Positions 1-64,000 of a stretch of DNA of 64,000 nt are shown one piece after another. The position numbers and the translations under genes are program-made. Source of the DNA: a virus. The stretch spans positions 1-64,000 of IMG/VR virus record IMGVR_UViG_3300032309_000634, one strand, 5' to 3'. Within the stretch, counting starts at the first letter, position 1. The number at the start of each line of letters is the position of its first letter. The notes under the pieces were generated by a model. That model was not told the DNA's origin. It made no database searches and saw nothing but the letters and a program-made list of their open reading frames with translations.

Positions 1-2880
1 AGTCTTGTCCAGAATTTCAACTCTTGACCACCCTTTCCCTCGTTTAATAGATTTAACCATGCCTAATAAAATATAAGAACCTTTTTCTTCAAAGTCAGTT
101 GTGTCTTGAATAAACGCATAGTAGTGAGAAGGAATCGTAATATTAAACTCTGGAAGATTTAAATATTCATATAGATTATCTTTAATCTCATCATCATTTC
201 TAGGATTATCCTCAAACGTTGCAGCACCAATAACTCTTAATGCTTGAAGTGCACGACTATTTACTCCGTTACCTTTTGTAAAGGTAAACTCTTCAAGTTC
301 TTTATAAGATTTAAATGGTCTAGCAGCAACATACTTCTCAGCAATATTAGTTGATATATACTTAATGCCAGTTAAACCAAATCTAATTCCCTTACCCTCA
401 ATTTTAAAATCAAAGTCAGAATCATTAATATGTGGAAGCTTAATAGAAATCCCCATACGCTTTGCTTCAATTAGATACTCTGTACGACCATCCTTATCCT
501 TCTCATTTTTAAGAAGGGCAAACATAAACTCAAGAGGATAGTAAAACTTTAACCACGCCGTCCAATACGAGAGCGTAGAATAAGCAACCGCATGGGATTT
601 GTTGAACGAATACCCCGCATGCGCTTCAAAGTCATGCCATAGATCAAGAGCCTGATTGGGACTAATATAGGCAGAAGCACCCTTAATGAATTTGTCTTGG
701 AATACATCAAACTCTTTAGCATCCTTCTTCTTTCCAATGATCTTTCTAACTTTATCTGCTTCCGACATGGACATACCTCCAAGGTGTACGCATGCCTGCA
801 TAACTTGCTCTTGGTATAAAACGCAACCATAAGTATCCTCCGTAAACTCTTTCATGATCTGATGAGTATATGATACCGCTTGTTTTCCATGTTTGCGATC
901 AATATAGTCTTTACCAATTGTGTTCATAGCTCCTGGACGAACCAAAGCATTTGAAGCAGCAAGTTCGTTAAAGTTTTTAACACCCATCTTTATAAGAAGG
1001 TTTGTATATGGGCTTGCTTCACACTGGAATACGCCCTTAGTATACCCATCAGAAAGCATTTGATAAATATTAGCATCTTCCATGTTTAGGGACAAAAGAT
1101 TAATATCTACATAATGATTCTCTTTAATCATTGCAACTGCATCTTGAATTACACTTAGAGTTTTTAGTCCGAGTGCATCGATTTTGATGAGACCAATCCG
1201 TTCAGCCTCCTCCATATCAACACCAACCACAGGTATGCGTTCATCGCTCCCAGGAGAAGATCTCGTTTCCATCGGAGCATACCTAAAAATTGGATCTTTG
1301 CTAGTGACCACACCAGCAGCGTGTATACCAGTACCACGAATACGACCACGAAGTTGTTCACCATATATCTCCACCTCTGGATACTTGTCTCTAAATTCTC
1401 TTGTTGTCTTTGATGTACAGAACTCATCCCAAGTATCAACATACTTTAAAACCTTGTTAACATCTGATAGTGGAATGTTTAAGACTCTTGCCACATCTCT
1501 AACTACTCCCTTACCTCTAAACTGTAAGAATGTAGCAATAGATGCAACGTGTCTATATTGTCTAACTAGATAATCTTTAACTTCATCACGACGAGTGTCT
1601 TGAATGTCTGTATCGATATCTGGAAAGTCATTACGATCTGGATTAATAAAACGGAAAAACAATAATCCATGCTTAATTGGATCTACATCTGTAATACCAA
1701 GAGCATAACAAACTAAAGAGCCAGCAGCAGATCCACGACCTGGACCAACCATGATGCCTTCTTTCTTAGCCCAAGCAATCATGCTTTGAACTACAAGGAA
1801 GTATGGTGCAAACTTTTTATTTTTAATGATCTCAAGTTCTTCGTCAAGTCTGTCAAGGTATTCTTTATTATCGGACAGCCCACGAGTGGCTAATCCCTCA
1901 AGAGAAATGTTCTTTAACTCTTTGTCTGGACTCTTGTATTGAACTGGTAGCAGATTCATTCCATCTTTAATGTCGTAATCTTCTACTGTGTCTGCAAGTA
2001 ACAGTGTGTTGGAATAGATGTCTGGTCTATCTATACCCTGCAATTCCATAGCAGACTTCATCTCTTCATATGAAAGAAGGTGAATGTCAAACTTATTAAA
2101 AGTAATTTGACGATCTTCTCCATACAGATAGTCAAGTCTTTTCATCATGTCTGGTTGCTTCTTAGACTTATCATATGTTGTATCTTTTTGAATCTTAGCA
2201 TGAGTATTCATTAGAAGCTTAAACTCTTGAACTTCTTTTTGAGATTCATCTACATGGTGGCAGTCTGGAGTTACAACTACTTTAATTTTAAATTCATCAG
2301 CAAGTTCAATTAACTGTTTGTTAATCTCTGCTTCATTGTGTGGCATTACTTCAATATAATAATCACTACCAAAGGTATCTTTAAACCATTTAATATGTTT
2401 CTTGGCTAGCGCAAACTCTTGCTCTTCAAGAGCTTTTACTATTACACTACTTGGGCAAGCAGAAGTTACAATGATTCCTTCTTTATACTTTTCAAGTATT
2501 TCAAAGTCAAACCTTGGCTTCTTAAAATAACCTTCAGTCCATGCAATTTCATTAATCTTGTTTAGGTTTTCTAAACCAATTTGGTTCTTGGCGAGAAGAA
2601 TAATGTGGTTATAAACTAAGTCCTGTTGACCTTCTCTTTCAGATTTATCTCTAGTATCAAATCTGTCAGAACACATATATCCTTCTACGCCAAGTATAGG
2701 CTTGATCCCGTTTGCTTTAGCAATACGGTATAGTTCACGGTGCCCCGATAAAGTTCCGTGATCGGTAATGGCAATTGATGTCATACCGAGATCTACTGCA
2801 CGCTTTACATACTCTTCTGGCGTAGCGATGCCATCAAACAGGGAGTAATGCGTGTGAACATGTAAGCCTACGTAACTCAT
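1..2880 (-). CDS. dnaE: DNA polymerase III alpha subunit (DnaE), 3' end outside the window
   Basis: Not in the ORF track, presumably because no stop falls in the window. Partial hand translation from ATG at 2880 gives MSYVGLHVHTHYSLFDG..AITDHG (PHP domain), GPGRGSAAGS, FPDIDTD (catalytic Asp), KIDALGL and YSFNKSHAVAY. Confidence 0.95.
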   Translation of the reverse strand, partial: MSYVGLHVHTHYSLFDGIATPEEYVKRAVDLGMTSIAITDHGTLSGHRELYRIAKANGIKPILGVEGYMCSDRFDTRDKSEREGQQDLVYNHIILLAKNQIGLENLNKINEIAWTEGYFKKPRFDFEILEKYKEGIIVTSACPSSVIVKALEEQEFALAKKHIKWFKDTFGSDYYIEVMPHNEAEINKQLIELADEFKIKVVVTPDCHHVDESQKEVQEFKLLMNTHAKIQKDTTYDKSKKQPDMMKRLDYLYGEDRQITFNKFDIHLLSYEEMKSAMELQGIDRPDIYSNTLLLADTVEDYDIKDGMNLLPVQYKSPDKELKNISLEGLATRGLSDNKEYLDRLDEELEIIKNKKFAPYFLVVQSMIAWAKKEGIMVGPGRGSAAGSLVCYALGITDVDPIKHGLLFFRFINPDRNDFPDIDTDIQDTRRDEVKDYLVRQYRHVASIATFLQFRGKGVVRDVARVLNIPLSDVNKVLKYVDTWDEFCTSKTTREFRDKYPEVEIYGEQLRGRIRGTGIHAAGVVTSKDPIFRYAPMETRSSPGSDERIPVVGVDMEEAERIGLIKIDALGLKTLSVIQDAVAMIKENHYVDINLLSLNMEDANIYQMLSDGYTKGVFQCEASPYTNLLIKMGVKNFNELAASNALVRPGAMNTIGKDYIDRKHGKQAVSYTHQIMKEFTEDTYGCVLYQEQVMQACVHLGGMSMSEADKVRKIIGKKKDAKEFDVFQDKFIKGASAYISPNQALDLWHDFEAHAGYSFNKSHAVAYSTLSYWTAWLKFYYPLEFMFALLKNEKDKDGRTEYLIEAKRMGISIKLPHINDSDFDFKIEGKGIRFGLTGIKYISTNIAEKYVAARPFKSYKELEEFTFTKGNGVNSRALQALRVIGAATFEDNPRNDDEIKDNLYEYLNLPEFNITIPSHYYAFIQDTTDFEEKGSYILLGMVKSIKRGKGWSRVEILDKT

Positions 2881-2882
2881 TC

Positions 2883-3539
2883 TTACCAGTCTGTATTGGT
2901 AGATGAAGTTGTAGATGGGCTATCAAAGCCCAAATAAAACGCTTCTTGCTCAGCATAAGGAATTTTCTTTAGTGCTGCTTCAAGAGGATAAGGTTTAACA
3001 TCTGCCCATACAAATGGTTCCTTATCTGGTGCCGAAGGAATAAGTGTGTAATTGGTTTCAGTTCCCTGACCATTACGCTTTAGTCTCCAGACTACATTTG
3101 AGATGCTTCCAGTTTCAAGAGCATACTCACGAATAGTGTTGAATGATGACTGCTTGCTAATTCCCATATTCCAAATTGCTACATATGGAGCTTCAATTCC
3201 GTCATCTACAAGTACGTTGCAATAAAAACGAAGACGTGCTCTCCAGCCAGCCTTTGGATCTTTACGATGCATTTCTTCAGCCCAGTCACGGCCTTCTGTG
3301 TCCATAGTGTCTACAGCTTTACGCTTATAGTCTTTTGGATTTGTGTGTTCCTTAACAACTAGTGCTAAGCCACGCTCTGCGTTATAGTTTGCAGAGTCTT
3401 CATCCAATTCTTCAATGAATCGAATCTTTACTGATTGTCCATCCGAAAGCTTTAACCATCTTACCTTTGGTGAGTTTTCGTCATACTTTGGCTTGTCGAG
3501 CAGGGCATTGATGTTTTTGAGTCCCTTTACTACGCTCAT
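2883..3539 (-). CDS. Probable single-stranded DNA-binding protein (gp32-like)
   Basis: 218 aa between primase and polymerase; WLKL.DG.SVKIRF N-terminus, R.G.G.ET.Y.L motif, flexible tail ending in DW. Confidence 0.65.
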   Translation of the reverse strand: MSVVKGLKNINALLDKPKYDENSPKVRWLKLSDGQSVKIRFIEELDEDSANYNAERGLALVVKEHTNPKDYKRKAVDTMDTEGRDWAEEMHRKDPKAGWRARLRFYCNVLVDDGIEAPYVAIWNMGISKQSSFNTIREYALETGSISNVVWRLKRNGQGTETNYTLIPSAPDKEPFVWADVKPYPLEAALKKIPYAEQEAFYLGFDSPSTTSSTNTDW

Positions 3540-3564
3540 CTTTTTCTCCTTCGTGTTGTTTATA

Positions 3565-4491
3565 TTAGTTTAGCATAGACAATATAGACTTGTCAAACTG
3601 AAACTCTAAGTTTTTAATTGACTGATCATCCATATCGCCTATGTCTTTATATTGTTTTTCTAAGGTAATAACACTAACCAAAGACCCAAGCTTTTCAATT
3701 AGCTTATCTTTCATTATGCTACCAGCCTCATCATTATCCGCTACTAGTACGACATTATTGAAGTACTTTTCTAATAATCTAATTTGTGAAATAGATACAT
3801 TAGCACCCAACGTTGCGACTGCTGGGAAACCTACTTGGTCTAGTCGAATAGCATCAAAAGATGATTCAACTACATATACTATACTAGAAGTTTTAACTCT
3901 GTGCAAGTTAAATAAAACTTTTCCTTTAGGCAATCCTGGAGTATTTTTAAACTCCTTACCCTCTATAGACCTTCCTACAAAACCAATATTCATTCCGTCA
4001 GGTGACTGTACTGGAATAGTAACCATTCTCTGTTTTTCTGAGTAACCTAAAGAAAACTTTTTCATTGAATCCATAGTTATCTTTCTACCATGTAGATAAG
4101 ACTTTGCTGTATCTGATAGTAATAACTGATCGTGCAATCTGGAAAGAATAGATTCATCATACTGAACAAACTCTGGAGCAGCAATTAGCTTTTTATTAAC
4201 TAACATCTCAATATTATGTTCTTGCTCTTTACTTTTTATGTATCTAACGGTCTCAAAGTATGTCCTATTTGAAATATGCATAACAAACTCTTCTAAGTTT
4301 TTAGTTGTTTGACAACCAAAACAAAAGAATAGCCCACTATCTTTGGCTACTTCTCCAGCAGGCGTTCTGCTGTTGTTATGATATGGGCAGAAGATTATAA
4401 AGTCATTACCAAATTCAGTTTCAATATTTACTCCTGAACCAATAAGAACTCGTCTAATTTGATCTTCTGTATAAATATTATTTGTCTTCAT
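3565..4491 (-). CDS. dnaG: DNA primase (CHC2 zinc finger + TOPRIM)
   Basis: CPYH..CFGC zinc-binding motif; VVESSFD and ADND TOPRIM motifs; probable start MKTNN at 4491. Confidence 0.9.
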   Translation of the reverse strand: MKTNNIYTEDQIRRVLIGSGVNIETEFGNDFIIFCPYHNNSRTPAGEVAKDSGLFFCFGCQTTKNLEEFVMHISNRTYFETVRYIKSKEQEHNIEMLVNKKLIAAPEFVQYDESILSRLHDQLLLSDTAKSYLHGRKITMDSMKKFSLGYSEKQRMVTIPVQSPDGMNIGFVGRSIEGKEFKNTPGLPKGKVLFNLHRVKTSSIVYVVESSFDAIRLDQVGFPAVATLGANVSISQIRLLEKYFNNVVLVADNDEAGSIMKDKLIEKLGSLVSVITLEKQYKDIGDMDDQSIKNLEFQFDKSILSMLN

Positions 4492-5698
4492 AGTCTTTAT
4501 ATCTGTAATATCCTTTATCAAAATCTACCTGTACTAAAAAGTCTCCCATAAAACCATTTCTATTTTTTCTAAATACGCATTCAATGATATCACTATTTAC
4601 AGGACGACCTAGTGCTAATAGCCAGTCAGCATCGTATGAGATCTGTCTAGACCATGCTGTTTGTCCTAGTGTTGGGGGAGTGCTAAGATCTTTTACATCG
4701 TCAGGTGTAGCAGATGAGATAGCAATGATTGGTACTTCTTCACTAATAGACATTAGCTTAAGTTCTCGTGAAAGGTTTTTCATCTTTACCGTTTCATTAT
4801 CAGCACGTTGGTTTGGACTCATCAACTGAAGATAATCAACAACAACGAAGTCTGGCTTATATTGATCAATCTTTCCACGAATAACTGATGGAGTAACTTC
4901 TCCACCTGAATCGTTTGAAATAATATGAAACTCTGGACGACCCTCTACTTTATTCGCATGCCACTTGCGAAGCATATCAATTTCAATTTCACCATTGCTT
5001 AGTTTGCGATGAGACCATAGGCCTTCACCCATAATAGCAAATACACGATTACGAACCTCTGTCTCACTCATTTCAAGTGAGATAATCATTGGTGACTTAC
5101 CTTGCTTCCAAGCCTGTACAGCAAAGTATAGAGCCATCCATGACTTTCCAATTCCTGGGTAAGCAAGAAACACACCAAGTTGTCCTGGCATAATGCCAGC
5201 AGGTAGGTAGTTATCAAATCCTGGCAAACCTGTCTTAATTCCAACTGCGCCTAGTTCGTTTTGCTTTGCAACTCTTTCATAGTATGCAACAGCATCTTCA
5301 AGATCAGTAGCATCAATATCACGAATAGCAGCAGTGTTCTTTTTGAGCTCTGATGTTTTTGTAATGAGATGCTCTAAGGCTTCAGCACCATTACCTACTT
5401 GAACTTCTCCTGCTGCGTTACGAAGAATGTCTTTAAGGCTATCATTTAAATATTCTGTTTGAAGTTCTGCTAAGTGATGCTTAGTTGCACCTACGCCAAC
5501 TACTGGTTCAAAATCACGAAACTTTTCTCTTACAAGTTCTGCAGGTGGAAGTGATTGGTTATTCTCAGAATATAAACGAATAAAGTTCCAGATATCATTG
5601 TGTGTTCTTAAAAGAGTTTCAACATTTGCTTGAAGTAGTACGTGAATTTGTTTATCTTGAAGTACTGCAGATATTACTTTTGCTTCTGTATTATTCAC
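4478..5698 (-). CDS. dnaB: Replicative DnaB-like helicase
   Basis: Walker A AYPGIGKS, SLEMS, Walker B VVVDYLQLM, KNRNG. Confidence 0.92.
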   Translation of the reverse strand: MNNTEAKVISAVLQDKQIHVLLQANVETLLRTHNDIWNFIRLYSENNQSLPPAELVREKFRDFEPVVGVGATKHHLAELQTEYLNDSLKDILRNAAGEVQVGNGAEALEHLITKTSELKKNTAAIRDIDATDLEDAVAYYERVAKQNELGAVGIKTGLPGFDNYLPAGIMPGQLGVFLAYPGIGKSWMALYFAVQAWKQGKSPMIISLEMSETEVRNRVFAIMGEGLWSHRKLSNGEIEIDMLRKWHANKVEGRPEFHIISNDSGGEVTPSVIRGKIDQYKPDFVVVDYLQLMSPNQRADNETVKMKNLSRELKLMSISEEVPIIAISSATPDDVKDLSTPPTLGQTAWSRQISYDADWLLALGRPVNSDIIECVFRKNRNGFMGDFLVQVDFDKGYYRYKDYEDK

Positions 5699-5999
5699 TT
5701 AACCACTCCTTAGCCATTCGTCTGCGTTCTGCTCTTTCTTTTTTATCTTGTTCAACTTCTGCTCTGCCATTTAAAATCTTTTCAGCATTATAAGCAAAGT
5801 AGTTCCAACTAGGCTCTTGTGCAATTGAAAAATAATAGTCTAATAGATCATAGCATTGCGATATTCCATATGACTCTACTAGGCCATCAGCAGCCCACTG
5901 TTCAACATTAAGGTTCATGTTAGACTTTTGCTCATATCGTTGAAGATATAATTTGTTAAATCTACTGAGCAAAGCCATTCGGTCTTTGCGATCAGCCAT
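5691..5999 (-). CDS. Hypothetical protein, overlapping dnaB (possible helicase accessory)
   Basis: 102-aa ORF overlapping neighbours at both ends. Confidence 0.6.
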   Translation of the reverse strand: MADRKDRMALLSRFNKLYLQRYEQKSNMNLNVEQWAADGLVESYGISQCYDLLDYYFSIAQEPSWNYFAYNAEKILNGRAEVEQDKKERAERRRMAKEWLSE

Positions 6000-6205
6000 T
6001 ATTCGTTAATTTCTTCTTTAGCTTCGTTAATCTTTTCAGTAAGCTTGTCTTCTACAAACTTATAGACACGCTCAAATGCTTCGTTAGTTGTTTCTTCTCC
6101 ACGCTTAGAATCTACAACACCAAGATCTAATCTTAGTGATTGAAAGTTTCCAAGGTTAAGCGTATATCCCAGTGTTACTGATACCTTTGTTGAATCGTTT
6201 TCCAT
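5999..6205 (-). CDS. Small hypothetical phage protein
   Basis: 68 aa, GYTLNLGNFQSLRLD then an acidic helix; TAATG coupling to the next gene. Confidence 0.65.
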   Translation of the reverse strand: MENDSTKVSVTLGYTLNLGNFQSLRLDLGVVDSKRGEETTNEAFERVYKFVEDKLTEKINEAKEEINE

Positions 6206-6225
6206 ACCCCACCCATTTCATAGTT

Positions 6226-6768
6226 TTAAATATTCTCTGACCAAACAGGAATAAACCTACCATCTTCTGTCTTCGTATATGTAAGTATACCGTCTCCCAT
6301 TCGCCGTGTCAACTCTTGGCTTGTAGGAGTCATATTATTTGTTATTAACTTGTCTTTTCTTGGTTGTCCAATATGTATACTTGCAAGTATAGCACGAATC
6401 TCTTTTACCTGTGATTCTGAGTAATAAGCTCGTCTTTGCCAAGCTCTTTCACCATTTAAGGTTGAACCCATTGGTGGAGGAATCACTCCACGTTTAATTA
6501 GATCTGGAATATACTTTCTATGCCTATTGACAAGTTTAGCAGTTTCTGCTATAGTGTATGCTCTTTCTCTATTTTTTCTAAAGTCAACTCTTAAACATGT
6601 TTCTATTCTATCTTTTGTAATATTATAAACAGAAACTAAACCAGTTGATCTTGAACTATGGTACAGCCTAACTAAATCTCCATTAAGAAACCAAACTTTT
6701 TGATTACCTTTAATTACAGATTGGCTATTGTACTCTTCGCCCTTAATTGTTCTTTTCTCAGTAGCCAT
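6226..6768 (-). CDS. DNA-binding protein with MerR/excisionase-like HTH
   Basis: YTIAETAKLVNRHRKYIPDLIKRGVIP..RAYYSESQV pattern; start moved to MATEK (6768) after SD AGGAAGG. Confidence 0.6.
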   Translation of the reverse strand: MATEKRTIKGEEYNSQSVIKGNQKVWFLNGDLVRLYHSSRSTGLVSVYNITKDRIETCLRVDFRKNRERAYTIAETAKLVNRHRKYIPDLIKRGVIPPPMGSTLNGERAWQRRAYYSESQVKEIRAILASIHIGQPRKDKLITNNMTPTSQELTRRMGDGILTYTKTEDGRFIPVWSENI

Positions 6769-6905
6769 TTGCCTTCCTGACTTGCACTTGGTGGATGAAA
6801 GAATACCCTTGTCCCGCAAGATATGCAATAAGTTTCTAGATGATCTATAGATGTATATTGTCTATCAATAAACATTTTGCCATTACATTTTTTACAATTT
6901 AGCAA
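6714..6905 (-). CDS. Small zinc-ribbon protein
   Basis: CKKC..CISC motif; overlaps the next gene by 55 nt. Confidence 0.6.
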   Translation of the reverse strand: MLNCKKCNGKMFIDRQYTSIDHLETYCISCGTRVFFHPPSASQEGKWLLRKEQLRAKSTIANL

Positions 6906-6914
6906 TATAGTAAC

Positions 6915-7358
6915 CTAGTTTGGTATTCCGATAATAATTAGATGCACGTCTAAAGATAAGTTTCCAGTAGCACCAAATCTAACAACGCCCTCAACTCTTG
7001 ACGTAGTTGGCTTTTTTAAAATTACTGAAACATTTTGTCCTGCTGGAGTATTTCCTGTATTAATTACTGTTGCTGAAACAATTGGGGAATACTTAAAATC
7101 ACTAGGAAAATCGTACGAAAATGTTTTTTCTGATGATGCAGAAACTGTACTATTGTCTGCAACTCCCACAATTCCACCAATAACTCTAGCCTCAGATGTT
7201 TTAATACTTTGTTTTCCAGCACTGACGGTATCAATGGTTGTATAGTTATAGCTTGCGGAAGAAACCTGTGTAGAAAGGTTATTTACTGTGTCAGCCAATT
7301 GATAGATGTATGTAACATCTAATGGTTGTCCTCGCTCAGGTAGTGGTAATTTAGCCAT
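6915..7358 (-). CDS. Probable minor tail/virion protein
   Basis: End of the tail-tip cluster; beta-rich C-terminus; SD AGGAGG and its own TGATATAAT element. Confidence 0.55.
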   Translation of the reverse strand: MAKLPLPERGQPLDVTYIYQLADTVNNLSTQVSSASYNYTTIDTVSAGKQSIKTSEARVIGGIVGVADNSTVSASSEKTFSYDFPSDFKYSPIVSATVINTGNTPAGQNVSVILKKPTTSRVEGVVRFGATGNLSLDVHLIIIGIPN

Positions 7359-7376
7359 TTTGTTCCTCCTATTATA

Positions 7377-7811
7377 TTATATCAGAGATTGTGCGCCAGA
7401 GTCATAAACCAAGAAATCATCCTTTATTTCTTTTTTTGATGACACTATCTGTATTTTTACCCGCACACTAGTTGTTCCTGTATTTAAAAATGAGTAGGAA
7501 TGAACTGCTGATGTACCATGATAAAAAAATGCATTGTTATCAAACTTAACAAAAACATCATATTCTGGATAAAAGTTTTCGTCTCCCCATACTGCTGTAA
7601 TTATTTTTGGGTTTGTTGAAGTTATTGAAACAGCCCCACTTGTCCCAAAAACATTAACACCATCAGAATTATAAATTGAAGACCAGTGTGAGCTTCTGTT
7701 TTTATCTTCAGATATAATTCTGTAACGAATATTATATCTTTGGCTATCATGATCAATTGGCGGTAAAGAAGACCTTTTTATTGTTACTTTTTTGATATTA
7801 GCATCAGCCAT
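7377..7811 (-). CDS. Probable minor tail protein
   Basis: Beta-rich 144 aa, coupled to the upstream gene. Confidence 0.5.
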   Translation of the reverse strand: MADANIKKVTIKRSSLPPIDHDSQRYNIRYRIISEDKNRSSHWSSIYNSDGVNVFGTSGAVSITSTNPKIITAVWGDENFYPEYDVFVKFDNNAFFYHGTSAVHSYSFLNTGTTSVRVKIQIVSSKKEIKDDFLVYDSGAQSLI

Positions 7812-8998
7812 TATGAAACACCAATCGAGAATCTAAACTCAATATAATTGTTTGTATTTGGTGATTTAATAATTGCCTCACCATCAGTGTTTTGAATAAT
7901 TGTATACCCAGTCAATCCATACAGTGGGTTTTTTGTTGCAATGTTTTCTAGTCTCATTGCATCTAATGCAACATAATAATCTGATGATGGATTTCCGTTA
8001 TCAATAACTGATACATAGATTTTAACAACGCTAACATCATTCCAGTTAAAGTTTGCACTTGTGTACAAGTCTTGTAGCTGCTTTGAAACAACGTAATATC
8101 TATTAGTTTCAAACTCATCATCTAGTGGTAAACTTAAAGAACTTCCATTGTTTAGTTCAGCTTCAAATCTAGCATACTCTCCATCTACAGTGTCAGATGA
8201 AGAAAAGTCAACTAATATTCTGACGGTATCTGGAACTGCGCTAGAACCTCCATTTTTACTTACTAAAGAAAATGCTAATCTAAGTTCATCTATTGGAGAA
8301 TTTTTTGTAAAATCAATATCTACACCAGTTAAATGTATATGTGATCCGCTAGTTATATTAAAATGACCTGCGCTTATATCTAGGTCTGAAGTATTGCCTT
8401 GAATTAAGATAGTGTTATTTAAAAATCTACATCTTTCATATCTATCTGCTCTAGATGTTTTATAAAATATACTGTTGTCAGAGTTAGCTTGAAATACAGG
8501 GGTTGCTGTTAGCACTCCATTTACCGCATCATATTCTTTTGTTGATGAGTTTATTAGATATGAACCTGTAATAATATTATCATTTTCAGTATCAAGTTGT
8601 ACTGGTATTGTTGGAATCAATGTTGTAGCAGATGAAGTATGGTATTGCCAGTTTTCTGTATTAGTAAAGGCAAAGATTGTTTTGCTATCATACGTTCCAG
8701 CAGATGGGTTTGATCCTGCTGAGTATAACCCTACTTCTGTAATCTCATATCTTTCTTCCGTTGGCAGTTCAGCCGTTAGAACAATTTTATTCATACCGTT
8801 TTCTTGTACATACCCTCTTGAAGATATTGGAACTCTAAACATTTCAAAATCTAAATTTTCTTTATCTGGATAGTCTTCAAGGCTTTCTGATGTTTTAAAT
8901 GGTTGCTTTCCGCAGCCAACAGCAATATAAGAAGCAAAAGCTGGTGCTTGGCCTAATAGATACTTGCCAATAATAGTTTTACCAGTATTAGTTATCAT
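7811..8998 (-). CDS. Minor tail/baseplate protein
   Basis: MITNTGK..IAVG.G..EITEVGLY N-terminus typical of tail-fibre attachment proteins. Confidence 0.6.
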   Translation of the reverse strand: MITNTGKTIIGKYLLGQAPAFASYIAVGCGKQPFKTSESLEDYPDKENLDFEMFRVPISSRGYVQENGMNKIVLTAELPTEERYEITEVGLYSAGSNPSAGTYDSKTIFAFTNTENWQYHTSSATTLIPTIPVQLDTENDNIITGSYLINSSTKEYDAVNGVLTATPVFQANSDNSIFYKTSRADRYERCRFLNNTILIQGNTSDLDISAGHFNITSGSHIHLTGVDIDFTKNSPIDELRLAFSLVSKNGGSSAVPDTVRILVDFSSSDTVDGEYARFEAELNNGSSLSLPLDDEFETNRYYVVSKQLQDLYTSANFNWNDVSVVKIYVSVIDNGNPSSDYYVALDAMRLENIATKNPLYGLTGYTIIQNTDGEAIIKSPNTNNYIEFRFSIGVS

Positions 8999-9519
8999 GA
9001 TGTAGCTTCTCCTAAATATGCTTCATATATTGTACCACTTAAGCTAATTTGTACCTCAACTTGATCATCACTGCTAAGATTAACTAACTCTATAATTAAG
9101 TCGCCAGCAGAATTAAAATAAACATTTGAACCACCTATGCCATTACCTACAACTGGTACCTTTTCAGTTAGGTTAATTGCAAAGTTGCTAAAAATTTTAT
9201 CTGATGAACCCTGTAAGCCAACTATATTTAATGGGTTATATTCTTGTTGGATTGTTGTTAAGTTTTTAATTACATTGTAGGATACGCTTTGACCATTGAT
9301 AGTATCATTTCTAGCAATGTTGATTAACTCATGCCCCCCGATATTTTCAAATATAATATCAGCCATTGCTTCAAGTGGCTCAGATCCATCGTCAAAAAGA
9401 ACCGTGTCTATTGGGGCAGTCTTAATAGAGTTTTGTTTAATAAAATTAATAGCTGCATTGGCTAAATCAGTTGGTGTTAATGGAGATGCCGATAGGTTAG
9501 AAAAATTAGTGTCAGCCAT
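8995..9519 (-). CDS. Minor tail protein
   Basis: Position after the large tail-tip gene; start MADTN at 9519 after GAGG. Confidence 0.55.
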   Translation of the reverse strand: MADTNFSNLSASPLTPTDLANAAINFIKQNSIKTAPIDTVLFDDGSEPLEAMADIIFENIGGHELINIARNDTINGQSVSYNVIKNLTTIQQEYNPLNIVGLQGSSDKIFSNFAINLTEKVPVVGNGIGGSNVYFNSAGDLIIELVNLSSDDQVEVQISLSGTIYEAYLGEATS

Positions 9520-9520
9520 T

Positions 9521-12500
9521 TTATACCTCACTCAAATAAATAGTCATAGAAGGGCCATCTTGACTTCTGCTGTAATTAATATTATATATAACAAACCTTG
9601 TAGAGTCTGCTGTCACTAAATCTAATCCATCAGAATCTTTATAGTCTAGAGTAACAATATCTCCTAATTGTAATGTTGGTATGCTAAAAATGTTAGCTCC
9701 AACTATTTTTTTAGGCTCCATCACTTTATTTATAATCCAGTTCATAAGGGATTCTGCGCTATCTTGTGTCTGAATATATTGGCTATCAATAGAAAATTCA
9801 TTTTTGCCATACGTCATTCTGCTTTGTCTAATTCTGTCATATTTTTCTTTTTCAATAAAAGGAGAAATTATTTGATTTGTATCAGTTAATTCTGGATCTG
9901 CCATATTGCTACGCTTTTTAAAAAATTCATCAACCGTTAGTTCATGTGTTGTGTCTTGGGTAAATGTTATTCCTTGAATTCTTAAAAAGCTTCCTGTGGT
10001 TTCATCTAGATTAATTGCTTTATCTGTAGAGTTAAACACTAAAAACTCTGCGCCATAGGAGTCTGCTTGGAAGCCAGAAACCATATATGATTTAATTCTA
10101 TTAAAGGTTGGAGAGATTTGAGCATAAAGAGCTGGGTAAGCTCGATCATATTTAATATCAAAATACGCACACTCTCTCATGATTGATCCAAACTCTTCAA
10201 AATACATATTATATTTTGGTGGCTGTTGAGAACTTATTCCACCAAGGTAAGTAGATTGAACTACACCACTCATAGCATACTTTCTAAATGATTCATTTGC
10301 ATCAATGTCTTTATCCCCAAAAGCTTTAGAGATTGTTTCTCCAACATTAAAAGATGTGTTTTGAGAATAGTTTTGAGATAGCGCATATACATTTTCAAAC
10401 ATACATCTAGAGGATCCACGAATAAATAAAGCCATATTGTTATAGATTGGTAGAGGGTCTGTGTCATCTACTATCTGGATTAGCTTATTATTAATATAAA
10501 GATAGAATCTTCTTACTTTACCAATGTCTTCGTATTCTACTGATAAATCGTATACCGTTGGATTTTCTTCTCCAGCAAGTCTATATTGTCCAGTAAAAGA
10601 TCCGTCATCAATTAATATTTTTCCTAAGCCTCCCCATAACTTTACAGGAATAGCTTTAGAACTTGACGCATCTTTTTTGATTTTATAAAAAACAATATTA
10701 TCTATAGCGATGTTTGTGTTTCCAGCATTGTCAAACTTAAGGTATGATTCAATGTTGTTTTCAGTAAGTGCTGTAATTTCAAAATAATATCCATTGTTTG
10801 TTTCTGGATTAAGAAGTACTGCTATTCCTCCTCCTGCACCACCAATATTAACATTCTGATCTGTTTTACTTCCAGTAATCTGATAGTATGGTGTACTTCC
10901 AACAGGTGTTTGAAACTTGGTAGAATTGTTTTCAACTTTTCCAACAATACGAACTCTAGTTCCAAAATGCTTATACGCATTGTCTAACTTTTTATAAACA
11001 TAAGATACAAAACTAATTGGATTTTCTGTGCTTTTAAAAGAAGGTCCATTCATTACAAGTGCTGAAGATTGAACTGTTCCAGACTGGGTTGACTGTAAAT
11101 TATTTACAGAAGTTTCAGTCAAATAAGCTGTTGACATAAAGTTTTTAATAATTCCATTTCGTGTTGTTTTTTTTGCTAGAACATCATTTACTCCAGCAGC
11201 ACCTACTACTGTTGTTGGTCTGGTAATATTATTTATTAATGTATTAGTAAATAGATAATTAGAATCCATATTGCAGCCTCTAACGTAATCATTGTTTGAC
11301 CAATACGGATCAGCGCCAGCTGTATGAGAAGTCCGTATAGTATTAAACTGACCACGACCATGATCAACTACTGGCCCATTCTTAAGCCTAACAATATTTC
11401 CAATTGTTTCATAATATGGTGTTGCATAAATTCTAACTAAGCCAGTAGGGTAGATCTTTCCGTTAAATGGAAGTGATGAAAAATATCTTTGATACTCTTC
11501 GTTATTACTAATCCAAACATTTCCAGTTCCTGTAATATTGTATTGAACAGCATCATACTTAATTATCTCTCCATTAGAGTAAAAGTATCCTTGATTTCTT
11601 GTTAACCAATAAATATTTTCTCCAAAATCAATTATGTTATTAACTAGAACTCCAGAAACAACTTGTGGTTCAGTTGAAGATAGATTAGAATTTAATGGCA
11701 TCGCACCTAGCACATAACTTCCTTGTTTTGATGCTAACTCATTAATAGTTTTTGTGTTTTCTGTTCCAGCAACTTCCCATAACAAAGATGGTTTATATAT
11801 CCAAGTTCTTTCATTATCAATTAAGCTTGCTTGCTTTAATTTACCCAAAGATCTTTGAATATATCTTTCTGTATAGTTAATTTTTCCATCATTATAAATC
11901 TTTTTATCTTGTGAAGCAATAGAAATTAGGTTTGGCTGTTTTCCTGAAGAAACATTTTCTATTTCTCCAGTATCTGTTTGATTGTTTGATCCAGAAATTA
12001 CAAAATCTGTTGCTCTTTGAGATGTTGTTGGCATTAAGTAATCTTTACTCATAACAATAAAATTATTATTTTCATCAAAAAACATTGAGCTTTGACTTGC
12101 TCTAGCTAACTCATTTAAAACTTCCGCAACATTTTGATCTGGGGCAATAAAGAAAAATGGAATAACCATTTCAGATTCCCCAACAGTTCTTTTAAAAGAA
12201 TAATTACTAAATCCAATATAGTCAAGAATTAAACTAACAGCATAACTTAAAGATGTTTCTGTAGTTAATAATCTTGGTGCAGGCATTGATTCTAAGAAAA
12301 AGAATAGGTCTCTTAGTGTTAACGAAAGCGTAGCACCATTGTCATTAGCTTGTGGAACTCCTTCTGAATACAAAGTTTTTATAGGAACAAAATAGTCAAA
12401 ACCATTAACATCTAAAACAACTTCGTAAAAATTAAATTTAATGTTTTTTCTAATATATTTAGAGATAATGCTTGATGTATTATTTTCATTAAAGGCTTGA

Positions 12501-13846
12501 TCATAATCAAATATGTCTAAGGTTCCAGTTGAAGCTAAAAGTTGTCCAACAGGCATTGATGTAATTCCAACATCTGATAAAATTTTTGTAATCTGAAAGT
12601 CGGTAACTTTGTCTGAAATGTCAACTACTAATCTTGGCGACATTTCAATTAAATCAAAGGTAGAGTCAAACTTATTCATTGACTCTACAACAATTCTTAT
12701 ACCACGAACATAATCAAATTCACGATAAACAATTGATTGATTAGCAGTACTTATAAAAAAATCTTGGTTTGTTAGATCTTTAATAAAATTAGTTTGAGAG
12801 TTAACTTCTTCTGAGCCAAGAAACCAACCATAATTTGGAACAAAAGTTTCATATTCTGATGTTGTTGAATTCCAAACATGAAATGTTCCAACATCTGATG
12901 GATTCTCTTGAACTAAATACGCATAACCATTATATGATTTTTGAGGAAGTAAGGTTGTTGATGAAATTTTTTCTGCGTACACAAAAATAGATTTATATTT
13001 ATCTGGAATGATTACTCCATAATGTAATTCTAAATATCCGTCTGGACCTATAATGCTAGATCCGTCTTGTCTTAAAGAATTTTCATTAAATAAATAAGCA
13101 TCTACCCAGTTATTATTTTTTAGATATTGAACTTTCCATCTTTTTGGTGTTGTTTGATTAATATTTCCGTGTAATGGATCTTCAATTGATCTAGATCCAT
13201 TGCTAAATGGTCCAAGATTTACTGTTCCTACATTTGTTTGCATCTTTACAATAAGCCTATTTGCTGGAACTGGATTTTTATATACAACAAAAGGAGCCGT
13301 ATCGTCAATATAATAGTTTCCATTTGTTATATTTTTTGCAATTCCATACTCACTATTGTTTTCTGTTCTATATGAAGTCCAATATTTAAATTGATCATGC
13401 CTTGAAGCCATATAGTATCTTGGTCGCTCAGCAAGTCTTGCTCCAGAATTAGCTAAAAACCTGTTATTAAAATATGATGCTTTATTTATTCCAGACCTAG
13501 GTCTAAATGGCTTAATGCAATCTTCTAAAGAATAGATCATCTTCATCTTATCTTTGGTAGATTTAAATGTTTGGGGGATTGGATTATCTATATCATCATT
13601 AAAACCACTATTAACTACTACGTTAGAATCAGTGGCTCCAGTATAGTACCCTCCAGAATCGAGCTGGTCAAAGTCTATAGGAAGTGTAAAAAACTTACTA
13701 GATGGGGTTGTGGGTCTATATCGGTAATTTCCCAGTTTAAAGACATTATCTGGCATATTCATGTTCCACTCAGCCAGAACCAAACTCTTTAGCCTAATGG
13801 TCGCTGATGCCTCTAGATGACCCTTCAGTGCCTCACTTACAAACAC
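9521..13846 (-). CDS. Large tail-tip / baseplate hub-like protein
   Basis: 1441 aa, second gene after the TMP; C-terminal PTLQLGDIVTL..FVIYNINYS hub-like ending. Confidence 0.7.
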   Translation of the reverse strand: MFVSEALKGHLEASATIRLKSLVLAEWNMNMPDNVFKLGNYRYRPTTPSSKFFTLPIDFDQLDSGGYYTGATDSNVVVNSGFNDDIDNPIPQTFKSTKDKMKMIYSLEDCIKPFRPRSGINKASYFNNRFLANSGARLAERPRYYMASRHDQFKYWTSYRTENNSEYGIAKNITNGNYYIDDTAPFVVYKNPVPANRLIVKMQTNVGTVNLGPFSNGSRSIEDPLHGNINQTTPKRWKVQYLKNNNWVDAYLFNENSLRQDGSSIIGPDGYLELHYGVIIPDKYKSIFVYAEKISSTTLLPQKSYNGYAYLVQENPSDVGTFHVWNSTTSEYETFVPNYGWFLGSEEVNSQTNFIKDLTNQDFFISTANQSIVYREFDYVRGIRIVVESMNKFDSTFDLIEMSPRLVVDISDKVTDFQITKILSDVGITSMPVGQLLASTGTLDIFDYDQAFNENNTSSIISKYIRKNIKFNFYEVVLDVNGFDYFVPIKTLYSEGVPQANDNGATLSLTLRDLFFFLESMPAPRLLTTETSLSYAVSLILDYIGFSNYSFKRTVGESEMVIPFFFIAPDQNVAEVLNELARASQSSMFFDENNNFIVMSKDYLMPTTSQRATDFVISGSNNQTDTGEIENVSSGKQPNLISIASQDKKIYNDGKINYTERYIQRSLGKLKQASLIDNERTWIYKPSLLWEVAGTENTKTINELASKQGSYVLGAMPLNSNLSSTEPQVVSGVLVNNIIDFGENIYWLTRNQGYFYSNGEIIKYDAVQYNITGTGNVWISNNEEYQRYFSSLPFNGKIYPTGLVRIYATPYYETIGNIVRLKNGPVVDHGRGQFNTIRTSHTAGADPYWSNNDYVRGCNMDSNYLFTNTLINNITRPTTVVGAAGVNDVLAKKTTRNGIIKNFMSTAYLTETSVNNLQSTQSGTVQSSALVMNGPSFKSTENPISFVSYVYKKLDNAYKHFGTRVRIVGKVENNSTKFQTPVGSTPYYQITGSKTDQNVNIGGAGGGIAVLLNPETNNGYYFEITALTENNIESYLKFDNAGNTNIAIDNIVFYKIKKDASSSKAIPVKLWGGLGKILIDDGSFTGQYRLAGEENPTVYDLSVEYEDIGKVRRFYLYINNKLIQIVDDTDPLPIYNNMALFIRGSSRCMFENVYALSQNYSQNTSFNVGETISKAFGDKDIDANESFRKYAMSGVVQSTYLGGISSQQPPKYNMYFEEFGSIMRECAYFDIKYDRAYPALYAQISPTFNRIKSYMVSGFQADSYGAEFLVFNSTDKAINLDETTGSFLRIQGITFTQDTTHELTVDEFFKKRSNMADPELTDTNQIISPFIEKEKYDRIRQSRMTYGKNEFSIDSQYIQTQDSAESLMNWIINKVMEPKKIVGANIFSIPTLQLGDIVTLDYKDSDGLDLVTADSTRFVIYNINYSRSQDGPSMTIYLSEV

Positions 13847-14491
13847 TTAAACCTCTTCCAGGGTTACGGATACATTCCAAAGATCCATGTTGGTACCGCC
13901 ACGCTTTTGAACAGAATATGAGAAATCAGATATATAGACTTCCATAATTTGGCTATACTGATTTAGATGATTAAACTGGTTTTGGTCTTCTGTAAAGTTT
14001 TTATATTTATCATATGATAGAAATATCCAAAAAGGTCCTTTATGGTTTTCATACCAGTCTAGAAGTTCTGCTCCACCTGCACCGCCATCTACTGTAAATT
14101 CTTGAGATGGGCTTTGACCTTTATAGGGGGATATTCCAGTTGTAATTCCAAAATCTGCAACATTGGGATATGCTCTTGATGGTAGATTATCCCATGATGT
14201 AGCAATTGTTATCTTATCTGCAATATGGTATGATCTCATTCTTCCATTAATTGTTCTTTCACGCTTTTCAATACGAATAGGCTTGAACTCAATAGGCTGT
14301 CTATTATGATCTGAGATTATTAAAAACTGGTCTATCTCTGAGGTTGCAGCATCTTCTGGTGCATTAGCCCCTACTTCATATCCAATTGGGACATAAAGAC
14401 CATTTGATAGTGTACCAGCATTGTTAGACCATAGCATTGCCTGTGGTCTTTGATACCTGCGTCTTCCAGATAGGTATGCTGCTGTTGCCAT
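13847..14491 (-). CDS. Distal tail (Dit-like) protein
   Basis: Immediately after the TMP; ends WNVSVTLEEV like tube-fold Dit proteins. Confidence 0.6.
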   Translation of the reverse strand: MATAAYLSGRRRYQRPQAMLWSNNAGTLSNGLYVPIGYEVGANAPEDAATSEIDQFLIISDHNRQPIEFKPIRIEKRERTINGRMRSYHIADKITIATSWDNLPSRAYPNVADFGITTGISPYKGQSPSQEFTVDGGAGGAELLDWYENHKGPFWIFLSYDKYKNFTEDQNQFNHLNQYSQIMEVYISDFSYSVQKRGGTNMDLWNVSVTLEEV

Positions 14492-17400
14492 TATCGTTGT
14501 CCTCTAACTCTTTGTCCATCAATATATTTAATCTTCTGCATTACTGTGCTAGCAATATCATCGGCATTTAAATTATTACCGTTGACATTTACACTTAAAC
14601 TATAATTATACACTGAAGAATCTGGAGACATACCACTATTTATCTTTGATAGATTCTTTACTCCATATGAATCTACTGCTGACTTTTTAATAACAAATTC
14701 TCCTGGGGTAAGCATAGCTGGGATAGTGTCAGTTCCCATAGCGTAACCACCTGAAGCAAATAATTGAGGAATTAGGCCACCAGAACTTGCTGTAATATAT
14801 CTATTCCATTTTGTTCCACCTGGCAAGTTAGGTAACCAAACTGGAACTCCATTAACTGCTAATCCTACTATATTGTTATTATTTAGCAAATTACCAGAAT
14901 ATGGCTGACCATCAACAGTAAAAAATTTTTGATTCGATGGGCCATAAGAACTAATTCCACCAGCCTTATCAACAAGTGCATCTTTACTATTTCCAACTTG
15001 ACCATGATTAGCGTAAAAGTCTTTGTAAGAATTTAGATAGTTAGCATCGTAGTTAGCATCTGCTCCCTTGGCAATGCTTTCCCTATCTCCTGTATATCCA
15101 CTATTAACGGCATCTGCTCTGGCTTCATATAATTGTTTATCGGTCATTGATGAATATTTTTTATATTCTGCTATTCCAGCTGCAATAGCTTCTTGTGCTG
15201 AAAGAAATTCTGTTGCTGCAGCATTAGCTGCATCAACTACTGTAGTAAGTGCTTCTGCAGTTTTGGTAGTTCCAGCAATTAAAGCATCTGAAGTTTTAAC
15301 TGAATAATCAGCATCTAAAGCGATAATACTGGCGTTATATGCTGCTAGATCAGCATCAAGCATAGCTTGATTTGCTGCTAAAGCTGCAGCCAAGGCTGCA
15401 TCAAATGCTGATTCTGCTGCTGCTATTGCGGCATCGGCTGCTGCAGTTGTTGCTGCGTCCGCTGCATCAAGTATTTTTTGAGCAGCGGCTTTTTCTGCTG
15501 CGGTCTTTGCGTCAGCTAGTGCTTTATCTGCTGCTTCTTTTTCTTCTGCTTTCTTTTTAGCAGCTGCAACAAGAGCATCAGCTTCTGCTTGAGCCTTATC
15601 AGATGCAGCTTGAGCATCTGCAATAATTTTATTTGCTGCTGCTGTAGCATCTGCAGTAATTTTATCGGCAGCAGCTTTTGCATCAGCTTCTGATTTAGCT
15701 ACATCTATTTTACTTCCAGAAGCAGTAACAATACTTTGTGCGGTGGTTGTAATTTTAGAGTCTTTTGCAGGGGTTGCAGCATAGGCCCCAATTTTTGTCA
15801 TGATACTTGTCCACTCAGCATTGATTGCTGTTGATGCTGCTAATAGCCCAGCAAAAGCGGTATCTAAATCTTTACGGGATAAATCATAAGCCTTTACCTT
15901 AGCTTCAATAGCAGTCCAAGCTTCTCTAGTTCTTCCAAGAACTTCAATTTCTTTTTCTAGTTTTTCAAGTCTTGCTTCAATGATTTCATTTTCATTATTT
16001 AAAGCAGCAATCATTCTTTCTTTATCTACAATATTATCTTTAGTAATTTTAGCAATTTCAGTTTCATAGGCTTGAACTTGCTCTAAAGCTATAGATCTTG
16101 CTTGTTCAAGAGTATAGATACTATTGGTTTTAGCTTTAATTTGATCCTGAATTGATAATTTTTTAGGATCAGTATCTAAACTATAAATCTTTTGAGAAAG
16201 TTCAAATTGTCTTTGTTTAATCTCTTCTTGTGTAAGAAGACCAAGTTCAATTTTATTTCCAGTTACTGGATCTATAGCAATTCTTGAAGCACTTAAAATT
16301 CCTTCTATATCATCTTTTCTTGATTTCTCTAAAGCTTTTTGTGAATTAGACTGAGCAAGTTCAACATTGCTTCTACGAACATCTTGCATTGCTTTAGCAG
16401 CAGCTGAGATGTCTCCACTTGAAAGTGCAGCAGCTAGTCCTATTCTATTTTCTTCTTGTTTTAAAATTGCATCATTAATATCTTTTATAGTTTCAAGAGC
16501 TTTTGCTTGTTTGTCATACTCTTTAGTTATTAGCTCTGATGCATTGTTGACAACATCTAAGTCATTTGATAGTGCGCTTAATTCATCCTGCAGTTCTTTA
16601 ATTGGTTCGTTAAACCTAACTTCAATTTCACGCTGTAAATCATTAATTTCTTTTTGATATTTATCAACCTTTTGGCTAATGTTAAGGGCAACCGATGCTT
16701 GAATATCATTAATCTTATATTGTAGTTGTTCAATCTGTGCTTCGTATGGTCTAAGTTGTGCTTGTAGTTCTTTGATTTTTGATTCATTAGCTGCAAGTTG
16801 TGCAACATCTTTGGTGCTTCTAGGATCTACACCAGTTCTAATTAGATCTTCCTGTACCGCAAACATTTGGTTAACCATGTCAAGACCAGAAGATGCAACC
16901 TGTCCAAATTCTCCCTTGTTAAAATTAATTTGAATGTCAATCAGTTTCTTAGATTCAATATCTTTTAGGTATTCGGAGATTGCTCCTGTTGAACCTTCAA
17001 TGGCTGCTATATCAATTTTGCCATTTTTAATGTTTTGCGTAAACTGCTTAAGCATTGCTGGGTTTCCAAGAACTGCATCAATTTGCTCTACAGAATATCC
17101 CATAGATTTCATTGCTTTGGCTACATCTGGAGTTTTCGCAAATACATCAAACTCTGCGTTCTTTGTAAGGGTGTCAGTTATAACCTGCATCTTTTCCATT
17201 GCGCTATTAGCTGCAGCAATGTCTTTAATAAACTTCTTCATTTCATCTGACCCTGCAGCACCAAGGGTTCCAGCAGCAATGGCTGAAGCAAGAGATTGAT
17301 CCTGAATTACTTTTAAGGCATCAGTAACTGACATTCCTGCATCTTTAAGAATCTTAAATGCTTCTTGTTGTTTTTTAATATTGTCTATGCTTTGTGCTGC

Positions 17401-20400
17401 CCCCATTTGAGCCATGCCTATATTTACTGAGTTAAAAGCTTCTGATAACCCCATTAACTCTTTAGACAGTCCAACAATATTGCCATCCTTCATTATGAAG
17501 GGAGTTTCTTTATCCTTTGTATTTGGATTTAAATCCATGCCCTGAAAAGCTTTAAACTCTTCTGCTGACATTCCAGATATTGCATCCATTAATACTGGAG
17601 AAAGATTGCCTTGTAACATTATTTGCTGTAAGCCGTTAAACTTTTCAAACATTCTACCAAGACCTTTTTCAGCATCTTTAGTATTTGCAAAAGCAGACAT
17701 TATAGACTTTAACGGATTAAGTGCGTCAAAAGCCTGATCTCTAAATAATTTTAGCTTCATTCCTAAATCATCAAGGAAGGATGTTGCACTCTTTAGTGTG
17801 TCTGCTGCTTCAGCAGCTGCTCTTTTCTTTGCATCATCTGCAGTTGCTGTGCCAAATATTTGTGGGAGAAAGCGATCAATTGCTTTTTTCTCTGCTGCTG
17901 CAATGTTCTTAGGATCTGCTTTAAATGCTTCTTTATCTAAAGCTTTCTGTCTTTCATAAGCTCTCCTACTCTCGGTGCTACCAAAAGCAACGTCTCCAGC
18001 ATATTGTGGATTCTTTTTTTCAAAAGCTGCTTCAAGTTCTCTGTCGATTATCTTATCAAAACTATCGCTTTGAGTTATTGACCCAACTGTAAACATTGCC
18101 TGGAACTGTAAGTTTTTTGGAAGTTTAGAGATTGCGTTCCAGTTGGTTATTGCTGAATCTAGGGTTAGATTTTTTCCTGCTCCACCTGCAGCTTCTTGCA
18201 TTTTAACAAGAGCTTCTAGAGTAATCTTTCCATCAGGAAATTGCTTTTTAAGTGCTGCAATCTCTTTTCCAACTGCTTTAAGTCTTGGAATGTCGGACTT
18301 GTTTGTTTCAAGGTCTATCTTAATTCCAATAAAGTCTGGAATCTTGCCAAGCTCTTCGACTGCAGACATAGTTGCATCTGCATCATCTTTGTTCATTGTT
18401 TTTATTCCAAGAAGTAGTTCTTTTTGATTTTCTTCTTCTGGAATTAGTGTAAGTATTGTAGAAAGTCTTTGTAGGCCTTCAGTTCCTTGAACTTTAACAA
18501 TAGCATTTAAATCTTTTGTAATGTCCCCACCAGTTTTAGTCATTGTAGAAACAAGGGTAGATGCTTCATTTGGAGTTAAAACATCTGAAGTTACTAATGC
18601 AGAGATCTCAAGGGTGACCTTATCATTTCCAATCTTGTCGAGCTGACTCTGTAGATTGTCCGCTTGTATTTTTAATGGAGCATTGTCTTTAAACTTTTCT
18701 TGCATTCCAACTTTATAAGCTTCCATATACTTATCACGTGCTTGCCCACGACCAGAACCAAGTGGGCTTAAAGTTTCCCCTAGTGATCTTTTTGCAACTT
18801 GATCATACCCAGAAGAAGCAGAACCAAGAATGTCTGCTTGATTTTCTCTTAGTGTTTTTAATCCAGAATCCTTTTTAGAAAGTAGATCGGCTATTTGAGA
18901 ATCTATCTCTGCACGTTCTTTTTCTGTTTTTAATGTTTTCTTTTTAATTTCTAAGTTTGCAATTGCTGAATCGTATTGTGAAGATAGTGCATCGATACTT
19001 CCCTGAGATGCACTTAAATTTTGTGCAACAAGACCTTGCATGATTCCCGCTGCTTTTCCTATTGCTGCTTTTTCTTTACCCTTTTGCCAACTACGAATAG
19101 CTGTTTCAATACCGCCAAAAATAACAGTTGATACTGCTGCTCCAACTAGTGCTGCTGGCACACCAAAACCTGTTGCGCCTACCGCTGCAGATCCAGCAGT
19201 ACCTGCAACTCTTGCTGCTTTTGCAACTTTTAGTGCTGTTCCAATTTTTCCTGATCCTCCTGCACGAGCAAGGGCTGCTTCTTGAGAAAGAAGTGAAGCG
19301 GCACCTACGCCACCTTGAACCATTCTTCCTGCTTGAATTCCAGCTCTTGCTGCAAGGAGTCCGCCACCGATTCCACCTACTGCTAGTTGCCCAAACTCTC
19401 CCTTATTAACCCCAACTTGTTGCTTAGTAACTCGGTTTAAATTGTCAAGAGCAGCCTGTTGTAGATTTTTTCCAGTATTTATTAAATCAACTTGAACTTG
19501 TAATGGATTATTAACAAGATTTTCTCCATTAGGTCCAAGTAACTGAATTAGCCTTCCTCTTACGTCTAGCTCTAGTCTTGCATCTTTTAAGTTTCTGGTT
19601 AGTGCGATTGCAATTGATTCAGCTTGGTCATTAGTTAATACGCCCTGGGATACTGCAGTTCCTAATTGATTTACTAAAGAGTCAACTGCTGATCCTGTAC
19701 CCAAGGTTTTTACTGTTGTTTCAAAACTAGACTTTAGGTTTTTACCAAAATCACTGGTTTCTAAAATGTTATTTCCAAATTCAATACTTACTGGAACTAG
19801 GTCAGTATTTCTTCCAGCTCTTTTTGCTTGCTCTACTTGTGTAACAGACATTGTGTTTGTGATCTTACCAAGAGCTTCAAGCTGATTGGTAGTCATAGTC
19901 ATTGCTTCTGCTTGTTTTTGTCCTTCAATTATATTCCGTTTAATTGTTGAAGATTGAATTTTAAATACCGCAGCAAGTGAAAGTGCTGCTGCGCCAGCAA
20001 TTTTTAAAGGTGAATTAAATATTGACATAAACATTGGAATCAAAGATGCCACAGAAATTGCAACCATATTTTTAGAAAGAAGTTGTCCTGCTGCTGAGTC
20101 AGGCTGGGATGCTGCAATACCTTGAGCAACCATAGGAAGCATCATTGCTGCCATGCCAATACCCATGGATTTTTGTGCAGTATTCATTCTATTTGCTTGA
20201 CGCATATTTATGCGTTCTTCAGGAGTCGCAGTTCTTGTTACTCCCTTATCATCTGTTACAGTGTTTGATACATTGCCAAACCCATTAAGCCAGCCACGGA
20301 AACCTCTGGTTTTATCTTTTCCAAAAGACTCTGTTGTTCCAGATACAGCCTTGTCAAGTTTTTCAACCTTTGGGGTAGTTTTTTCAAACTTACTTCCAAG

Positions 20401-23400
20401 CTTATCAATTCTGTCGCCAAGTTTTTTAATTTTTGGTTTGTCAAAGAATTTATCAATAGCACGTGAGACTCTATCTTCTCCTGGTGCAACGGTTGGTGCT
20501 GTTGGCATTGGACCCCAGCCATCTCCCTTATCTCTCCATGATCCTGGATTGCCACCCCAAGGGCTTGGAGTAATATTTGAGTTTTCAAACCCAGGTATCG
20601 TATCACTAATCATTGATTTAATTAATGGCATATACTTTTGAGATTGCTTTGCTGGGATTACTGCTTCTCCTGGTGACAACATTGCTGGAACAATATCTCC
20701 CGCACCTTTTGGTCCAGGGACTGAGAATATACCGTTTGCAAATCCAGCAACTCTTTCAACAGTTATACCTTTAGGGCTAATGTCAGTTATTACAAACTTA
20801 CCGCCAAACATTCTTTCTGATTCTGGAACACCTTTTTGACTATACATATTTTTAAATAATGAATGTACTGGAATTACATCTTGGTTTTTAAAAGATGTTT
20901 TAACTGTAAATGGAATAACGTCTTTTTTAGTTATTGCTTGATCTCTTGTATTTTTTGCAAAACCACTAGCAATGGATTCTTCAGAACTCCAAGCAGATGT
21001 TCTCATATTAAATGGTTTTCCAACAAACTTACTTAATGCATCTCTTTGTTCAGCACCTTTTAGAGTTGTTAAAATTTTATAAATTTCACCAGAAATTTCA
21101 GGTGGCAGGGTTCCTAATTTTTTCTGATAATAGGAATTTCCAGACAATCCTGTTCCTCTAAAGAAAGTTCCAGACTCTTTTGTACGTAAAGATTTAGTTA
21201 AAGAATTATATTTTTTAAGACTAGTTACAGGATAATAACCATCTTTCCACAGTTTTACTAAAGCTTTGCCTAATAATTGTTTTGGTACTCCTGCTTTTAG
21301 AGCATTATCAATTGCTAAATTTGCCTCTTTGTCCTCAGAGTAAGTTCTTAGTGTTTTTATTGTTTTGTCATATTCTTCTTTTTGTTTTGCGCTTAGATCT
21401 TTAATTAAAGTATTTGACGCAAGTCTTCCAGATGGATTAAATACAGTTTTTGCTTTAGGAGATGCAATGGGTTTAGCTGTTAGTGGTATTCTACCAGCCA
21501 TGTATCCTGGAACGTCACCAGAAATCATTGATTGAATTAATGGTCTATACTTTGCAGACTGTTTAGCAGGAATAACTGCTTCTCCAGGAGATAGCATTGC
21601 AGGAACAATATCTCCTGCTCCCTTTGGACCTGGAACAGAGAATAAACCTTTATTTGCATAAATTAAATTATCTTGTCTAGATGCAGTTCCAAATTTTTCG
21701 TAATAATTTTTTTCAATTCTATAAGGTAGTGCTTTTTCTAGATATTTATCAAAATTTGTAAATGTTTCTGAACTGTTTTTCTTTGCATTTACTTGTGCTA
21801 ACAATGCCATAGCTTGAGCACGTGATTGTGGATGTTCTGCATTTCCATAGTAAACGAGAGCCTGATTCATGGCCTGAGTATCTTCAAACAAATATTCAGG
21901 GAGGTCGTCTTCTGCGTTACGCATTCGTTTTGCTGCTGGAGTTATATGACTTAAAGCTCTAGATGAATAAAACTTTGATACATCTCCAGTTTCTTTAATA
22001 TAACGTTGTAATGGCATGCTTGTGCCGTCAGGTAAAGTAATCTTTTTTGCTGGTTGCGTTATTGTTGCTAATACATCTGCAGGAAGAACTTCTTTTAGGT
22101 AGGCTTCTTCTTCATCAATAAACTGTTGTTGTTCTTTATATATTTTCTTATCTTTATAAAGACTTCTTCTATTTTTGGCGCTAGGTGTTACATTACTGCT
22201 TCTTCCTCTACCGCCTGACCCGAGAACGGAGCCAACCTCTGATGCTGTTACAGTTTTCCCTGATATTTTTCTTATGCCTCTTTCACCAAACATCTTAGCT
22301 TTAAAAGCTTCTAGGATTTGCTCATCATTTAATCCTTTTGATTTCCAATACATTTCATTTTCAGCAATTTTGTCTTCTACTGCTTTTAAATTTTTTGGTG
22401 TAACGGTAAACTTAATTCCGCCTAAATCAAACTCCGTGTTATCTCCTTGGAATCTTCTATTAATTCTTGATAACAAAGATCTAGAAACACTTGATTCTCC
22501 AGCTGAAAAAATACTCCTGGCTGCCGCTTCTCTTGCGCCTGAAACTCTTATCGCAGTTGCTGATGGACCGAAAGTTGGCATACGTCCAGCCATGTATCCT
22601 GGAACTATTCCGCCCTTAGCAAAACCATTACTTTGTGCCCATTTAGCAAAACCCTCCATGAAGTCTCTATCAGATAAGGATGCACCATGTCCTTTTTGTC
22701 TTGCTCTTAATGCAATTTCATCTTCTATTTTCTTTATTGCTGCAGGAGTTAATGCTTTCTTTGGATTAGCAACTACTGATGAATGAATACCATGAATTTC
22801 TCTCCAGTTGGCATCCCTAGCATCCTCTAAGCGTTTAATCATGTTTTGATAAATACCCTGCTCTTCTTTATTTAACTTAAAGCTTGCTATTGTTGCTCTA
22901 AGTTTTGGAAGAGTGTCATCGATCTCTTGTATCATTCTTGTACGGTATTCTTCTGCAGTCATTCCCCTTGGAATATCAGCTGTTGCTTCAGCAAAGAATC
23001 TCTTTGTATTTGAGCCTTTTACTCCAAGCAAGTTTATACGTGCTTGCTCTTCAATAGATGGCATTTCTTTTGAATATGTTCTAAACCCAGAAGCGGTATC
23101 AAAGACTCCAGCATTTCCTTGATCCACCACATTCTTACCAGATACGTTTGCAATCTGCAGATCTTTATCTCCTCTTACAGTAGAAGCTAAAAGCTGCGAG
23201 AAGTAATCATCTTTAGTAAAGACACCATCTGGTTTTGCAAACTCAGGGTTGTAAGGGGCTTCAGATACAATAATTTTTCTCTTCTTTTGTGGATCAGTTG
23301 GATCAATCATTGTACGAATTGTATGCTCTGGTGCTTTTAGTGGGAAGGCTTTGTTTGTAATAGTAGACATTCTTTCTTCTGCTAAAGCAGCAGTCTCATC

Positions 23401-25809
23401 AACATATGGCTTAACAAATACCTTAGTTCCATCTGGCTTTTGATACAATCCGCCAATTCCTTTAACAGGAAATGAGTGCCCTGTGGTTGCTTCAAGCTGA
23501 ACGCCAAAATCTGTTGGATCCATGTCAGCAAATCGACTTGCTTCAGTTCCTTTTCCAATTGACTCCATTGACAGTCTTGCTTTGCGTTGATCTGTAACAG
23601 CTTTAATAGTTTTTGGCATGCCCAGGAATAGTGGCAGCCTTCCAGCCATATGGCCTGGTAAAGTTCCGTCAATCATCTGTCCAATAAATGGTGCGTACTT
23701 CTTTGCCATATCAGCAGGGATAACGGCTTCTCCAGGAGTTAGAAGTGCTGGGGTAGTATCTTGATTCCCCGTTCCAGGAACACTTGTTACGCCTTTAGCA
23801 AAACGCCTTGGAGGGGTGACTCTAGCAACGCTTGGCATAAACATTCCTGGGTTTGTGCTAGCAAAACTAGACATTGCAACTTTAGCTTCTCTATACGTAT
23901 TTGTTAAGGCAACAAGACTTGCTGACTCAAGGACGTATGCTGCAGATAATGCTTTGTGAGATGTTGCAAGGCTGTTAGATATTGCAATATTTTCTAACTC
24001 TTCATTAGTTAAATATTGTGTTCCAAGAGCTGCATCTTTAGATCCATAGGCTAAGCTTTGGAAACCTTTGCGAATAAGGTTAAACATTTTCATTAAGTTA
24101 GCTAAACCATTAGCAACAAGACCAACAGTCATAAGAAGGACTGGACCAATACCAGCAACAGCTGCTATAATAATTGCTACTGCTTTTTTAATTCCTTCAG
24201 GTGCGTTGTTAAATTTATCAAATAATTTAACAAAAAACTCAATTACTGGTGTTAAAACTTTTGCAAACAATTCACCTACTGGAGCAATAGAAGCTTTGAG
24301 TTTTTCAATAGCTGCTTGCATCTTATACATTGGTGAAGATTCTTGCGTTTTTAGTTCTCGCTGAGACAATAAAGCTAATTCTTCTGCTGAGGCAGAAGCC
24401 ATTTTTAAGACTCTACTTGCTTGACTTCCTTCTTTTGTTACGTTATTTAAAAGAGCAGAGATTCTTGCAAACTGGTATTTACCAAAAACTTTTTCAATTG
24501 TTTGTGCTTTTTGCAAATCTGTCAAAGGCTGAAGAGCTTCAGCAAATGATAATACTGTATTTCTTAGGTTACCTTGATTGTCTTGAACAATGCCCTTAAG
24601 GTTAATACCAAGTTTTGCTGCTGATTCAGATGCAGCTTTAGATGGATTAATAAGAGATGCTAGGCCAGACTTAAGTGCGTTAGCACCTTGCTCTGCGCTA
24701 ATTCCACCTTCTTTCATTGCTGTCAAGAAGAAAGCTAAATCTTCTACATTGCCACCAAGTTGTTTAATAATTGGGGCAACTTTTGGAAGTGCGTTAGATA
24801 AATCTTCAAGACTTAAAACGGTTTGGTTTTCAACAGAGTTAAGGAAATCCATTGTTTTTCCAAGTTCCTCAGATCCAATAGAAAAAGCATTTTGCAGTGC
24901 AATAGTTGTTTCTAATGCTTTATCTTGTGCCACGCCACCTAGGACTGCAAGCTTATTTGCCTGCTTTACAACTTCCTCTAATTGCTTTCCAGAATTACCA
25001 GCTGCAGCAGCATCGGCAGCCATCTTAATTGTTTCAGAAACTTTAAGCCCATACTTTGTATATTCTTTTGCAAGATCTCTTATATTTTTAAGAGCTTTAT
25101 CACTTTCGCCTTCAGTAGTAAATATGTCACCATAAACTTTTCTAAATCTTATTGCCTGAGTTTCAATTTCTTTAAATGATTTAATTGCTGATCCTGCAAA
25201 CATAGCCAAGGGAATTGTAAAACCAACCATAAGCTGACGACCAGCCCATTGTGTATTTTTACCAAAGTTAAGAAGTTTTGTAGATCCATCATCAAGTAGT
25301 TTATTAAATATTTGTTGGCGTTGAATCGCCATAGACATATTAGTTAATTGATCATTATAGTTAAGATTTTTAGGAGTAACTCGCATTGAGTTTAATGCGC
25401 CAGAAGCATCTTTACCTAATTGAACATACTGGCTTTGAAGTGCCTTTACTCTTTTTTCAACTAAACTACTAATTGTTGAAAACTCTTTAGCATAATTTTT
25501 GCCAAATGTTTTTGTTGAAGCCATGCCATATCGGTAATACTCACGAAGTGATAATTTGCCAGACTCTAAACTACGAGAAAACTGCTCTGTAGCAGTTGAC
25601 ATCTTGCCCATAGAGGCATTAAACATGCCTGTAGCATTAATGTTATGTAAAAGTGATTTTGAAAAATCGGCTTGGGCTAGTGATGCAGCCTTTGTACCGA
25701 CAATCATGGAACGGTTAAACGCAGATATCTGCTTGTCTAGCCCACGTAGTGCGGACATAGCTTGCGTTGTGTCAATATTAATTAAAATATTGCTGTTTAT
25801 ATCTGCCAT
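14491..25809 (-). CDS. Tape measure protein with internal enzyme-like cassettes
   Basis: 3772 aa after the tail chaperones; TP901-type TMP region (about aa 200-460), hydrophobic segments, long coiled coils, C-terminal GTDTIPAMLTPGEFVI motif; globular inserts at about aa 670-1740. Confidence 0.93.
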   Translation of the reverse strand: MADINSNILINIDTTQAMSALRGLDKQISAFNRSMIVGTKAASLAQADFSKSLLHNINATGMFNASMGKMSTATEQFSRSLESGKLSLREYYRYGMASTKTFGKNYAKEFSTISSLVEKRVKALQSQYVQLGKDASGALNSMRVTPKNLNYNDQLTNMSMAIQRQQIFNKLLDDGSTKLLNFGKNTQWAGRQLMVGFTIPLAMFAGSAIKSFKEIETQAIRFRKVYGDIFTTEGESDKALKNIRDLAKEYTKYGLKVSETIKMAADAAAAGNSGKQLEEVVKQANKLAVLGGVAQDKALETTIALQNAFSIGSEELGKTMDFLNSVENQTVLSLEDLSNALPKVAPIIKQLGGNVEDLAFFLTAMKEGGISAEQGANALKSGLASLINPSKAASESAAKLGINLKGIVQDNQGNLRNTVLSFAEALQPLTDLQKAQTIEKVFGKYQFARISALLNNVTKEGSQASRVLKMASASAEELALLSQRELKTQESSPMYKMQAAIEKLKASIAPVGELFAKVLTPVIEFFVKLFDKFNNAPEGIKKAVAIIIAAVAGIGPVLLMTVGLVANGLANLMKMFNLIRKGFQSLAYGSKDAALGTQYLTNEELENIAISNSLATSHKALSAAYVLESASLVALTNTYREAKVAMSSFASTNPGMFMPSVARVTPPRRFAKGVTSVPGTGNQDTTPALLTPGEAVIPADMAKKYAPFIGQMIDGTLPGHMAGRLPLFLGMPKTIKAVTDQRKARLSMESIGKGTEASRFADMDPTDFGVQLEATTGHSFPVKGIGGLYQKPDGTKVFVKPYVDETAALAEERMSTITNKAFPLKAPEHTIRTMIDPTDPQKKRKIIVSEAPYNPEFAKPDGVFTKDDYFSQLLASTVRGDKDLQIANVSGKNVVDQGNAGVFDTASGFRTYSKEMPSIEEQARINLLGVKGSNTKRFFAEATADIPRGMTAEEYRTRMIQEIDDTLPKLRATIASFKLNKEEQGIYQNMIKRLEDARDANWREIHGIHSSVVANPKKALTPAAIKKIEDEIALRARQKGHGASLSDRDFMEGFAKWAQSNGFAKGGIVPGYMAGRMPTFGPSATAIRVSGAREAAARSIFSAGESSVSRSLLSRINRRFQGDNTEFDLGGIKFTVTPKNLKAVEDKIAENEMYWKSKGLNDEQILEAFKAKMFGERGIRKISGKTVTASEVGSVLGSGGRGRSSNVTPSAKNRRSLYKDKKIYKEQQQFIDEEEAYLKEVLPADVLATITQPAKKITLPDGTSMPLQRYIKETGDVSKFYSSRALSHITPAAKRMRNAEDDLPEYLFEDTQAMNQALVYYGNAEHPQSRAQAMALLAQVNAKKNSSETFTNFDKYLEKALPYRIEKNYYEKFGTASRQDNLIYANKGLFSVPGPKGAGDIVPAMLSPGEAVIPAKQSAKYRPLIQSMISGDVPGYMAGRIPLTAKPIASPKAKTVFNPSGRLASNTLIKDLSAKQKEEYDKTIKTLRTYSEDKEANLAIDNALKAGVPKQLLGKALVKLWKDGYYPVTSLKKYNSLTKSLRTKESGTFFRGTGLSGNSYYQKKLGTLPPEISGEIYKILTTLKGAEQRDALSKFVGKPFNMRTSAWSSEESIASGFAKNTRDQAITKKDVIPFTVKTSFKNQDVIPVHSLFKNMYSQKGVPESERMFGGKFVITDISPKGITVERVAGFANGIFSVPGPKGAGDIVPAMLSPGEAVIPAKQSQKYMPLIKSMISDTIPGFENSNITPSPWGGNPGSWRDKGDGWGPMPTAPTVAPGEDRVSRAIDKFFDKPKIKKLGDRIDKLGSKFEKTTPKVEKLDKAVSGTTESFGKDKTRGFRGWLNGFGNVSNTVTDDKGVTRTATPEERINMRQANRMNTAQKSMGIGMAAMMLPMVAQGIAASQPDSAAGQLLSKNMVAISVASLIPMFMSIFNSPLKIAGAAALSLAAVFKIQSSTIKRNIIEGQKQAEAMTMTTNQLEALGKITNTMSVTQVEQAKRAGRNTDLVPVSIEFGNNILETSDFGKNLKSSFETTVKTLGTGSAVDSLVNQLGTAVSQGVLTNDQAESIAIALTRNLKDARLELDVRGRLIQLLGPNGENLVNNPLQVQVDLINTGKNLQQAALDNLNRVTKQQVGVNKGEFGQLAVGGIGGGLLAARAGIQAGRMVQGGVGAASLLSQEAALARAGGSGKIGTALKVAKAARVAGTAGSAAVGATGFGVPAALVGAAVSTVIFGGIETAIRSWQKGKEKAAIGKAAGIMQGLVAQNLSASQGSIDALSSQYDSAIANLEIKKKTLKTEKERAEIDSQIADLLSKKDSGLKTLRENQADILGSASSGYDQVAKRSLGETLSPLGSGRGQARDKYMEAYKVGMQEKFKDNAPLKIQADNLQSQLDKIGNDKVTLEISALVTSDVLTPNEASTLVSTMTKTGGDITKDLNAIVKVQGTEGLQRLSTILTLIPEEENQKELLLGIKTMNKDDADATMSAVEELGKIPDFIGIKIDLETNKSDIPRLKAVGKEIAALKKQFPDGKITLEALVKMQEAAGGAGKNLTLDSAITNWNAISKLPKNLQFQAMFTVGSITQSDSFDKIIDRELEAAFEKKNPQYAGDVAFGSTESRRAYERQKALDKEAFKADPKNIAAAEKKAIDRFLPQIFGTATADDAKKRAAAEAADTLKSATSFLDDLGMKLKLFRDQAFDALNPLKSIMSAFANTKDAEKGLGRMFEKFNGLQQIMLQGNLSPVLMDAISGMSAEEFKAFQGMDLNPNTKDKETPFIMKDGNIVGLSKELMGLSEAFNSVNIGMAQMGAAQSIDNIKKQQEAFKILKDAGMSVTDALKVIQDQSLASAIAAGTLGAAGSDEMKKFIKDIAAANSAMEKMQVITDTLTKNAEFDVFAKTPDVAKAMKSMGYSVEQIDAVLGNPAMLKQFTQNIKNGKIDIAAIEGSTGAISEYLKDIESKKLIDIQINFNKGEFGQVASSGLDMVNQMFAVQEDLIRTGVDPRSTKDVAQLAANESKIKELQAQLRPYEAQIEQLQYKINDIQASVALNISQKVDKYQKEINDLQREIEVRFNEPIKELQDELSALSNDLDVVNNASELITKEYDKQAKALETIKDINDAILKQEENRIGLAAALSSGDISAAAKAMQDVRRSNVELAQSNSQKALEKSRKDDIEGILSASRIAIDPVTGNKIELGLLTQEEIKQRQFELSQKIYSLDTDPKKLSIQDQIKAKTNSIYTLEQARSIALEQVQAYETEIAKITKDNIVDKERMIAALNNENEIIEARLEKLEKEIEVLGRTREAWTAIEAKVKAYDLSRKDLDTAFAGLLAASTAINAEWTSIMTKIGAYAATPAKDSKITTTAQSIVTASGSKIDVAKSEADAKAAADKITADATAAANKIIADAQAASDKAQAEADALVAAAKKKAEEKEAADKALADAKTAAEKAAAQKILDAADAATTAAADAAIAAAESAFDAALAAALAANQAMLDADLAAYNASIIALDADYSVKTSDALIAGTTKTAEALTTVVDAANAAATEFLSAQEAIAAGIAEYKKYSSMTDKQLYEARADAVNSGYTGDRESIAKGADANYDANYLNSYKDFYANHGQVGNSKDALVDKAGGISSYGPSNQKFFTVDGQPYSGNLLNNNNIVGLAVNGVPVWLPNLPGGTKWNRYITASSGGLIPQLFASGGYAMGTDTIPAMLTPGEFVIKKSAVDSYGVKNLSKINSGMSPDSSVYNYSLSVNVNGNNLNADDIASTVMQKIKYIDGQRVRGQR
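20585..23803 (-). repeat. Repeated ~55-aa linker within the TMP: full copies about 23631-23803, 21484-21660 and 20585-20745; short copy 22577-22627; related C-terminal copy about 14660-14790
   Basis: FSVPGPKGAGDIVPAMLSPGEAVIPAKQS is identical in two copies; VPGTGNQDTTPALLTPGEAVIPA in another; PG(H/Y)MAGR(L/M/I)P occurs three times. Confidence 0.9.
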
Positions 25810-25839
25810 CTAACCGCCATGACTCCCTATTTTATTGTT

Positions 25840-26166
25840 TTATTCTTGTGAAGCAAGTGCAAGTAATGCTGAATCATTTAGATTGATTCCTGATGCTGCT
25901 TCAATGATCTTGTACACTGTTGGCAGATCAACTAGATCTTCCAAATCAGCAACAGAGTAGTCTGCTTCTGGCTTGTATTGTTTCATTGCAATGTGTGCAC
26001 AATGGATTAAGATATCCATTGATTTTTCGTTATCTGTTGCAACCGCTGTTAGTCCTTCAAAAGATTTCATAAATGGTCTAAGTAAAGAGATCTTAAGTGG
26101 TTGTGCATCAATTTTTGTTCCGTCAATAAAGACGACTTCATTTTTTTCTTTTGGCGTTGTTGCCAT
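25840..26166 (-). CDS. Tail assembly chaperone, short (G-like) paralogue
   Basis: Immediately before the TMP; start MATTP at 26166 after AGGAGG; homologous to the N-terminal half of 26213-26905. Confidence 0.75.
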   Translation of the reverse strand: MATTPKEKNEVVFIDGTKIDAQPLKISLLRPFMKSFEGLTAVATDNEKSMDILIHCAHIAMKQYKPEADYSVADLEDLVDLPTVYKIIEAASGINLNDSALLALASQE

Positions 26167-26192
26167 ATATAACCTCCTGTGGTTGTATGTCA

Positions 26193-26201
26193 ATTATAGC
26201 A
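26193..26201 (-). promoter_or_regulatory. Extended -10 promoter TGCTATAAT for the short chaperone and TMP
   Basis: Intergenic TGnTATAAT upstream of SD AGGAGG. Confidence 0.6.
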
Positions 26202-26212
26202 TAAAACGCTGT

Positions 26213-26905
26213 TTAGGTTAAGTTTTCGTAATCTAATCCCATCCCAATTCCAAAACCAGCTTTTTGGGCGTTCACTCCTTGAAGTGATAAAACATCATTT
26301 GAATCTGAGGTCTGTCCACCACTAAATACCCTAGCTTTCATATCTTCCCACTCTTTTTGTCCTCTATCTTTTCCGCTTTCTGCGTCAAGATCAACACCTT
26401 GCATAGCAGCAAGAAATTTCTTTTCTGAATAATCTAAATCTCTTACAGCTTCTAAAGTAATCATTAATTCTGACATAGAGAGAGATCTTTCTAGTTCGTC
26501 ATAGTCTTTCCATATGCCCAGCAAAAATACTTCAGACTCTAGTTTTGCTAAATCTAACGTCTCCCAGGTTTCCCCACTTTTTTGTGCTTGATCTTTTACG
26601 GGCTCTTCTAATTTTCTATTTATCTTAATACCAGCAGATATATCTAGTATTTTGTATATAGTTGGCATATCAACATTGTCTTCTACATCTTCTACTGTTT
26701 TAGATATTTCAGGATAATATTGTTTCATGCAAATTCTTACACATTCCACAAGAGTGACTATAGCCTCATCATCATTTTTAGATTTTTTAATATCATCAAA
26801 TGCCACCATAAATTCTCTAAGATACTTAATCTTAAGTGGAGATATTTCTAGCTCTGTTCCATTAAACAAATAAACATTGTCTGTTGTGTATACTTTAGTT
26901 GCCAT
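26213..26905 (-). CDS. Tail assembly chaperone, long (GT-like) form
   Basis: After the tail tube gene; G-like N-terminal half plus a C-terminal helical domain. Confidence 0.75.
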   Translation of the reverse strand: MATKVYTTDNVYLFNGTELEISPLKIKYLREFMVAFDDIKKSKNDDEAIVTLVECVRICMKQYYPEISKTVEDVEDNVDMPTIYKILDISAGIKINRKLEEPVKDQAQKSGETWETLDLAKLESEVFLLGIWKDYDELERSLSMSELMITLEAVRDLDYSEKKFLAAMQGVDLDAESGKDRGQKEWEDMKARVFSGGQTSDSNDVLSLQGVNAQKAGFGIGMGLDYENLT

Positions 26906-26924
26906 TGAACTTCTATTCTACCAT

Positions 26925-26958
26925 AAAACAGAAAAGCCCACCTCCGAAGAGATGGGCT
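26925..26958 (-). terminator. Rho-independent terminator after the major tail protein
   Basis: Hairpin AGCCCA-CCTCCGAAGAGA-TGGGCT followed by a U-rich tract on the minus strand. Confidence 0.8.
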
Positions 26959-26976
26959 ATGCTGCTTGCTTAAGAA

Positions 26977-27615
26977 TTAAGACAATGTATCTCCGAAGGT
27001 ACGATCAACGATCTTACCATATGAGCCAGATGTATCCTCTGGAAGTAGACGGAATGAAACTTCAAACATTGAAGCTTCGTCACGCTTTGCAGAAACTGTT
27101 ACGTTTTCGATTGACAAGGCACGGTATGCTGTGTAAACACGCTCTACATCTGCAGATGTGGCACAATCACCTGTTCCTGGTCCGACAGCAACAATTCCAC
27201 GCTCTACTGGACATTCGCCAAGTTCACCTGCGGAAAGGTTTAATACCCGTCCTGAGTGAGTTGCTTTATTTCCAGTTAGCTGATCGTCGTTAAAAGCAAG
27301 TGCTAGTAACAAGTTTTCAAGTGTAGCTTCAGCAAAGGCTGTTGCAAGGTTAACTTGCATTCCTTGCTTGTAAAGCTTAGCAACGTCAAGAATCTGGTCA
27401 ACTTGAACTTCACCGAAGTCAGGTTGGAACTGCATTTCAAGACCGTTCATTGTATAACCAACATTAGTATAAGCTGCATCATTTGAGAGAGTCTCTCTAA
27501 ATGATACTTCAGTGCTAAATGATTCTAGTGTTGATGGGGTCAAAGTTGTATCTGCAACGAATAGGGCTGCTGCTCCAACGATGATGTTAGTTGAACTTCC
27601 ACGACTATATGACAT
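26977..27615 (-). CDS. Major tail (tube) protein
   Basis: NIIVGAA..VGYTMNGLE..AEATLENL..FEVSFRLL tube-protein pattern; own promoter and terminator. Confidence 0.85.
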   Translation of the reverse strand: MSYSRGSSTNIIVGAAALFVADTTLTPSTLESFSTEVSFRETLSNDAAYTNVGYTMNGLEMQFQPDFGEVQVDQILDVAKLYKQGMQVNLATAFAEATLENLLLALAFNDDQLTGNKATHSGRVLNLSAGELGECPVERGIVAVGPGTGDCATSADVERVYTAYRALSIENVTVSAKRDEASMFEVSFRLLPEDTSGSYGKIVDRTFGDTLS

Positions 27616-27695
27616 GGGTACCTCTTTCTTATTCTAGATGAATAGATATTAAATTGTTTGGCGTTTGTTTCCTCAAGATAATTATAACAGCATTT

Positions 27696-28229
27696 TTAAG
27701 TGTAAAACGCACCAGTGGTGTGGTAGTCATACTCAATAACTATCTTGTTTACTGCTGAAAGTCTTGCTGACGATAGTTCTAGCAAGTCTCTTGTTTCATC
27801 AATCTGAAAAGCCTTAAATCTATGAAAAAATACATTTTTGTTATCATTTGGCAGATTATCTTTTATCCACTTATTAACATCTTGTGCTGAGGCATCTTCA
27901 CGGTCAAGGGCTTCTGAGATTACCCTAACCACATCATTTGCGGTAGTTAAGCTGCTTGAGTGAATAGTATAAATAAGCTGTTCTCTTTTATGTCTGTAAA
28001 ATGATTTTGGTCTATACCTAGCTAATCTATCGTAAACGATTAGCACTGGGGCAACCTGTCCAGGAGCCCCTACATAGTTTCCGTATAGCTCTTCTATGTT
28101 TGTAGGGGTTACAGGAACTATTGGGTCAAATTGTTCTGCCCCTGTTAAAATGCCAAACTCTTCCAGCTGTGCCTGTATATACTTATTAATATATTGAGGT
28201 GGAAATCCTGTTTGAGATATTGTAGCCAT
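27696..28229 (-). CDS. Probable tail terminator
   Basis: Position before the tube gene; leaderless start MATIS 6 nt after GGGTATAAT. Confidence 0.6.
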   Translation of the reverse strand: MATISQTGFPPQYINKYIQAQLEEFGILTGAEQFDPIVPVTPTNIEELYGNYVGAPGQVAPVLIVYDRLARYRPKSFYRHKREQLIYTIHSSSLTTANDVVRVISEALDREDASAQDVNKWIKDNLPNDNKNVFFHRFKAFQIDETRDLLELSSARLSAVNKIVIEYDYHTTGAFYT

Positions 28230-28236
28230 GTCTTTA

Positions 28237-28911
28237 TTATACCCCAACCCTTGCGTTAGCAATCCACTTAAATCCAGTGTCTATACCTTTTGCTCTTCCT
28301 GTTCTAGATCCAGCAGCAAAGTTTGCTTTATATAGTGTTGGCTTATTTATATAATCATATAGCCCAGATGCACGAATAAATGATTGCCTAAAATATCCTA
28401 ACATGAATTCATCAACAGCCTTTTCAAATGATCCCACTACTTCTGTTCCGCCTGGATCGTTAACTATTACTTCGTTTTTTGTAAATACTGTTTCTCCATT
28501 TGCTTCAAACACAAGAACATCAGATCTAACTGGAACAATTTTTACTGGAATCCCTTGTTCCATTATTGTTGCTTTATCATAAAAAGGAACTTTTGAATTT
28601 GTAGCAATAGAAGATGATTGCTTAAAATTTGATTTAAGGCTAAGCCCTAGATTACTTATGGTGTAGTCTAAGTCATATAGTCTTGCTTTTGGGCTACCCG
28701 TTTGCATCCATTCATAAATGTGGTGCAATGCTCTTGGATTAGATCTAGCACTTGCATCAATGTAATCATATAGTACTGTCAATACTCCGTGCCCTAAATT
28801 ATTTAAGAATACAGATTTGCCTTTTTGAACTCCTTCTAAAAATCCAAAAGAGTAGTTAACGATATTATTCATTTGTTTTTCAAAAGATTTTGTATTTGTA
28901 TAAACTTTCAT
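28237..28911 (-). CDS. Neck / tail completion protein
   Basis: Synteny in the head-tail module. Confidence 0.55.
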   Translation of the reverse strand: MKVYTNTKSFEKQMNNIVNYSFGFLEGVQKGKSVFLNNLGHGVLTVLYDYIDASARSNPRALHHIYEWMQTGSPKARLYDLDYTISNLGLSLKSNFKQSSSIATNSKVPFYDKATIMEQGIPVKIVPVRSDVLVFEANGETVFTKNEVIVNDPGGTEVVGSFEKAVDEFMLGYFRQSFIRASGLYDYINKPTLYKANFAAGSRTGRAKGIDTGFKWIANARVGV

Positions 28912-29360
28912 TAGTCACCAACGCTTTGGTTTTCGGTCCTGCGCCATAGCATCTTAAAGAATTCAACATCTCCAAATGGCCCAGTTAGCGGATCAAAAGT
29001 TCCTAGTTCGTAAATAGTTCCACGACCTGCTCTTGGTCCAGCGCTTTCGGTATAAATAAGATTATCATGAATATCTCTAATATTAGTAATCAATATATTG
29101 GTTGCAGCATTTAAAGTATTTGTAGATGATGCTCTTATGTCAGACTTGCTGCGAGCAATTAGCTTATTCTCATATTGAAGAAATACCTCTGGTCTGATAT
29201 CTTCAGTACCGTTTCCTCCAACTGGAGTTGCGTTACATACAATTGTTCTATCAAATACCCACTCTTTGTTTGCTTGACCATAGTCATTTTGAGTTATGAT
29301 TGGATAATAAATATCAGCTCTCATAGGGTACATGAAGTCATTTTCTTCACATACTAACAT
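28911..29360 (-). CDS. Probable head-tail stopper
   Basis: 149 aa, NDYG..KEW..I.C pattern, synteny. Confidence 0.6.
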   Translation of the reverse strand: MLVCEENDFMYPMRADIYYPIITQNDYGQANKEWVFDRTIVCNATPVGGNGTEDIRPEVFLQYENKLIARSKSDIRASSTNTLNAATNILITNIRDIHDNLIYTESAGPRAGRGTIYELGTFDPLTGPFGDVEFFKMLWRRTENQSVGD

Positions 29361-30337
29361 TATAAAATCCCAGGACGAGTTATTGAGGTTTTGTATTTAT
29401 CTAAAATCTTATCAACTAAGAGGTTTCCAGTACCATCAATTAGTCGCTTATCGTATTCAATCTGGAACTGATCTGTCTCATATCTTTTGACAAACCTCTT
29501 ATAATAGTCTAGCTTTCCACACTTAATATCTTCAATAAGAATCTTTGTTGCATCTTGGATATCGTATGGTACTACTTTGTACCCTGTTTCTAGTTGAAAT
29601 ATATAATCTGTACCCTCGGCAAAACCAACTCCAGCAGAAATGGTTTGAACTAAACCACTATCTTCTGTATCAAAAACATTATATGAGTCTGATGGTGCTA
29701 ATGGAATTCTTGCAGGCTTTCTTTCTGCACGGTTTAATTCACCTTCATCTAAGACTGGATCTTTTGTGATAGATGTTCTATCTTTAGTAATTACGTAGTT
29801 AAATGATCCAAGAGCTGCTGGTGACTGAGATGAGTCATATACCAAGACTGTATTTTCATATGCCTTTAAAAGTTTTTCTGTTTTTTTCCAAAGTGGCATA
29901 TAGTCAGTACCTTGACCAACAACCTCTAAGTATGTTCTATTGTAATAGAATCCACCAGTTACTGAATCAATAATTAGTCTAGCTAAATTTTCATATTCTT
30001 TATACTGAGCAATTTCTGTAGCTGTGGTTCCAAGTGTTTCTGGGTCAACGTATGGTCTTTGAATTTCAAGATTATCTTCTACAACAACATCTCCATAAAC
30101 AAGGTCTGGGCCAGAGTCGGTTAGATCTTCATAAATTGTAAGGGCATATGATTTATCATATCTTGTAAAATCTCCAGTAAGAGAGTAGGTAACTAAAGAC
30201 CCAGCAGTTGATGTTACAGACTCTTCAAGTTCGGTCTGCTCAGACATATCTCTAATGACTAGAATATAGTCTGCAAGGCTATCTGGAACAGTATAGGTTA
30301 CAGATAGTGGATATGGAGCTTTACGTAATAGTTGCAT
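29360..30337 (-). CDS. Head-tail adaptor
   Basis: GYKVVPYDIQDAT..TGNLLVDKILDKY adaptor-like C-terminus. Confidence 0.7.
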   Translation of the reverse strand: MQLLRKAPYPLSVTYTVPDSLADYILVIRDMSEQTELEESVTSTAGSLVTYSLTGDFTRYDKSYALTIYEDLTDSGPDLVYGDVVVEDNLEIQRPYVDPETLGTTATEIAQYKEYENLARLIIDSVTGGFYYNRTYLEVVGQGTDYMPLWKKTEKLLKAYENTVLVYDSSQSPAALGSFNYVITKDRTSITKDPVLDEGELNRAERKPARIPLAPSDSYNVFDTEDSGLVQTISAGVGFAEGTDYIFQLETGYKVVPYDIQDATKILIEDIKCGKLDYYKRFVKRYETDQFQIEYDKRLIDGTGNLLVDKILDKYKTSITRPGIL

Positions 30338-30666
30338 TATTTACCATAGTAACTTGCTACCTCTTCAGGAGATGCAACACGCACAGCCTTATGGGTAGAC
30401 ATAATTTTTGCTTGATCTTTAGACACAATGTTGTATCCAATTTTAAGGTTTCCAATTTCAGACCAATGTATATTTCTTTTTGAATATAGGGCTACTTTGT
30501 CATATTCTTCTTTAATGTTTTCTGTTATAACACTAGATGGAGTAAATGCTTCAATTGTTGAGAGTATATCAACTTTCTTTTTTGCGTCCCCCAAAGGAAT
30601 ACCGTTAGTTTTAGCATACGACTTTAATTCAAAAACTGTTTTATTTAACAAATTATCAATGTTCAA
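30337..30666 (-). CDS. Small protein with Rho-N/HeH-like N-terminal domain
   Basis: LLNKTVFELKSYAKTNGI..KKKVDIL; TTG start 7 nt after AGGAGG. Confidence 0.55.
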   Translation of the reverse strand: MNIDNLLNKTVFELKSYAKTNGIPLGDAKKKVDILSTIEAFTPSSVITENIKEEYDKVALYSKRNIHWSEIGNLKIGYNIVSKDQAKIMSTHKAVRVASPEEVASYYGK

Positions 30667-30700
30667 AGCATTCCCTCCTGACTAAATTATACCAGAATAT

Positions 30701-30735
30701 GAAGAAGGGGGAGCAGATGTGACTCTACTCCCCCT
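30701..30735 (-). terminator. Terminator after the major capsid gene
   Basis: AGGGGGAG..CTCCCCCT inverted repeat just past the capsid stop. Confidence 0.75.
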
Positions 30736-30751
30736 CTAGGTTGACTACAGA

Positions 30752-31888
30752 TTATGAATCTGAAATGTCATGGTATGCAACTGCATCTAGTTCTTCCCAT
30801 TGAATACCAAAGCGGACGAATACTGTGTATTCAATTGTGTCCTTCTTTGGCTTGTATTCACGGTTAACAGTGATGTCACGTTGGAATCCCCATACACGGT
30901 TCTGTGGGAATGTCAAGTCGACATATCCTGCAGGGTAGTAAGGAACTTCCATAACATCAATGCCTAGAACACGAGTGGTGCGAGCACCACCGAATGTCTG
31001 TGCATTGCCATCAAGGTATGCTTGACGGTTTGCTGGTGTACCAGCTGCGATTGGTGAAAATGCTTCTGCGATTGCATCAGCAAGTGTACCGTTGTTCTTA
31101 ACGATGCTTTGGAAAACATCTGTACCAGCATAGAACTTTAGACCAGCCTTTAGTGCACGATACTTACGTGGCAAAGCCAAGATGATATCTTGCATAGCAG
31201 CGGTTGTCCACTGGTTATCGTTGATAACTGTGACTGCTTCGTGAGAGTCTTCAGTTACTACACGATTAACGAATCCGTTCATGATTGAAAGGAAGTCGCC
31301 AGTTGCACCGTCGCCGTTGATTGCTAGATCTTCAATATCATTAGCGAAAGCGTTTGTCATAAGACGAACTAGGTGATCTTCAAGAGCACCGCCTTCAATA
31401 TTGTCTTCTAGTGATTCTGTAGAAACTTCCCAGTCAAGACGAATCTTTTTGGTTGTTAGTTCTACCTTTGAGAATGTTGCGCCAGCGTTTGTGTAGTTTG
31501 GGCTACCTTGAGCAGCAGCACGGATTACACGCTCTCCAACGTTAACCTTCTCGATTTCCATTGTGTTAGCACGCATTGTAACTTTACGACCATCTTTGGC
31601 GAGAACTGTTCCATCCCACACGTAGTCGATGAAGCGACGAGCCTGCTCTGGTGCTAGAATACCACCTGATGTACCAGTTGGGTTTACAGCGTTAGGTCCA
31701 GTTGTAACACCGAAGTTAGCTGTTGCTGTCTGACCGAGTGATGTTGCTGGACTTACGTTACCATCAGCATTACGGGCAGTTGCACCACCGATATTTCCAG
31801 ATACTGTTGCGCCTTGTGAGTTAATCTCAGCTCCAGCTCCACCAGATCCTGGGTAGTTCTTTTCTATATTTGTATCTTGTTCCGACAT
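30752..31888 (-). CDS. Major capsid protein (HK97 fold)
   Basis: GGILAPEQARRFID..VELTTKKIRLDWEVSTESLEDNIEG..AINGDG; start MSEQD after AGGAGGTG. Confidence 0.9.
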   Translation of the reverse strand: MSEQDTNIEKNYPGSGGAGAEINSQGATVSGNIGGATARNADGNVSPATSLGQTATANFGVTTGPNAVNPTGTSGGILAPEQARRFIDYVWDGTVLAKDGRKVTMRANTMEIEKVNVGERVIRAAAQGSPNYTNAGATFSKVELTTKKIRLDWEVSTESLEDNIEGGALEDHLVRLMTNAFANDIEDLAINGDGATGDFLSIMNGFVNRVVTEDSHEAVTVINDNQWTTAAMQDIILALPRKYRALKAGLKFYAGTDVFQSIVKNNGTLADAIAEAFSPIAAGTPANRQAYLDGNAQTFGGARTTRVLGIDVMEVPYYPAGYVDLTFPQNRVWGFQRDITVNREYKPKKDTIEYTVFVRFGIQWEELDAVAYHDISDS

Positions 31889-31916
31889 ATTGTTCACCTC
31901 CTAGTGATTTTATATC

Positions 31917-32474
31917 TTAGTTGAATAGGTCGGTTGATGTGAGGAAACGACCGCCCCATAGGGATTTTTGAACCTTAAGTGGTTCGAACTGTACGATCTC
32001 GCCTAGATCGCCAGACTTGCGGAAAGCTGTGTCTGCTACTACGTCATCCACTCGCTTGCCAAACTCATCAAATGTTCCCTTAACTTCCTTAACCTCACTA
32101 GTTACGGATTCAAGAGACTTGCTTAGTGTCATAATCTGCTCATGTAAAGATTTTACAGTTGAAGCGAGATCGCCAAAGGCATTAGTTAGAGAATCCTTAA
32201 TGTCTGAAACTGCTTTAGCAATTTCTTCGTTAGATGCTGTTGCATTTGCTTCAAGGCTGTCTGCCTTATCTGCAGTATTCTCTACAGTCTCAGCTGCATT
32301 AGCAACTGGAGACTCTGCACCACCATCAGTTAATTCTACAGCAATAGCTTTTTCAGCTACTGGTGCTTCTTCAACTACTACAGATGTTTTTTCAACAACT
32401 GTTGGCTGTGCCTCTGGAGTAACCTCAACTTCTTCAACTGCAGATTGGACTGCTTTTTCTGTTGCTTCTGTCAT
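31917..32474 (-). CDS. Nested in-frame scaffold protein (internal start)
   Basis: AAGGAGGT-7 nt-ATG (MTEATEK) at the protease/scaffold boundary. Confidence 0.65.
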   Translation of the reverse strand: MTEATEKAVQSAVEEVEVTPEAQPTVVEKTSVVVEEAPVAEKAIAVELTDGGAESPVANAAETVENTADKADSLEANATASNEEIAKAVSDIKDSLTNAFGDLASTVKSLHEQIMTLSKSLESVTSEVKEVKGTFDEFGKRVDDVVADTAFRKSGDLGEIVQFEPLKVQKSLWGGRFLTSTDLFN

Positions 32475-33227
32475 TGGATTTACCTCCTTAGTAATCTTAA
32501 TTGTACTAATGCCTTTAGCACTATCAACTAAGAACTTTATCATATTTGCTTTTTCTAAATCATCTTTTTCAACAAAACCAATGTTCTTCATTTCTTGTCC
32601 AGTTGCAGGACTTACCTGTGTCTCTTCTTCAGAAACAATAACTAATCCAGACTCTTTGTCATAGAATACATTTTCTAAAACAGTGTTATCTGCTTTAATC
32701 ATATCGACACCATCAACCTTCTCAACTGACATAATGCTAGCAAATTGGTTTGCTGGACTATCAACAAGAGATAGCTCAATGAGGTCATAGTCCTTGATAA
32801 TTCTAATTTGCTTTTCCATTGTATCATCATATGCGTCATCCCACTTGTTCATTCGTCCCCCGATTGAAAAACCAGTGTATGTACCATCAAGAACTTTTTC
32901 CCAAGCATCTTGGGCACCCTTAGAAATATAAGTAGAAACGTATATTCCCTTATAAAACTTCTTTGATTCTGGATCAAAATATTTTTCTTCTTTAAATGAG
33001 ATCATCTTACCAACAGCAGATGGTTGGTGCATTTCTCTAATGTTTCCACGAAACTTTGCAAAAGCACTCATGCTAGCTTCGGTAGTTACAATGTCCATTT
33101 GCTTGTCAATATTGTCTAGAGACGCAAAACCAGAAACTAGTCTTCGCTCTTGATCTACCTTGCCAAAAGGCATTGATAGACGAACGTTGTCGCCGTCTGT
33201 AACCCAGGAAGCTTTATTTATAATCAT
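31917..33227 (-). CDS. Prohead protease fused to a scaffold domain
   Basis: GFAS..D..D, REMH, GFSIGG, ELSLVDSPAN (HK97-type protease); acidic and coiled-coil C-terminal half. Confidence 0.88.
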   Translation of the reverse strand: MIINKASWVTDGDNVRLSMPFGKVDQERRLVSGFASLDNIDKQMDIVTTEASMSAFAKFRGNIREMHQPSAVGKMISFKEEKYFDPESKKFYKGIYVSTYISKGAQDAWEKVLDGTYTGFSIGGRMNKWDDAYDDTMEKQIRIIKDYDLIELSLVDSPANQFASIMSVEKVDGVDMIKADNTVLENVFYDKESGLVIVSEEETQVSPATGQEMKNIGFVEKDDLEKANMIKFLVDSAKGISTIKITKEVNPMTEATEKAVQSAVEEVEVTPEAQPTVVEKTSVVVEEAPVAEKAIAVELTDGGAESPVANAAETVENTADKADSLEANATASNEEIAKAVSDIKDSLTNAFGDLASTVKSLHEQIMTLSKSLESVTSEVKEVKGTFDEFGKRVDDVVADTAFRKSGDLGEIVQFEPLKVQKSLWGGRFLTSTDLFN

Positions 33228-33266
33228 AGCTTATCTATTATACCAAACATTTATGAGTTTTCTCAG

Positions 33267-34874
33267 TTATTGAGATGATCTTCCTTCACCTTTAGGATTT
33301 CTTCCAGCGATAGTTGCTGGGCCATCTGACTGGTTGTTAACTCTTTCTGTATCCCGTTGGCGATTTGAATTTGCATTTGATTGAGCATCATTTGCTTGCC
33401 CTGGAGACATTACAAAAGGAGTATCTCCATCTTTAGTTTGTGGAAGATCAAGAGCTTCTCTAGCCTCATTTGGCATCATAATCTGAGTCTTAACAAGACG
33501 TTCAAGAATTTGAGATTGAGCAATTTCATCTGTAAGAGTTAGCTCATTAAACCTTAACTCTAGAATATCTGTTTTTTCTTTAATAATTTTATTGATAATT
33601 TTTTCAAGATGATGCTGTGCTGGTCGTGAAACCTGCTCTTTAAATGTACGATCTTGAGATAGGGCTGCTGCAATACCAGAATCAGAACCACCAAGTTTAG
33701 AGATTGGAACCTGATGAGCAATCAGGATATCATCACGATTTTGCTTTCTGTATTCTTTAAATGATCCGTCTTGAATACCATTTTCAATTGGCTCCATTTT
33801 GAACTCAACCTTGTTTTGATCTGTATCTCCAGGAAGTGGTATGTACAGGGTTCTGTGGGATTGAGATTTTAGTCCAGTCTGTAAGAATCTAAACATGTTG
33901 TCTTCTGCATCTGCACTTAGCTTGGCACCCTTTAGAGTAATAATATATCTTGGTACCGCTTTATTTTCAAAGTAGTCAATGTTGTATTGTGATGCTAACT
34001 TGTCACCAATCAAAGATGGAAAAGCAGCAACAATGTCTGGTACACCATAAAACGTATTTAGTGGTGAGTATTGCTTAATATGAATAATCTCATTTGGTCT
34101 AGTATCTACAGTAACTGGGTTCTGGTTCTTAGCCCCAAAGTTTCTAAAGTAAACTACTTGCTGACCAATAATTTGAAGAAAGCCATCGTTTAGTCTGCGA
34201 ACACGAACAGTAGTTGCTGGAATATGACCTAGATATCCGATGTCGCCTTCAACAGTTCTTCCTATTTCAATGAAACCATTTCCTGTTGCCTCTAAGTCTA
34301 TATAAACCTTTTCCATAGTCTTTGTAAATGAGTCATCATCATTTAAATTCTCTAGCCAATCACGAAGTTCAATCTTCATGCGCTCAATCCTCTTTCGAGC
34401 ACGAGCAGATGCTTGCTCATCACTTGAAGTTTCAAGGCGTAAAGATGTTCTGTCTGAAATGTCAAATCGATATCCAAGACCTACAACGTTTTCTACCTTA
34501 GCATCAATAGCAGCATGGTTAGCAAAAGATGTATCATAAAAGTTTGCTAGCTCATACATGTTATATGGTGGAGTAATAATATCAAACAAGCCATATCCAT
34601 TTCGGTATACTGTTCCAGGATTAATGCCCTTTGTCCCAGTACCGCCCACTCCAGATGACTGAGCATTTGCTGAGTCTAGATATGCTGGAGTCATTTCAGC
34701 AGCCTTATTTAAAAGTCTAACAGTTCTTCTCTTAAAGTTTTGGTTTAGTCCGCCAAGGTCTTTTAGATCATCCCAATTTTTATTAAATGGGTCTTGTGCA
34801 TGAAATATATTTTCTTCTTGTTCTTGTGTATTTAGTTTTGCACTAACGTAATCAGAATTATCCCTCATCGCCAT
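33267..34874 (-). CDS. Portal protein
   Basis: ATGNGFIEI, EIIHIK..FYGVP, YFENKAVP, HQVPISKLG, PNEAREALDL. Confidence 0.9.
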   Translation of the reverse strand: MAMRDNSDYVSAKLNTQEQEENIFHAQDPFNKNWDDLKDLGGLNQNFKRRTVRLLNKAAEMTPAYLDSANAQSSGVGGTGTKGINPGTVYRNGYGLFDIITPPYNMYELANFYDTSFANHAAIDAKVENVVGLGYRFDISDRTSLRLETSSDEQASARARKRIERMKIELRDWLENLNDDDSFTKTMEKVYIDLEATGNGFIEIGRTVEGDIGYLGHIPATTVRVRRLNDGFLQIIGQQVVYFRNFGAKNQNPVTVDTRPNEIIHIKQYSPLNTFYGVPDIVAAFPSLIGDKLASQYNIDYFENKAVPRYIITLKGAKLSADAEDNMFRFLQTGLKSQSHRTLYIPLPGDTDQNKVEFKMEPIENGIQDGSFKEYRKQNRDDILIAHQVPISKLGGSDSGIAAALSQDRTFKEQVSRPAQHHLEKIINKIIKEKTDILELRFNELTLTDEIAQSQILERLVKTQIMMPNEAREALDLPQTKDGDTPFVMSPGQANDAQSNANSNRQRDTERVNNQSDGPATIAGRNPKGEGRSSQ

Positions 34875-35244
34875 ACAACCTTAAAGTTTTTTGTGCTGCA
34901 TCAATAGCACCCAGATCATTAAGAGAAGGAATTAGTCCTTGCCTCATTCTATCTTTTTGCTCTGAATATTCTTCTTCTGTTACCCTTGTCAATCCAGGAA
35001 CAAAGACTGCGGTACCTTGACCGTCATCTCCACAGGCGATTGCTTCTCTTTTTAGCTCTGCAATCTTACTTATGTCACCTTTTTGTGCAGGTATGTTTAA
35101 AACTGAGCCTGATCCGTCTGTAAACCACTTGCCTGTTGACTTCTTATATACATAAAGTCCCCAGTCATATTGCTTATCAATGACTTTTCTGCGTACGTTG
35201 TTAACAATAGGTTTACCAGTTTTTGGGTTTATTAATGAATCCAT
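34858..35244 (-). CDS. Hypothetical protein upstream of portal
   Basis: 128 aa, TGGTATACT 7 nt before ATG. Confidence 0.6.
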   Translation of the reverse strand: MDSLINPKTGKPIVNNVRRKVIDKQYDWGLYVYKKSTGKWFTDGSGSVLNIPAQKGDISKIAELKREAIACGDDGQGTAVFVPGLTRVTEEEYSEQKDRMRQGLIPSLNDLGAIDAAQKTLRLYGDEG

Positions 35245-35262
35245 AACCTCAAGTATACCATA

Positions 35263-38200
35263 TTAGACTGGCAAGAGGGTGATTGTCTGCCACTCAGTAT
35301 CTTTATACACCTTAACTTTATTAGCATCAAACGTCATGCCTTCATTATCATCAATGATAATCTTATTAGTTCCAAGATAGTTTTTGTAGACATCTGTGGG
35401 GTTAACTCCGTATAGTTCTGAGCTTGAAACAACTAGCGTTTCTTGCCAATCATAGTTTTCACTCCAGTATGACCATGTGTTGACTACCCCTTCACTGGTC
35501 TTAACCTTTAGCCAAGGTCTAGTTACAATACTCTGGATTTGTTGTAAATTGTTTGCTTGATAGAAAGATATGTTATTAAATAGTATTGGACCATTTAGAT
35601 TAATTGCGCCAATAAATAGATCAAAGTTTAATGCAGATGAGAACTGCAGTCCTAATGATCCCCACTCTTTTATTGTAATAATTGGATTTTGAACTGATAC
35701 TCCGTTCCAGAAATACGTCAGTTTTTTATACTCTGTTCCAGTTACGCTGCTCATTGCATATATCTTAGCTCGTGATCCAGACGGACTGTCTGCTACCATA
35801 TAGAACTTGATGGTATCTTCCTTATACTCAATTTCAAAAATTTCAATTGGTGAAGCAGAGAAAGAATCTTGGTTAGCAAACATCCAAGCCTGCATTGAGC
35901 TTACACGATATTCATCCGATAGTTCTTTATTAATTGGCATAGCAATGCCACGATTTGTTTCAAAGTTAAAATCTCCACGAACTTCTATTCCAGAATTTTT
36001 TGTTAAATATAAATATGGAGTGCTTGACTTGTAAATGCTAAAAGGATTCTTTGATTTATAGTCAAAATAAATTCCAGACTTTTTATATGGAACTAGGTCA
36101 ACTCCGAATCTAGTACCCACAGAGTTGAAGGCATTATCGCTAAATGCTTGGGAAGCTAACTCTAACTCTTTAATCTTAATTGGTCTATTAATAATTCCAC
36201 GTACATTAAAGTCAATAGAATATACAACTGCTAGGTCGTTAAAGTCGATAGACTTACTAGGATAAATAATTGTATTATCTACAACCTCAAACTTGCTAGC
36301 AGCCCAGTTTGGGTAGTTGTCAATATCAATAATTGATCCTTCTTTGGCTGGCACGTTTATAGTAAAACTATCATCGAGAGCATTTGCTCCATCTGCTACA
36401 TATTGAAAAGTAATATAACTTTTAACAAATGATTCTGATGTGTCATACTCGTAATACTTTAATGCTTTTTGAGCTAAGTCTTCATAGTTATCCCAACCAG
36501 TAATAAGGCTGTTATCTAGTTGATAGTATGTTTGTTGAATAGGTGCCGAATAGCTTTCCTTTAATTGCTCATAGGTCCAAGAAGAAGTAGTTTCTTTTTC
36601 TAAAAGTTTTGATGGCGATGGATATCCAATATTAAACTGTAAAAAATCTAAATCATAAAAAGAAGCACCTTGTGCATTATCGACATATTTAGCAAAATAC
36701 GACAGAGGTAGGTAATCTTGCCAGTATCCAGACACTCCAATATCAAGGAAGAATTCATCATATGCTTCTATTGGTAATAAAGTGTAGCTTGCTAAATGGT
36801 TTATAAGAGCAATAGCATTTGTTTCTTCTGCTACACCACTAACAGATAAATCATCAAAATTAACAACTCCATACTCATTAAAGTATTGTGCTATTGATTT
36901 ATGGTTAAGCTCTGTTGTAAACCCTAATGAGTAAATTTTACCAGAGAAAGAATTAGAAGTTTGTTCATCTCCAGCAACGTAAATCTTTAGACCATTTACA
37001 TTACCAAAGAATGCTGAAACATTTCCTCCAAAAACATTAGATAAATCATCAATGTTAATTCCAACTGCAAATAATTGATCTGGCTCAATTGCTTCTGTTG
37101 TGTATACTATTTCTTCTAGTCCATTATAGTTTAATACGTACTCGACTATACTTCCACTAAGTCTTGCAATAAAGAAATCATCAGTTAATGTGTTATATAT
37201 TTTAATTAATGTTTGTAATGTTCCTTCTGCAACTGGAGCGCCACCTTCATAAGATTCTATCCAGGTTGTTGTATTGTAGTACTCTGCATCAAAAGATTCT
37301 GTTGGAGTTGTATTGTAATACCCTCCATCAATTAATAATATGCTGCTGCTAAAAACTCCATATATAGATTTAATCTTGTCATTTAAAATATTAAACTTTG
37401 GAAAGTTTAGATATGTTCCTAACGCATTCCATGATGAGTTTGGTCTAAATGTTAAAAACTTGTATGGCAGTGCTCCAGACTCTTGGTCTGTCTGTATTGC
37501 TTTACAGTCAGTATATAGGTCATCTAGACTTTTAGTATCTAAAAATATGTTGGGCAAACTATAAGATGGTGTAGTTAACTCTAGAGAAGTTGTTTCTAAG
37601 TTATCAAAATTTCCTTGTTGCCATTGTGCAAAACTTGGATAGTTGTAGTTTGCGGTATAGTTTGAAAATGAATAATCTATAAAAGCAGAAGTTCCACCGT
37701 ATGATGAATTGATAGATTGTGCTGAAGATACGGCTTGACCATAAACCCATCTACGTTTTGCAACAGTTACAGAAACCTGATAAGAGTATATAGCAAGACA
37801 GTCTACCTCAATTAAGCTTACATTATCATATGCATAAAATCCAAGCCAGTCTTGACTTCTTAGTTCTTCATCTAATAGGTCTGGTAGTGATAGCGATGTA
37901 GTATCAATGGCAATTTCTATTACTTGTTCTCCATTTAACAGTACCGTCACGGAATTTTTAATTAATCTAATATGTATGAGCATTGGTCTAAACCATTCAC
38001 CAACAAAGTGAGACTTAGATTGACCGCCAATAACTAAAGTTAAAAATCCTGAATCTACATATAGTCCGTCTGTAGAAGCAATTGGTCCAAATATTCTTTT
38101 TGGATCTGGAGAGTCTGCAATTATTCTTGCCCAAAACTCTACGGTGTACTCTTTATGCTGCCCAGATTTGTTTAAAAATCCTTGACCTGGAAATATTAAT

Positions 38201-39015
38201 GAAGGTTTGTTTGATGTGTTTGGAATAATTTTAGTTAACCCAGAAGCACCAAATACTAATGGAATACTTGTATTTTTTGCAAGAAGAGCATTATTCTTTA
38301 CCAAATAGTATGCGGTATTACTAGACACTCCATAGGCTGCAGCTGGGATTACGGTATCTGTTGTATCAATTGCAATTGTTGCTGGAAAAGATGCTGGTGT
38401 AACCCCTAAAGATTCTTTATGAAATTCTTCAGACCATTGTCCTGTAGTTATTCCATTAAAATAAACTCTATAGTCAGCAGATGTTGCTCCGCCTGAAGAC
38501 TTTAATATTTTTATAATTATTTTAAAGTTTGTATTTTCTTCAGGGATCTCAAAAGTTTCTGACATAAAAGACCATGACTGGTAGGCTGGATCTGCAAAAG
38601 TTTTAAGCTTTTGAACTACCTCTAAAGTAGTTGTATCTGTATATTCATAACCAATAGCAATAGAGTTAATATATAAGCTATCAATATAAAAATAAGATCC
38701 AATAGAAAATGTTCCTAATGTTGTATTAAAGGTTTGGAAATTTTCAATATCTGGACTTAATATAATTGATTCCCCAGATGCCCCTGCTGGAACACTGCAA
38801 GACACTATGCTTGTGGGACTATCAGGAAATGGTTGTCCTGTAATTGCTGAGCCAGAACTAAAGGTACAGTTTGTAGAAGTCCAAGAAGGGGATGTTATGC
38901 TTCTTTCTGCATCACTAATTAAACTTACATAATCTGCCTGATCGTCTAGTGACCAAAGTACCAGAGGGTGCTCTGAGTAAATTTTTTCTGCATATAAATT
39001 AGATGGGTTAGACAT
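35263..39015 (-). CDS. Large virion structural protein with lectin/LamG-like beta-sandwich domains
   Basis: 1250 aa, beta-rich; PLVLWSLDD and EYTVEFW LamG-like patterns. Confidence 0.55.
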   Translation of the reverse strand: MSNPSNLYAEKIYSEHPLVLWSLDDQADYVSLISDAERSITSPSWTSTNCTFSSGSAITGQPFPDSPTSIVSCSVPAGASGESIILSPDIENFQTFNTTLGTFSIGSYFYIDSLYINSIAIGYEYTDTTTLEVVQKLKTFADPAYQSWSFMSETFEIPEENTNFKIIIKILKSSGGATSADYRVYFNGITTGQWSEEFHKESLGVTPASFPATIAIDTTDTVIPAAAYGVSSNTAYYLVKNNALLAKNTSIPLVFGASGLTKIIPNTSNKPSLIFPGQGFLNKSGQHKEYTVEFWARIIADSPDPKRIFGPIASTDGLYVDSGFLTLVIGGQSKSHFVGEWFRPMLIHIRLIKNSVTVLLNGEQVIEIAIDTTSLSLPDLLDEELRSQDWLGFYAYDNVSLIEVDCLAIYSYQVSVTVAKRRWVYGQAVSSAQSINSSYGGTSAFIDYSFSNYTANYNYPSFAQWQQGNFDNLETTSLELTTPSYSLPNIFLDTKSLDDLYTDCKAIQTDQESGALPYKFLTFRPNSSWNALGTYLNFPKFNILNDKIKSIYGVFSSSILLIDGGYYNTTPTESFDAEYYNTTTWIESYEGGAPVAEGTLQTLIKIYNTLTDDFFIARLSGSIVEYVLNYNGLEEIVYTTEAIEPDQLFAVGINIDDLSNVFGGNVSAFFGNVNGLKIYVAGDEQTSNSFSGKIYSLGFTTELNHKSIAQYFNEYGVVNFDDLSVSGVAEETNAIALINHLASYTLLPIEAYDEFFLDIGVSGYWQDYLPLSYFAKYVDNAQGASFYDLDFLQFNIGYPSPSKLLEKETTSSWTYEQLKESYSAPIQQTYYQLDNSLITGWDNYEDLAQKALKYYEYDTSESFVKSYITFQYVADGANALDDSFTINVPAKEGSIIDIDNYPNWAASKFEVVDNTIIYPSKSIDFNDLAVVYSIDFNVRGIINRPIKIKELELASQAFSDNAFNSVGTRFGVDLVPYKKSGIYFDYKSKNPFSIYKSSTPYLYLTKNSGIEVRGDFNFETNRGIAMPINKELSDEYRVSSMQAWMFANQDSFSASPIEIFEIEYKEDTIKFYMVADSPSGSRAKIYAMSSVTGTEYKKLTYFWNGVSVQNPIITIKEWGSLGLQFSSALNFDLFIGAINLNGPILFNNISFYQANNLQQIQSIVTRPWLKVKTSEGVVNTWSYWSENYDWQETLVVSSSELYGVNPTDVYKNYLGTNKIIIDDNEGMTFDANKVKVYKDTEWQTITLLPV

Positions 39016-39049
39016 ATATCTCCTACCCCTTATTATAGCAGGCTAAGGG

Positions 39050-41080
39050 TTAGTAAAGTTTAATCTCACAAGCATCAGTAGAGCAATAAGACTCTCCTTC
39101 TGCCTCAAGATTTTCAACTCCATCATAGATAGCAGACCAATCAATCTTGGCAATTGTGCCCACATAAGAGTTATATTCTTCTTTTGTTATCTCTGTATAT
39201 GGTTGTTGTGGATAAGTTTTATTCCCCATTGGAAGGAAAGAAACTGCCTTTAGCTGTCCTTCGTACATATTAAGGGCAGGTGCGACAAACTTCTTTTCTG
39301 TTTCTTTATCAAAAGAAAGAGTAACGGAAACGCCATTATCTGACCAGTACTTCTGAGCAGTAGCTGCTAAACCAATCTTTTCAAATAAACTTACTTCCTT
39401 TTCTGATCTCTTGTGACCAGATGCTACTGGGAAATAGACTACAGATGTATTGGCTGATACTACATCGTCTTCAATTTTATATCCCGCTGCCTTAAACAAA
39501 TGAAGCATTGGATCTGTATTTCCAAAACGAATAGATCTTAGGTAGAACTCTCCACCTGGGCCCCAGTGAACTCCTGGAGTTGCTCCAGATAATAACGATA
39601 CAGATCCTGATGGTTTAACTGTTGTTACACGAACAGACTCTCTAACGCATAGCCATTCTGAGTATTTGTGATCATAATGACGGATCTTTTGATACCCTTC
39701 ATCCATCCATTCACGAGTTGTTGGTAATCCATAGGTATCTGCAAAAGATGCAATTCCAGTTAAAGATGTTCCAATACGTCTATTTCTTTGCATGATACCG
39801 TTTGTTTGCTGCCAATGTGTTGGCATTAGTGTAACAGTCTTACCATAAAGATAAGCAAATTTCAATGTCTTGAGGAAGTCCTCCTTGGATTCATGACGAT
39901 TTAAATGCACTTCTACAAGTGTACAAAGTTCGTATGACTCCAATGGCTGCTCCGCACAAGGATTGAATCCCATGATACGGGAATCTTTATAGTCTGGTGC
40001 ATCTGCTAAACGACCATACTCTCTTGCAACATCTAACCAAATAAATCCTGGTTCACCATTATCTGCAATTAAATCAACATAGTCTTCATATTTAGTACCA
40101 ACAGTAGCAGAAATAGAATTATTAGACATCCATGCCCAGCCTGGTTTTTCTGGATCAAATGAATTTCTTTCAGGAAATACTTCTGGATTCTTTAAATTGA
40201 TAAAACCATTGTCTTCTGGTGTTCCTAAAGCTAAAGTAGCAGAACGTCTAACATTTCCAGAAACAACACATGTTCCAATAAGATTAACAATGTCAACAAT
40301 TGCACGACTGTCTAGTACTTCTCCTGCTCTAGAGCCAATGACATTTCGTATGCGTATGTGTAGTTGAATTAATGGTTCTGGACCGCTAGCGACCCCACCA
40401 AAGCCCTTAATGGCTGATCCTAGAGGACGGATAAGGTCATAGTTAAATTCTTGAATAGATTGATTTTGGCGTAGAAATGAATTAATTAAAAGACGAACAG
40501 ATTCAACCCATCCTTCACGAGTATCTGGAATTTCATAGGTAGAAACTGGCTCTGTAGGGGCATAGATAGGCATTTGCTTATCTTGTCCCAAGGTATCAAA
40601 ACCTACTCCAATTCCTAACATTAAAGCATCCATTACCCAAGCAAAAAGGGCACCTGGATCATTACGATCAATGTCACGGGTAGAAACCATTGCACAATTT
40701 TGCAGTGAGGCTGAGTTTCTTTTCTCCATAGTCATTGGAGTTCCGAAAGCCCAAAGACCTCTGCCTGGAGGTGTCCACTTTAATTCAAACATTCTTTGGA
40801 AAGCTTCTTGTGCTGACTTTTGTGATTTATTATCGTTCCAAGGAAGTCTATTATCTTTGGCATGATTTTTTTGAACTGAATACATACCCTCAATTACACG
40901 ACGACAAACTTCATGCCAACGTTCTTTTGTTCCATCTTCTTTGACACGAGAATATGTACGAATAAAAGTAATTTCTCCTAAAGAGTTGCTACCCGCATCT
41001 GAAAATCCAAACGGTGCTGGAGTATTACTATATTTATTTACAAAATCCTCTGATAAGCGAAACGAAAAAACATCTGACAT
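39050..41080 (-). CDS. nrdJ: Class II (B12-dependent) ribonucleotide reductase, RTPR type
   Basis: PPGRGLW, NPCAEQPL..LCTL, TVKPSG, C-terminal CxxxxC. Confidence 0.93.
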   Translation of the reverse strand: MSDVFSFRLSEDFVNKYSNTPAPFGFSDAGSNSLGEITFIRTYSRVKEDGTKERWHEVCRRVIEGMYSVQKNHAKDNRLPWNDNKSQKSAQEAFQRMFELKWTPPGRGLWAFGTPMTMEKRNSASLQNCAMVSTRDIDRNDPGALFAWVMDALMLGIGVGFDTLGQDKQMPIYAPTEPVSTYEIPDTREGWVESVRLLINSFLRQNQSIQEFNYDLIRPLGSAIKGFGGVASGPEPLIQLHIRIRNVIGSRAGEVLDSRAIVDIVNLIGTCVVSGNVRRSATLALGTPEDNGFINLKNPEVFPERNSFDPEKPGWAWMSNNSISATVGTKYEDYVDLIADNGEPGFIWLDVAREYGRLADAPDYKDSRIMGFNPCAEQPLESYELCTLVEVHLNRHESKEDFLKTLKFAYLYGKTVTLMPTHWQQTNGIMQRNRRIGTSLTGIASFADTYGLPTTREWMDEGYQKIRHYDHKYSEWLCVRESVRVTTVKPSGSVSLLSGATPGVHWGPGGEFYLRSIRFGNTDPMLHLFKAAGYKIEDDVVSANTSVVYFPVASGHKRSEKEVSLFEKIGLAATAQKYWSDNGVSVTLSFDKETEKKFVAPALNMYEGQLKAVSFLPMGNKTYPQQPYTEITKEEYNSYVGTIAKIDWSAIYDGVENLEAEGESYCSTDACEIKLY

Positions 41081-41242
41081 TTAAGTATGCCACCTTTCTA
41101 ATATTGGTTGAGTACTTCTTAGAATCGGAAGTAGTCCTAAGTATAGCATAGAATTAAAAAGAATTCCACGCTCAGTTTTAATCTATCAAGTTATTGTTTA
41201 TGGTTAGTACTTTTATATAACGAAAGTGTTATAAATAAAAAA

Positions 41243-41911
41243 TTAATTATATTTACTACTGTTGATATGGCAAATTTCAATTTCATTTATATTAACATGA
41301 CTTGGTAATGATCCTACCCAATAAATAGCTTCTGCTAAATCTTCTGCGGTTAATGCATGATCCCGTTTTTGTTCTTGGGTATCAATAGTTGCTGGACAGA
41401 TTTCTGTAATCTTAATTCCAAATTGAGGAAACTCAAGTCTCATTGTATCAATTAAACCACGCTCACCTCTTTTAGCATTTGTATAATTTCCTCCACCACG
41501 ATATGGTACCTTGCCACCAAAAGAAGTAATAAAGATAATAGTTGGAGATTCTGACCTTTCCATACATGGAACAAAAAGTTGAGATAAGTACATAGGGCCA
41601 GTAACATTTATGTCATAGGCTTTTCTAAAATTTTCTGGAGTCTCATTAATAATATGAGTTGGACCTGATCCTCCTCCAGCATTATTAACCAGAAGATCTA
41701 AAGTAATATCTTTGTATTTTTCAAAGAATACCTCTATTGCTTTAGAATCTGTTATGTCTAGGTTGTATACCTCAACATTGTCAGATATTAGTTTAGATAC
41801 TTTTGAAAGATTTCTTGAAACAGCAATAACTTTGTATCCATTTTCAGACAGGCGTTTAACTGTTGCTAACCCTACACCCTTGCTTGCTCCAGTTACAATA
41901 GCTGTTTTAAT
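41243..41911 (-). CDS. Short-chain dehydrogenase/reductase, YdfG-like (start uncertain)
   Basis: TGASKGVG, NNAG, YTNAK catalytic motif, LTAEDLAEAIYWV.SLP.HVNINEIEI; the expected start position reads ATT. Confidence 0.85.
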   Translation of the reverse strand: MKTAIVTGASKGVGLATVKRLSENGYKVIAVSRNLSKVSKLISDNVEVYNLDITDSKAIEVFFEKYKDITLDLLVNNAGGGSGPTHIINETPENFRKAYDINVTGPMYLSQLFVPCMERSESPTIIFITSFGGKVPYRGGGNYTNAKRGERGLIDTMRLEFPQFGIKITEICPATIDTQEQKRDHALTAEDLAEAIYWVGSLPSHVNINEIEICHINSSKYN

Positions 41912-41912
41912 A

Positions 41913-42542
41913 TTAATGAATCCAATGTTGTGGAACCATAATCTTAGAACCACTCTTAACTAAGTGTGCTGTGTGGTGATATGGTGGTGATGGTGGGAAT
42001 ACAATAATGCTGCCTGCTTTTGGTTTTACAGCAAATGTATAATTACCATTTTTTTCTGCTTCCGCAAAATCTGGTTCTGGGCTAGACGCTTGTAGTACTC
42101 CGTCTGGGGATGCAATAGTAAAAGATATTTCTCCGCCTTCGTAATCATCATTTAAGTACATAACGAAAGAAACCTTAAGTCTGTCGTCTCCTTCTTGCTG
42201 ATCAAAGTGTGCCCCCATGTAAGTTCCAGCCTGATACTTTTTAATTGGATACATTGGGAATAGCTTAGGCTCATCTGTGATACCCTGTGCAGCAGCATAG
42301 TCTCTTGCTACATCATCAAATGCTTTTTGTAGGGTAGTATAGATATAGGTATTTTTTTCATCAGTTGTTTCTGTTAATGATATGCTTTTGTCTGTTCCAT
42401 AGACATACTCTTGTCCACTACACGCCATCCATTCGCCCCAAGGATCTTGATTGTCATTCTCAATTGCTTCAACAAGTCTTTTTGGGTCTTCAATTACATT
42501 TGTGTAATAGTAAACTTTTTCTTCAAGTATTTCTCTATCCAT
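41913..42542 (-). CDS. 2OG-Fe(II) oxygenase (prolyl 4-hydroxylase-like)
   Basis: HFD, YLNDDYEGGE, distal H, K. Confidence 0.88.
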   Translation of the reverse strand: MDREILEEKVYYYTNVIEDPKRLVEAIENDNQDPWGEWMACSGQEYVYGTDKSISLTETTDEKNTYIYTTLQKAFDDVARDYAAAQGITDEPKLFPMYPIKKYQAGTYMGAHFDQQEGDDRLKVSFVMYLNDDYEGGEISFTIASPDGVLQASSPEPDFAEAEKNGNYTFAVKPKAGSIIVFPPSPPYHHTAHLVKSGSKIMVPQHWIH

Positions 42543-42552
42543 TTAGTGCCTC

Positions 42553-43212
42553 CTAGTACCTATTCTTTTTATAGTGATCTTTTTCTTTAATGAATCCAAC
42601 AAGAACATATCTTATTGGCCCATCTCCTACATGCTTGACCCCATGTTCATATTTTTCATCGCCTGGAAAAAATAGCATAGTTCCTGGTTTAGGCCTTAAC
42701 TGGATATCAAGGTTTGGGAAAAATAACTCACCATCTACATAGTCATCATTAATATACACAATTGTAGCATATTTTATAGATGGGTCTGTTTTTTGATCCG
42801 TGTGAGATTTTAACTCTACCCCTGCCTGCATTCTTTGAATTGTTGCAAAACCACTTAAAATTAACTCTGGATCAGATTTTACTACCATTGAGTTTAAACC
42901 ATCATATAATGGTCTGTATATCTCATGGTGTAATATATTAAAGTTTTTATCTTTCCAATTTTGAGTAACTTCAAACTTACCTTCAGCAACCAGATTATCT
43001 ACATCATCTCTACCAAATTTTTGCATACAGAAGTTTTTTAAGTTTGCGTGATACTCTACTTCCCAATCTTCTTGAGATGTACTATTTATAATATCCCAAA
43101 AAATATTTATTTGATCTTGTGATAAAAAATTTTCAACAGAAAATAGTTCATCAGTGATATCTTTGACTACATAACCACTATCGGTCAACTGCTTTTTTAA
43201 GGAATCAATCAT
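42553..43212 (-). CDS. 2OG-Fe(II) oxygenase (P4H-like)
   Basis: HTD, YINDDYVDGE, HGV..R. Confidence 0.88.
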   Translation of the reverse strand: MIDSLKKQLTDSGYVVKDITDELFSVENFLSQDQINIFWDIINSTSQEDWEVEYHANLKNFCMQKFGRDDVDNLVAEGKFEVTQNWKDKNFNILHHEIYRPLYDGLNSMVVKSDPELILSGFATIQRMQAGVELKSHTDQKTDPSIKYATIVYINDDYVDGELFFPNLDIQLRPKPGTMLFFPGDEKYEHGVKHVGDGPIRYVLVGFIKEKDHYKKNRY

Positions 43213-43960
43213 TTGTAATATCTTCTACCTTGTATTTATTTCCATTAGCATCTATCTTCCAGCCTTGCTTTAGAAGATCTTGCCATTCGGCTCTTTCAAT
43301 TTCTTGTTGTGCTCTGGTTGCTTTCATTTCTTCAGCCCAAGCATCTCTTAGTTCCTGTGGATAATCAGACTCTTCTCTGTCGTCCCAGAAAGATCCAATG
43401 GTGTATCTTACTCCACTTTCTATTAAAGATACTTCGTGCATGTTGTTAAATCCCCCGTCAAATACGGCAAGCATTCCCACTTCTGGTTTAATCTCTATGT
43501 TTTGATCTGGGAACTTAAGTAGTCCCCCTTCAAAATCATCATTAAGATATAGGAAGCCTGCATAACGACTTCTTGTAAATGCGCCTGAATTCCCTTCAGC
43601 ATCTGTGTTGTCCGAGTGTATTCTTGCATATGCTCCTGGCTCCCATTTTTGTGTATGGTATCCAATCTTAGAAATTATTTTTGGATCAAGGTCATGGACT
43701 GAAGCAATAGCCTCTGGCATTGTTTTTTCAATGTCTGAAAAAATGGTTGGAGATAGTTCAGCATCAAGTAATTCTTTATCATTGTCCTGTGGTAATACTG
43801 AAGAGTATGACTCGTAAAAAGAAATAGGCATCCAAGAGATTGCACCGTTGGCTGCTTGAGCATCTAAAGCCTGAATCATTTTTTTGCAATCTTCTTTGCT
43901 TATAAAATCTTTATAAACTACTATGTCTTTTGTTAGTCTAACTTTATTGTTTAAATTCAT
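43205..43960 (-). CDS. 2OG-Fe(II) oxygenase (P4H-like)
   Basis: HSD, YLNDDFEGG, HEV..RY; start MNLNN coupled by TAATG. Confidence 0.88.
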   Translation of the reverse strand: MNLNNKVRLTKDIVVYKDFISKEDCKKMIQALDAQAANGAISWMPISFYESYSSVLPQDNDKELLDAELSPTIFSDIEKTMPEAIASVHDLDPKIISKIGYHTQKWEPGAYARIHSDNTDAEGNSGAFTRSRYAGFLYLNDDFEGGLLKFPDQNIEIKPEVGMLAVFDGGFNNMHEVSLIESGVRYTIGSFWDDREESDYPQELRDAWAEEMKATRAQQEIERAEWQDLLKQGWKIDANGNKYKVEDITND

Positions 43961-44640
43961 TATGGTTGCCTTTCTCCTGTATGTTTTGTAATCTCCCAAA
44001 AAAATGGGCAAGTAAATCTTAAACCACTTTTAATCTCAGTTACCCCATGAATATAATTTTTATCTCCTGGGAAAAAATAAGCAGCACCCTTTTTAGGTTT
44101 AAACTGAACACCCTGTATTGGGAAATATAATTCTCCACCCTCATAGTCGTCATTTAAATAAAACAAACTAGAAAGATCATAGTTAGGAAAATCATTTGGA
44201 GTTCCAGCATCGGGACCTTCATGAAGTTCTTTATCTGCATGAGGTTTTTGAAGTTGGCCAGGAAGCCATTTAACAATGGTTGTTCCAGTTGGAATAACTT
44301 CTACCTTATAAAATTCTTCAACAATAGGTTTTAATCTTTGAAATAATCCAGCAATAACTGGTGCAATAGTTGGATCATTTTTATCTAAAGATGGACTTGT
44401 TGCAACTCGGTCTTTCCAATAATCAGAATCATATACGACTGTGCCATTTTCATTTACATGGCTTTCAGTTACATCCCAAATTGTTAAAGATTTAGCAGCT
44501 TTTTCAAGAAACTCTATTTCTTCTGGAGTCATAAAGTTTTCTAGCTCAACAATCATGTCTTTGCTATCTCCAAACCACCCAGATGGAGTTATAGACGGTG
44601 TTCTTTTAACTACTGTATATGAGTCTTTGTTTTGTTCCAT
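43960..44640 (-). CDS. 2OG-Fe(II) oxygenase (P4H-like)
   Basis: HAD, YLNDDYEGGE, HGV..RF; leaderless, TGATATAAT-6 nt-ATG. Confidence 0.88.
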   Translation of the reverse strand: MEQNKDSYTVVKRTPSITPSGWFGDSKDMIVELENFMTPEEIEFLEKAAKSLTIWDVTESHVNENGTVVYDSDYWKDRVATSPSLDKNDPTIAPVIAGLFQRLKPIVEEFYKVEVIPTGTTIVKWLPGQLQKPHADKELHEGPDAGTPNDFPNYDLSSLFYLNDDYEGGELYFPIQGVQFKPKKGAAYFFPGDKNYIHGVTEIKSGLRFTCPFFWEITKHTGERQP

Positions 44641-44642
44641 AT

Positions 44643-45359
44643 TTATATTATATCACCCTTCGTATTATCTGTTACGCTTAGTTTTAATGTTTTTACCTCA
44701 TGAGACCCTTGGGTTTCTTCTTTTTCATTTACCGCATCTCTATACCAGTCTGTCCATTTCCCGACTTTGTTTATTTCTTGTGCAGCAGACCCGTAAGAAA
44801 GATTTGCATCTAGTCTTTTTCTATCATCATCTTGGTATTTAACAATTTCAATATTTGTGCCGTTTAAATTTGACAAAGATATAGGAATAATTGTAGCAAC
44901 TGGAGTTCCAGCTTTGATAACTACTCTCTTGTTTGCTACTTTTGCTTTAATAGCTAAAGGCAGAGGATTGTCATAAAAAGAGGTGCTCATTAATGATGAC
45001 ATTGTTTCAAACTCATCACTAAAATAATTTACTGGATTAATAGTAAAAATACTTACATCTTTGTCTGTTCTAAAAACTAAACCCGTATTTAAGCTTATAG
45101 AGGATTGACCTCTTCCAGAATATGCTCCTGATGGGCTAAATATTTCAATATGATCTGGGGTTTGATCATTAACTCCGTCCCAAATAAACTCAATATCCTC
45201 TACACAAGAAAGGCTCCAGCCAATTACGTTTGACTGGGTTACTGGAAAACATCTATAGGCATGGCCTTCTGATGTTACATCCATCCAATCTCTTTTAATT
45301 GACATAGGCTGAATATCAAACAAAGCCCCTTGTGTTTTTTCAACTGAGATATTAAACAT
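44643..45359 (-). CDS. DUF6065-like protein
   Basis: RDWMD..HAYRCFP..N..GW pattern; family name recalled, not searched. Confidence 0.6.
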   Translation of the reverse strand: MFNISVEKTQGALFDIQPMSIKRDWMDVTSEGHAYRCFPVTQSNVIGWSLSCVEDIEFIWDGVNDQTPDHIEIFSPSGAYSGRGQSSISLNTGLVFRTDKDVSIFTINPVNYFSDEFETMSSLMSTSFYDNPLPLAIKAKVANKRVVIKAGTPVATIIPISLSNLNGTNIEIVKYQDDDRKRLDANLSYGSAAQEINKVGKWTDWYRDAVNEKEETQGSHEVKTLKLSVTDNTKGDII

Positions 45360-46015
45360 TAGTCTGCGTCTGCGCTATACATCTCTGGAGTGTGAAACTT
45401 TTTGCTGTAATCAAGCATTGTAACAATAGAGTATTTAGTTCCAGAGGTTACTGGCATTGCTTGATGAGGATACATAAAGTTTGATGGGAAAATAAAAAGA
45501 TCTCCAGCCTCTGGCTTAACCTTTAAATTTTGTAGTCTAAAGAAAAGTTCTCCGCCCTCATAATCGTCATTAACATATGAAACCAAAGAAACCGTACAGT
45601 TGTAAGAAAAACCATGATCATGATGTTCCATAAAGTGTTGGCCTGGACCATACTTAATAAAATTAAATGCTTCCCAATATTTTAAATTATGAATATTGTA
45701 CATTCTGCAATAATCTTCTACTGCTGGTAATTTTACATCATAAAGGTCTTGCCAAAGTGATTGAAGGTTTAGACTGACTTGACTTTTATCATTTTCAATA
45801 TCTGTTTTCTTAAACTTAAAATCATTACAATCTCGATAGTCTGGCATTAGTTGCTTGTAACCTACATACGCAGGTTGCCAGCTATAGCCAGTGGTATCTC
45901 CTTCTGGTTTAAGATTATCCTCAAGTCTCTTTATTACATCAATTTCTTTTTTAATTACGCCCTTGTAAACATATATTCCATTGCCAAGGTCTACTTTCTC
46001 TGTCCATGTTTGCAT
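45359..46015 (-). CDS. 2OG-Fe(II) oxygenase (P4H-like)
   Basis: HHD, YVNDDYEGGE, HQAMPVTSGTKY. Confidence 0.88.
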   Translation of the reverse strand: MQTWTEKVDLGNGIYVYKGVIKKEIDVIKRLEDNLKPEGDTTGYSWQPAYVGYKQLMPDYRDCNDFKFKKTDIENDKSQVSLNLQSLWQDLYDVKLPAVEDYCRMYNIHNLKYWEAFNFIKYGPGQHFMEHHDHGFSYNCTVSLVSYVNDDYEGGELFFRLQNLKVKPEAGDLFIFPSNFMYPHQAMPVTSGTKYSIVTMLDYSKKFHTPEMYSADAD

Positions 46016-46024
46016 TTTATTCTC

Positions 46025-46795
46025 CTATTTGTATTCTCGTCTTGACCAAACTTTATTTTTATATACCCCGCCATCAGGCTGTCTATAAAACTTCATGTTG
46101 TTAAACATTTTATCATAAATCTCAGATTGTCCTAATATCTCTACTTCACTTTTCCAGTTTTCTCTTTTAAATGGTAAGACTTGTAGGTATGGAGTGCCTG
46201 CTGGAATTGTTCCTTCCCAACCTTCTGCAATAAAAAATGGAAAGCTTCCAAGCAAATGAACCTTGTCTGAGTCAACAATTCCTGTTGTATTTAAAAATGG
46301 TAAATCAAACCTATTCATTGGTGTCATAAATAGCGCACTATAACCTTCTGGAAGCTCAAGTCCCCAATCTGAACTCCAAGCAAAATGATGTTGATAGAAT
46401 CCTTTTGGGTGCTCAAACTGTGGCATTGGAGGTCTTTGTGTACAAAAATCTTGATATCTTTTATCTTCAATTTTTACACCAATAATCCCTTGTGCGTTTT
46501 TAGAAAATACTAAATCACAAGGAGTTTTAAAAACATATCCAGTTGAAAATGCATCCATGATTGCAGGACATGCTTTCCATGTAGGAATTTTTCCATAATC
46601 ATCTACAGTACCCTCTTTTGGAAAAGGGCACGTTTCTTTTGGTGCGTTATAGTATTCATTATTAATTGGATTTTTTGCAAATCTGTCTGCATCTTTATAC
46701 CATTGAGGAATAACATTTTGTGTTGCTGATGGAACAGAAACACTATTTTTATTTAGCCATGGTCTAAAAGATCTAAAGATTGCTAGATTGTTCAT
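46025..46795 (-). CDS. DUF6065-like / dUTPase-fold-like protein
   Basis: P.WYK..KACPAIMDAFSTGY..GIVDSD..IPAGTP..QV.PFKRE.W. Confidence 0.55.
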   Translation of the reverse strand: MNNLAIFRSFRPWLNKNSVSVPSATQNVIPQWYKDADRFAKNPINNEYYNAPKETCPFPKEGTVDDYGKIPTWKACPAIMDAFSTGYVFKTPCDLVFSKNAQGIIGVKIEDKRYQDFCTQRPPMPQFEHPKGFYQHHFAWSSDWGLELPEGYSALFMTPMNRFDLPFLNTTGIVDSDKVHLLGSFPFFIAEGWEGTIPAGTPYLQVLPFKRENWKSEVEILGQSEIYDKMFNNMKFYRQPDGGVYKNKVWSRREYK

Positions 46796-47505
46796 TAATG
46801 ACTCAGTTCGTTAATATCTGTCATAATAACAACACAATACTTTGTTCCTGATTTCATAGGTAACGATGCATGTTCGTAAATATAGTTTGAGGGGAAGATA
46901 GCTATATCTCCAACTTTTGGAGTATGAACAAAATTATCTAATCTTGGAAACTTAATCTCTCCGCCTTCATAATCATCATTAATATAGATAACAGCAGAGA
47001 CTGTACAGTTATAAGCAGGGCCATGATCAGCATGAATATTAAAATGAGTTCCTTCTCCTTCATACTTTACAAAGTTAAACGCTTCGTAATATACAACATT
47101 AATTCCCCAATAGTGGGCATAGTCATCCACACACATCTTTAGCTTTTGATAGATCTCTTCATGAAGATCAATTAAGTCTTCATTAGACTCATCTCTTGGT
47201 CCAAGATTCTCTTGCTTATATTTAAAGTCTACACAATCTCTTGCTTTTTTAATTGGAGCATCAGAATTTGTAACTTTAGCCTCTGACCATTTATATTTTT
47301 TATCTCCTGAAAGATTGTGCTCAAGTGTATTTATGTATCTTTCTGAATCATCTTTAGAAAAAACATTATGATAAATGTTTAGTCCTAATCCTGGATTACT
47401 AATAGAAATATTGCTTTGAGGCATTAATCTTTCAACTCTAGCCGAAATTGTTTCAGACCTGTCTTTTGTAAACCAATGATTGTCATTTTCATTGTAAATA
47501 TCCAT
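46795..47505 (-). CDS. 2OG-Fe(II) oxygenase (P4H-like), close paralogue of 45359-46015
   Basis: HAD, YNCTVS, YINDDYEGGE, HASLPMKSGTKY. Confidence 0.88.
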   Translation of the reverse strand: MDIYNENDNHWFTKDRSETISARVERLMPQSNISISNPGLGLNIYHNVFSKDDSERYINTLEHNLSGDKKYKWSEAKVTNSDAPIKKARDCVDFKYKQENLGPRDESNEDLIDLHEEIYQKLKMCVDDYAHYWGINVVYYEAFNFVKYEGEGTHFNIHADHGPAYNCTVSAVIYINDDYEGGEIKFPRLDNFVHTPKVGDIAIFPSNYIYEHASLPMKSGTKYCVVIMTDINELSH

Positions 47506-47595
47506 ACTTGTCCCCTTTTAAACCTTGATAATTTATTATAGCATATTCCTTTATATTTAACAAAAAATGCCTAAGTGCTAGCACTTTTATTTTTA

Positions 47596-48150
47596 TTAAA
47601 TCCAACAAATTAATTGATATTTATTGCCATTTTTAACTTCATGCTCTGTATACTCATATTCTGCTGGGTGAATAATAAGCTGCCCAGATTTTGGTTTAAT
47701 TTTTATGCCTAAATTTAAAAACTCTATTTCTCCACCATCATAGTTATCATTAATAGAATATTTAAAAGAAACTTTTTTGGTATTTTCATTTCCATAATTA
47801 TCTTTCATCTGGACCTGTTTGGCCCCATCTTCAGACTTAGTAAAATAAAAACTATAAAATAACGGTTTAGGAATATTATTTTTTTTAAAATATTTTATTG
47901 CTGATTCTGTAAACACTTCGGATGATATTTTAGATAAATCATGTAATAATAAATTTAATCCACTTTCTTTATTTACTTTAGATTCATCTTCAAAATTTAA
48001 AAAACCAATATGTTTATGCTTTAAGCTCAAGGGAGATGTTTCTGTCCATTTAAAGTCAGTGTTAAACTCACACATATCTTCTATACCGTCTATTGTTTCA
48101 TTTAAATCAATGTTTACATCATATAAATATATACCATGAGAAATTTCCAT
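47596..48150 (-). CDS. Degenerate 2OG-Fe(II) oxygenase lacking the iron-binding histidines
   Basis: NDNYDGGEIEF..KPKSG..V.NG.KY retained; HxD reads MKD and the distal His reads Y. Confidence 0.7.
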   Translation of the reverse strand: MEISHGIYLYDVNIDLNETIDGIEDMCEFNTDFKWTETSPLSLKHKHIGFLNFEDESKVNKESGLNLLLHDLSKISSEVFTESAIKYFKKNNIPKPLFYSFYFTKSEDGAKQVQMKDNYGNENTKKVSFKYSINDNYDGGEIEFLNLGIKIKPKSGQLIIHPAEYEYTEHEVKNGNKYQLICWI

Positions 48151-48350
48151 TACCATTTACCAATTGGGCAAGTTGCCTCTTCTAGCTTAGTTTTAAGATT
48201 CATGAAACAACCACATTTTTTGCACTGTTTACTTAGTTTAATAAAGTGCTCGCAACCTTTACAAATAGAAAATCTATCTATAGCAACCTCATCTAAAGAT
48301 CTAGGTTTATTTGGATTTAATAAATCCCAAGGTTTTACTGAATTGCTCAT
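48150..48350 (-). CDS. Small Cys-rich protein, copy 1 (CxxC..CKKCGCFM..CPIGKW)
   Basis: 66 aa, leaderless TGCTACAAT-6 nt-ATG; paralogue of 49435 and 63073. Confidence 0.8.
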   Translation of the reverse strand: MSNSVKPWDLLNPNKPRSLDEVAIDRFSICKGCEHFIKLSKQCKKCGCFMNLKTKLEEATCPIGKW

Positions 48351-48395
48351 TTAATAATTGTAGCATACAACTTGCTTATATACTAGTTATTATTT

Positions 48396-49373
48396 TTATG
48401 ATGTACACCTACAACATTTGTGTGCAAACAATGCTCCGCCACAGTTAGAGTTTAATGCTCCAGCGCCAGAAGCGTACCCAGAAGCAACACAGTTATCCTG
48501 ACAACTTTCCGCAGAGGGAACATGCTTATAGATAATAGTTTGGAAGTATGGGAAGAATGGAGGGAAGAAAGGTGGGAAGAACGGGAAGAAAGGTGGGAAG
48601 AATGGGAAGAAAGGTGGGAAGAACGGGAAGAAAGGAGGGAAGAATGGAGGGAAGAAAGGTGGGAAGAACGGAAAGAATGGTGGGAAGAAAGGAGGAAAGA
48701 AAGGAAAGAAAGGAAAAAACGGTGGGAAGAAAGGAGGGAAGAATGGAAAGAATGGTGGGAAGAAAGGAGGAAAAAACGGGGCTAAAGTAGTAATAGAACC
48801 AGAAGCTGCTGATAGCGCACTTGTACCATTAGCATTAGTTGCCGTTACCTTATAGGTTTGAGCAGTACCAGCAGTATCAGCAATTACGATAGGAGAAGTT
48901 GATCCAGTACCTGAAGTGCCGTCATCGCCTGTTACTGTAAAACTTGAAATTGTTTTTCCACCAGTAGCGGGGGCTGAAAAAGCAATTGAATTTTGATTAA
49001 CCCCAGCAGTTGGTGTTGGGGCTGACATTTGAGCAGGAACTGTGGTGGCTGTAATTGAGGCTGAGGCAGAGGATGCTGCAGACGTTCCTGATGCATTTGT
49101 AGCAGTAACTGTAAATGTATATGCTGTGTTAGATTGTAAACCTGCAACCGTAATGGGAGAAGATGACCCAGTTCCTGTATATCCTCCAGGAGAAGATGTT
49201 GCAGTAAATGATGTAGCTGCTGGAGATAATGCGGGTAAGGAAAATGTAACTGTTGCTGCGCCATCATTAAAGGCTCTTCCAGTTCCAACATCAGTTGCTG
49301 TAACACTAGTTGGGGCCATTGGCTCTAAAAAGTCATTTGAGGAAGCAGAACGCTTTCCAGTTTTTTTAGCCAT
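48396..49373 (-). CDS. Two Fn3-like domains + Pro/Phe repeat + 6-Cys tail (protein A)
   Basis: YTFTVTATNA Fn3 motifs; 79-aa (P)PFF tract; leaderless TGATATAAT-6 nt-ATG. Confidence 0.8.
   Translation of the reverse strand: MAKKTGKRSASSNDFLEPMAPTSVTATDVGTGRAFNDGAATVTFSLPALSPAATSFTATSSPGGYTGTGSSSPITVAGLQSNTAYTFTVTATNASGTSAASSASASITATTVPAQMSAPTPTAGVNQNSIAFSAPATGGKTISSFTVTGDDGTSGTGSTSPIVIADTAGTAQTYKVTATNANGTSALSAASGSITTLAPFFPPFFPPFFPFFPPFFPPFFPFFPFFPPFFPPFFPFFPPFFPPFFPPFFPFFPPFFPFFPPFFPFFPPFFPPFFPYFQTIIYKHVPSAESCQDNCVASGYASGAGALNSNCGGALFAHKCCRCTS
48543..48779 (-). repeat. Coding (P)PFF repeat of protein A
   Basis: 21 PFF/PPFF units plus PYF; plus strand almost all purine. Confidence 0.95.
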
Positions 49374-49434
49374 TTAGTTATTATATCATGGATTTATAGC
49401 ATAAATAAACATTTTTTAATAAATAAATCTAAGG

Positions 49435-49668
49435 CTACCATTTACCTATTGGGCATTTAGCAATTTCTAATTTAGTTTTAAATTTCATAAAACAACCACA
49501 TTTTTTACATTGAGATGTTAGTTTAATTAGTTCTGGGCAAGATTTACAAATATTAAACCTTTTTGAAGCATCTTCTTCAGATAGATGTCTTGTATTTGGA
49601 TTAAGCATATCTAGTGGAGTTGCACCATTTTTTTCTTTATATTTTTCCCATGCACTTTTTTCTGACAA
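49435..49668 (-). CDS. Small Cys-rich protein, copy 2
   Basis: CKSC..CKKCGCFM..CPIGKW; TTG start after AAGGGG. Confidence 0.8.
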   Translation of the reverse strand: MSEKSAWEKYKEKNGATPLDMLNPNTRHLSEEDASKRFNICKSCPELIKLTSQCKKCGCFMKFKTKLEIAKCPIGKW

Positions 49669-49704
49669 GGTAAACCCCTTTATTGTAGTTATATAATAAA
49701 AAAA

Positions 49705-50151
49705 TTAAAGTTTTGGATTAGGTACATAATTTGGATTTTTAGGATTATAAGGACCATATTCTGGTAATTGTAAAAGTTCGGCAACTGTTCTACCTTTAAG
49801 ATTAAACTTTTCGCCATCAAATGTGGCATTTGGAGCCATAACATAATATCCATAAGGATATTCATTTAAATCAAGAACTGTTGGGTTACTTAATAAAATT
49901 GAACCAAAATATTCATTGGTCTGATAAACTTCAATTTCATCATTTTCTTTAATAATTTGAAGGGTAGATCCATCATGCTCTGGATAATCAGAAGATATAT
50001 CTGTAATACCTTTATTTTTTGTAAATAAATCAATACCATAAAGTGTTGCATTAAAATTATAAAGACACTCACCATCAATAACAAATACTAATGGTGCTCC
50101 TGCTAACTTGTCTCTACTAAAAACATGTTGAATATCAATATCTTTAATCAT
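49705..50151 (-). CDS. Hypothetical protein
   Basis: 148 aa, SD AAGGA, TGATATACT upstream. Confidence 0.65.
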   Translation of the reverse strand: MIKDIDIQHVFSRDKLAGAPLVFVIDGECLYNFNATLYGIDLFTKNKGITDISSDYPEHDGSTLQIIKENDEIEVYQTNEYFGSILLSNPTVLDLNEYPYGYYVMAPNATFDGEKFNLKGRTVAELLQLPEYGPYNPKNPNYVPNPKL

Positions 50152-50185
50152 TAGTTATCCTTTTCTTTAGATAAGTATATCATGC

Positions 50186-51151
50186 TTAGTAACAGGCTCT
50201 ACCACTGTTTCCGTATACATAACACTGGTCGGGATAGCCACACATGTCATCGTAGAACTGCGAGTAGCTGCATCCATTTTGCGAAACGAAGGACGGGAAG
50301 AAAGGTGGGAAGAACGGGAAGAAAGGTGGGAAGAATGGGAAGAAAGGTGGGAAGAACGGGAAGAAAGGAGGGAAGAATGGAGGGAAGAAAGGTGGGAAGA
50401 ACGGGAAAAAAGGTGGGAAGAACGGTGGAAAGAACGGAAAGAAAGGAAAGAACGGTGGGAAGAACGGTGGAAAGAAAGGAAAGAATGGTGGAAAAAATGG
50501 CGGGAAGAATGGGGCCAATGTAGTAATAGAACCAGATGCTGCAGAAGCAATGCTTGTACCATTGGCGTTAGTTGCAGTAACTGTATAGGTCTGTGACGTT
50601 CCAGCAGTATCTGCAATTACAATAGGAGAAGTGGCACCAGAGCCAGAAGTTCCATCACTACCTGTTACTGTAAAGCTTGAAATTGCTTTTCCACCTGTTG
50701 CTGGTGCTGAGAAGGCAATAGAGTTTGAGTTTACACCTGCGGTAGGTGTTGGAGCAGACATTTGAGCGGGAACTGTTGTTCCAGTTACTGAAGAAGATGT
50801 TGTTCCTGTTGCAGTACCAGCAGCATTTGATGCTCTAACTGTAAATGTATATGCTGTATTTGAAGCAAGTCCCTGAAATGTATAAGATGGGGTTGAACTT
50901 CCTGTTGTTACAGTATAAGTTGAAGGAGTTGTTGTAATTGTATAAGATGTTGCTGCTGGAGACAAAGCTGGAAGGGTCCATGCAAGGCTTGCAGCGGCTC
51001 CTGTGCCTGCTGCTGAAGCTGCTGAAGTAGTATTTGCGGTTGCTAAATAGGGACGGGATGTACCAACATCTGAGGCTGTTAAGCTTGTTACATTTAATGG
51101 CTCTAAGAAATCATTAGAAGCTGATGAACGCTTACCTGTTTTTTTAGCCAT
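50186..51151 (-). CDS. Two Fn3-like domains + Pro/Phe repeat + 4-Cys tail (protein B)
   Basis: Paralogue of A (MAKKTGKRS.S.NDFLEP); 75-aa (P)PFF tract. Confidence 0.8.
   Translation of the reverse strand: MAKKTGKRSSASNDFLEPLNVTSLTASDVGTSRPYLATANTTSAASAAGTGAAASLAWTLPALSPAATSYTITTTPSTYTVTTGSSTPSYTFQGLASNTAYTFTVRASNAAGTATGTTSSSVTGTTVPAQMSAPTPTAGVNSNSIAFSAPATGGKAISSFTVTGSDGTSGSGATSPIVIADTAGTSQTYTVTATNANGTSIASAASGSITTLAPFFPPFFPPFFPFFPPFFPPFFPFFPFFPPFFPPFFPFFPPFFPPFFPPFFPFFPPFFPFFPPFFPFFPPFFPSFVSQNGCSYSQFYDDMCGYPDQCYVYGNSGRACY
50288..50512 (-). repeat. Coding (P)PFF repeat of protein B
   Basis: 20 units plus PSF, same unit order as in A. Confidence 0.95.
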
Positions 51152-51164
51152 TTAGGTTCCCTTA

Positions 51165-53237
51165 CTAAGCTGTTAGATCGCCGTAAACAACCCAAGTGTT
51201 TGTTGCTCTCTTGAAAAGAGTTGCAGTTGACCATTGTGTTCTTAATTTTAATCCTGGTGTTGAGTTTACTGTTACTCCAGCATCTCCTGCAATTGTTACC
51301 TGACCTGTTGAGGTTTGAAGGATATCAATTGAGGTTCCAACTGGGAAGGCTACTGCTGAGTTTAGTGGAATTGTAAGAGTCATTGCTGAAGCAGAACCCA
51401 TTTCAATTAAATCATCTCTTTCAGTTAGTGCTGAAAGTGTGTATGATGCTGTCTTTTGAATAATAGGTGTACGTGATGGAACTCCTTCAAGAGTTTGTGT
51501 TCCGTCTGTAAATATAAAACCACCAGCTGTTGAGCTAATAACTGCGGTTCCATTTACCTTTAAATCTTTTCCTGAAGCAAGGTTAATATGCTCTGAAGAA
51601 GTCCAAGAATCTGTTGCATCTACCCAGTTAAAGGTTTTATCAGTTGCGCCCTTAAGTGTAATTCCGCCACCGTCTGCAGTGGTATCAGTAGGGCTTCCTG
51701 TGTCTCCAAGAACAATATTTTTGTCTTCAATAACAAGGTTAGTTGAGTTAAGGTTTGTTGTAGTTCCGTTAACTGTTAAGTTCCCAGAAAGAGTAAGGTC
51801 TGCTGCGTTTACTGTTCCTGTAAAAGTAGGTGATGCAAGAGGTGACTTTAGGTCAAGTGCTGTTTGCTGAGCAGTTGATACTGGCTTGTTGGCATCTGAA
51901 GTATTGTCAACATTTCCAAGTCCAACATCTGATTTTGTGATTCCAGTAGGTGTATTAATTACTGGAGAGGTTAAAGTTTTGTTAGTTAGAGTTTCAGTCT
52001 TAGAAGCAGTTGACTTAGCATCTAACTGTGTTTGAATGCTTGAAGTAACACCATCTAAGTATCCAATTTCAACATCTGATACGTTAGCAACAGTTGCTTG
52101 CTTGCCGTTTAGTTGAGTTTGAATTGCTGAAGTAACTCCATTAAGATATCCAATTTCTGTGTCTGAAACATCGGCAACGATTGCTTGCTTGTTGTTTAAT
52201 TGTGTTTGAATAGCTGAAGTAACTCCATCTACATAGTTAAGTTCAGTTACAGATAAAGTTGCACCGTCAAGAATATTTAATTCTGCAGCGGTAGAAGTAA
52301 TTCCAGCTAATGTATTAATTTCAGCTGAAGTTGCAGTAACTCCAGCAAGCTTATTTAACTCTGCTGTGGTAGCTGTAACACCATCAAGGATGTTTAATTC
52401 TGTTGCAGATGAAGTCAAAGCTGCAAGAACATTTATTTGTGCTGCTGTTGCTGTTACTCCATCAAGAATGTTTAGCTCTGCTGTAGACGAAGTAATTCCA
52501 TCAAGTACGTTTAGTTCTGTGGCAGTTGCTGATAAAATAACATCTTCGTTAATTTTTGGGGAAGTTAAAGTTTTATTAACTAATGTTTCTGTTCCATTAA
52601 TTGAAGCAACATTGTCATCAGATACTGCTGTATTTAATTGAGCAAGAGTAGTTGTTAACGTATTTGAAGATAGATTAATTGTCTTGTTAGTTAATGTTTG
52701 AGCTGTACCGTCTAGGATAACGGTTCCGTTAGAATCTGGAAATGTAATAATTCTATCTGCTGTTGGATCTACAACCTGAAGACTGGTTTCAAATCCATTT
52801 GCTGTAGTACCTTCAAATTTAATTTCAGTTTGAACTTCAAGAACTGTACTATTAATAATAGTGGTTGTTCCTGATACTGTTAAGTCTCCTGATACTGTTA
52901 CATTTCCGCTGCTGTCGGAAAGAACTACTGTTCCTGACGCATTTGGAAGTGTAATAGTACGATCACTTGTAGGATTAGTTACTTCAAGTGTAGTTTCATG
53001 TGCATCTGCAGTTGAGCCTTCAAATGTAATGCTTGTTCCAAATGATGGATTTGCTGTTGAATTAGCATCAATAAAGTAATCAAGGTTTATCCAGTGATTT
53101 GTACCATCACCAATTTTAAATTTGTTTGTATCGGTTTCGTATCCGATTTCTCCTGCATTTAGAATAGGACCGTTGCCACTGTTAGTAGAGATCCACTGTG
53201 CTGCTGTACCCCTACGCTGTTGCATTCTTGTTGCCAT
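51165..53237 (-). CDS. Fibre protein: Mtd-N-like N-terminus, 13-aa ELNxLDG repeats, C-terminal W..GDL domain
   Basis: MATRMQQRRGTAAQW..GEIGYETDT.KFKIGDG; about 8 tandem 13-mers; ends TNTWVVYGDLTA. Confidence 0.8.
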   Translation of the reverse strand: MATRMQQRRGTAAQWISTNSGNGPILNAGEIGYETDTNKFKIGDGTNHWINLDYFIDANSTANPSFGTSITFEGSTADAHETTLEVTNPTSDRTITLPNASGTVVLSDSSGNVTVSGDLTVSGTTTIINSTVLEVQTEIKFEGTTANGFETSLQVVDPTADRIITFPDSNGTVILDGTAQTLTNKTINLSSNTLTTTLAQLNTAVSDDNVASINGTETLVNKTLTSPKINEDVILSATATELNVLDGITSSTAELNILDGVTATAAQINVLAALTSSATELNILDGVTATTAELNKLAGVTATSAEINTLAGITSTAAELNILDGATLSVTELNYVDGVTSAIQTQLNNKQAIVADVSDTEIGYLNGVTSAIQTQLNGKQATVANVSDVEIGYLDGVTSSIQTQLDAKSTASKTETLTNKTLTSPVINTPTGITKSDVGLGNVDNTSDANKPVSTAQQTALDLKSPLASPTFTGTVNAADLTLSGNLTVNGTTTNLNSTNLVIEDKNIVLGDTGSPTDTTADGGGITLKGATDKTFNWVDATDSWTSSEHINLASGKDLKVNGTAVISSTAGGFIFTDGTQTLEGVPSRTPIIQKTASYTLSALTERDDLIEMGSASAMTLTIPLNSAVAFPVGTSIDILQTSTGQVTIAGDAGVTVNSTPGLKLRTQWSTATLFKRATNTWVVYGDLTA

Positions 53238-53277
53238 ATTTATGTCCTCCCAGACCTTGTTCTATTATATCAGATAA

Positions 53278-53739
53278 TTAACTAAAATTATCTAATGGAC
53301 TTCCGCCGTCGTAACTGTTGTTCCAATAATCTGAATCATAAAATCCAGCAATTTCTGTTGATGTAAAGATTGAATCATAAAACCCTGCATCTTGGAATAC
53401 TGAAACAATTAATCCAGTTCCATCAATTGCAGTATCGTGAATGTGCTGTCTAAGATCGGCAGTATCAGAGAACGTAGCAATCATAATCCAATCAGCAGCA
53501 TCTGTAGAGTATACTGATACATGGCGTGATACTGTATCAAACCATAACTGCCCATTTACTGGATTTGCTGGGGCTGTTGATGCTGGGGCAGCAACTGCTC
53601 CTTTGCTATCTACATAAAGTTTTGTTGTTGCATGTGTATCAAGAGTAGGAGTGGCAACTGTTACAGTTCCCCCGAAAGTTCCGCCTTGGGTTACATCTAA
53701 CCCGTGCTTTACCTTAAAGTCTCTATTGGTAGTTGCCAC
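53278..53739 (-). CDS. Fibre adaptor-like protein
   Basis: N-terminus RDFKVKHGL like 53759; P.NGQLWFD; C-terminal aromatic DGG motif. Confidence 0.6.
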   Translation of the reverse strand: MATTNRDFKVKHGLDVTQGGTFGGTVTVATPTLDTHATTKLYVDSKGAVAAPASTAPANPVNGQLWFDTVSRHVSVYSTDAADWIMIATFSDTADLRQHIHDTAIDGTGLIVSVFQDAGFYDSIFTSTEIAGFYDSDYWNNSYDGGSPLDNFS

Positions 53740-53758
53740 TTCTAGCCTCTTTTCCTAA

Positions 53759-55603
53759 TTACGCTTCGATGTATGTCTTGCTTACCTTAACAGCTGTATC
53801 AGCAGCTGCTGCGGTAACCTGAAGAAGAACATTGCCAGATGAATAAACAGCATTTGTTGTTCCTAGTTCGCCATTGCTTTGTACATTGGCGTACTCTGTT
53901 ACATAAACATTGTTTGATCCATCTACTGCTACAAGCATTTCAATTACTTCAATGTCAGAACCCTTTTTCATTTGTACGACATATTTAGCAGCTGTGTATG
54001 TTGTTGCTGAGAATGTATCAATAGTTGTAGCTGAAGTTCCAGCAGTTGCTGTTGCAGATCCAACAAGTGCATCTGGTAGAGCAATGCTTGTTGCTGCTGC
54101 TGCGCCAAGAGTTGGTGTAACAAAAGTTGGGCTAGTAGTAAATGCTACTGTTCCAGATCCTGCTTCATCAGTTAATGCTGCTGCAAGGTTTGCAGAAGAT
54201 GGTGTAGCAAGGAATGTGGCTACGCCAGTTCCAAGACCAGAAACATCATTTGCAATTCGTACTGTAAGTGTATTGCTTGCACCATCAATTGTCTTATTTG
54301 TAAGAGTTTGTGTTGCAGCTGTTACTAGTGTGCCGTTTAGGTAATAGTCCTTACCAGAAGCAAGGTTAAGGTGTTCAGATGAGGTCCATGCATCAGTTGC
54401 ATCTACCCATGAGAAAGTCTTGTCTGTGGCACCCTTAAGAGTAAGACCACCACCGTCAGCACCTGCATCTGTTGGAGATGCTACTGAGCCAAGTGTAAGG
54501 TTCTTATCATCAATTGTGATTTCTGTTGAGTTAATTGTAGTTGTTGTACCATTAACTGTTAGGTCCCCTGAAAGAACCAAAGATGTACCAGTTGCTGCAC
54601 CAATGTTTGGTGTTACAAGTGTTGGGGTATTAGCAAAAACAAGTGCTCCAGTACCAGTTTCATCTGAAATTACTCCAGCGAGTTCTGATGATGAAGTTGC
54701 AGCAAATGCGCTTAACTTGTTGTTTGTAAGAGCAACAGTACCTGTAGCATCTGGGAAAGTTACTGTACGGTCAGCAGTTGGATCTGTAACTGTAAGTGTT
54801 GTCTCAAACGCATCAGCGGTTGCACCTTCAAGAACAATTGATCCATCTGAAAGTGTAAGTCCTGAAACTGTTGGGCTTGTAAGAGTCTTATTTGTAAGAG
54901 TCTGAGTATCAGTTGTTCCAACTACAGCACCAGTTACTCCGTGTACTCCAGTAGAAGCACCTGTGTGAGTTGTAAGGTCTGAAGAAGCAGCCTTATTATT
55001 TAACTGAGTCTGAATTGCTGATGTAACGCCATCTACATAATTAAGTTCTGTAGTTGAAAGTGTTGCACCGTCAAGGATGTTAAGTTCTGTAGAACTTGCT
55101 GACATAACAACATCTTCGTTAATCTTTGGTGATGTTAATGTCTTGTTGGTAAGTGTCTGTGTATTAGTTGTTCCAACTACCGCACCAGTGGCTCCATGAG
55201 CTTCTGTAAGATTTGCGTGTGTTGTAACATCTGAAGTAAGTGCTACTGTACCAGTTGCATCTGGGAATGTGATTGTACGGTCTGCTGTTGGGTCTACAAC
55301 TGTAATTGTAGTTTCAAAAGCATCTGCTGTTGCACCCTCAAATGTAATTTGTGTATCAAAAACACCAACTGCTGCTGGTGCTGCCCACTCAACGCCATAT
55401 GTTGCGCCTGAATTTGCTGTAAGGACTTGACCATTTGTGCCAACGCCTAAACGAGCTACTGCATCATCTGCACTACCAACAATCAAATCACCCTTAGCAT
55501 CAACGACACCTGCTGTGATAATATTTTTTCCATTAACGGTCGCAGTTGATCCCTCAACTACCAGTCCCGCCTTTACTCTAAAGTCTTTTGTTACTGTTGC
55601 CAT
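53759..55603 (-). CDS. Fibre protein
   Basis: KDFRVKAGL N-terminus; QTLTNKTL and ADRTITFPD repeats shared with 51165; C-terminal domain homologous to 55617. Confidence 0.75.
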   Translation of the reverse strand: MATVTKDFRVKAGLVVEGSTATVNGKNIITAGVVDAKGDLIVGSADDAVARLGVGTNGQVLTANSGATYGVEWAAPAAVGVFDTQITFEGATADAFETTITVVDPTADRTITFPDATGTVALTSDVTTHANLTEAHGATGAVVGTTNTQTLTNKTLTSPKINEDVVMSASSTELNILDGATLSTTELNYVDGVTSAIQTQLNNKAASSDLTTHTGASTGVHGVTGAVVGTTDTQTLTNKTLTSPTVSGLTLSDGSIVLEGATADAFETTLTVTDPTADRTVTFPDATGTVALTNNKLSAFAATSSSELAGVISDETGTGALVFANTPTLVTPNIGAATGTSLVLSGDLTVNGTTTTINSTEITIDDKNLTLGSVASPTDAGADGGGLTLKGATDKTFSWVDATDAWTSSEHLNLASGKDYYLNGTLVTAATQTLTNKTIDGASNTLTVRIANDVSGLGTGVATFLATPSSANLAAALTDEAGSGTVAFTTSPTFVTPTLGAAAATSIALPDALVGSATATAGTSATTIDTFSATTYTAAKYVVQMKKGSDIEVIEMLVAVDGSNNVYVTEYANVQSNGELGTTNAVYSSGNVLLQVTAAAADTAVKVSKTYIEA

Positions 55604-55616
55604 TTTATCTCCTTAA

Positions 55617-56063
55617 TTAGGCCTTTAACCCAATACGCAAGTAGCGTAAGGTTATCGGGGTTTGTCCACCCACAGGTACTACAGAAAGTGAAACTGTATC
55701 GCCTGCTCTAGATACGGAGATGGTGCCAATATTCCCATCATTATCTACTGTCCCATACTCGCTGACATTTACATTTGTAGCATCAGGGACTATGGTTAAT
55801 TCTGTGGCCCAATATTTATTTGCACCGCCAGAAGTCTTTTTAATTGAGATCATGTATTTTACTGATCTCCACTCGCTTGCTAAAAAGTTATCAAAAATTG
55901 TAGTATTTTCAATACCATTAATTGTAGACTCATTGTTGCCATCTGAACCAAGGTCAGTAGAACGAGCAGAAGCACTGTCAATCAAGTCTTCGTAATTTGT
56001 TTGACTTGGACGATCTCCAGTTTGGAATAAAGCTTTTACACTTGCGATTGATATTTTAGCCAT
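55617..56063 (-). CDS. Virion protein sharing a domain with the 53759 C-terminus
   Basis: F.TGDRP N-terminus; RSVKY..SEYG domain; leaderless TGATATAAT-6 nt-ATG. Confidence 0.6.
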   Translation of the reverse strand: MAKISIASVKALFQTGDRPSQTNYEDLIDSASARSTDLGSDGNNESTINGIENTTIFDNFLASEWRSVKYMISIKKTSGGANKYWATELTIVPDATNVNVSEYGTVDNDGNIGTISVSRAGDTVSLSVVPVGGQTPITLRYLRIGLKA

Positions 56064-56086
56064 ACGCTGATTATATCACATTTATT

Positions 56087-56314
56087 TTAGATAATATAGT
56101 TAGAAAAACCAATAATTTGAACACCAATTCCAGGTGGAGCTAATGGGTTTACCCCATCTATTCCAATGTTTACAATTCGTATTTTAAAAGGTAAAGTTTC
56201 TTTTACTTGAACTTTTTTAGCATAATTTGTATTAACTGCTTTTGAAGCTTTAGGTTTTATGTCAAATATAACTTTTGAATAATGGTTTACATCTAAAACT
56301 TTTACTTTAGCCAT
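56087..56314 (-). CDS. Small basic hypothetical protein
   Basis: 75 aa, ends PPGIGVQIIGFSNYII. Confidence 0.55.
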   Translation of the reverse strand: MAKVKVLDVNHYSKVIFDIKPKASKAVNTNYAKKVQVKETLPFKIRIVNIGIDGVNPLAPPGIGVQIIGFSNYII

Positions 56315-56317
56315 TTG

Positions 56318-56740
56318 TTATGACTCTTGATCTGTAACTTCGCCAATCATAACCATTTCTCCTTGGCATACCGTCCAAACTCTGGTAGCATCTGATAGTT
56401 GAACATCAAATACATCTGCAGTTAATAATTGTTTAGATTGTGCTGGTGTCAAAGATAATGTAAATTCTCCAGGCCCGTCAAGATCTGATGGAGTTGGTGT
56501 TAGTGTAAATAAAAGATCGTCTCCAACATTATCAGAGTATCTTCTAAACTGAGATCTAATTGTCCATAAGTCAACATCAATAGGATCGCCTAAATCATCT
56601 TGTACATAAATTCTAAATGCTGCACTATCTCCAGTTACGATAGTCCAATTAATCAATGGTGGTCTATTTCCTAGGTTATAAGTTGTTGGGGCTTTAACTG
56701 ATGTTAATGCACTCTCATCTTTATTTCTATAGCTTACCAT
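56318..56740 (-). CDS. BppU-N-like adaptor domain protein
   Basis: GDS..F..D..G.F.L.LT..FDVQL; paralogue of 60113 and 61318; start MVSY coupled by TAATG. Confidence 0.55.
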   Translation of the reverse strand: MVSYRNKDESALTSVKAPTTYNLGNRPPLINWTIVTGDSAAFRIYVQDDLGDPIDVDLWTIRSQFRRYSDNVGDDLLFTLTPTPSDLDGPGEFTLSLTPAQSKQLLTADVFDVQLSDATRVWTVCQGEMVMIGEVTDQES

Positions 56741-57252
56741 TATGCTAACCCTGCTTTCAATGCTGCCCAAGATCCATTACCTGTTGGTTTACCAACAATT
56801 ATAACACCAGTAGTTGCGTGTGATTTTGCTACAACTCCTACTGCTGTTCCTCCAGTTGCTGGTTGGGTTGCTGTTAATCCCCCAGAAGTTCCAGTGTAAA
56901 GAATATTTCCAGCGGTATAAGAAGAAGTATTAACATTACTAAAAATACCAGAAATAACAACTACACCGTCAGTTGCTGTAGCAAAAGCATCTTTAGCCAA
57001 ACCTAACATAGGATAGTTCATAGTGTTAGTTAATTTAGTTACTTGTGGCTTAGTTCCAGATCCACTTATATATACTGGATCTCCTTTTGCTATTGATACC
57101 CCTGAACTATTTGTAACTTCAATTGTTATGTTTGATTCTGCTGCAAAAAGGACAGACTCCATACGCTCAGCCAACGATTGAATATCTCCCACAATATCAA
57201 CTGGGTCGCTTGCAAGGGGATAAGGAAAATCATAAATTAAAGTCTCAGCCAT
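56740..57252 (-). CDS. Virion protein with capsid-cement/decoration-like domain
   Basis: IAKGDPVYI..GLA..GVVV.SG pattern. Confidence 0.5.
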   Translation of the reverse strand: MAETLIYDFPYPLASDPVDIVGDIQSLAERMESVLFAAESNITIEVTNSSGVSIAKGDPVYISGSGTKPQVTKLTNTMNYPMLGLAKDAFATATDGVVVISGIFSNVNTSSYTAGNILYTGTSGGLTATQPATGGTAVGVVAKSHATTGVIIVGKPTGNGSWAALKAGLA

Positions 57253-57282
57253 AATCTTATTATTATACCACTTCCTAAGAAA

Positions 57283-57372
57283 GTTATTTAAAAGTTATCA
57301 AAATGTTACCTAAAGTTTGCTTTTGAGGTCATTTTTATGTTATACTTAATACATGCTACCAACAGGTAGCAT
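57283..57372 (+). promoter_or_regulatory. Lytic transglycosylase promoter: three GTTAY boxes at 11-bp period, -35 TTGCTT, extended -10 TGTTATACT, 5'UTR hairpin
   Basis: GTTAT 57283, GTTAT 57294, GTTAC 57305; TTGCTT 57317; TATACT 57341; ATGCTACC-AACA-GGTAGCAT 57353-57372. Confidence 0.65.
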
Positions 57373-57395
57373 TTGTTCTCTAGGAGGTTATTATT

Positions 57396-57941
57396 ATGAG
57401 AAGAGACAAGCAAGCTTGGATTGGAATCCTAGCATTAGTTGGTGTTATTGCACCTTTTAGTAACTCTGCTAATGCGTCAAGTACCGAAAACAATTTACTA
57501 ATAAATAAATTTGTAGAAGCTCCTGCCTCCGACAAGGAGGCATTTGTTGTTTCTAAGAAAAAAATGTTAGCTAAATTTGAAAACAGAACACACTTAACAG
57601 ATAAAGAACTAAAGCACCTTTTATCCCTTGTAGGATTTAAGGGTAATGATTTAGTAGTGGCTTGGGCTATTGCTAAAAAAGAATCTAATGGTCGTCCATT
57701 GGCATACAATGGTAACCATAAGACTGGAGACTCCTCTTATGGGATGTTTCAAATTAACATGATCGATAATCTAGGTCCTGATCGTAGAGATAAGTTTGAT
57801 CTAGATACAAACGCTGAGTTATTCAATCCCGTAAAAAATGCGGAGATTGCATACTATATGTCCAACGGGGGAAATGACTGGTCTTCTTGGAAAGGTATTA
57901 CGCCAAAGACTAGGGCTTGGATGCAAAAATTCCCTAAATAA
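57396..57941 (+). CDS. Secreted lysozyme-like lytic transglycosylase
   Basis: Signal peptide ending ANA-S; AIAKKES catalytic Glu, GMFQIN, W.SW. Confidence 0.85.
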   Translation: MRRDKQAWIGILALVGVIAPFSNSANASSTENNLLINKFVEAPASDKEAFVVSKKKMLAKFENRTHLTDKELKHLLSLVGFKGNDLVVAWAIAKKESNGRPLAYNGNHKTGDSSYGMFQINMIDNLGPDRRDKFDLDTNAELFNPVKNAEIAYYMSNGGNDWSSWKGITPKTRAWMQKFPK

Positions 57942-57953
57942 ACTTTAGGTAAT

Positions 57954-57990
57954 AAAGAACCTCTACTATAAAAAGTAGGGGTTTTTTATT
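57954..57990. terminator. Probable bidirectional terminator
   Basis: AACCTCTACT/AGTAGGGGTT stem with A and T flanks between convergent genes. Confidence 0.75.
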
Positions 57991-58014
57991 TTATGCAACT
58001 TAAATAATTAATTG

Positions 58015-58698
58015 TTAAGGAGCAGCAGGAGTTGTAAAGGTTATTGAAGCAGATGCGCTAAGTCCAGTCTGGCTTGAGCCACCATAAACAGTTACCGTAA
58101 CGGTATATTGTGTTAACTGAGTTCCACCAGTCATTGTTCTTGATGTAGCTGTATTTCCACCTGATCCATTAAGATTTGAGCTAGGTGAAGTTGCAATCAT
58201 GTATGAAGCCTGATTAGTAGAACTCCAACTTAAGAATCCTCCATTATATGCTGGAACAATTGAAAGATTAGTAATTGTTGGCTGTGGTGGTGATGGGAAG
58301 AACGGGAAGAAAGGTGGGAAGAACGGTGGGAAGAACGGTGGGAAGAACGGGAAGAACGGTGGGAAGAACGGTGGGAAGAACGGTGGCGCTACTGGAGTAA
58401 ATGAATTACTAGCAGCAGAACTTAGAGAATCTTGAACGGTATTATTTAGTTTAACAACTGCGGTATAAGAAGTACCATTAGCTAAACCAGAAATAGTAAT
58501 TGGAGATGTAGGACTAGTTCCAGTAATTGAACTTGGAGTTGTAGTTGCTATATAAGTTAAAGATGTGTTAGGTTTTCCAGTATTAGATGGAGCAGTAAAG
58601 GCTACAGATACACTAGCATTACCAGCAGTTGCAGCTCCAATAGTTGGAGTTCCTGGCTGGCGATTATCTGAAGAACTCGTTACTCCTGGAATTGGCAT
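58015..58698 (-). CDS. Fn3 - Pro/Phe repeat - Fn3-like protein (protein C)
   Basis: Start MPIPG coupled by TAATG; GLANGTSYT Fn3 motif; 31-aa (P)PFF tract. Confidence 0.78.
   Translation of the reverse strand: MPIPGVTSSSDNRQPGTPTIGAATAGNASVSVAFTAPSNTGKPNTSLTYIATTTPSSITGTSPTSPITISGLANGTSYTAVVKLNNTVQDSLSSAASNSFTPVAPPFFPPFFPPFFPFFPPFFPPFFPPFFPFFPSPPQPTITNLSIVPAYNGGFLSWSSTNQASYMIATSPSSNLNGSGGNTATSRTMTGGTQLTQYTVTVTVYGGSSQTGLSASASITFTTPAAP
58294..58386 (-). repeat. Coding (P)PFF repeat of protein C
   Basis: (PPFF)3-PFF twice; GGTGGGAAGAAC units on the plus strand. Confidence 0.95.
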
Positions 58699-59471
58699 TA
58701 TGCAATCAAGTCTCCTGCAAGTACCCAAGTATCTGTATTTAGCTTTATTAATGTTGCCATTGATCCAGCTGCACGTATTTTTGCTCCTGGGGTTGCATAT
58801 GAAGTAATTCCAGCAGTGAAAGCAACTGTAACTCCTGTTGTAAGTGCAATTAAATGTATCTGAGTTCCAATAGGATATGCAACTGTTGCATTAAGTGGAA
58901 CGGTAAATGCATAAGCACCATTCATTTGAACTAGCGTATTAGCATCAGATAAAACAAATGTATACCCTGCAGTCTTTGCTGTTGTGTTTACATTGAATGG
59001 TTGAAAATTTAAAAGGCTTGTTCCATTACCAACTTGAATTTGTTTATTTGTAGTATCCCAGGCAATTCTTGCATCTGTTGTAGAAGATGACGTAGTTATA
59101 GCAGTTGCTGCAGCTGGAGCATCCCAAGATAGTCCAGAAGCGGTTGCGCTGTTTGCAGTTAAGATTGTTCCGTTAGCTCCAACAGTTACAACAGATAAAG
59201 TGTCGTTTGCTGATGCTGAAAGCAAATCACCTTTTGCGTTAAAACTTGATGCTTGAAGTCCTCCTGCTGTATCAATAGCATCAATCTGATCTTGTAAATC
59301 ATTGATTGTATACGCAATAGATGGATTAATTAAATTGGCTTTATTTGCATTTGATACGTTATATTCATCAGATCCATAGTGATATGTTCTAAGTGCAGCC
59401 TGAATGTCAGCTGGGCTTGCAAGACCTGGAACTGCTGTTTGTACTAAACTACCTATGCTTTCGTATGCCAT
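58698..59471 (-). CDS. Short fibre protein with C-terminal W..GDL domain
   Basis: AKGDLL..VG.NG.ILTANS segment shared with 53759; ends TDTWVLAGDLIA. Confidence 0.7.
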   Translation of the reverse strand: MAYESIGSLVQTAVPGLASPADIQAALRTYHYGSDEYNVSNANKANLINPSIAYTINDLQDQIDAIDTAGGLQASSFNAKGDLLSASANDTLSVVTVGANGTILTANSATASGLSWDAPAAATAITTSSSTTDARIAWDTTNKQIQVGNGTSLLNFQPFNVNTTAKTAGYTFVLSDANTLVQMNGAYAFTVPLNATVAYPIGTQIHLIALTTGVTVAFTAGITSYATPGAKIRAAGSMATLIKLNTDTWVLAGDLIA

Positions 59472-59507
59472 GAATCACCTCTCTAAGAATTATATCACAA
59501 AGTGTGA

Positions 59508-60113
59508 TTAAGACTCATCTATTCCTGCAACTATTGATATAAATAGATGGGTCGTTACAATTCCATCTAAAGGAACCCATTCTGCTGGTCCTGAATCGTC
59601 ATCATACTCTACTGCTTTAAAATTGATTACAAGGTTTGTTCCAGATCCAACAAGTGCTGGTATGGACATAGATGAGCCTAATGGGTTTGAGTGTGCAATA
59701 CTGTATTGAATATTAAAGTTTTCTGCTGTCAATGGAGTACCAGCTGTAGTTACAATATTAGATATTGGAATACTGATCTGTGCTGCACCAGCAGTATAAT
59801 TTGTTAAATGTGTTTCAGAATATAAGACGGGATTCATATCAAGAACCTGAATCCACTCATTGCCACCAGGTTTTGCTACATATTGATAAAGATATCCATA
59901 GTCTGCTCCTGGAGCAATGTTGATATACATATCATTTAAAATTAAAGTGTTTCCAAATAAAATACCATCATTTGTTGCTAAGTCAGGATCTCCTACGCCT
60001 ACAATAAATCTATTGCCACGAGTTCCAGCTGGACCAATATCAACCAATACCTCAACAATATTGGGTGGTCCTACAACCGCTATACTATCAGTTGACACTA
60101 ATACTTCAGGCAT
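59508..60113 (-). CDS. Virion-associated hypothetical protein
   Basis: GPAGTRG then DMYIN..LYQY..W fibre-linker pattern. Confidence 0.55.
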   Translation of the reverse strand: MPEVLVSTDSIAVVGPPNIVEVLVDIGPAGTRGNRFIVGVGDPDLATNDGILFGNTLILNDMYINIAPGADYGYLYQYVAKPGGNEWIQVLDMNPVLYSETHLTNYTAGAAQISIPISNIVTTAGTPLTAENFNIQYSIAHSNPLGSSMSIPALVGSGTNLVINFKAVEYDDDSGPAEWVPLDGIVTTHLFISIVAGIDES

Positions 60114-60469
60114 TAACCAGCACCTGTAATATCATTTGTTGATGTAATTGTTCCTGTTAAAAGTGTAAATATAACATCTGGGTTTGGGGTTACGTCAGTT
60201 ATTTGAACATCATATACATATGTACCAGCTGCTAAATCTCTTCCTATTGATGGAGTAATTGTACAAGTTATAATATTTGTTACATCATTTACCACTGCAT
60301 TTGCGGTACGAGTAAGAGTAGGGCTAGGGCCTCTCGTATTTGCTATAGTAAAAATTGCACTATAACCAGTTAAATCAAATGCTTCCCCATTGGAGTTTTT
60401 TGGTTGAATAACAAATTCTGCTGTATCGCCACGATAGTAATTAAAATTATAAGTTCCTGGAAATGCCAT
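60113..60469 (-). CDS. BppU-N-like adaptor domain protein
   Basis: YRGDT..FDLTGY..GTYVYDVQI. Confidence 0.6.
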   Translation of the reverse strand: MAFPGTYNFNYYRGDTAEFVIQPKNSNGEAFDLTGYSAIFTIANTRGPSPTLTRTANAVVNDVTNIITCTITPSIGRDLAAGTYVYDVQITDVTPNPDVIFTLLTGTITSTNDITGAG

Positions 60470-60493
60470 GATTCCTCCTAATACATTATACCA

Positions 60494-61231
60494 TTAAGAC
60501 ACTGATATATACATGCCCTTTAAAATAATTGTACTTTCGCTATCTGTTCTTGCCTGAATTATTCCACCCTCAGATTTAATCTTTGATATGTCTATGTACA
60601 GGGTTTGATTGAATGACATTTCGTATGGATATTTATATTTTAACATTCCTATATATCCTGTTGGTGATTCAACTCTTGGAATATATGTTCTTAGCCAAGC
60701 TTCTGTGCTATTTGAGTCCGTGCTTAAAATAATGTCATATCTAATGTCGACTTTTGCCCCTACTTTTAGTTGTTTAAAATTAATTCTTCCAGTGTTCTGA
60801 TTCCACAATGAAACTCCTCCTATTGGAAGAAATGACAATATATTATTCTCTGGATCTTCGTCTATTGATAAGGTTACCCAACCATCATCTCCTCTATTTG
60901 GACCAAGATGTATTTGTCTTTTATTTTTATTTTCATAATAAGCCCACCCAGGATATTGACCAGATTGGCTTTCATATGATTGACCGTCACTTTTCCCAGG
61001 TTCTCCTTTAGGCCCTTGTGGTCCTGCTGGGCCAGACTTTCCGTCTTTGCCTGGTAATCCACGCTCTCCTCTTGGCCCTTCTGGGCCTTGTGGTCCTTGT
61101 GGCCCTACATCACCCTTTTCTCCAGTCATTCCTGGTACGGCAATGTATTCTGTATTTCCTTGTAATGATTGTTGAGTTAACTGAACTGTCTCAGCATATT
61201 TCTTTTTTGGAAAGTCCATGCTTTTTGACAT
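60494..61231 (-). CDS. Collagen-like protein
   Basis: 16 consecutive Gly-X-Y triplets followed by a beta-rich domain. Confidence 0.8.
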   Translation of the reverse strand: MSKSMDFPKKKYAETVQLTQQSLQGNTEYIAVPGMTGEKGDVGPQGPQGPEGPRGERGLPGKDGKSGPAGPQGPKGEPGKSDGQSYESQSGQYPGWAYYENKNKRQIHLGPNRGDDGWVTLSIDEDPENNILSFLPIGGVSLWNQNTGRINFKQLKVGAKVDIRYDIILSTDSNSTEAWLRTYIPRVESPTGYIGMLKYKYPYEMSFNQTLYIDISKIKSEGGIIQARTDSESTIILKGMYISVS

Positions 61232-61234
61232 AAA

Positions 61235-61318
61235 TTATTTTACCTTAAATGTTTTTTTACCAATTTTAATAACAGGTGGCAAATTAGTTTGTGGAGTAGA
61301 TACTTTTACAACAGGCAT
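61235..61318 (-). CDS. Unannotated 27-aa ORF MPVVKVSTPQTNLPPVIKIGKKTFKVK
   Basis: TAATG-coupled to the upstream stop; fills the gap to 3 nt before the next ATG. Confidence 0.6.
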   Translation of the reverse strand: MPVVKVSTPQTNLPPVIKIGKKTFKVK

Positions 61319-61719
61319 TAAAGGCTCGTTCCGCTAACATCACCAAGGACGCAAATAGTTCCAATAACTGGAGTCCAAGTTGTATCTTCACCCTCTCCAG
61401 AGCCAGCTGGAATTACAACTTGCAAATCAAAAGAAAGTTCTGCTACTACAGACCTGTAGGCTGTGCCCCAATTTGCGGTAGTCCCAGAGGATGCTTGAAT
61501 TTCACCATAACCTAGTCCAGAAACAACAGGAAGATCATCTAATACTTGACCACTTGGATCATAGGCTGTAGCAATATAGGTCCAGTCTGTAGTATCGTAT
61601 TTTGTTACTTCATCGTCCTCAAAAAATTCAATTTTAAGGTTTGCGCTGTCTCCACGAACTACTGTCCATTTAATATTTGCTGGAGTAGCTCCATACTTAT
61701 CAATTGTAGGGGTGCACAT
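61318..61719 (-). CDS. BppU-N-like adaptor domain protein
   Basis: IKWTVVRGDSA..FDLQV..W..GDV; TGGTATAAT upstream. Confidence 0.55.
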   Translation of the reverse strand: MCTPTIDKYGATPANIKWTVVRGDSANLKIEFFEDDEVTKYDTTDWTYIATAYDPSGQVLDDLPVVSGLGYGEIQASSGTTANWGTAYRSVVAELSFDLQVVIPAGSGEGEDTTWTPVIGTICVLGDVSGTSL

Positions 61720-61741
61720 AATAATTGATTATACCATAAAA

Positions 61742-61788
61742 CTAACACCTAAGCTCAGTGGGTGGGGTGGGTAGAACCTAGGTGTTAG
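61742..61788. other. Inverted repeat with G-rich spacer in a divergent intergenic region
   Basis: CTAACACCTA..TAGGTGTTAG enclosing GGGTGGGGTGGG. Confidence 0.6.
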
Positions 61789-62024
61789 CACTCTAAATTA
61801 TATCTTATTTTATTAAAAATCCAGGAATATAGAGAGTTTAATAACAAAAAGTTATAATAAAGGTGTGTTAATAAATTGTTATAAAAAGTTATAATTCAAA
61901 ACGGGGTATCAACACAAAACCCAGTAATGTCTATGCTATACTTAAAATATATAAAGAAAAGAATATACTATAGTTAAGGTTTTTAAGTATATTAACTATA
62001 TTATATATAGGATATAATAATTAA

Positions 62025-62639
62025 ATGATACATAAAACAGTATACCAAACACATAACTATAAATTTGAGGATCTTCCTGCTACATTAAAGAAAGCCTCTG
62101 AAACATGGATAAAATTAAATCCAAGTTGGAATTATGTTTTTATGGATCACTACCAAAGAGAAGATTTTGTTAAGCAAGAGGATTTAGAGCTATATGAAAT
62201 TTATAAAGAAGTAAAACCACAAATACAGGCAGACATTTGGCGCTATATAATAACCTATAAAAATGGAGGAGTCTATGCTGATATAGATTCTGTGTGTAGT
62301 ATGCCGTTAGATCAAATACTTATGGGTTATAATGACCAAGATATGGTAGTTTTTAAAGATACTAAACATGTACCACCATATTTTTATAACTCTAACTATT
62401 ATGCAAAAAAAGAAAATAAATTATTAAAAGATGTAATGAATACTTTTAAAAATAGTGAGTATAAGTATGAGTACTGGACATCTATGACAACTTGGAATAA
62501 AGTTATAAATAATAATTTAGACAAGGTTTTAATTGATTTTTCTTGCTTTATACACTCAAAAGATTTTTATGAAAAATTTGAAGATTTTTATATTAATTAC
62601 TATGGTGAAAAAATGCCATATAGTAAATTTAATTTGTAG
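62025..62639 (+). CDS. GT32 (Och1-like, DXD) glycosyltransferase
   Basis: IHK.VYQT..W.KLNP.W.Y..ADIWRY..GGVYADID; leaderless TATAAT-6 nt-ATG. Confidence 0.88.
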   Translation: MIHKTVYQTHNYKFEDLPATLKKASETWIKLNPSWNYVFMDHYQREDFVKQEDLELYEIYKEVKPQIQADIWRYIITYKNGGVYADIDSVCSMPLDQILMGYNDQDMVVFKDTKHVPPYFYNSNYYAKKENKLLKDVMNTFKNSEYKYEYWTSMTTWNKVINNNLDKVLIDFSCFIHSKDFYEKFEDFYINYYGEKMPYSKFNL

Positions 62640-62641
62640 GA

Positions 62642-62914
62642 CTATTTAGCTTTAGCTATATAATCTAAAAGAATATCATACATGTGGTCTAGCTTTTCCT
62701 TCATAACCTTATGATCTTCTTTCATCTGCTTACGACTAATATCTGCTTCGTACATACGAATTTCTAAGCGATTAATTTGATCTTTTACGCTTGAGCCACC
62801 ATTGGTTTTAAGTTCGCTCAGATAATGTTTTACAAGCCATTTAATTCCAAAGGCTATAGATGAGACAATTGTAAGAATTGCTACAATTAACGAAGCCCAG
62901 TCTTGTACAGTCAT
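62642..62914 (-). CDS. Holin-like membrane protein
   Basis: One N-terminal TM helix, NGGSS.KD motif, coiled coil. Confidence 0.5.
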   Translation of the reverse strand: MTVQDWASLIVAILTIVSSIAFGIKWLVKHYLSELKTNGGSSVKDQINRLEIRMYEADISRKQMKEDHKVMKEKLDHMYDILLDYIAKAK

Positions 62915-63072
62915 AAGAGTTATTATATCATTATATAAGATTTTAATTTCGACGGGATATACAATTCGCCGAAAATAGAGATAACAAACCCTCCCCTAGA
63001 CAACATATGGATCAAAGATCCAAACATGTCTTAAATCGGCTCCTAACCTCTGCTATAGGCTATAATAAGTAT

Positions 63073-63267
63073 ATGGATGATGTAACACCTTTTGACTTAA
63101 TTAATGGTTCGCCCAGAGTTGAAAAAGATATAAAAGATATTCGCCTGGATATTTGTAAAAGCTGTGATTGGTTTAGGCCTAAAACCCAGACATGTAAGAA
63201 GTGTGGATGTTTTATGGCTGCTAAGTCTATGTTGTTAAATGCTAAATGTCCAATTGATAAATGGTAA
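63073..63267 (+). CDS. Small Cys-rich protein, copy 3
   Basis: CKSC..CKKCGCFM..CPIDKW; start moved to the ATG 6 nt after GGCTATAAT, matching paralogue length. Confidence 0.8.
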   Translation: MDDVTPFDLINGSPRVEKDIKDIRLDICKSCDWFRPKTQTCKKCGCFMAAKSMLLNAKCPIDKW

Positions 63268-63334
63268 GAGGCCAGGAAGAATTTGTATTCCCCGAAAATT
63301 TTAATTATAACAAACCGTTATATATATAAAAACC

Positions 63335-63469
63335 TTATTTGTTATGGTCTGATTCGGATTTACAGCTACATCCATTACAACAAAAATCTGAAAATATTTT
63401 CATAGCCAGAGATTCGTATTGTGGTTCTGGTTTATCCCAGGAATATTCAAGGTTTTCTAAGATTGCCAT
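63335..63469 (-). CDS. 44-aa micro-ORF with CCNGCSC motif
   Basis: MAILENLEYSWDKPEPQYESLAMKIFSDFCCNGCSCKSESDHNK; 4 nt after the upstream stop. Confidence 0.6.
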   Translation of the reverse strand: MAILENLEYSWDKPEPQYESLAMKIFSDFCCNGCSCKSESDHNK

Positions 63470-63473
63470 TTAA

Positions 63474-63569
63474 TTACTTCTTAGCAAGGTTTTCTGCGTC
63501 TATTAAATCATTAGCTGCATCAAGTTCATCATTTGCAATGTCTAAAGGAGTGTAGTGGTCTTTGTTCAT
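63474..63569 (-). CDS. 31-aa acidic micro-ORF
   Basis: MNKDHYTPLDIANDELDAANDLIDAENLAKK; 4-nt gaps on both sides. Confidence 0.55.
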   Translation of the reverse strand: MNKDHYTPLDIANDELDAANDLIDAENLAKK

Positions 63570-63573
63570 ATAT

Positions 63574-63657
63574 TTACTCAGCAGGTTTTGATTGATGTGG
63601 GGTTGTGCATGTGCATGCTGCACAGCAGTTATCCCCAGTATACTCAATATCGGTCAT
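63574..63657 (-). CDS. 27-aa micro-ORF with CCAACTC motif
   Basis: MTDIEYTGDNCCAACTCTTPHQSKPAE; ATGA overlap and GAGGGG SD. Confidence 0.6.
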   Translation of the reverse strand: MTDIEYTGDNCCAACTCTTPHQSKPAE

Positions 63658-63752
63658 GATTCTGTCCCCTCGTTAATAGCAGCTTCTTCAGCAGCTATTC
63701 TTTCTTCTTCCGCAATCATTGCGTACTGTTCAGCAGTTGTATAAATAAACAT
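63654..63752 (-). CDS. 32-aa acidic micro-ORF
   Basis: MFIYTTAEQYAMIAEEERIAAEEAAINEGTES; leaderless TGCTACAAT-6 nt-ATG. Confidence 0.6.
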   Translation of the reverse strand: MFIYTTAEQYAMIAEEERIAAEEAAINEGTES

Positions 63753-63844
63753 ATGTACATTGTAGCACAATTCTGAATAAAATTTTAAAAAACCAAATTG
63801 GCTAAAATCTGAATATTTTGTATTTGTGTATGATACACATTTAA

Positions 63845-63889
63845 AAAAACGTAAACACTAAATAATAGTGAGCACGTTTTCTTTTTTTT
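63845..63889. terminator. Hairpin, possible terminator
   Basis: AAAACGT-CACTA/TAGTG-ACGTTTT interrupted stem with A and T tracts. Confidence 0.5.
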
Positions 63890-63890
63890 G

Positions 63891-64000
63891 TTAGATTTTC
63901 TTAGCCTTACCATGAATCCAACCGCTGTGAATTCCAGCAAGAGGTGCGTCAATATTCACGACATTTCCAATTGGTAAAACTTCTGCGTATTTATCAATAA
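63891..64000 (-). CDS. 3' end of a hypothetical gene entering from outside the window
   Basis: Open frame ..IDKYAEVLPIGNVVNIDAPLAGIHSGWIHGKAKKI-stop. Confidence 0.45.
   Translation of the reverse strand, partial: IDKYAEVLPIGNVVNIDAPLAGIHSGWIHGKAKKI

Follow-up and report, generated by a model that had tools for sequence, protein, structure and literature searches.

The stretch of DNA analysed here, referred to as the window, comprises 64,000 nucleotides (positions 1 to 64,000) of the IMG/VR virus record IMGVR_UViG_3300032309_000634. It carries a tape measure protein (TMP) gene whose open frame extends over 11.3 kb. The general features of this gene are the following.

14491..25809, minus strand: TMP gene, 3,772 amino acids (aa), a single uninterrupted open reading frame (ORF)
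24142..25212, minus strand: TP901-type TMP core domain, aa 200-556 (TIGR01760 tape_meas_TP901)
24094..24195, minus strand: first hydrophobic, membrane-like segment, aa 539-572 (Kyte-Doolittle, 19-aa window, maximum 2.55)
19096..20067, minus strand: two more hydrophobic segments, aa 1915-1933 and 2208-2238, beyond the cassette array described below (hydropathy)

The core domain is recognized both by the NCBIfam model TIGR01760 (120.7 bits against a cut-off of 28.8) and by the Pfam model PF10145, PhageMin_Tail (aa 245-443, E 5.9e-29; 101.8 bits against a cut-off of 33.2), and shares 28-30% identity with annotated TMPs of Streptomyces, Gordonia and Staphylococcus phages. The gene order, which starts with portal and protease, leads through short ORFs at 25840-26905 to the TMP, a 214-aa ORF and a 1,441-aa minor tail protein (phrog_10359), with the chaperone-like short ORFs on one side of the TMP and the distal tail and minor tail genes (9521-14491) on the other. 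By its sequence and its canonical place among the tail genes, the product of 14491-25809 is a true tape measure protein of a siphovirus. Pfam searches of the TMP returned no MuF or portal domain and no peptidoglycan-related domain.

To an artefact, in the form of a chimeric contig or of separate genes read through as one, we assign virtually no probability. The source is a record of an uncultured virus; nothing that speaks for an artefact was found. The 11.3-kb frame stays open throughout, an independent assembly (P0152) has the same architecture at 93-99% identity, and hundreds of related giant TMPs occur across many metagenomes; the last two observations effectively rule the artefact out.

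The N-terminal part of the TMP resembles the TMPs of Streptomyces and Gordonia phages (28% identity) and homologues of one cassette, C1, are carried by two metagenome-assembled genome (MAG) contigs labelled Actinomycetota, which hints faintly at an actinobacterial host.

Three modules interrupt the tape measure protein

Within TMP residues 665-1745 lie three modules, here called cassettes C1, C2 and C3, together with copies of a linker peptide. The array is flanked on both sides by the hydrophobic segments listed above. Its components, in the order of the protein, are given here with one further copy of the linker motif near the C-terminus.

23632..23817, minus strand: linker L1, aa 665-726, ending in PGHMAGRLP (linker HMM, 91 bits)
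22627..23631, minus strand: cassette C1, aa 727-1061, modelled as an atypical protein-kinase-like domain (AF2 model, Foldseek, VIA, conserved residues)
22576..22626, minus strand: short joint, aa 1062-1078, GFAKG-GIV-PGYMAGRMP (motif positions; DNA repeat family D7)
21661..22575, minus strand: cassette C2, aa 1079-1383 (alignment A8, 8 sequences)
21484..21660, minus strand: linker L3, aa 1384-1442, ending in PGYMAGRIP (linker HMM, 99 bits)
20746..21483, minus strand: cassette C3, aa 1443-1688, N-terminal helical bundle and probable R-S-E ADP-ribosyltransferase (ART) core at aa ~1545-1690 (AF2, Foldseek, VIA, alignment A6)
20575..20745, minus strand: linker L4, aa 1689-1745, ending in PGFENSN (linker HMM, 102 bits)
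14650..14772, minus strand: C-terminal copy of the linker core motif, aa 3680-3720, GGYAMGTDTIPAMLTPGEFVIKK (HMM, 13 bits)

A first-pass annotation of the window had described, at 20585-23803 (aa ~669-1742), three unrelated domains of roughly 245-320 aa that are not helical TMP sequence, each beginning after a PG(H/Y)MAGR motif, each ending in a short Gly-containing motif and separated from the next by a linker of ~55 aa. The motifs lie where it placed them, with PGHMAGR at aa 718 and PGYMAGR at aa 1070 and 1434, and the cassettes end at GFAKG (aa 1062), YANKG (aa 1384) and GFANG (aa 1689). A further motif, PA(L/M)L(T/S)PGE, occurs at aa 687, 1403 and 1708, and again at aa 3697. Two regular expressions for the joint motifs found three and four matches in the protein and none in 20,000 shuffles of it. 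The three domains are indeed mutually unrelated (best cross-match E 0.04 over 41 aa), and the region is not plain helical TMP sequence, given that C1 and C3 model as mixed alpha/beta structures. Some details need amendment. The size range accommodates C2 (305 aa) and C3 (246 aa) but not C1, which at 335 aa lies slightly above it; three full linkers are present (L1, L3 and L4), but between C1 and C2 there is a stub of just 17 aa that retains only the two linker ends; and the PG(H/Y)MAGR motif does not close every linker, the end of L4 being PGFENSN. The proposal that the cassettes are enzymes fares well for two of the three, C1 and more weakly C3, which model as enzyme folds and not as structural helices.

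At the level of sequence, C1, C2, C3 and the linker matched nothing in Pfam (with each alignment member searched at E 10), the PHROGs, NCBIfam or the PDB, the last searched both by sequence and by profile. A tblastn search of 50,697 genomes of isolated phages with the entire cassette region likewise gave no match at 1e-5.

Cassette folds and conserved residues

The model of C1 (AF2; pLDDT 82.7, pTM 0.77) retrieves kinases without exception as its top Foldseek matches. Structural comparison by VIA gave Z 11.5 with CotH (rmsd 3.8 over 218 residues), followed by PI4KIIa (9.9), MavQ (9.5), CtkA (9.3), Fam20 (9.0) and HipA (8.7), values that for several subfamilies fall within 2-3 units of one another. 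The kinase matches, among them PI3K/PIKK at Z 8-10, span model residues ~12-290. The key residues of the cassette are G784xGG787, K800, E811, D881xD883LxxxN888 and D896xG898, whose roles (Gly-rich loop, ATP-binding Lys, helix-C Glu, D..N loop and DxG) were assigned by motif order rather than by superposition; the Lys, Glu, DxDLxxxN and DxG residues are retained in 174 to 175 of the 175 distinct homologues. On the basis of these models, C1 is an atypical, bilobal domain of the protein-kinase fold. Clustered at 50% identity, the family's members fall into more than 100 protein clusters and lie almost without exception within TMPs of 2,000-4,400 aa. Searches with 39 of them found no Pfam or NCBIfam model, even at E 10, C1 has no PHROG match, and the PDB sequence and profile searches were empty.

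The evidence for C3 comes from a model of lower quality (AF2; pLDDT 65), for which the cassette was folded alone. ARTs dominate the top 50 Foldseek matches in the PDB, with weak E values of 0.09-1.6, and include Vis (E 0.089), CDTa, C3bot, iota, C2-I, ExoS and Certhrax; the top matches in BFVD are phage ARTs (E at least 0.055). A VIA search with the whole model was swamped by helical-bundle matches and gave the Yersinia RHS2 toxin domain at Z 5.1; the ART core emerged when residues 104-250 were used, which match ARTs at Z 3.6-4.6 over ~100 residues (CDTa 4.6, C3bot 4.0, Vis 3.9). The key residues are R1551, S1605 and E1663xE1665, in the order Arg, Ser, Glu-x-Glu and with the spacing R-54-S-58-E. 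In alignment A6 the Arg, the ExE and a Trp are invariant, and F-R1551-G and E1663-S-E1665 are invariant across 8 sequences whose identity falls as low as 26%. The serine motif, T-S1605-A-W-S, is degenerate, with at least one Ser in each sequence in a column that is not fixed. C3 is probably a C3/VIP2-like R-S-E mono-ADP-ribosyltransferase. Since no member gave a sequence match to any curated ART family in Pfam, NCBIfam, the PHROGs or the PDB, we file the cassette as ART-like only and name no ART family for it. A search for stand-alone C3 homologues, at sizes of 138-440 aa, found none.

Cassette C2 has no Pfam, PDB or NCBIfam match. Among the 8 sequences of alignment A8, E1234, S1287-H1288, N1315, R1364 and Y1370 are invariant and H1326 is present in seven. 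All of the C2 homologues found lie within TMPs, and none of the stand-alone type was found at 169-594 aa. By eye, the S-H...N...H pattern recalls HNH nucleases. This reading arises from inspection alone and none of the libraries backs it; we do not claim it.

A linker shared with the tape measure C-terminus

The linker HMM scores 91-102 bits over the three full copies. L1 is found once, at roughly the same position, in every relative, including those that are free of cassettes. Near the true C-terminus of the TMP (aa ~3680-3720) the motif occurs a fifth time, in degenerate form, and the TMPs of isolated phages have the same kind of motif 70-170 aa upstream of their C-termini. From these sequence comparisons, the linker is a duplicate of a widespread C-terminal TMP motif. 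Judging from its substitution pattern, it is also under purifying selection at the protein level, because pS is 0.63 and pN 0.11 between L3 and L4. The same pair shares 81% DNA identity, which, together with that pS, rules out the linker as a recent DNA repeat driving intragenic recombination.

Tape measure proteins can be cleaved, and the joint, (F/Y)A(K/N/S)GG followed by a hydrophobic residue and PG, resembles by eye the 5-6 residues after the cleavage site of T5 pb2 (R|AEGGMMYPG). The linker profile did not recognize this mapped site: it scored 0.9 bits, in a different place and near the 95th percentile of shuffles. For that reason we keep the T5 site only as a resemblance by eye.

Cassettes vary among related phages

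The idea that the phage stacks exchangeable cassettes, put forward in the first-pass annotation, was examined by a comparison of related TMPs, which turned out in its favour. Cassette number, order and identity vary among the relatives, and the N-terminal part of the TMP and the linkers are conserved. The relatives hold 0, 1, 2 or 3 cassettes, in 20 architectures among 189 related TMPs, counts that are biased because these TMPs were gathered by their similarity to the C1-C3 cassettes. The location of C3 ranges from aa 169 to aa 3588, and all homologues found of C1, C2 and C3 are inside giant TMPs. Other relatives carry a HAD phosphatase (PF03767, 53-60 bits) in their TMPs, and some carry CHAP and LysM. 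One more cassette family, for example at L066:7763-8695, is abundant. CHAP/LysM and class-B-type HAD acid phosphatases are typical of envelope-acting enzymes, an observation that counts against a cytoplasmic cargo.

Two comparisons illustrate the variation. Between P0152 and the window TMP, identity is 99% in the N-terminal part, 98% in C2 and 98% in C3 but 79% in C1; between a second relative (L005) and the window TMP it is 52% in the N-terminal part, 80% in C3 and 43% in C1. The C1 of P0152 is 98.8% identical to a C1 on a different backbone, that of relative L004. Divergence between the window and P0152 starts at aa 725, in the final residues of L1, and the right-hand breakpoint of the swap falls at aa ~999, within C1 and not in a linker. 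The suggestion that the linker is a recombination joint therefore holds for one clean breakpoint, at the end of L1, but not for the other, which lies inside C1, and the linker is not a recent repeat. As read from these alignments, related phages gain, lose, reorder or swap alleles of the cassettes.

Comparison with known systems

One of the two closest precedents is the 5,002-aa TMP gp96 of Thermus phage P23-45 (also in P74-26, G20c and TSP4), which is fused to a virion RNA polymerase (Chaban et al. 2024, PMC10770324). The fused enzyme is a component of the virion and works on the entering genome ahead of phage gene expression, and the close relatives G18 and phiFa are without it (PMC10770324). 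Like the window TMP, gp96 is giant and has its enzyme in the N-terminal third, beside membrane segments. It differs in carrying one enzyme, a two-barrel RNA polymerase, whereas the window TMP carries a kinase fold, an ART-like fold and C2 as putative cargo; a repeated joint motif, a cassette stack and shuffling of order, all three seen in the window TMP and its relatives, are unreported for P23-45.

The other precedent is the polyvalent proteins, giant proteins that combine ARTs, protein kinases and peptidases in architectures highly variable between orthologues, and are predicted to be co-injected with the DNA against host defences (Iyer, Burroughs, Anand, de Souza and Aravind 2017, PMC5512222). 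The window TMP resembles them in being large, in bringing unrelated effector-type domains together and in being encoded among virion genes. Their anchors are MuF, portal, relaxase and N4-type RNA polymerase, the word 'tape' being absent from that text, and their kinase family, found in (pro)phages of Verrucomicrobia and Bacteroidetes, is without the C-terminal subdomain (PMC5512222). The anchor in the window is instead a TMP, with a repeated linker fencing each module. T4 Alt and MuF-VIP2 are R-S-E ARTs delivered as virion proteins to modify proteins of the host as infection begins (PMC5512222, PMC7302621). Phage ARTs of this type head the BFVD matches of C3. They are packaged in the head, and C3 has no detectable sequence similarity to them.

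Among TMPs of the T5 pb2 and lambda gpH type, pb2 shares with the window TMP an enzyme domain inside the ruler. It is cleaved after R1127, and the separated, enzymatic C-terminal piece stays in the tail tip (PMC10038345). The wall-degrading enzymes of these TMPs are C-terminal and act on peptidoglycan, whereas C1 and C3 lie inside the window TMP and have kinase- and ART-like folds. Finally, Sle1 of actinobacterial contractile injection systems (CIS) is described as having a TMP-derived transmembrane platform with an exchangeable domain, variable between species and swappable by experiment (Nagakubo et al. 2026, PMC13277306). It is bacterial CIS cargo and has one functional domain per protein, whereas the TMP of the window is a phage tail ruler with three modules; the abstract of that study describes neither a kinase/ART stack nor a repeated linker.

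Proposed role of the cassettes

We consider it reasonably likely that this siphovirus TMP doubles as a carrier for a kinase-fold enzyme, the C2 module and an ART, fenced by copies, ~55 aa long, of its own C-terminal motif, and that these modules, each folding independently, are delivered pre-made. The TMP would fill the tail lumen and be expelled into the cell envelope before the DNA, so that the cassettes would arrive in the host as ready-made protein. Before any phage transcription, the kinase, using ATP, and the ART, using NAD+, would then modify proteins of the host in the service of takeover or counter-defence. Parallels would be the TMP-fused RNA polymerase of P23-45, T4 Alt, and polyvalent proteins with a MuF or portal anchor. 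The linkers may be cleaved, in the way that T5 pb2 and lambda gpH undergo processing, or may act as flexible or docking joints. Globular domains of ~120 kDa, in three copies, are hard to fit folded into a tail lumen of ~4 nm, and the cassettes would therefore travel unfolded or sit elsewhere. A more specific version, which we find doubtful, has the linker as a tag for both processing and docking, derived from the TMP C-terminus: a polyprotein cartridge would be cut at each joint and would load the tail lumen with several free effectors, the kinase and the ART among them, to be fired into the host ahead of the DNA, and cassettes would be swapped at the tag. If true, this would give phages an equivalent of polymorphic toxin systems and of cargo loading in T6SS and CIS.

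The cassettes might instead serve envelope penetration or tail assembly, as equivalents of the peptidoglycan hydrolase and peptidase domains known from other TMPs. They would act on components of the wall or membrane or on the virion, and the kinase and ART folds could be binding modules or work on envelope substrates. This agrees with the position of the array between hydrophobic segments, with the non-cytosolic kinases CotH and Fam20 among the structural neighbours of C1, with related TMPs that contain CHAP and LysM or a HAD IIIB acid-phosphatase domain, typically extracytoplasmic, and with the muralytic metallopeptidase of T5 pb2 that is released by cleavage (PMC10038345). We nevertheless judge it unlikely. 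The window's TMP is without a peptidoglycan-related domain, ATP and NAD are cofactors essentially confined to the cytoplasm, and the near-universal retention of the ATP and phosphotransfer residues of C1, like the invariance of the Arg and ExE of C3, argues for true ATP- and NAD-using enzymes.

Equally, the TMP could be a polyprotein from which the cassettes are excised at the linkers during tail assembly, to serve late functions or modify virion proteins in the producing cell, or to be discarded, leaving the helical parts as the ruler. The problem of globular domains in the tail lumen would then disappear; each cassette does end at a copy of a motif that is usual near the TMP C-terminus, and the T5 and lambda TMPs are proteolytically processed in tail morphogenesis (PMC10038345). 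We give this little credence, however, given that the cleaved T5 piece remains in the tail (PMC10038345), that the linker profile misses the mapped T5 site, that the TMP-fused enzyme of P23-45 is in the virion and active after injection (PMC10770324), and that a 1:1 ratio of late enzymes to a minor tail protein would be an odd design. It is very improbable that the cassettes are selfish mobile modules, inserted in frame with the conserved linker as their target, and tolerated without benefit to the phage because the TMP can absorb extra sequence. Insertions at a conserved target motif that differ between close relatives, and the pattern in C2 that looks HNH-like by eye, are what such elements might produce; yet Pfam searches found no intein, HNH or homing-endonuclease family, every cassette is in frame, and the breadth of the C1 family, with its catalytic residues intact, speaks of long-term selection for activity.

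Conclusions

If the modules are delivered, as the carrier reading proposes, the tail ruler would be a reconfigurable injection vehicle in a large group of phages that are uncultured and come mostly from lakes, and the lone experimentally proven case, the TMP-RNA polymerase fusion of P23-45, would extend to a general modular system. Two uncurated enzyme families, one of kinase fold and one ART-like, both without a Pfam model, would join the early factors of takeover or counter-defence. A structural question is raised as well: each chain has ~120 kDa of globular domains, which would have to pass along a siphovirus tail or be accommodated in it. The joint, a conserved peptide, is a candidate processing or docking signal of TMPs, and may offer a handle for engineering tail cargo.

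The tape measure gene and its cassette array

The region singled out in the first-pass annotation lies wholly within one open reading frame (ORF), which we identify on similarity and gene order as that of the tape measure protein (TMP). Its residues 245-443 match Pfam PF10145, NCBIfam model TIGR01760 (tape_meas_TP901) covers residues 200-556, and the first 575 residues share 28-30% identity with annotated TMPs of Streptomyces, Gordonia and Staphylococcus phages. The gene occupies the canonical position, with portal and head protease upstream and, downstream, a 214-aa ORF followed by a 1,441-aa minor tail protein.

Features of the TMP and its cassette array (aa, TMP residues)
Window 14491-25809, minus strand: TMP ORF, one open frame of 3,772 aa
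aa 665-726: linker L1
aa 727-1061 (window 22627-23631): cassette C1
aa 1062-1078: 17-aa stub at the C1-C2 joint
aa 1079-1383: cassette C2
aa 1384-1442: linker L3
aa 1443-1688: cassette C3
aa 1689-1745: linker L4
aa ~3680-3720: degenerate fifth copy of the linker core motif, at the true C-terminus

The recurring motifs described earlier were found at their reported places, both signature expressions have 0 occurrences in 20,000 shuffles of the TMP, and cross-comparison of C1, C2 and C3 revealed no mutual similarity, in agreement with the description of three unrelated domains. The accompanying claim that linker copies separate the domains requires amendment: L1, L3 and L4 are full linkers (91-102 bits with a linker HMM), but the C1-C2 joint comprises two linker ends only, and L4 has no MAGR ending. 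Membrane-like hydrophobic segments lie on either side of the array (aa 539-572; aa 1915-1933 and 2208-2238).

The window has a G+C content of about 36%, and the longest recorded contig carrying this TMP is 83,790 bp. Also encoded (window 1-2880, 3565-5698 and 39050-41080, minus strand) are the phage's own Pol III alpha subunit, of DnaE type and with a PHP domain, its DnaB helicase, a primase of the DnaG type and a class II ribonucleotide reductase that depends on B12. A 1,250-aa ORF (window 35263-39015, minus strand) between the portal and ribonucleotide reductase genes has no Pfam or PHROG match.

The linker peptide

The linker consensus, ..YA.G(V/I)xSVPGPKGAGDxVPAMLSPGEAVIPA....KY..LI..MI..N(I/L)PG..., has no match in Pfam or the PDB. 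A tblastn search of isolated phages returned matches only in TMP-annotated genes, at about 40% identity, in phages of Gordonia, Burkholderia, Ralstonia, Enterobacter, Morganella, Pseudanabaena and others; in the two records inspected, the match lies 70-170 aa upstream of the TMP C-terminus. We conclude that the linker is an internal copy of the common TMP C-terminal motif. One copy is present at aa ~670-725 in every relative, cassette-free ones included. L3 and L4 are 81% identical over 129 nt of DNA, with pN 0.11 and pS 0.63; selection maintains the peptide, and its copies are old. A candidate match of the linker to a T5 cleavage site was unsupported by the linker profile for this TMP.

Predicted folds of the cassettes

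Cassette C1 went unmatched in all sequence libraries searched, namely Pfam, PHROGs, NCBIfam and the PDB (sequence and profile). An alignment of 39 C1 sequences from IMG/VR loci served as input for an AlphaFold2 model (mean pLDDT 82.7, pTM 0.77), whose top Foldseek matches in the PDB are kinases only (PKA, E 4.8e-4, then JNK, CtkA, YabT and LepB). VIA, a structure search independent of Foldseek, placed CotH kinase first (Z 11.5; 218 residues at rmsd 3.8), ahead of PI4KII-alpha (Z 9.9), MavQ (9.5), CtkA (9.3), Golgi casein kinase/Fam20 (9.0) and HipA (8.7); PI3K/PIKK, actin-fragmin kinase and RIO kinases came next. The order of the kinase signatures is kept in the alignment (G784xGG787, K800 in FVKP, E811, D881xD883LxxxN888, D896xG898), and K, E, D883, N888 and D896 are conserved in 174-175 of 175 distinct C1 domains. 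On the strength of the model matches, signature order and conservation, C1 is assigned to the protein-kinase-like fold as an atypical member, and it is very probably an active enzyme.

Cassette C2 belongs to a small family whose homologues occur inside TMPs only and which takes in the second cassettes of relatives L001 and L003 at 22-27% identity. Its invariant residues are E1234, S1287-H1288, N1315, R1364 and Y1370, and it has no match in Pfam, the PDB or NCBIfam.

Cassette C3 matches no curated ADP-ribosyltransferase (ART) family in Pfam or NCBIfam. In eight sequences, down to 26% identity, F-R1551-G and E1663-x-E1665 are invariant and the Ser motif, T-S1605-A-W-S, is degenerate; the motif order is that of the R-S-E ARTs. 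The model reaches no more than fair quality (pLDDT 65) and has a separate helical bundle in the N-terminal ~100 residues; every structural match is weak, but the matches are strikingly one-sided towards ARTs. The top 50 Foldseek matches in the PDB are mostly Vis, CDTa, C3bot, iota Ia, C2-I, ExoS and Certhrax (best E 0.089), and those in a viral structure library are led by phage ARTs, VIP2-like toxins, MuF-type 'minor capsid' fusions and Alt-like RNAP ADP-ribosylases (best E 0.055). With model residues 104-250, VIA returned a Yersinia RHS2 toxin domain (Z 5.1), CDTa (4.6) and C3bot (4.0), as well as Vis and an ART toxin/immunity pair (both 3.9). We consider C3 a probable ART-like enzyme.

Variation and exchange among relatives

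The comparison of related TMPs proposed in the first-pass annotation was run, and the array differs in number, order and identity of cassettes while the N-terminal part and the linker persist. The N-terminal part is common to 19 IMG/VR loci (48-97% identity): in L006-L019 a single linker stands without any cassette and the complete TMPs measure 1,889-2,518 aa, L001-L004 carry C1 and a divergent C2, and L005 carries C3 followed by C1. When 1.84 billion representatives were searched, 924 matched; nearly all of the best 150 have 2,000-4,400 aa, and the start of C1 in them ranges from residue ~200 to ~2,170. C3 in relatives can lie at any position between aa 169 and aa 3588. The 189 distinct TMPs with 1,800 aa or more fall into 20 architectures; the frequencies are biased, the relatives having been gathered by similarity to these cassettes, with the existence of variation unaffected.

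Besides the acid-phosphatase, CHAP and LysM domains described below, relatives have at least eight cassette families with no assignment, one of them large. The commonest non-kinase cassette (53 segments by single linkage; for example L066:7763-8695, L067:9065-10000, L071:8207-9130, L062:902-1684 and L076:2764-3657) directly follows linker 1, often starts ..G(T)DFAHVG... and has no match in Pfam. PF03767, the acid-phosphatase domain of HAD superfamily IIIB, is found (53-60 bits; cut-off 27 bits) in the cassette region of related TMPs (L079:1985-3490, L080:10892-13999, L081:9658-12444), and the cargo repertoire therefore includes phosphatase as well as kinase. A 4,253-aa TMP with C3 and C1, P0154, also has CHAP (PF05257) and LysM (PF01476), thus bringing wall-degrading and cytoplasm-type modules together in one TMP.

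Identity of two relatives to the window TMP
P0152: N-terminal part 99%, L1 98%, C1 79%, C2 98%, C3 98%
L005: N-terminal part 52%, L1 51%, C1 43%, C2 absent, C3 80%

This pattern reads as a mosaic. Across the cassette region, the window and P0152 differ only at aa 725-999, beginning in the last residues of L1, and are identical again over aa 1000-1061 of C1; the C1 of P0152 is 98.8% identical to that of L004. Two C1 alleles, 79% identical, sit on TMP backbones 97-99% identical (window, P0152, L004), and sequence comparison shows that one C1 allele has cleanly replaced another, the exchanged stretch being bounded on the left by the linker and ending on the right within C1. The other regions of greatest difference from P0152, length included, are aa 2450-2700 and aa ~3370-3530, the latter (window 15215-15700, minus strand) a low-complexity, alanine-rich helical tract (AAADKITADATAAANKIIADAQAASDKAQAEADALVAAAKKKAEEKEAADKALADAKTAAEKAAAQ...) whose DNA contains short imperfect repeats.

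Host and novelty

The literature searched yielded no account of a TMP with kinase or ART cassettes, and the polyvalent-protein paper makes no mention of tape measure proteins (PMC5512222). In 185,579 species-representative genomes C1 has only two matches, both MAG contigs: L088 (CAZCDW010000001.1, 85,019 bp, 'uncultured Bifidobacterium sp.') and L089 (CAYVOK010000043.1, 'uncultured Acidimicrobiaceae'). The former, about as large as this phage's genome, is probably a binned phage contig. The two labels point weakly to Actinomycetota as hosts, the TMP core resembles TMPs of phages of Gram-positive bacteria, a weak hint, and the window has no tRNA gene.

Proposed delivery and its alternatives

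The siphovirus TMP occupies the tail tube, whose lumen is about 4 nm, and exits at the start of infection. A difficulty for delivery is that three chains, each with ~120 kDa of globular domains, should not fit folded in such a lumen. The direct precedent for an enzyme-bearing TMP is Thermus phage P23-45, whose 5,002-aa TMP includes a functional RNA polymerase (residues 327-1124). Virions contain this enzyme, which acts on the incoming genome to transcribe pre-early genes, and close relatives of the phage have no TMP-fused polymerase; the principle of a TMP-fused enzyme working in the host is thus already published (PMC10770324). Polyvalent proteins are multi-enzyme proteins with ART and kinase domains that are predicted to be injected, and have anchors other than the TMP (PMC5512222). 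In actinobacterial contractile injection systems, a platform derived from a TMP bears a functional domain that can be swapped (PMC13277306).

An envelope-directed or assembly role would accord with the envelope-type cassettes of relatives, but the need for ATP and NAD+ speaks against it, and we hold it improbable. Much the same standing belongs to a polyprotein from which the cassettes would be removed at assembly, to act in the producer cell; the TMPs of T5 and lambda are processed, the cleaved T5 piece remaining in the tail (PMC10038345). That the cassettes are selfish in-frame insertions seems highly improbable, and independent assemblies exclude the array as an artefact, leaving that reading a negligible chance.

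The first-pass observation is confirmed, and the earlier interpretation of a multi-cassette carrier of injected effectors is, as a whole, partly supported. This TMP carries two enzyme-fold modules with catalytic residues under selection, a selected joint peptide acts as their fence, and modules are exchanged between phages. We lean towards delivery of C1-C3 as protein together with the TMP, whereupon, ahead of phage transcription, they would act on host targets with ATP and NAD+ as the cofactors for modification.

Follow-up and report, generated by a model that had tools for sequence, protein, structure and literature searches.

A candidate R-S-ExE ADP-ribosyltransferase cassette within the tape measure protein of an uncultured siphovirus

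What is the third of three repeat-bounded cassettes doing inside the tape measure protein (TMP) of an uncultured siphovirus? The cassette lies in the DNA analysed here, hereafter the window, which comprises positions 1 to 64,000 (64,000 nucleotides) of the IMG/VR virus record IMGVR_UViG_3300032309_000634. A preliminary description, made from the letters of the sequence, had read it as an R-S-E type ADP-ribosyltransferase (ART) resembling the injected Alt protein of bacteriophage T4. The carrier gene (14491..25809, minus strand, as are all features given below) is an open reading frame of 3772 codons flanked by a siphovirus gene order. Its product matches PF10145 over residues 245-443 (Pfam, E = 5.9e-29), TIGR01760 (NCBIfam, E = 4.3e-34) and eleven tape-measure PHROG families. 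It has the core domain of TMPs, and its gene has the tail chaperones on one side and the distal tail genes on the other. The window phage found no match among phage records by megablast, and no prophage copy of it was found in species genomes.

The cassette array is preceded by a membrane-type hydrophobic segment (residues 539-572; 24094..24195; Kyte-Doolittle window 19, peak 2.55) and followed by a second hydrophobic segment (residues 1915-1933; 20011..20067). Linker 1 (residues 675-730; 23620..23787), which reads ...PALLTPGEAVIP...PGHMAGRLP, leads into cassette 1 (residues 731-1070; 22600..23619), which is kinase-like by motif only. Cassette 2 (residues 1081-1390; 21640..22569) comes next, and neither of these two cassettes has a Pfam match. 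Linker 2 (residues 1391-1442; 21484..21639), reading FSVPGPKGAGDIVPAMLSPGEAVIPAKQS...PGYMAGRIP, and linker 3 (residues 1689-1745; 20575..20745), a second linker copy, enclose cassette 3. They carry the two copies (21523-21651 and 20608-20736) of a 129-nt direct repeat, 81% identical and 915 nt apart, which encodes linkers of about 50 residues; the 915-nt unit runs over 20608-21522. A further copy of the linker motif (GTDTIPAMLTPGEFVI) lies near the C-terminus of the TMP, at about residues 3690-3725 (14635..14742). At least 596 TMP relatives occur in IMG/VR. Relatives of cassette 1 are present in 21 of 72 related TMPs, the denominator being 80 loci minus 8 whose frame leaves the locus before 1800 residues. 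Counterparts of cassette 2 are present in at least 11 of the 72, a lower bound because the blastp filter required at least 120 aligned residues. Cassette 3 (residues 1443-1688, 246 residues; 20746..21483) is ART-like by motifs, conservation and profile comparisons. It is the only one of the three with a family lead, sits between the two hydrophobic segments and is basic, with 42 Lys and Arg residues against 23 Asp and Glu.

To describe conservation we used an alignment (A2) of 36 sequences, 33 of them 22-28% identical to the window sequence. Four motifs stand out. The helix motif LVKLWKDGYY (residues 1517-1526; 21232..21261) takes the form Y-M-x-G-x-Y in the family, with G1524 in 36/36 sequences. 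The Arg motif TFFRG (residues 1548-1552; 21154..21168) appears as [F/Y/H/W]-R-G, and both R1551 and G1552 are invariant (36/36). The Ser motif FNMRTSAWSS (residues 1600-1609; 20983..21012) aligns to the F-V-S-T-S-L strand of ARTs. Here F1600 and W1607 are found in 36/36 sequences and S1605 and S1608 in 35/36, and the family form F-x-M-R-x-S-x-W-S differs from the S-T-S of ARTs in lacking the Thr and in its spacing. Finally, the ExE motif and the strand that follows (ESERMFGGKF, residues 1663-1672; 20794..20823) align to E-x-E-V-I-L-P-R-G of ARTs; in the family ExE is followed by [F/M]-G-G-K-F-x-I, and E1663, E1665, G1669, G1670 and F1672 are each conserved in 36/36. The aromatic-Arg feature with which the first core strand of R-S-E ARTs ends is present, although the alignments that support its placement are weak, and E1663/E1665 supply the E/Q-x-E expected where the fifth strand begins.

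The preliminary description had located these motifs correctly: the Arg codon of TFFRG at 21157-21159, TSAWSS (residues 1604-1609) at 20983-21000 and ESE (residues 1663-1665) at 20815-20823, followed by RMFGGKFVITDI, are exactly where it put them. The stretch it assigned to the cassette translates without a stop; its lower bound, 20745, is off by one base, the exact codon range being 20746-21483. A loose pattern of aromatic-R, S/T-S/T and ExE with matched spacing occurs in one place in the real 3772-residue TMP, at residue 1550. Shuffling the cassette 5000 times produces the same pattern 90 times, so that the R-S-ExE triad alone is only mildly unusual. Conservation, and not the motif triad alone, is the real signal for cassette 3.

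We then consider the matches to known families. P0001 has no match in Pfam, PHROG or NCBIfam, and PF03496 finds none in the window's own genome. When the 36 members were scanned with Pfam at E ≤ 10, six member-family matches emerged, three of them to ARTs (PF03496 twice and DRAT once); the PF03496 matches, in 2 of 36 members, are at E = 0.09, and in a separate scan DRAT matched one of nine members. Six-frame searches of the related virus records gave PF03496 in 2/35 (E = 1.1e-3 and 6e-3 per genome) and DRAT in 2/36 (E = 2.6e-3 and 0.11), and all four matches fall within the ART-like domain. Those to PF03496 (positions 17/19-63) cover the helix and Arg motif in two relatives, those to DRAT run from the Ser motif to the stretch before ExE in two relatives, and in one record (G023) the two are consecutive and in order. 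Two control families, PF00583 and PF01223, matched 0/36 of the same virus records each. PF01129 and PF15962 also gave 0/36, which weighs against an ART. The best PF03496 score among relatives (12.1 bits) lies below the curated cut-off of 23.4. A PHROG scan of the members returned unnamed families only, with phrog_22410 in 4/36. The cassette matched nothing among 50,697 phage records by tblastn, and no solved structure in the PDB matched the cassette or its relatives by sequence; rows for a protein-arginine kinase (E = 0.51) and, for the member L035, for Ero1 (E = 0.4) were at chance level and were rejected.

For profile comparison we assembled a reference of 25 Alt-like, C3 and SpvB domains. 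This reference is Alt-heavy: Alt-seeded scans yielded Alt relatives only, a word-indexed C3 search yielded three proteins, and eight records from a search of SpvB against phages were left out. Against it, A2 reached an hhalign score of 24.1 (P = 0.0078) at a probability of only 3-5%. A single alignment pairs R with R, SSWS with STS and ExE with ExE, and 100 column shuffles scored no higher than 19.3. Against the Alt family the probability was 3.4% (P = 0.013), and 0/60 shuffles reached the real score. In the reciprocal direction, the A2 profile found nothing in five genomes with known ARTs (T4, c-st, pSLT and two more phages), and the Alt-heavy HMM found nothing in the six-frame open reading frames of the window and 51 loci (best E about 1).

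Language-model neighbours in the ESM Atlas belong to ART-fold families only (PF03496, Mod, DRAT and DUF4765) for both sequences compared. For P0001 they are PF03496 at ranks 1-3 (0.90), DUF4765 at rank 13 (0.88) and Mod_ADP_RT (0.87), and for L003, a 28%-identical member, they are DUF4765 (0.92), PF03496 (0.89), Mod (0.87) and DRAT (0.87); the recognition values in the Atlas, 2143 and 2136, are below the 2300 mark, a range in which a high score says little, and 4-10 of 100 shuffled proteins attain 0.9. The proposal of an R-S-ExE ART within the TMP finds several independent, individually weak lines of agreement, none of which reaches a curated cut-off, and comparison with ART models gives PF03496 and DRAT matches in relatives, all below threshold. 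The label 'Alt-like' is not established, given hhalign probabilities of 3-5% against the Alt family and the packaging of Alt, a separate protein, in the head and not the tail.

None of the 72 closest TMPs contains the domain. The two closest, L107 and L108, have cores 89-90% identical to that of the window TMP and carry a single linker, no ART-like domain and no counterpart of cassette 2. P0003, with a core 50% identical and its cassettes in a different order, shares the linker-ART-linker unit at 75% identity. The ART-like module is a clean presence/absence cassette, which is new here. Being optional and missing from close relatives, it fits cargo better than structure.

Across a wider range, the nine true matches among 1.84 billion representatives are all internal stretches of proteins of 601-3619 residues (P0005 and P0010, short repeat proteins matched in three to four small stretches, were dropped as spurious). 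All 51 IMG/VR loci with the domain hold it inside open frames of 1256-4190 residues. The domain is found in none of 185,579 species genomes. There is no free-standing form among the matches, three 'near-length' ones being fragments of 127-399 residues. The domain family is confined to giant TMP-like proteins.

From sequence-level evidence of this kind, we consider that cassette 3 is probably a divergent R-S-ExE mono-ADP-ribosyltransferase, carried as optional and exchangeable cargo of the TMP and delivered to the host. Its fold would be ART-like, with R1551, the S1605-W1607-S1608 strand and E1663/E1665 binding NAD+. Judging from C3, iota and Alt-type enzymes, an ExE motif, as opposed to QxE, marks arginine specificity, and the enzyme may accordingly transfer ADP-ribose onto an arginine of a host protein. 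Because a TMP occupies the tube of the tail and is expelled first when a cell is infected, the cassette would enter the host together with the DNA or before it; injection is proposed here by analogy with the behaviour of TMPs in other phages. Cleavage at the PG(Y/H)MAGR-x-P joints found before every cassette might set it free, and in the host it could serve as an early takeover or counter-defence enzyme, as does Alt from the T4 head.

A broader reading, which we put forward tentatively and with considerable doubt, would make the whole TMP a recombination-shuffled effector-injection array. The linkers of about 50 residues, which repeat the motif near the C-terminus of the TMP, would serve as DNA crossovers through which phages swap cargo, and their PG(Y/H)MAGR-x-P joints as protein processing sites cut after Arg, in the way of T5 pb2 after R1127. 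A free arginine-specific ART, a kinase-like enzyme and a third enzyme might then be released into the cytoplasm ahead of the DNA, disarming defences or redirecting host transcription.

Several known systems share part of this arrangement. T4 Alt is likewise encoded by a phage and carried in the virion, and its R, S and ExE motifs follow the order seen in cassette 3. However, Alt is a separate head protein that scores 126.9 bits on PF03496, whereas cassette 3 is internal to a TMP and its relatives score at most 12.1 bits; Alt has S-T-S and a long insert between Ser and ExE, whereas cassette 3 has S-x-W-S and no insert. Among the proteins that Alt modifies after injection is the host RNA polymerase, according to the available part of PMC5512222. 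In MuF-toxin fusions a VIP2-like ART is joined to a structural protein of the virion, and just part of a phage group has the fusion, as excerpts of PMC7302621 and PMC9206674 describe. There the carrier is a head protein and the toxin is C-terminal, while here the carrier is a TMP and the module is internal, repeat-bounded and one of three. The window TMP has no match to the MuF domain, its carrier domain being PF10145. Polyvalent proteins (Iyer et al. 2017; PMC5512222, as excerpted) are also giant; they hold several effectors, commonly ARTs and kinases, and are co-delivered with DNA, while of the three cassettes in the window TMP one has a family lead. Their ARTs belong to the H-Y-D class (Tox-ART-HYD2), in contrast to the R, S and ExE of cassette 3, and the word 'tape' is absent from the main text of that article in its available form.

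Enzymes built into giant TMPs are known as well. P23-45 gp96 is a TMP-fused virion RNA polymerase that acts on the phage genome within infected cells (available text of PMC10770324), and the T5 TMP pb2 is cut after R1127, between a hydrophobic stretch and a muralytic metallopeptidase domain (available text of PMC10038345). The cut after Arg in pb2 may be compared with the ...MAGR-x-P joints of the window TMP. These enzymes are an RNA polymerase and a muralytic peptidase, whereas cassette 3 is a putative NAD-dependent transferase, and the same portions of the two articles mention no repeat-bounded, swappable cassette for P23-45 or T5. Our literature search found no published description of an ART within a TMP.

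Alternatively, cassette 3 could be a TMP-specific globular insert unrelated to ARTs, for instance acting on the envelope or in tail assembly, with R, SxWS and ExE kept for other reasons. Such an insert would explain why nothing exceeds a curated threshold, why hhalign probability stays at 3-5%, why the reciprocal profile search is empty and no PDB sequence matches, and why Atlas recognition is below 2300. The TMP enzymes in the literature searched are muralytic (PMC10038345) or an RNA polymerase (PMC10770324), as far as the accessible text of these articles goes, and a NAD-using one is not described there. We nevertheless regard this reading as unlikely: all the weak signals with a family name attached lead to ART-fold families, with no other consistent candidate, two ART models match adjoining parts of the domain in order while the controls give nil, and the three motifs match those of Alt, C3 and SpvB one after another in an alignment that outscores 100/100 shuffles. 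Less likely again is an ART-like fold that is catalytically silent and has a role in structure, translocation or binding. The model for it is domain D4 of CNFY, to which DUF4765 (PF15962) corresponds as an ART-like domain by structure comparison, and which bound no NAD+ and tolerated mutation of its Glu without effect (PMC7883292, from the accessible portion). DUF4765 is indeed the nearest Atlas family of L003 (0.92), if only the 13th for P0001, and S-x-W-S stands in place of S-T-S. D4 has R, E and H, however (same portion of PMC7883292), whereas cassette 3 keeps the full set of Arg, Ser and Glu-x-Glu, with R and both E in 36/36 at 22-28% overall identity. The PF15962 model itself matches 0/36 records, and an optional cassette absent from close relatives suits cargo more than structure.

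An active ART might also have another role than that of an injected modifier of protein arginines: it could modify nucleic acids or small molecules, or work in the producing cell, for example on proteins of phage or host while virions assemble. The present data indicate no target, and so strongly basic a cassette (42 K+R against 23 D+E) would also suit nucleic-acid binding. Against this stand the ExE, not QxE, of the arginine-specific configuration and the place of the cassette between two hydrophobic segments, which fits delivery. The P23-45 polymerase, a TMP-borne enzyme active in the infected cell (PMC10770324, available text), offers a precedent for delivery, and we think this third alternative the least probable of all.

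If the favoured reading of cassette 3 as a delivered mono-ADP-ribosyltransferase is right, the phage in the window and the relatives L107 and L108 form a natural comparison with and without the cassette. Confirmed activity would widen the known sequence range of R-S-E ARTs by this cassette family. A NAD-dependent, toxin-type transferase in a TMP, as a cassette that is optional and repeat-bounded, would join two themes, virion-delivered ARTs of the phage head and enzymes built into TMPs, and, if the cassette is active, the tail lumen would be a route for exchangeable, host-modifying cargo.

The ART-like domain examined here is the third of three inserts, or cassettes, in the product of a single open frame of 3772 codons at 14491-25809 (-). 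Residues 245-443 of this product are matched by PF10145 (E 5.9e-29), residues 200-556 by TIGR01760 (E 4.3e-34) and the first ~650-790 residues by eleven PHROG tape-measure families; as judged from these matches, the protein is a tail tape measure protein (TMP). Its gene neighbours encode a portal, an S78 prohead protease, a major head protein, a tail-tube-type Ig protein and two tail-chaperone paralogues, the latter followed by the TMP and then by a 1441-aa minor tail protein. The genes around the TMP include no sheath gene, and their order is of siphovirus type. The parent IMG/VR record spans 83,790 bases with an estimated completeness of 77%.

Several other features of the window were noted. 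The two adjacent genes in the tail-chaperone position (25840-26193 and 26213-26905, both (-)) both match phrog_10504, the longer having an additional C-terminal part (phrog_10474); they look like a G/GT pair built as two genes. A class II (B12-dependent) ribonucleotide reductase (39050-41080 (-); PF17975 1e-32, PF21995 9e-15) lies directly beyond the packaging genes. A 690-aa protein at 51165-53237 (-) carries an Mtd_N (major tropism determinant N-terminal) domain (E 7.4e-12); it may belong to the receptor-binding proteins that retroelements diversify.

The cassettes are bounded by copies of a ~50-aa linker (...VPGPKGAGDIVPAMLSPGEAVIPAKQS...) located at TMP residues ~675, ~1391 and ~1689, with a short form at 1071 and one more copy, the fourth, at the TMP C-terminus. 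Cassette 1 (residues 731-1070; 22600-23619 (-)) has the kinase-like motif order GDKDLQIAN...VVDQG and no Pfam match at E<=0.1, no family match was found for cassette 2 (residues 1081-1390; 21640-22569 (-)), and cassette 3 comprises residues 1443-1688 (20746-21483 (-)). Directly before each insert stands PG(Y/H)MAGR(L/M/I)P, encoded by a 30-nt direct repeat at the N-terminal joint of each cassette (21484-21513, 22576-22605 and 23632-23661). The last linker, after which ordinary TMP sequence continues, lacks this repeat and has IPGFENSN instead. The joint encoded by the 30-nt repeat may be a processing site. Cassette 3 is flanked by direct repeats of 129 nt (20608-20736 and 21523-21651) that share 81% identity at a distance of 915 nt, and the entire array lies between hydrophobic segments at residues 539-572 and 1915-1933. 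Close to the TMP C-terminus, at 15215-15692, Ala-rich imperfect coding repeats (families D1 and D2) precede a stretch rich in G, N and Y and the final copy of the linker.

Translation of cassette 3 is free of stops. The preliminary description had placed three motifs of an R-S-E type ART in this stretch, and all of them are present in the translation at the coordinates assigned: TFFRG with its arginine, R1551, at 21157-21159, TSAWSS at 20983-21000 and ESE (ExE) at 20815-20823, the last followed by RMFGGKFVITDI. Because the loose triad pattern also arises in 90 of 5000 shuffled versions of the cassette, its occurrence in one sequence, even as the single site in the whole TMP, is a mere hint.

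Scanning all 1.84 billion representatives returned 11 proteins at E<=0.001, nine of them matching as segments within proteins of 601-3619 aa; the other two, repeat proteins aligned in small pieces, were discarded. A further 15 long proteins came from a profile search, and a scan of IMG/VR identified 51 loci, in all of which the domain lies within an open frame of 1256-4190 codons. No copy was found in 185,579 prokaryote species (one genome per species) and no free-standing form was found, three 'near-length' matches having the appearance of fragments. Thinning the loci to 85% identity left 35, which were aligned with the window to give 36 sequences (alignment A2); 33 of the 35 share 22-28% identity with the window. 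Despite this divergence, R1551, G1552, F1600, W1607, A1614, F1617, E1663, E1665, G1669, G1670 and F1672 are invariant, and S1605, the S1606-equivalent and S1608 are each conserved in 35/36. A near-invariant N-x-D-P-x-H-G-x-L-x-I-G precedes the domain in 32/36 sequences (columns ~17-30; loci L003-L051) and is missing from the window's subfamily (window, L001, L002) and from L010. In one metagenome protein, P0004 (1267 aa), repeats of FAKGGYAGAGDPVTVA.YGIKKL separate several segments, among them an ART-like module at 291-464 and a cassette-1-like one at 844-1190; the TMP core is absent from its known 1267 aa, and P0004 is a fragment or else another type of carrier.

Whether the domain is an ART has evidence on both sides. 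No curated family model reached threshold on any member (Pfam, PHROG and NCBIfam on the window's cassette 3; Pfam and PHROG on the 36), and no PDB sequence was matched by single sequence or by profile. The A2 profile found no match in T4, phage c-st, pSLT and two other phages with bona fide ARTs; our own HMM of 25 Alt-like, C3 and SpvB domains found none in the related loci, and PF01129 and PF15962, run six-frame, each matched 0/36 related virus records. Conversely, four independent lines of evidence, each weak, name the ART fold. Nearest to the window's cassette 3 in the ESM Atlas are PF03496 clusters (ranks 1-3, 0.90), DUF4765 (0.88) and Mod_ADP_RT (0.87), and nearest to L003, a member 28% identical to it, are DUF4765 (0.92), PF03496 (0.89), Mod (0.87) and DRAT (0.87), values to be read with a 'recognition' near 2140 for both queries, below the 2300 mark, and with shuffled proteins reaching 0.9 in 4-10 of 100 cases. 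DUF4765 corresponds to domain D4 in CNF toxins, which is ART-like by crystal structure (PMC7883292). When the 36 members were scanned with Pfam at E<=10, three of six member-family matches were to ART families (PF03496 twice, best 0.09; DRAT once, 0.12) and the remaining three to three different, unrelated families. ART-fold families make up a few dozen of the 24,736 Pfam models.

Run six-frame on whole related virus records, PF03496 matched 2/35 (E 1.1e-3 and 6e-3 per genome) and DRAT 2/36 (E 2.6e-3 and 0.11), all four matches falling inside the ART-like domain; the control families PF00583 and PF01223 matched 0/36 each. PF03496 positions 17/19-63 align with ...ALYNYMQGDYxAINDP...TGTLHRGV, a helix plus the Arg motif, and DRAT positions 201-241 with SSWS...VKNRNAVPAS.IFP; in one record (G023) both matches are present, consecutive and in order. 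Comparison of A2 with the T4 Alt family by hhalign (score 23.9, P 0.013, probability 3.4%) pairs FIMRR-SSWS with FYFRNFVSTSL and ExE with ExE, a score reached by 0/60 column shuffles. With a trimmed 25-sequence reference as template (score 24.1, P 0.0078, probability 5.1%), a single alignment pairs all three motifs, Arg, Ser and ExE, with their counterparts and keeps their order; none of 100 shuffles reached this score (highest 19.3, mean 12.9; reversed template 11.3). The proposal of an R-S-E ART within the TMP is supported in part: the location and the order of R, S and ExE agree with it, and the curated models stay below threshold. Taken together, cassette 3 is a real conserved domain and most likely a divergent R-S-ExE ART: we consider an ART-type fold quite probable and, since R and ExE are invariant, lean towards an active enzyme.

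The cassette varies among close relatives. Using TMP residues 1-660 as the core query, we found at least 596 related IMG/VR stretches and kept 80; in 72 of the 80 the TMP frame is either complete or no shorter than 1800 aa. The ART domain is present in none of these 72 (hmmsearch E<=1e-5), and cassette 1 relatives occur in 21, at varying positions. The closest relatives, L107 and L108, share 89-90% identity with the window in the core, 93-97% in linker 1 and 75-87% in cassette 1, and lack anything that corresponds to cassette 2 or to the ART; a different ~330-aa segment fills the cassette 2 slot, and one linker copy leads directly into the downstream ...DKGDGWG... region. The linker-ART-linker unit is 75% identical to that of P0003/L001, for which core identity is 50%. 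In P0003/L001 the ART lies ahead of a cassette-1-like module, and L002 has yet another order. These absences and differences in order argue that the ART module is cargo, optional and open to exchange, and does not belong to the ruler itself.

Beyond the TMP-cassette architecture, motif conservation and cassette presence/absence and shuffling observed here, we propose a mechanism in which cassette 3 would hold NAD+ through its Arg, its Ser strand and its ExE. The transfer target would be arginine, as the motif is ExE and not QxE. In the C3, iota and Alt literature, this distinction marks an arginine target. Delivery would come about because the TMP exits the tail tube first, and cleavage might occur at the ...MAGR-x-P joints. 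Delivery is made plausible by two TMP precedents: in Thermus phage P23-45, the TMP (5002 residues) contains a virion RNA polymerase that transcribes pre-early genes (PMC10770324), and in T5 the cut in pb2 follows R1127, with a hydrophobic stretch on one side and the muralytic domain on the other (PMC10038345).

The closest known systems are these TMP-borne enzymes, MuF-VIP2 fusions (PMC7302621, PMC9206674), T4 Alt and polyvalent proteins. T4 Alt has R-S-E motifs and is packaged in the head (PMC5512222), whereas the window's ART-like domain sits in the TMP. The ARTs described for polyvalent proteins are of the H-Y-D class, unlike the R-S-ExE of cassette 3, and the main text of that paper does not contain the word 'tape' (PMC5512222). 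Full-text literature searches returned no description of a TMP that contains an ART. ARTs delivered with the virion and TMPs that bear enzymes are already known separately; the domain seen here, most likely a divergent R-S-ExE ART that a siphovirus TMP carries as an optional cassette between repeats, would be a variant on both themes.

Follow-up and report, generated by a model that had tools for sequence, protein, structure and literature searches.

Tape measure proteins (TMPs) are tail rulers and pore formers, sometimes equipped with cell-wall hydrolases, such as those embedded in the TMPs of mycobacteriophage TM4 and of T5 (pb2). To our knowledge, the enzymes described in phage TMPs have peptidoglycan as their substrate, outside the cytoplasm and independently of ATP, and the only published fusion of a TMP to an enzyme acting in the cytoplasm is the virion RNA polymerase of P23-45. 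This polymerase forms the N-terminal part of gp96, a 5,002-aa TMP of the Thermus phage; it has been found in virions and proposed to work at the TMP pore during DNA entry (PMC10770324). Another comparable group is formed by the polyvalent proteins of phages and conjugative elements (Iyer et al., 2017, PMC5512222). These large multi-domain proteins, presumably delivered along with the DNA, unite protein kinases with ADP-ribosyltransferases and further effectors and vary in a cassette-like manner; the text of that paper describes their kinase family as having lost the whole C-terminal subdomain and as retaining a conserved His, with an insert preceding the Asp, and mentions tape measure proteins 0 times. 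Among atypical kinases of bacteria, CotH is a protein kinase of the Bacillus spore coat with two essential aspartates, D228 and D251 (PMC7821199). Among the papers listed by our literature searches, including PMC7824862, PMC8876498, PMC5512222 and PMC9341999, none describes a kinase inside a TMP.

The locus analyzed here is located in a window of 64,000 nucleotides (the whole stretch of viral DNA under study, positions 1 to 64,000 of the IMG/VR record IMGVR_UViG_3300032309_000634), where everything reported on the kinase cassette is contained in one minus-strand ORF. The gene (P0001) encodes a tape measure protein: its product matches PF10145 and TMP profiles and possesses hydrophobic segments, and the gene itself lies between a chaperone-like pair (25840-26905) and a minor tail protein (9521-13846), an arrangement with the tail chaperones on one side and distal tail proteins on the other. 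Eleven tape-measure families of PHROGs matched the N-terminal part of the protein, with the best stretches falling within aa 1-791 and phrog_10030 being the top match (aa 51-684). Megablast of the whole TMP gene revealed, as its sole matches, stretches of 53-58 nt in the TMPs of 10 Streptomyces phages. The label Bifidobacterium, borne by the sole genome-contig match (a MAG contig), was rejected as a host clue at a GC content of 39-44%, and neither WhiB nor tRNA, both searched for as host clues, was found. The features of the gene, numbered along the window, are as follows.

14491-25809, minus strand: TMP gene, a single ORF of 3,772 aa, recognized by PF10145 and PHROG matches
24481-25077, minus strand: tape-measure core domain PF10145 (PhageMin_Tail), aa 245-443, Pfam E 5.9e-29
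24103-24195, minus strand: hydrophobic, transmembrane-like segment upstream of the cassettes, aa 539-569 (Kyte-Doolittle, 19-residue window, maximum 2.55)
23632-23668, minus strand: upstream joint, 37-nt repeat copy of direct-repeat family D3, encoding ...PGHMAGRLP
22576-23637, minus strand: putative kinase cassette (cassette 1), aa 725-1078, 354 aa, delimited by the family of 165 representatives and the module boundaries
22762-23529, minus strand: predicted kinase-fold core, aa 761-1016 (model residues ~37-292), from the AlphaFold2 model, with the aligned ranges of the fold matches lying within it
22576-22612, minus strand: downstream joint, 37-nt repeat copy encoding ...VPGYMAGRMP, the D3 reference copy
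21610-22575, minus strand: cassette 2, without Pfam or PHROG match
20695-21489, minus strand: cassette 3, with ADP-ribosyltransferase-like sequence motifs
20011-20067, minus strand: next hydrophobic segment, downstream of the cassettes, aa 1915-1933 (Kyte-Doolittle)

The natural module slightly exceeds the stretch flagged in the preliminary description of this DNA (22630-23630) and is flanked by the two D3 copies, imperfect 37-nt direct repeats placed 1,056 nt apart. Comparison with related proteins revealed an optional module with precise boundaries, subject to exchange between phages. It is carried by 84 of the 120 closest TMPs and is dispensable, since the other 36 do without it; the presence/absence differences, 283-285 aa in length, fall exactly at the module, both joints of which bear the direct repeats. 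In the relative P0153, compared with a near-identical backbone, the flanks are 98-100% identical at only 74% identity of the kinase core, which is closer to the cores of P0154-P0156 (85-88%). Kinase cores of 59-60% identity were also found in TMPs with the N-terminal 540 aa identical at 39-41%. In 197 of 200 TMPs, the kinase starts at residues 600-1399; a hydrophobic segment always comes before it, and a segment of the kind seen at aa 539-569 precedes it in all 200 full-length relatives. The module is under purifying selection, with dN/dS values of 0.22-0.27, about three times higher than those of the TMP N-terminal core (0.08-0.09). As for the neighboring cassettes, cassette 2 has counterparts only in P0002 and P0153 out of the close relatives compared, and cassette 3, which gave no match against Pfam and PDB sequences, keeps TFFRG, TS(A/S)WS and E-x-E in the main matched stretch of 10 out of 10 relatives listed.

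The preliminary description, made from the sequence, had claimed an atypical kinase of the HipA-like or PI3/4-kinase-like type in cassette 1 and had proposed structure prediction and a fold search as a check. The AlphaFold2 model of the cassette (pLDDT 89.9, pTM 0.84) has the bilobal architecture expected of such enzymes, with strands at model residues 46-50, 63-66, 72-77, 106-111 and 121-128 forming, together with a helix at 81-97 (the alphaC helix), a putative N-lobe, which is followed by the helices of a C-lobe (142-286). In a wide fold search with VIA-align against 48,161 chains, all of the 50 best matches, which are those listed, possess kinase folds. The best of them is CotH (5jda_A; Z 12.0, rmsd 3.8, 214 residues aligned at 7% identity), with MavQ (9.9), PI4KIIalpha (9.9), Golgi casein kinase (9.3), CtkA (8.9), HipA (8.4) and actin-fragmin kinase also present among the matches listed; a second VIA-align comparison gave Z values of 10.6 for CtkA, 10.2 for PI4KII and 9.6 for LepB. 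HipT scored 8.9, and the scores of CtkA (10.6) and HipA (8.4-8.9) are similar to those of PI4K and below that of CotH. Foldseek against PDB returned nothing at E<=0.001, the best match being CtkA (7.3e-3). In BFVD, six matches at E<=0.001 were obtained, all to large phage proteins annotated as ADP-ribosyltransferase, portal or PI3/4-kinase-domain protein, and the nearest named clusters of ESM-Atlas were LepB_N and PI3_PI4_kinase at 0.84, which serve as leads only. The proposed check thus came out in favor of the kinase-fold claim at the level of a confident model: cassette 1 is predicted to be a kinase-fold domain of the atypical group including HipA/CtkA and PI3/4-kinases.

The motifs that had led to this claim are all present in the TMP ORF where they had been placed, and the residues singled out in them proved to be conserved family residues. 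They are listed below, the five catalytic residues (Lys, Glu, Asp, Asn, Asp) being placed by the secondary-structure string of the model.

23449-23481, minus strand: Gly-rich nucleotide loop GHSFPVKGIGG, aa 777-787, assigned by conservation, between the first and second model strands
23443-23463, minus strand: KGIGGLY, aa 783-789, from the sequence
23410-23412, minus strand: Lys800 of KVFVKP (aa 796-801), in the third N-lobe strand (VFVKP, model strand 72-77)
23374-23382, minus strand: AEE, aa 810-812, from the sequence
23377-23379, minus strand: Glu811, alphaC position, in model helix 81-97 after the Lys800 strand
23146-23172, minus strand: catalytic loop GDKDLQIAN, aa 880-888, with Asp883 and Asn888, directly after model helix 142-155
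23122-23124, minus strand: Asp896 of D-x-G in VVDQG (aa 894-898), position of the metal-binding Asp, after two short model strands

Conservation was counted in 246 aligned sequences (245 relatives and the query), where the Lys/Glu/Asp/Asn/Asp set is invariant or nearly so. Lys800, Asn888 and Asp896 occur in all 246 sequences, as do G777 and G787 of the Gly-rich loop; Asp883 and S779 are kept in 245 and G898 in 243, and position 811 is occupied by Glu in 238 and by Gln in 8. The middle residue of D-x-G is V, A, G, T, P or Q. In this way the elements of a protein-kinase-like fold, namely the Lys/alphaC-Glu pair, the Asp-x4-Asn loop and the downstream metal Asp, are present both by sequence and by the secondary structure of the model, and family-wide invariance together with location in the expected elements of a confident model puts the motif set beyond chance. 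In PI3K and HipA, a His stands two residues after the catalytic Asp. The preliminary description had remarked that the usual His is replaced here by Gln, which is right for the query (Gln885, two residues past Asp883); nevertheless, Gln is not a special substitution, since position 885 is variable throughout the family (S 143, G 39, Q 37, A 12, K 9, H 4 of 246), whose catalytic loop follows the pattern D-L-x-x-x-N and has no conserved His. The spacing from the catalytic to the metal Asp in cassette 1 is 13 residues.

The cassette 1 family comprises 165 representatives at E<=1e-3, 140 of which are matched at E<=1e-30, and the domain occurs in at least 600 clusters, in proteins of 2,074-6,601 aa, i.e., giant TMPs, PF10145 being present in 114 of the 120 clusters listed. 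Among the 23 matches shorter than 1,300 aa, most of which are pieces starting inside the domain or carrying TMP linkers, there was no clear stand-alone form. Profile libraries did not recognize the domain: no Pfam family matched cassette 1 at E<=10, none of the 31 members of the family alignment A1 gave a Pfam match to HipA, PI3/4K (PF00454) or CotH (PF08757), and no match to the cassette was found in NCBIfam and PHROGs. Phmmer against PDB sequences and tblastn against 50,697 phage records were negative as well. The PADLOC match PbeC (E 0.017) was weak and, like the best match of the A1 profile in PDB, a leucine-rich-repeat protein (E 0.072), was taken as chance. Membership in the HipA family was not supported, considering the lack of HipA_C/HipA_N profile matches, the non-conserved loop His and a non-significant hhalign comparison of A1 with E. 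coli HipA (probability 0.3%, E 0.18). The signature motifs of PI3/PI4-kinases are DRHxxN and DFG; both are absent from cassette 1, which with the lack of a profile match leaves PF00454 membership unsupported, and no profile match supports membership in CotH (PF08757), although it has the best fold score. The assignment to HipA-like or PI3/4-kinase-like families was not supported, and the nearest structure is that of CotH. As membership in either is unsupported, we treat cassette 1 as a previously undescribed family of kinases with a predicted protein-kinase-like fold, which would be an addition to the catalogue of atypical kinases that is recognized by none of the profile libraries.

Considering these data jointly, we tentatively favor the reading that cassette 1 represents a new family of atypical kinases, is catalytically competent, is delivered by the TMP and modifies a host component, and regard it as almost as probable as its converse. 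Cassette 1 would accordingly bind ATP and transfer phosphate. From its position inside a TMP we infer, as did the preliminary description, that it may be delivered with the virion, and its presence there, ejection, topology and target are likewise proposals. The cassette is an optional recombining module in the N-proximal third of the TMP, between two hydrophobic segments. The TMP would be produced late and packed in the tail, and at infection it would be expelled and inserted in the host envelope; the cassette-bearing stretch would arrive at the cytoplasmic side just before the DNA and fold there. Using host ATP, it could then phosphorylate a host component, most probably a protein, before phage gene expression, the outcome being host takeover or counter-defence. 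Since ATP is found only in the cytoplasm, such a scheme demands that this stretch cross the membrane. The lumen of a siphophage tail tube is narrow and should be unable to accommodate several copies of a folded domain of ~35 kDa; the cassette would need to pass through unfolded, to be cleaved off or to be located elsewhere.

The nature of the substrate might be different at the same route of delivery: a membrane lipid or an envelope sugar could be phosphorylated at the inner membrane face (cf. PI4K, MavQ, LepB, WaaP), which would modify the envelope or promote the formation of a pore or the entry of DNA. Lipid kinases are indeed among the best fold matches (MavQ, PI4KIIalpha, PI4KII and LepB), the nearest named ESM-Atlas clusters point, as leads, to the same class, and the module adjoins hydrophobic segments and would thus sit at the membrane. 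However, the top match CotH, as well as CtkA, HipA, Golgi casein kinase and actin-fragmin kinase, are protein kinases, and Z differences of 1-2 do not separate the protein-kinase class from the lipid-kinase class. Phosphoinositides, as is generally known, are absent from most bacteria, and no particular lipid is proposed here. We consider a non-protein substrate unlikely. A quite improbable alternative, in our opinion, concerns the place of action: late in infection the producer cell contains the TMP as well, and the kinase could therefore act there instead, on phage structural proteins (TMP, chaperones, tube protein), as an assembly or maturation factor similar to CotH. The latter, its best fold match, patterns a protein shell via phosphorylation of coat proteins (PMC7821199), and a TMP synthesized in an ATP-containing cell would require no translocation of the domain. 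Yet tails are assembled without the module by the 36 of the 120 closest TMPs that do not have it, the free change of its position and allele is more in keeping with an accessory effector than with a factor of assembly, no substrate with Ser-rich repeats as in CotB/CotG came to notice in passing, and the ADP-ribosyltransferase-like motifs in the neighboring cassette 3 are typical of host-directed effectors.

The kinase fold might also serve without phosphotransfer to a substrate, as an ATP-binding or ATPase switch, in some other chemistry, or mainly as a length or spacer module. A fold does not by itself establish function, and SelO-type enzymes perform nucleotidyl transfer on a kinase fold; the loop His of PI3K and HipA is absent from cassette 1, and the module lengthens a protein which sets tail length. 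Its Asp-Asp spacing is short, 13 residues vs. 23 between D228 and D251 of CotH (PMC7821199). But the full set of Lys, Glu, Asp-x4-Asn and Asp-x-Gly is kept in 238-246 of 246 sequences, which a spacer would not need, and the dN/dS values manifest selection on the protein sequence, so that we assign to this reading a similarly small probability. Finally, the motifs might be fortuitous and lie in a helical part of the TMP without enzymatic role, the region being unrecognized by profile libraries; this is refuted computationally by the confident mixed alpha/beta model, the kinase folds in all 50 matches listed and the near-invariance of motif residues in 246 sequences, and its probability is practically negligible.

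Returning to the delivered kinase, its generalization is possible, though on balance we regard it as improbable: the TMP of a large clade of uncultured phages may be a modular protein-injection platform, in which the stretch between the first and later hydrophobic segments is threaded to the cytoplasmic side ahead of the DNA, and exchangeable enzymes (the new-family kinase, the module of cassette 2 and the module with ADP-ribosyltransferase motifs) refold and modify host targets within seconds of adsorption, before phage transcription, the kinase alleles being swapped between nearly identical phages in an arms race with host defences. A kinase conserved across at least 600 TMP clusters would, if catalytically intact, imply that the tails of siphophages commonly deliver ATP-dependent effectors, and the passage or seating of a 35-kDa domain in a narrow tail tube presents a physical puzzle.

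In terms of the kinases described so far, cassette 1 resembles the toxin kinases HipA, HipT and CtkA in the predicted fold, the Asp-x4-Asn loop and the Gly-rich loop with a conserved Ser; in HipA, Ser150 is the autophosphorylation residue. It differs from them in the absence of HMM matches, in the unconserved loop His and in being not free-standing; nor did an antitoxin partner come to notice next to the gene. With PI3/PI4-type lipid kinases, including LepB and MavQ of Legionella, it shares the predicted fold (Z 9.5-10.2), unlike them having no PF00454 match, no His of the DRH motif, D-x-G instead of DFG and no helical solenoid. The likeness to CotH (5jda; PF08757) consists in the atypical protein-kinase-like fold, predicted in the case of cassette 1, and in the two Asp; the two differ in sequence (7% identity), in the Asp-Asp distance and in the lack of a Pfam match, and CotH is a free-standing bacterial protein acting on coat proteins, whereas cassette 1 resides inside a phage TMP.

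With respect to the carrier, the combination of kinase and ADP-ribosyltransferase-like modules with cassette-like variability is reminiscent of polyvalent proteins (PMC5512222); from their kinase family, as the text of that paper describes it, cassette 1 is distinguished by the C-lobe helices kept in its model (195-286) and by the absence of a conserved His. The use of a TMP scaffold to carry a variable functional domain in modular fashion is also known from Sle1, a TMP-related effector of contractile injection (PMC13277306), which belongs to a bacterial injection system and has domains other than kinases, in contrast to cassette 1 of a phage TMP. The nearest precedent is P23-45 gp96, where, as in the protein studied here, an enzyme acting in the cytoplasm (a putative one in our case) occupies an N-proximal position in a giant TMP; gp96 carries an experimentally verified RNA polymerase as a fixed N-terminal fusion (PMC10770324), whereas cassette 1 is a predicted kinase fold, optional, bounded by repeats and known computationally.

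The feature at 22630-23630, proposed in the preliminary description to encode a HipA/PI3-4K-like kinase, lies inside one ORF on the minus strand, which is the tape measure protein (TMP) of the phage. Pfam matched PF10145 at its aa 245-443 (E 5.9e-29), and its N-terminal part was matched by 11 PHROG TMP families (best stretches aa 1-791; top family phrog_10030, aa 51-684). The source record, a linear virus contig in IMG/VR, is 83,790 bases long with an estimated completeness of 77%, and the region is arranged as follows:

9521-13846: minor tail protein
14491-25809, minus strand: TMP, 3,772 aa
20695-21489, minus strand: cassette 3 of the TMP, aa 1441-1705
21610-22575, minus strand: cassette 2 of the TMP, aa 1079-1395
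25840-26905: two chaperone-like paralogues (ORFs 25840-26193 and 26213-26905, minus strand)
26977-27615: Ig-domain protein in the tube position
31917-33227: head protease
33267-34874: portal
35263-39015, minus strand: 1,250-aa ORF, flanked by the portal region and a ribonucleotide reductase

The two adjoining paralogues upstream of the TMP gene both match phrog_10504, the longer also phrog_10474, and look like a duplicated chaperone-like pair at the usual place of the G/GT frameshift pair. For the 1,250-aa ORF no PHROG match at E<=1e-5 was found. The sole nucleotide-level similarity to sequenced phages was a 53-58-nt stretch at 25207-25263 (TMP aa 183-201), 86-91% identical to TMP genes in 10 Streptomyces phage records (Moab, Annadreamy, Faust and others).

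The TMP core is followed by a strongly hydrophobic segment (aa 539-569) and then by three non-helical cassettes spread across aa 725-1700, between which the joints PGEAVIP (aa 692, 1408 and 1713) and PG(H/Y)MAGR (aa 719, 1071 and 1435) are repeated; further hydrophobic segments lie downstream (aa 1915-1933 and 2213-2238). Imperfect 37-nt direct repeats (23632-23668 and 22576-22612), 1,056 nt apart, flank the kinase cassette. Cassettes 2 and 3 are its rare partners, present in 3/264 and 4/264 kinase-bearing proteins, respectively. Cassette 2 gave no match in Pfam or PHROGs and, among the close relatives compared, was common only to the TMPs P0002 and P0153 (87-98%). Cassette 3, which occurs in only 10 giant proteins (the window TMP counted in), matched nothing in Pfam or in PDB sequences; TFFRG, TS(A/S)WS and E-x-E (as ESE, EQE, EDE, EAE or EFE) were kept in the main matched stretch of all 10 relatives listed. 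This order, Arg / Ser-x-Ser / Glu-x-Glu, is that of ADP-ribosyltransferases, and such a cassette beside a kinase would be in keeping with several effectors aimed at the host.

Searches with the kinase cassette (aa 725-1073, 349 aa) returned no match in Pfam (E<=10), NCBIfam or PHROGs, no credible match among PDB sequences, one weak and unconvincing row in PADLOC (PbeC, E 0.017) and, by tblastn, nothing in 50,697 phage records. A search of 1.84 billion representatives recovered a family of 165 proteins at E<=1e-3 (140 of them at E<=1e-30), nearly all of 2,000-4,400 aa, the short matches being mostly fragments that start within the kinase domain. In a word-indexed search confined to proteins of 2,074-6,601 aa, the cassette was found in 600 clusters; PF10145 was present in 114 of the 120 listed, whose source names were mostly 'TP901 family phage tail tape measure protein' and in a few cases 'hypothetical protein', 'LysM repeat protein' or blank, a kinase annotation being absent from all of them. 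Some kinase-bearing TMPs (P0255, P0262, P0263, P0214, P0228 and P0155) also carry CHAP (PF05257), LysM (PF01476) or OmpA (PF00691) domains; thus, cell-wall-directed and kinase modules coexist in single TMPs. A relative on an 85,019-bp MAG contig labelled 'uncultured Bifidobacterium sp.' (CAZCDW010000001.1) has a 3,160-aa TMP with a 51% identical kinase; as a host clue the label was set aside as probably a binning artefact, because the GC content is just 39-44%.

The motifs on which the kinase proposal was based are all in place: KGIGGLY (aa 783-789), KVFVKP with Lys800 (23410-23412), AEE (aa 810-812), GDKDLQIAN (23146-23172) and VVDQG with Asp896 (23122-23124). In an alignment of 246 sequences (the query and 245 of 264 relatives covering the kinase core), G777, G787, K800, Q872, N888 and D896 were each found in 246/246, S779 and D883 in 245/246, G898 in 243/246 and E811 in 238/246, with Q in the remaining 8. 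Judged from this alignment, the pattern of conservation is that of an active enzyme rather than of a pseudokinase or a spacer. The replacement of the catalytic-loop His by Gln holds for the window, where Gln885 stands two residues after Asp883, but is not a family trait: position 885 varies among its members (S in 143, G in 39, Q in 37, A in 12, K in 9 and H in 4), so the family has no conserved residue there. Within the Gly-rich loop GHSFP (aa 777-781; 23467-23481), the nearly invariant S779 resembles the regulatory, autophosphorylated Ser of the HipA loop and may be an autophosphorylation site.

The fold was predicted with AlphaFold2 from an alignment of the query and 30 diverse relatives (28-50% identity to the query), the invariant columns of which include K800, E811, N888 and D896. 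The model (mean pLDDT 89.9, pTM 0.84; 275/349 residues at pLDDT >=90) is confident and has its elements ordered as in protein kinases: strands 46-50 and 63-66, then strand 72-77 with K800 (model residue 76); helix 81-97 with E811 (87); strands 106-111 and 121-128; helix 142-155, leading directly into the loop that carries D883 and N888 (159 and 164); a pair of short strands and then D896 (172); and a helical C-lobe extending to residue 286. Against 48,161 PDB representatives, VIA-align ranked Bacillus cereus CotH first (Z 12.0, rmsd 3.8, 214 aligned), followed by MavQ (9.9), PI4KIIalpha (9.9), Golgi casein kinase (9.3) and CtkA (8.9), and next by Fam20 proteins, PI4KIIIbeta, ATM, Vps34 and then HipA (8.4); all of the best 50 matches were kinase-fold proteins. 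Since a best Z of 7-8 is typical for models without a clear match, the CotH score is above background, though not by far. VIA-align of the top 1,000 Foldseek chains gave CtkA 10.6, PI4KII 10.2, LepB 9.6 and MavQ 9.5. On the other side, no PDB match at E<=0.001 came out of Foldseek (best CtkA, 7.3e-3), the matches listed being kinases, and the profile of the 31-sequence alignment found nothing in PDB sequences. At E<=0.001, BFVD gave six matches, to large phage proteins annotated as ADP-ribosyltransferase, portal or PI3/4-kinase-domain protein, and the named ESM-Atlas neighbours (LepB_N, PI3_PI4_kinase and actin-fragmin kinase at 0.83-0.84) serve as leads only.

The 120 TMPs most similar to the window TMP over the N-terminal 690 aa (64-100% identity) include 84 with the kinase and 36 without it. 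In the close pairs P0304 vs P0306 and P0377 vs P0345 the kinase appears as a clean 283-285-aa presence/absence; a conserved (S/L)LGMP peptide marks the module start, and each end has a copy of a short G-(I/V)-V peptide. In P0153 the N-terminus, linker, C-terminal tail of the cassette and cassette 2 are 98-100% identical to those of the window TMP, whereas the kinase core (aa 745-1000) is only 74% identical and closer to the cores of P0154-P0156 (85-88%); a kinase allele has therefore been swapped recently between near-identical backbones. Among 200 full-length TMPs the kinase starts at residues 600-1399 in 197, always downstream of a hydrophobic segment and, at the threshold applied, upstream of another in 148.

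The kinase module is under purifying selection. Comparison of the window with two IMG/VR relatives at three loci (L003, and L004 and L005 with identical values) gave kinase dN/dS of 0.27 (dS 0.27) for L003 and 0.22 (dS 0.83) for L004/L005, against 0.088 (dS 0.80) and 0.079 (dS 0.89), respectively, for the N-terminal 540 aa, a constraint about threefold weaker than on the TMP core. The lower kinase dS at L003 suggests that the two kinases diverged later than their backbones. Between distant TMPs protein identity runs the other way, with 59-60% in the kinase core and 39-41% in the N-terminal 540 aa.

The computations thus show a TMP-embedded module of predicted kinase fold with an intact catalytic set, selected at the protein-sequence level and exchanged between phages, and its delivery into the host is plausible. 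Expulsion of siphophage TMPs at infection and their insertion into the envelope are established (PMC10770324). The window TMP would likewise be expelled and inserted, its N-proximal, cassette-bearing stretch exiting last, directly before the DNA, arriving at the cytoplasmic side and folding there, after which the refolded kinase would phosphorylate a host component with host ATP. The siphophage tail lumen should be too narrow for a folded domain of this size, which would need to unfold, be cleaved off or be kept in another place; and, ATP being cytoplasmic, the cassette stretch must cross the membrane. A protein substrate is favoured for the predicted kinase, because CotH, CtkA, HipA, Golgi casein kinase and actin-fragmin kinase all phosphorylate proteins; the substrate may instead be a lipid, as lipid kinases have fold scores nearly equal to those of protein kinases.

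A further difficulty is that one third of the close relatives lack the module. Since the TMP is also present in the producer cell, the kinase may alternatively act there, in an assembly role like that of CotH (PMC7821199).

By prediction, the cassette belongs to the protein-kinase-like fold superfamily, and the kinase reading is supported by both the modelled fold and the active-site residues. Its assignment to the HipA or PI3/4-kinase families is not supported: the cassette matched neither their profiles nor that of CotH, the profile of the 31-sequence alignment found nothing in Pfam, hhalign against E. coli HipA stayed below significance, and the loop His of both families is missing from the cassette. 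It is best called a new putative kinase family, nearest in modelled shape to CotH. The kinase family of polyvalent proteins is set apart by its published description, in which the C-terminal subdomain is lacking and a His is conserved (PMC5512222); that paper nowhere mentions tape measure proteins. The literature on TMP kinases or effectors and on phage CotH, judged from search listings and passages of text, yielded no description of a kinase inside a TMP. In a Streptomyces injection system, TMP-like scaffolds carry swappable functional domains (PMC13277306). The nearest precedent for a cytoplasm-acting enzyme in a TMP is gp96 of the Thermus phage P23-45, a 5,002-aa TMP whose N-terminal part is an RNA polymerase, detected in virions and transcribing the pre-early genes (PMC10770324).
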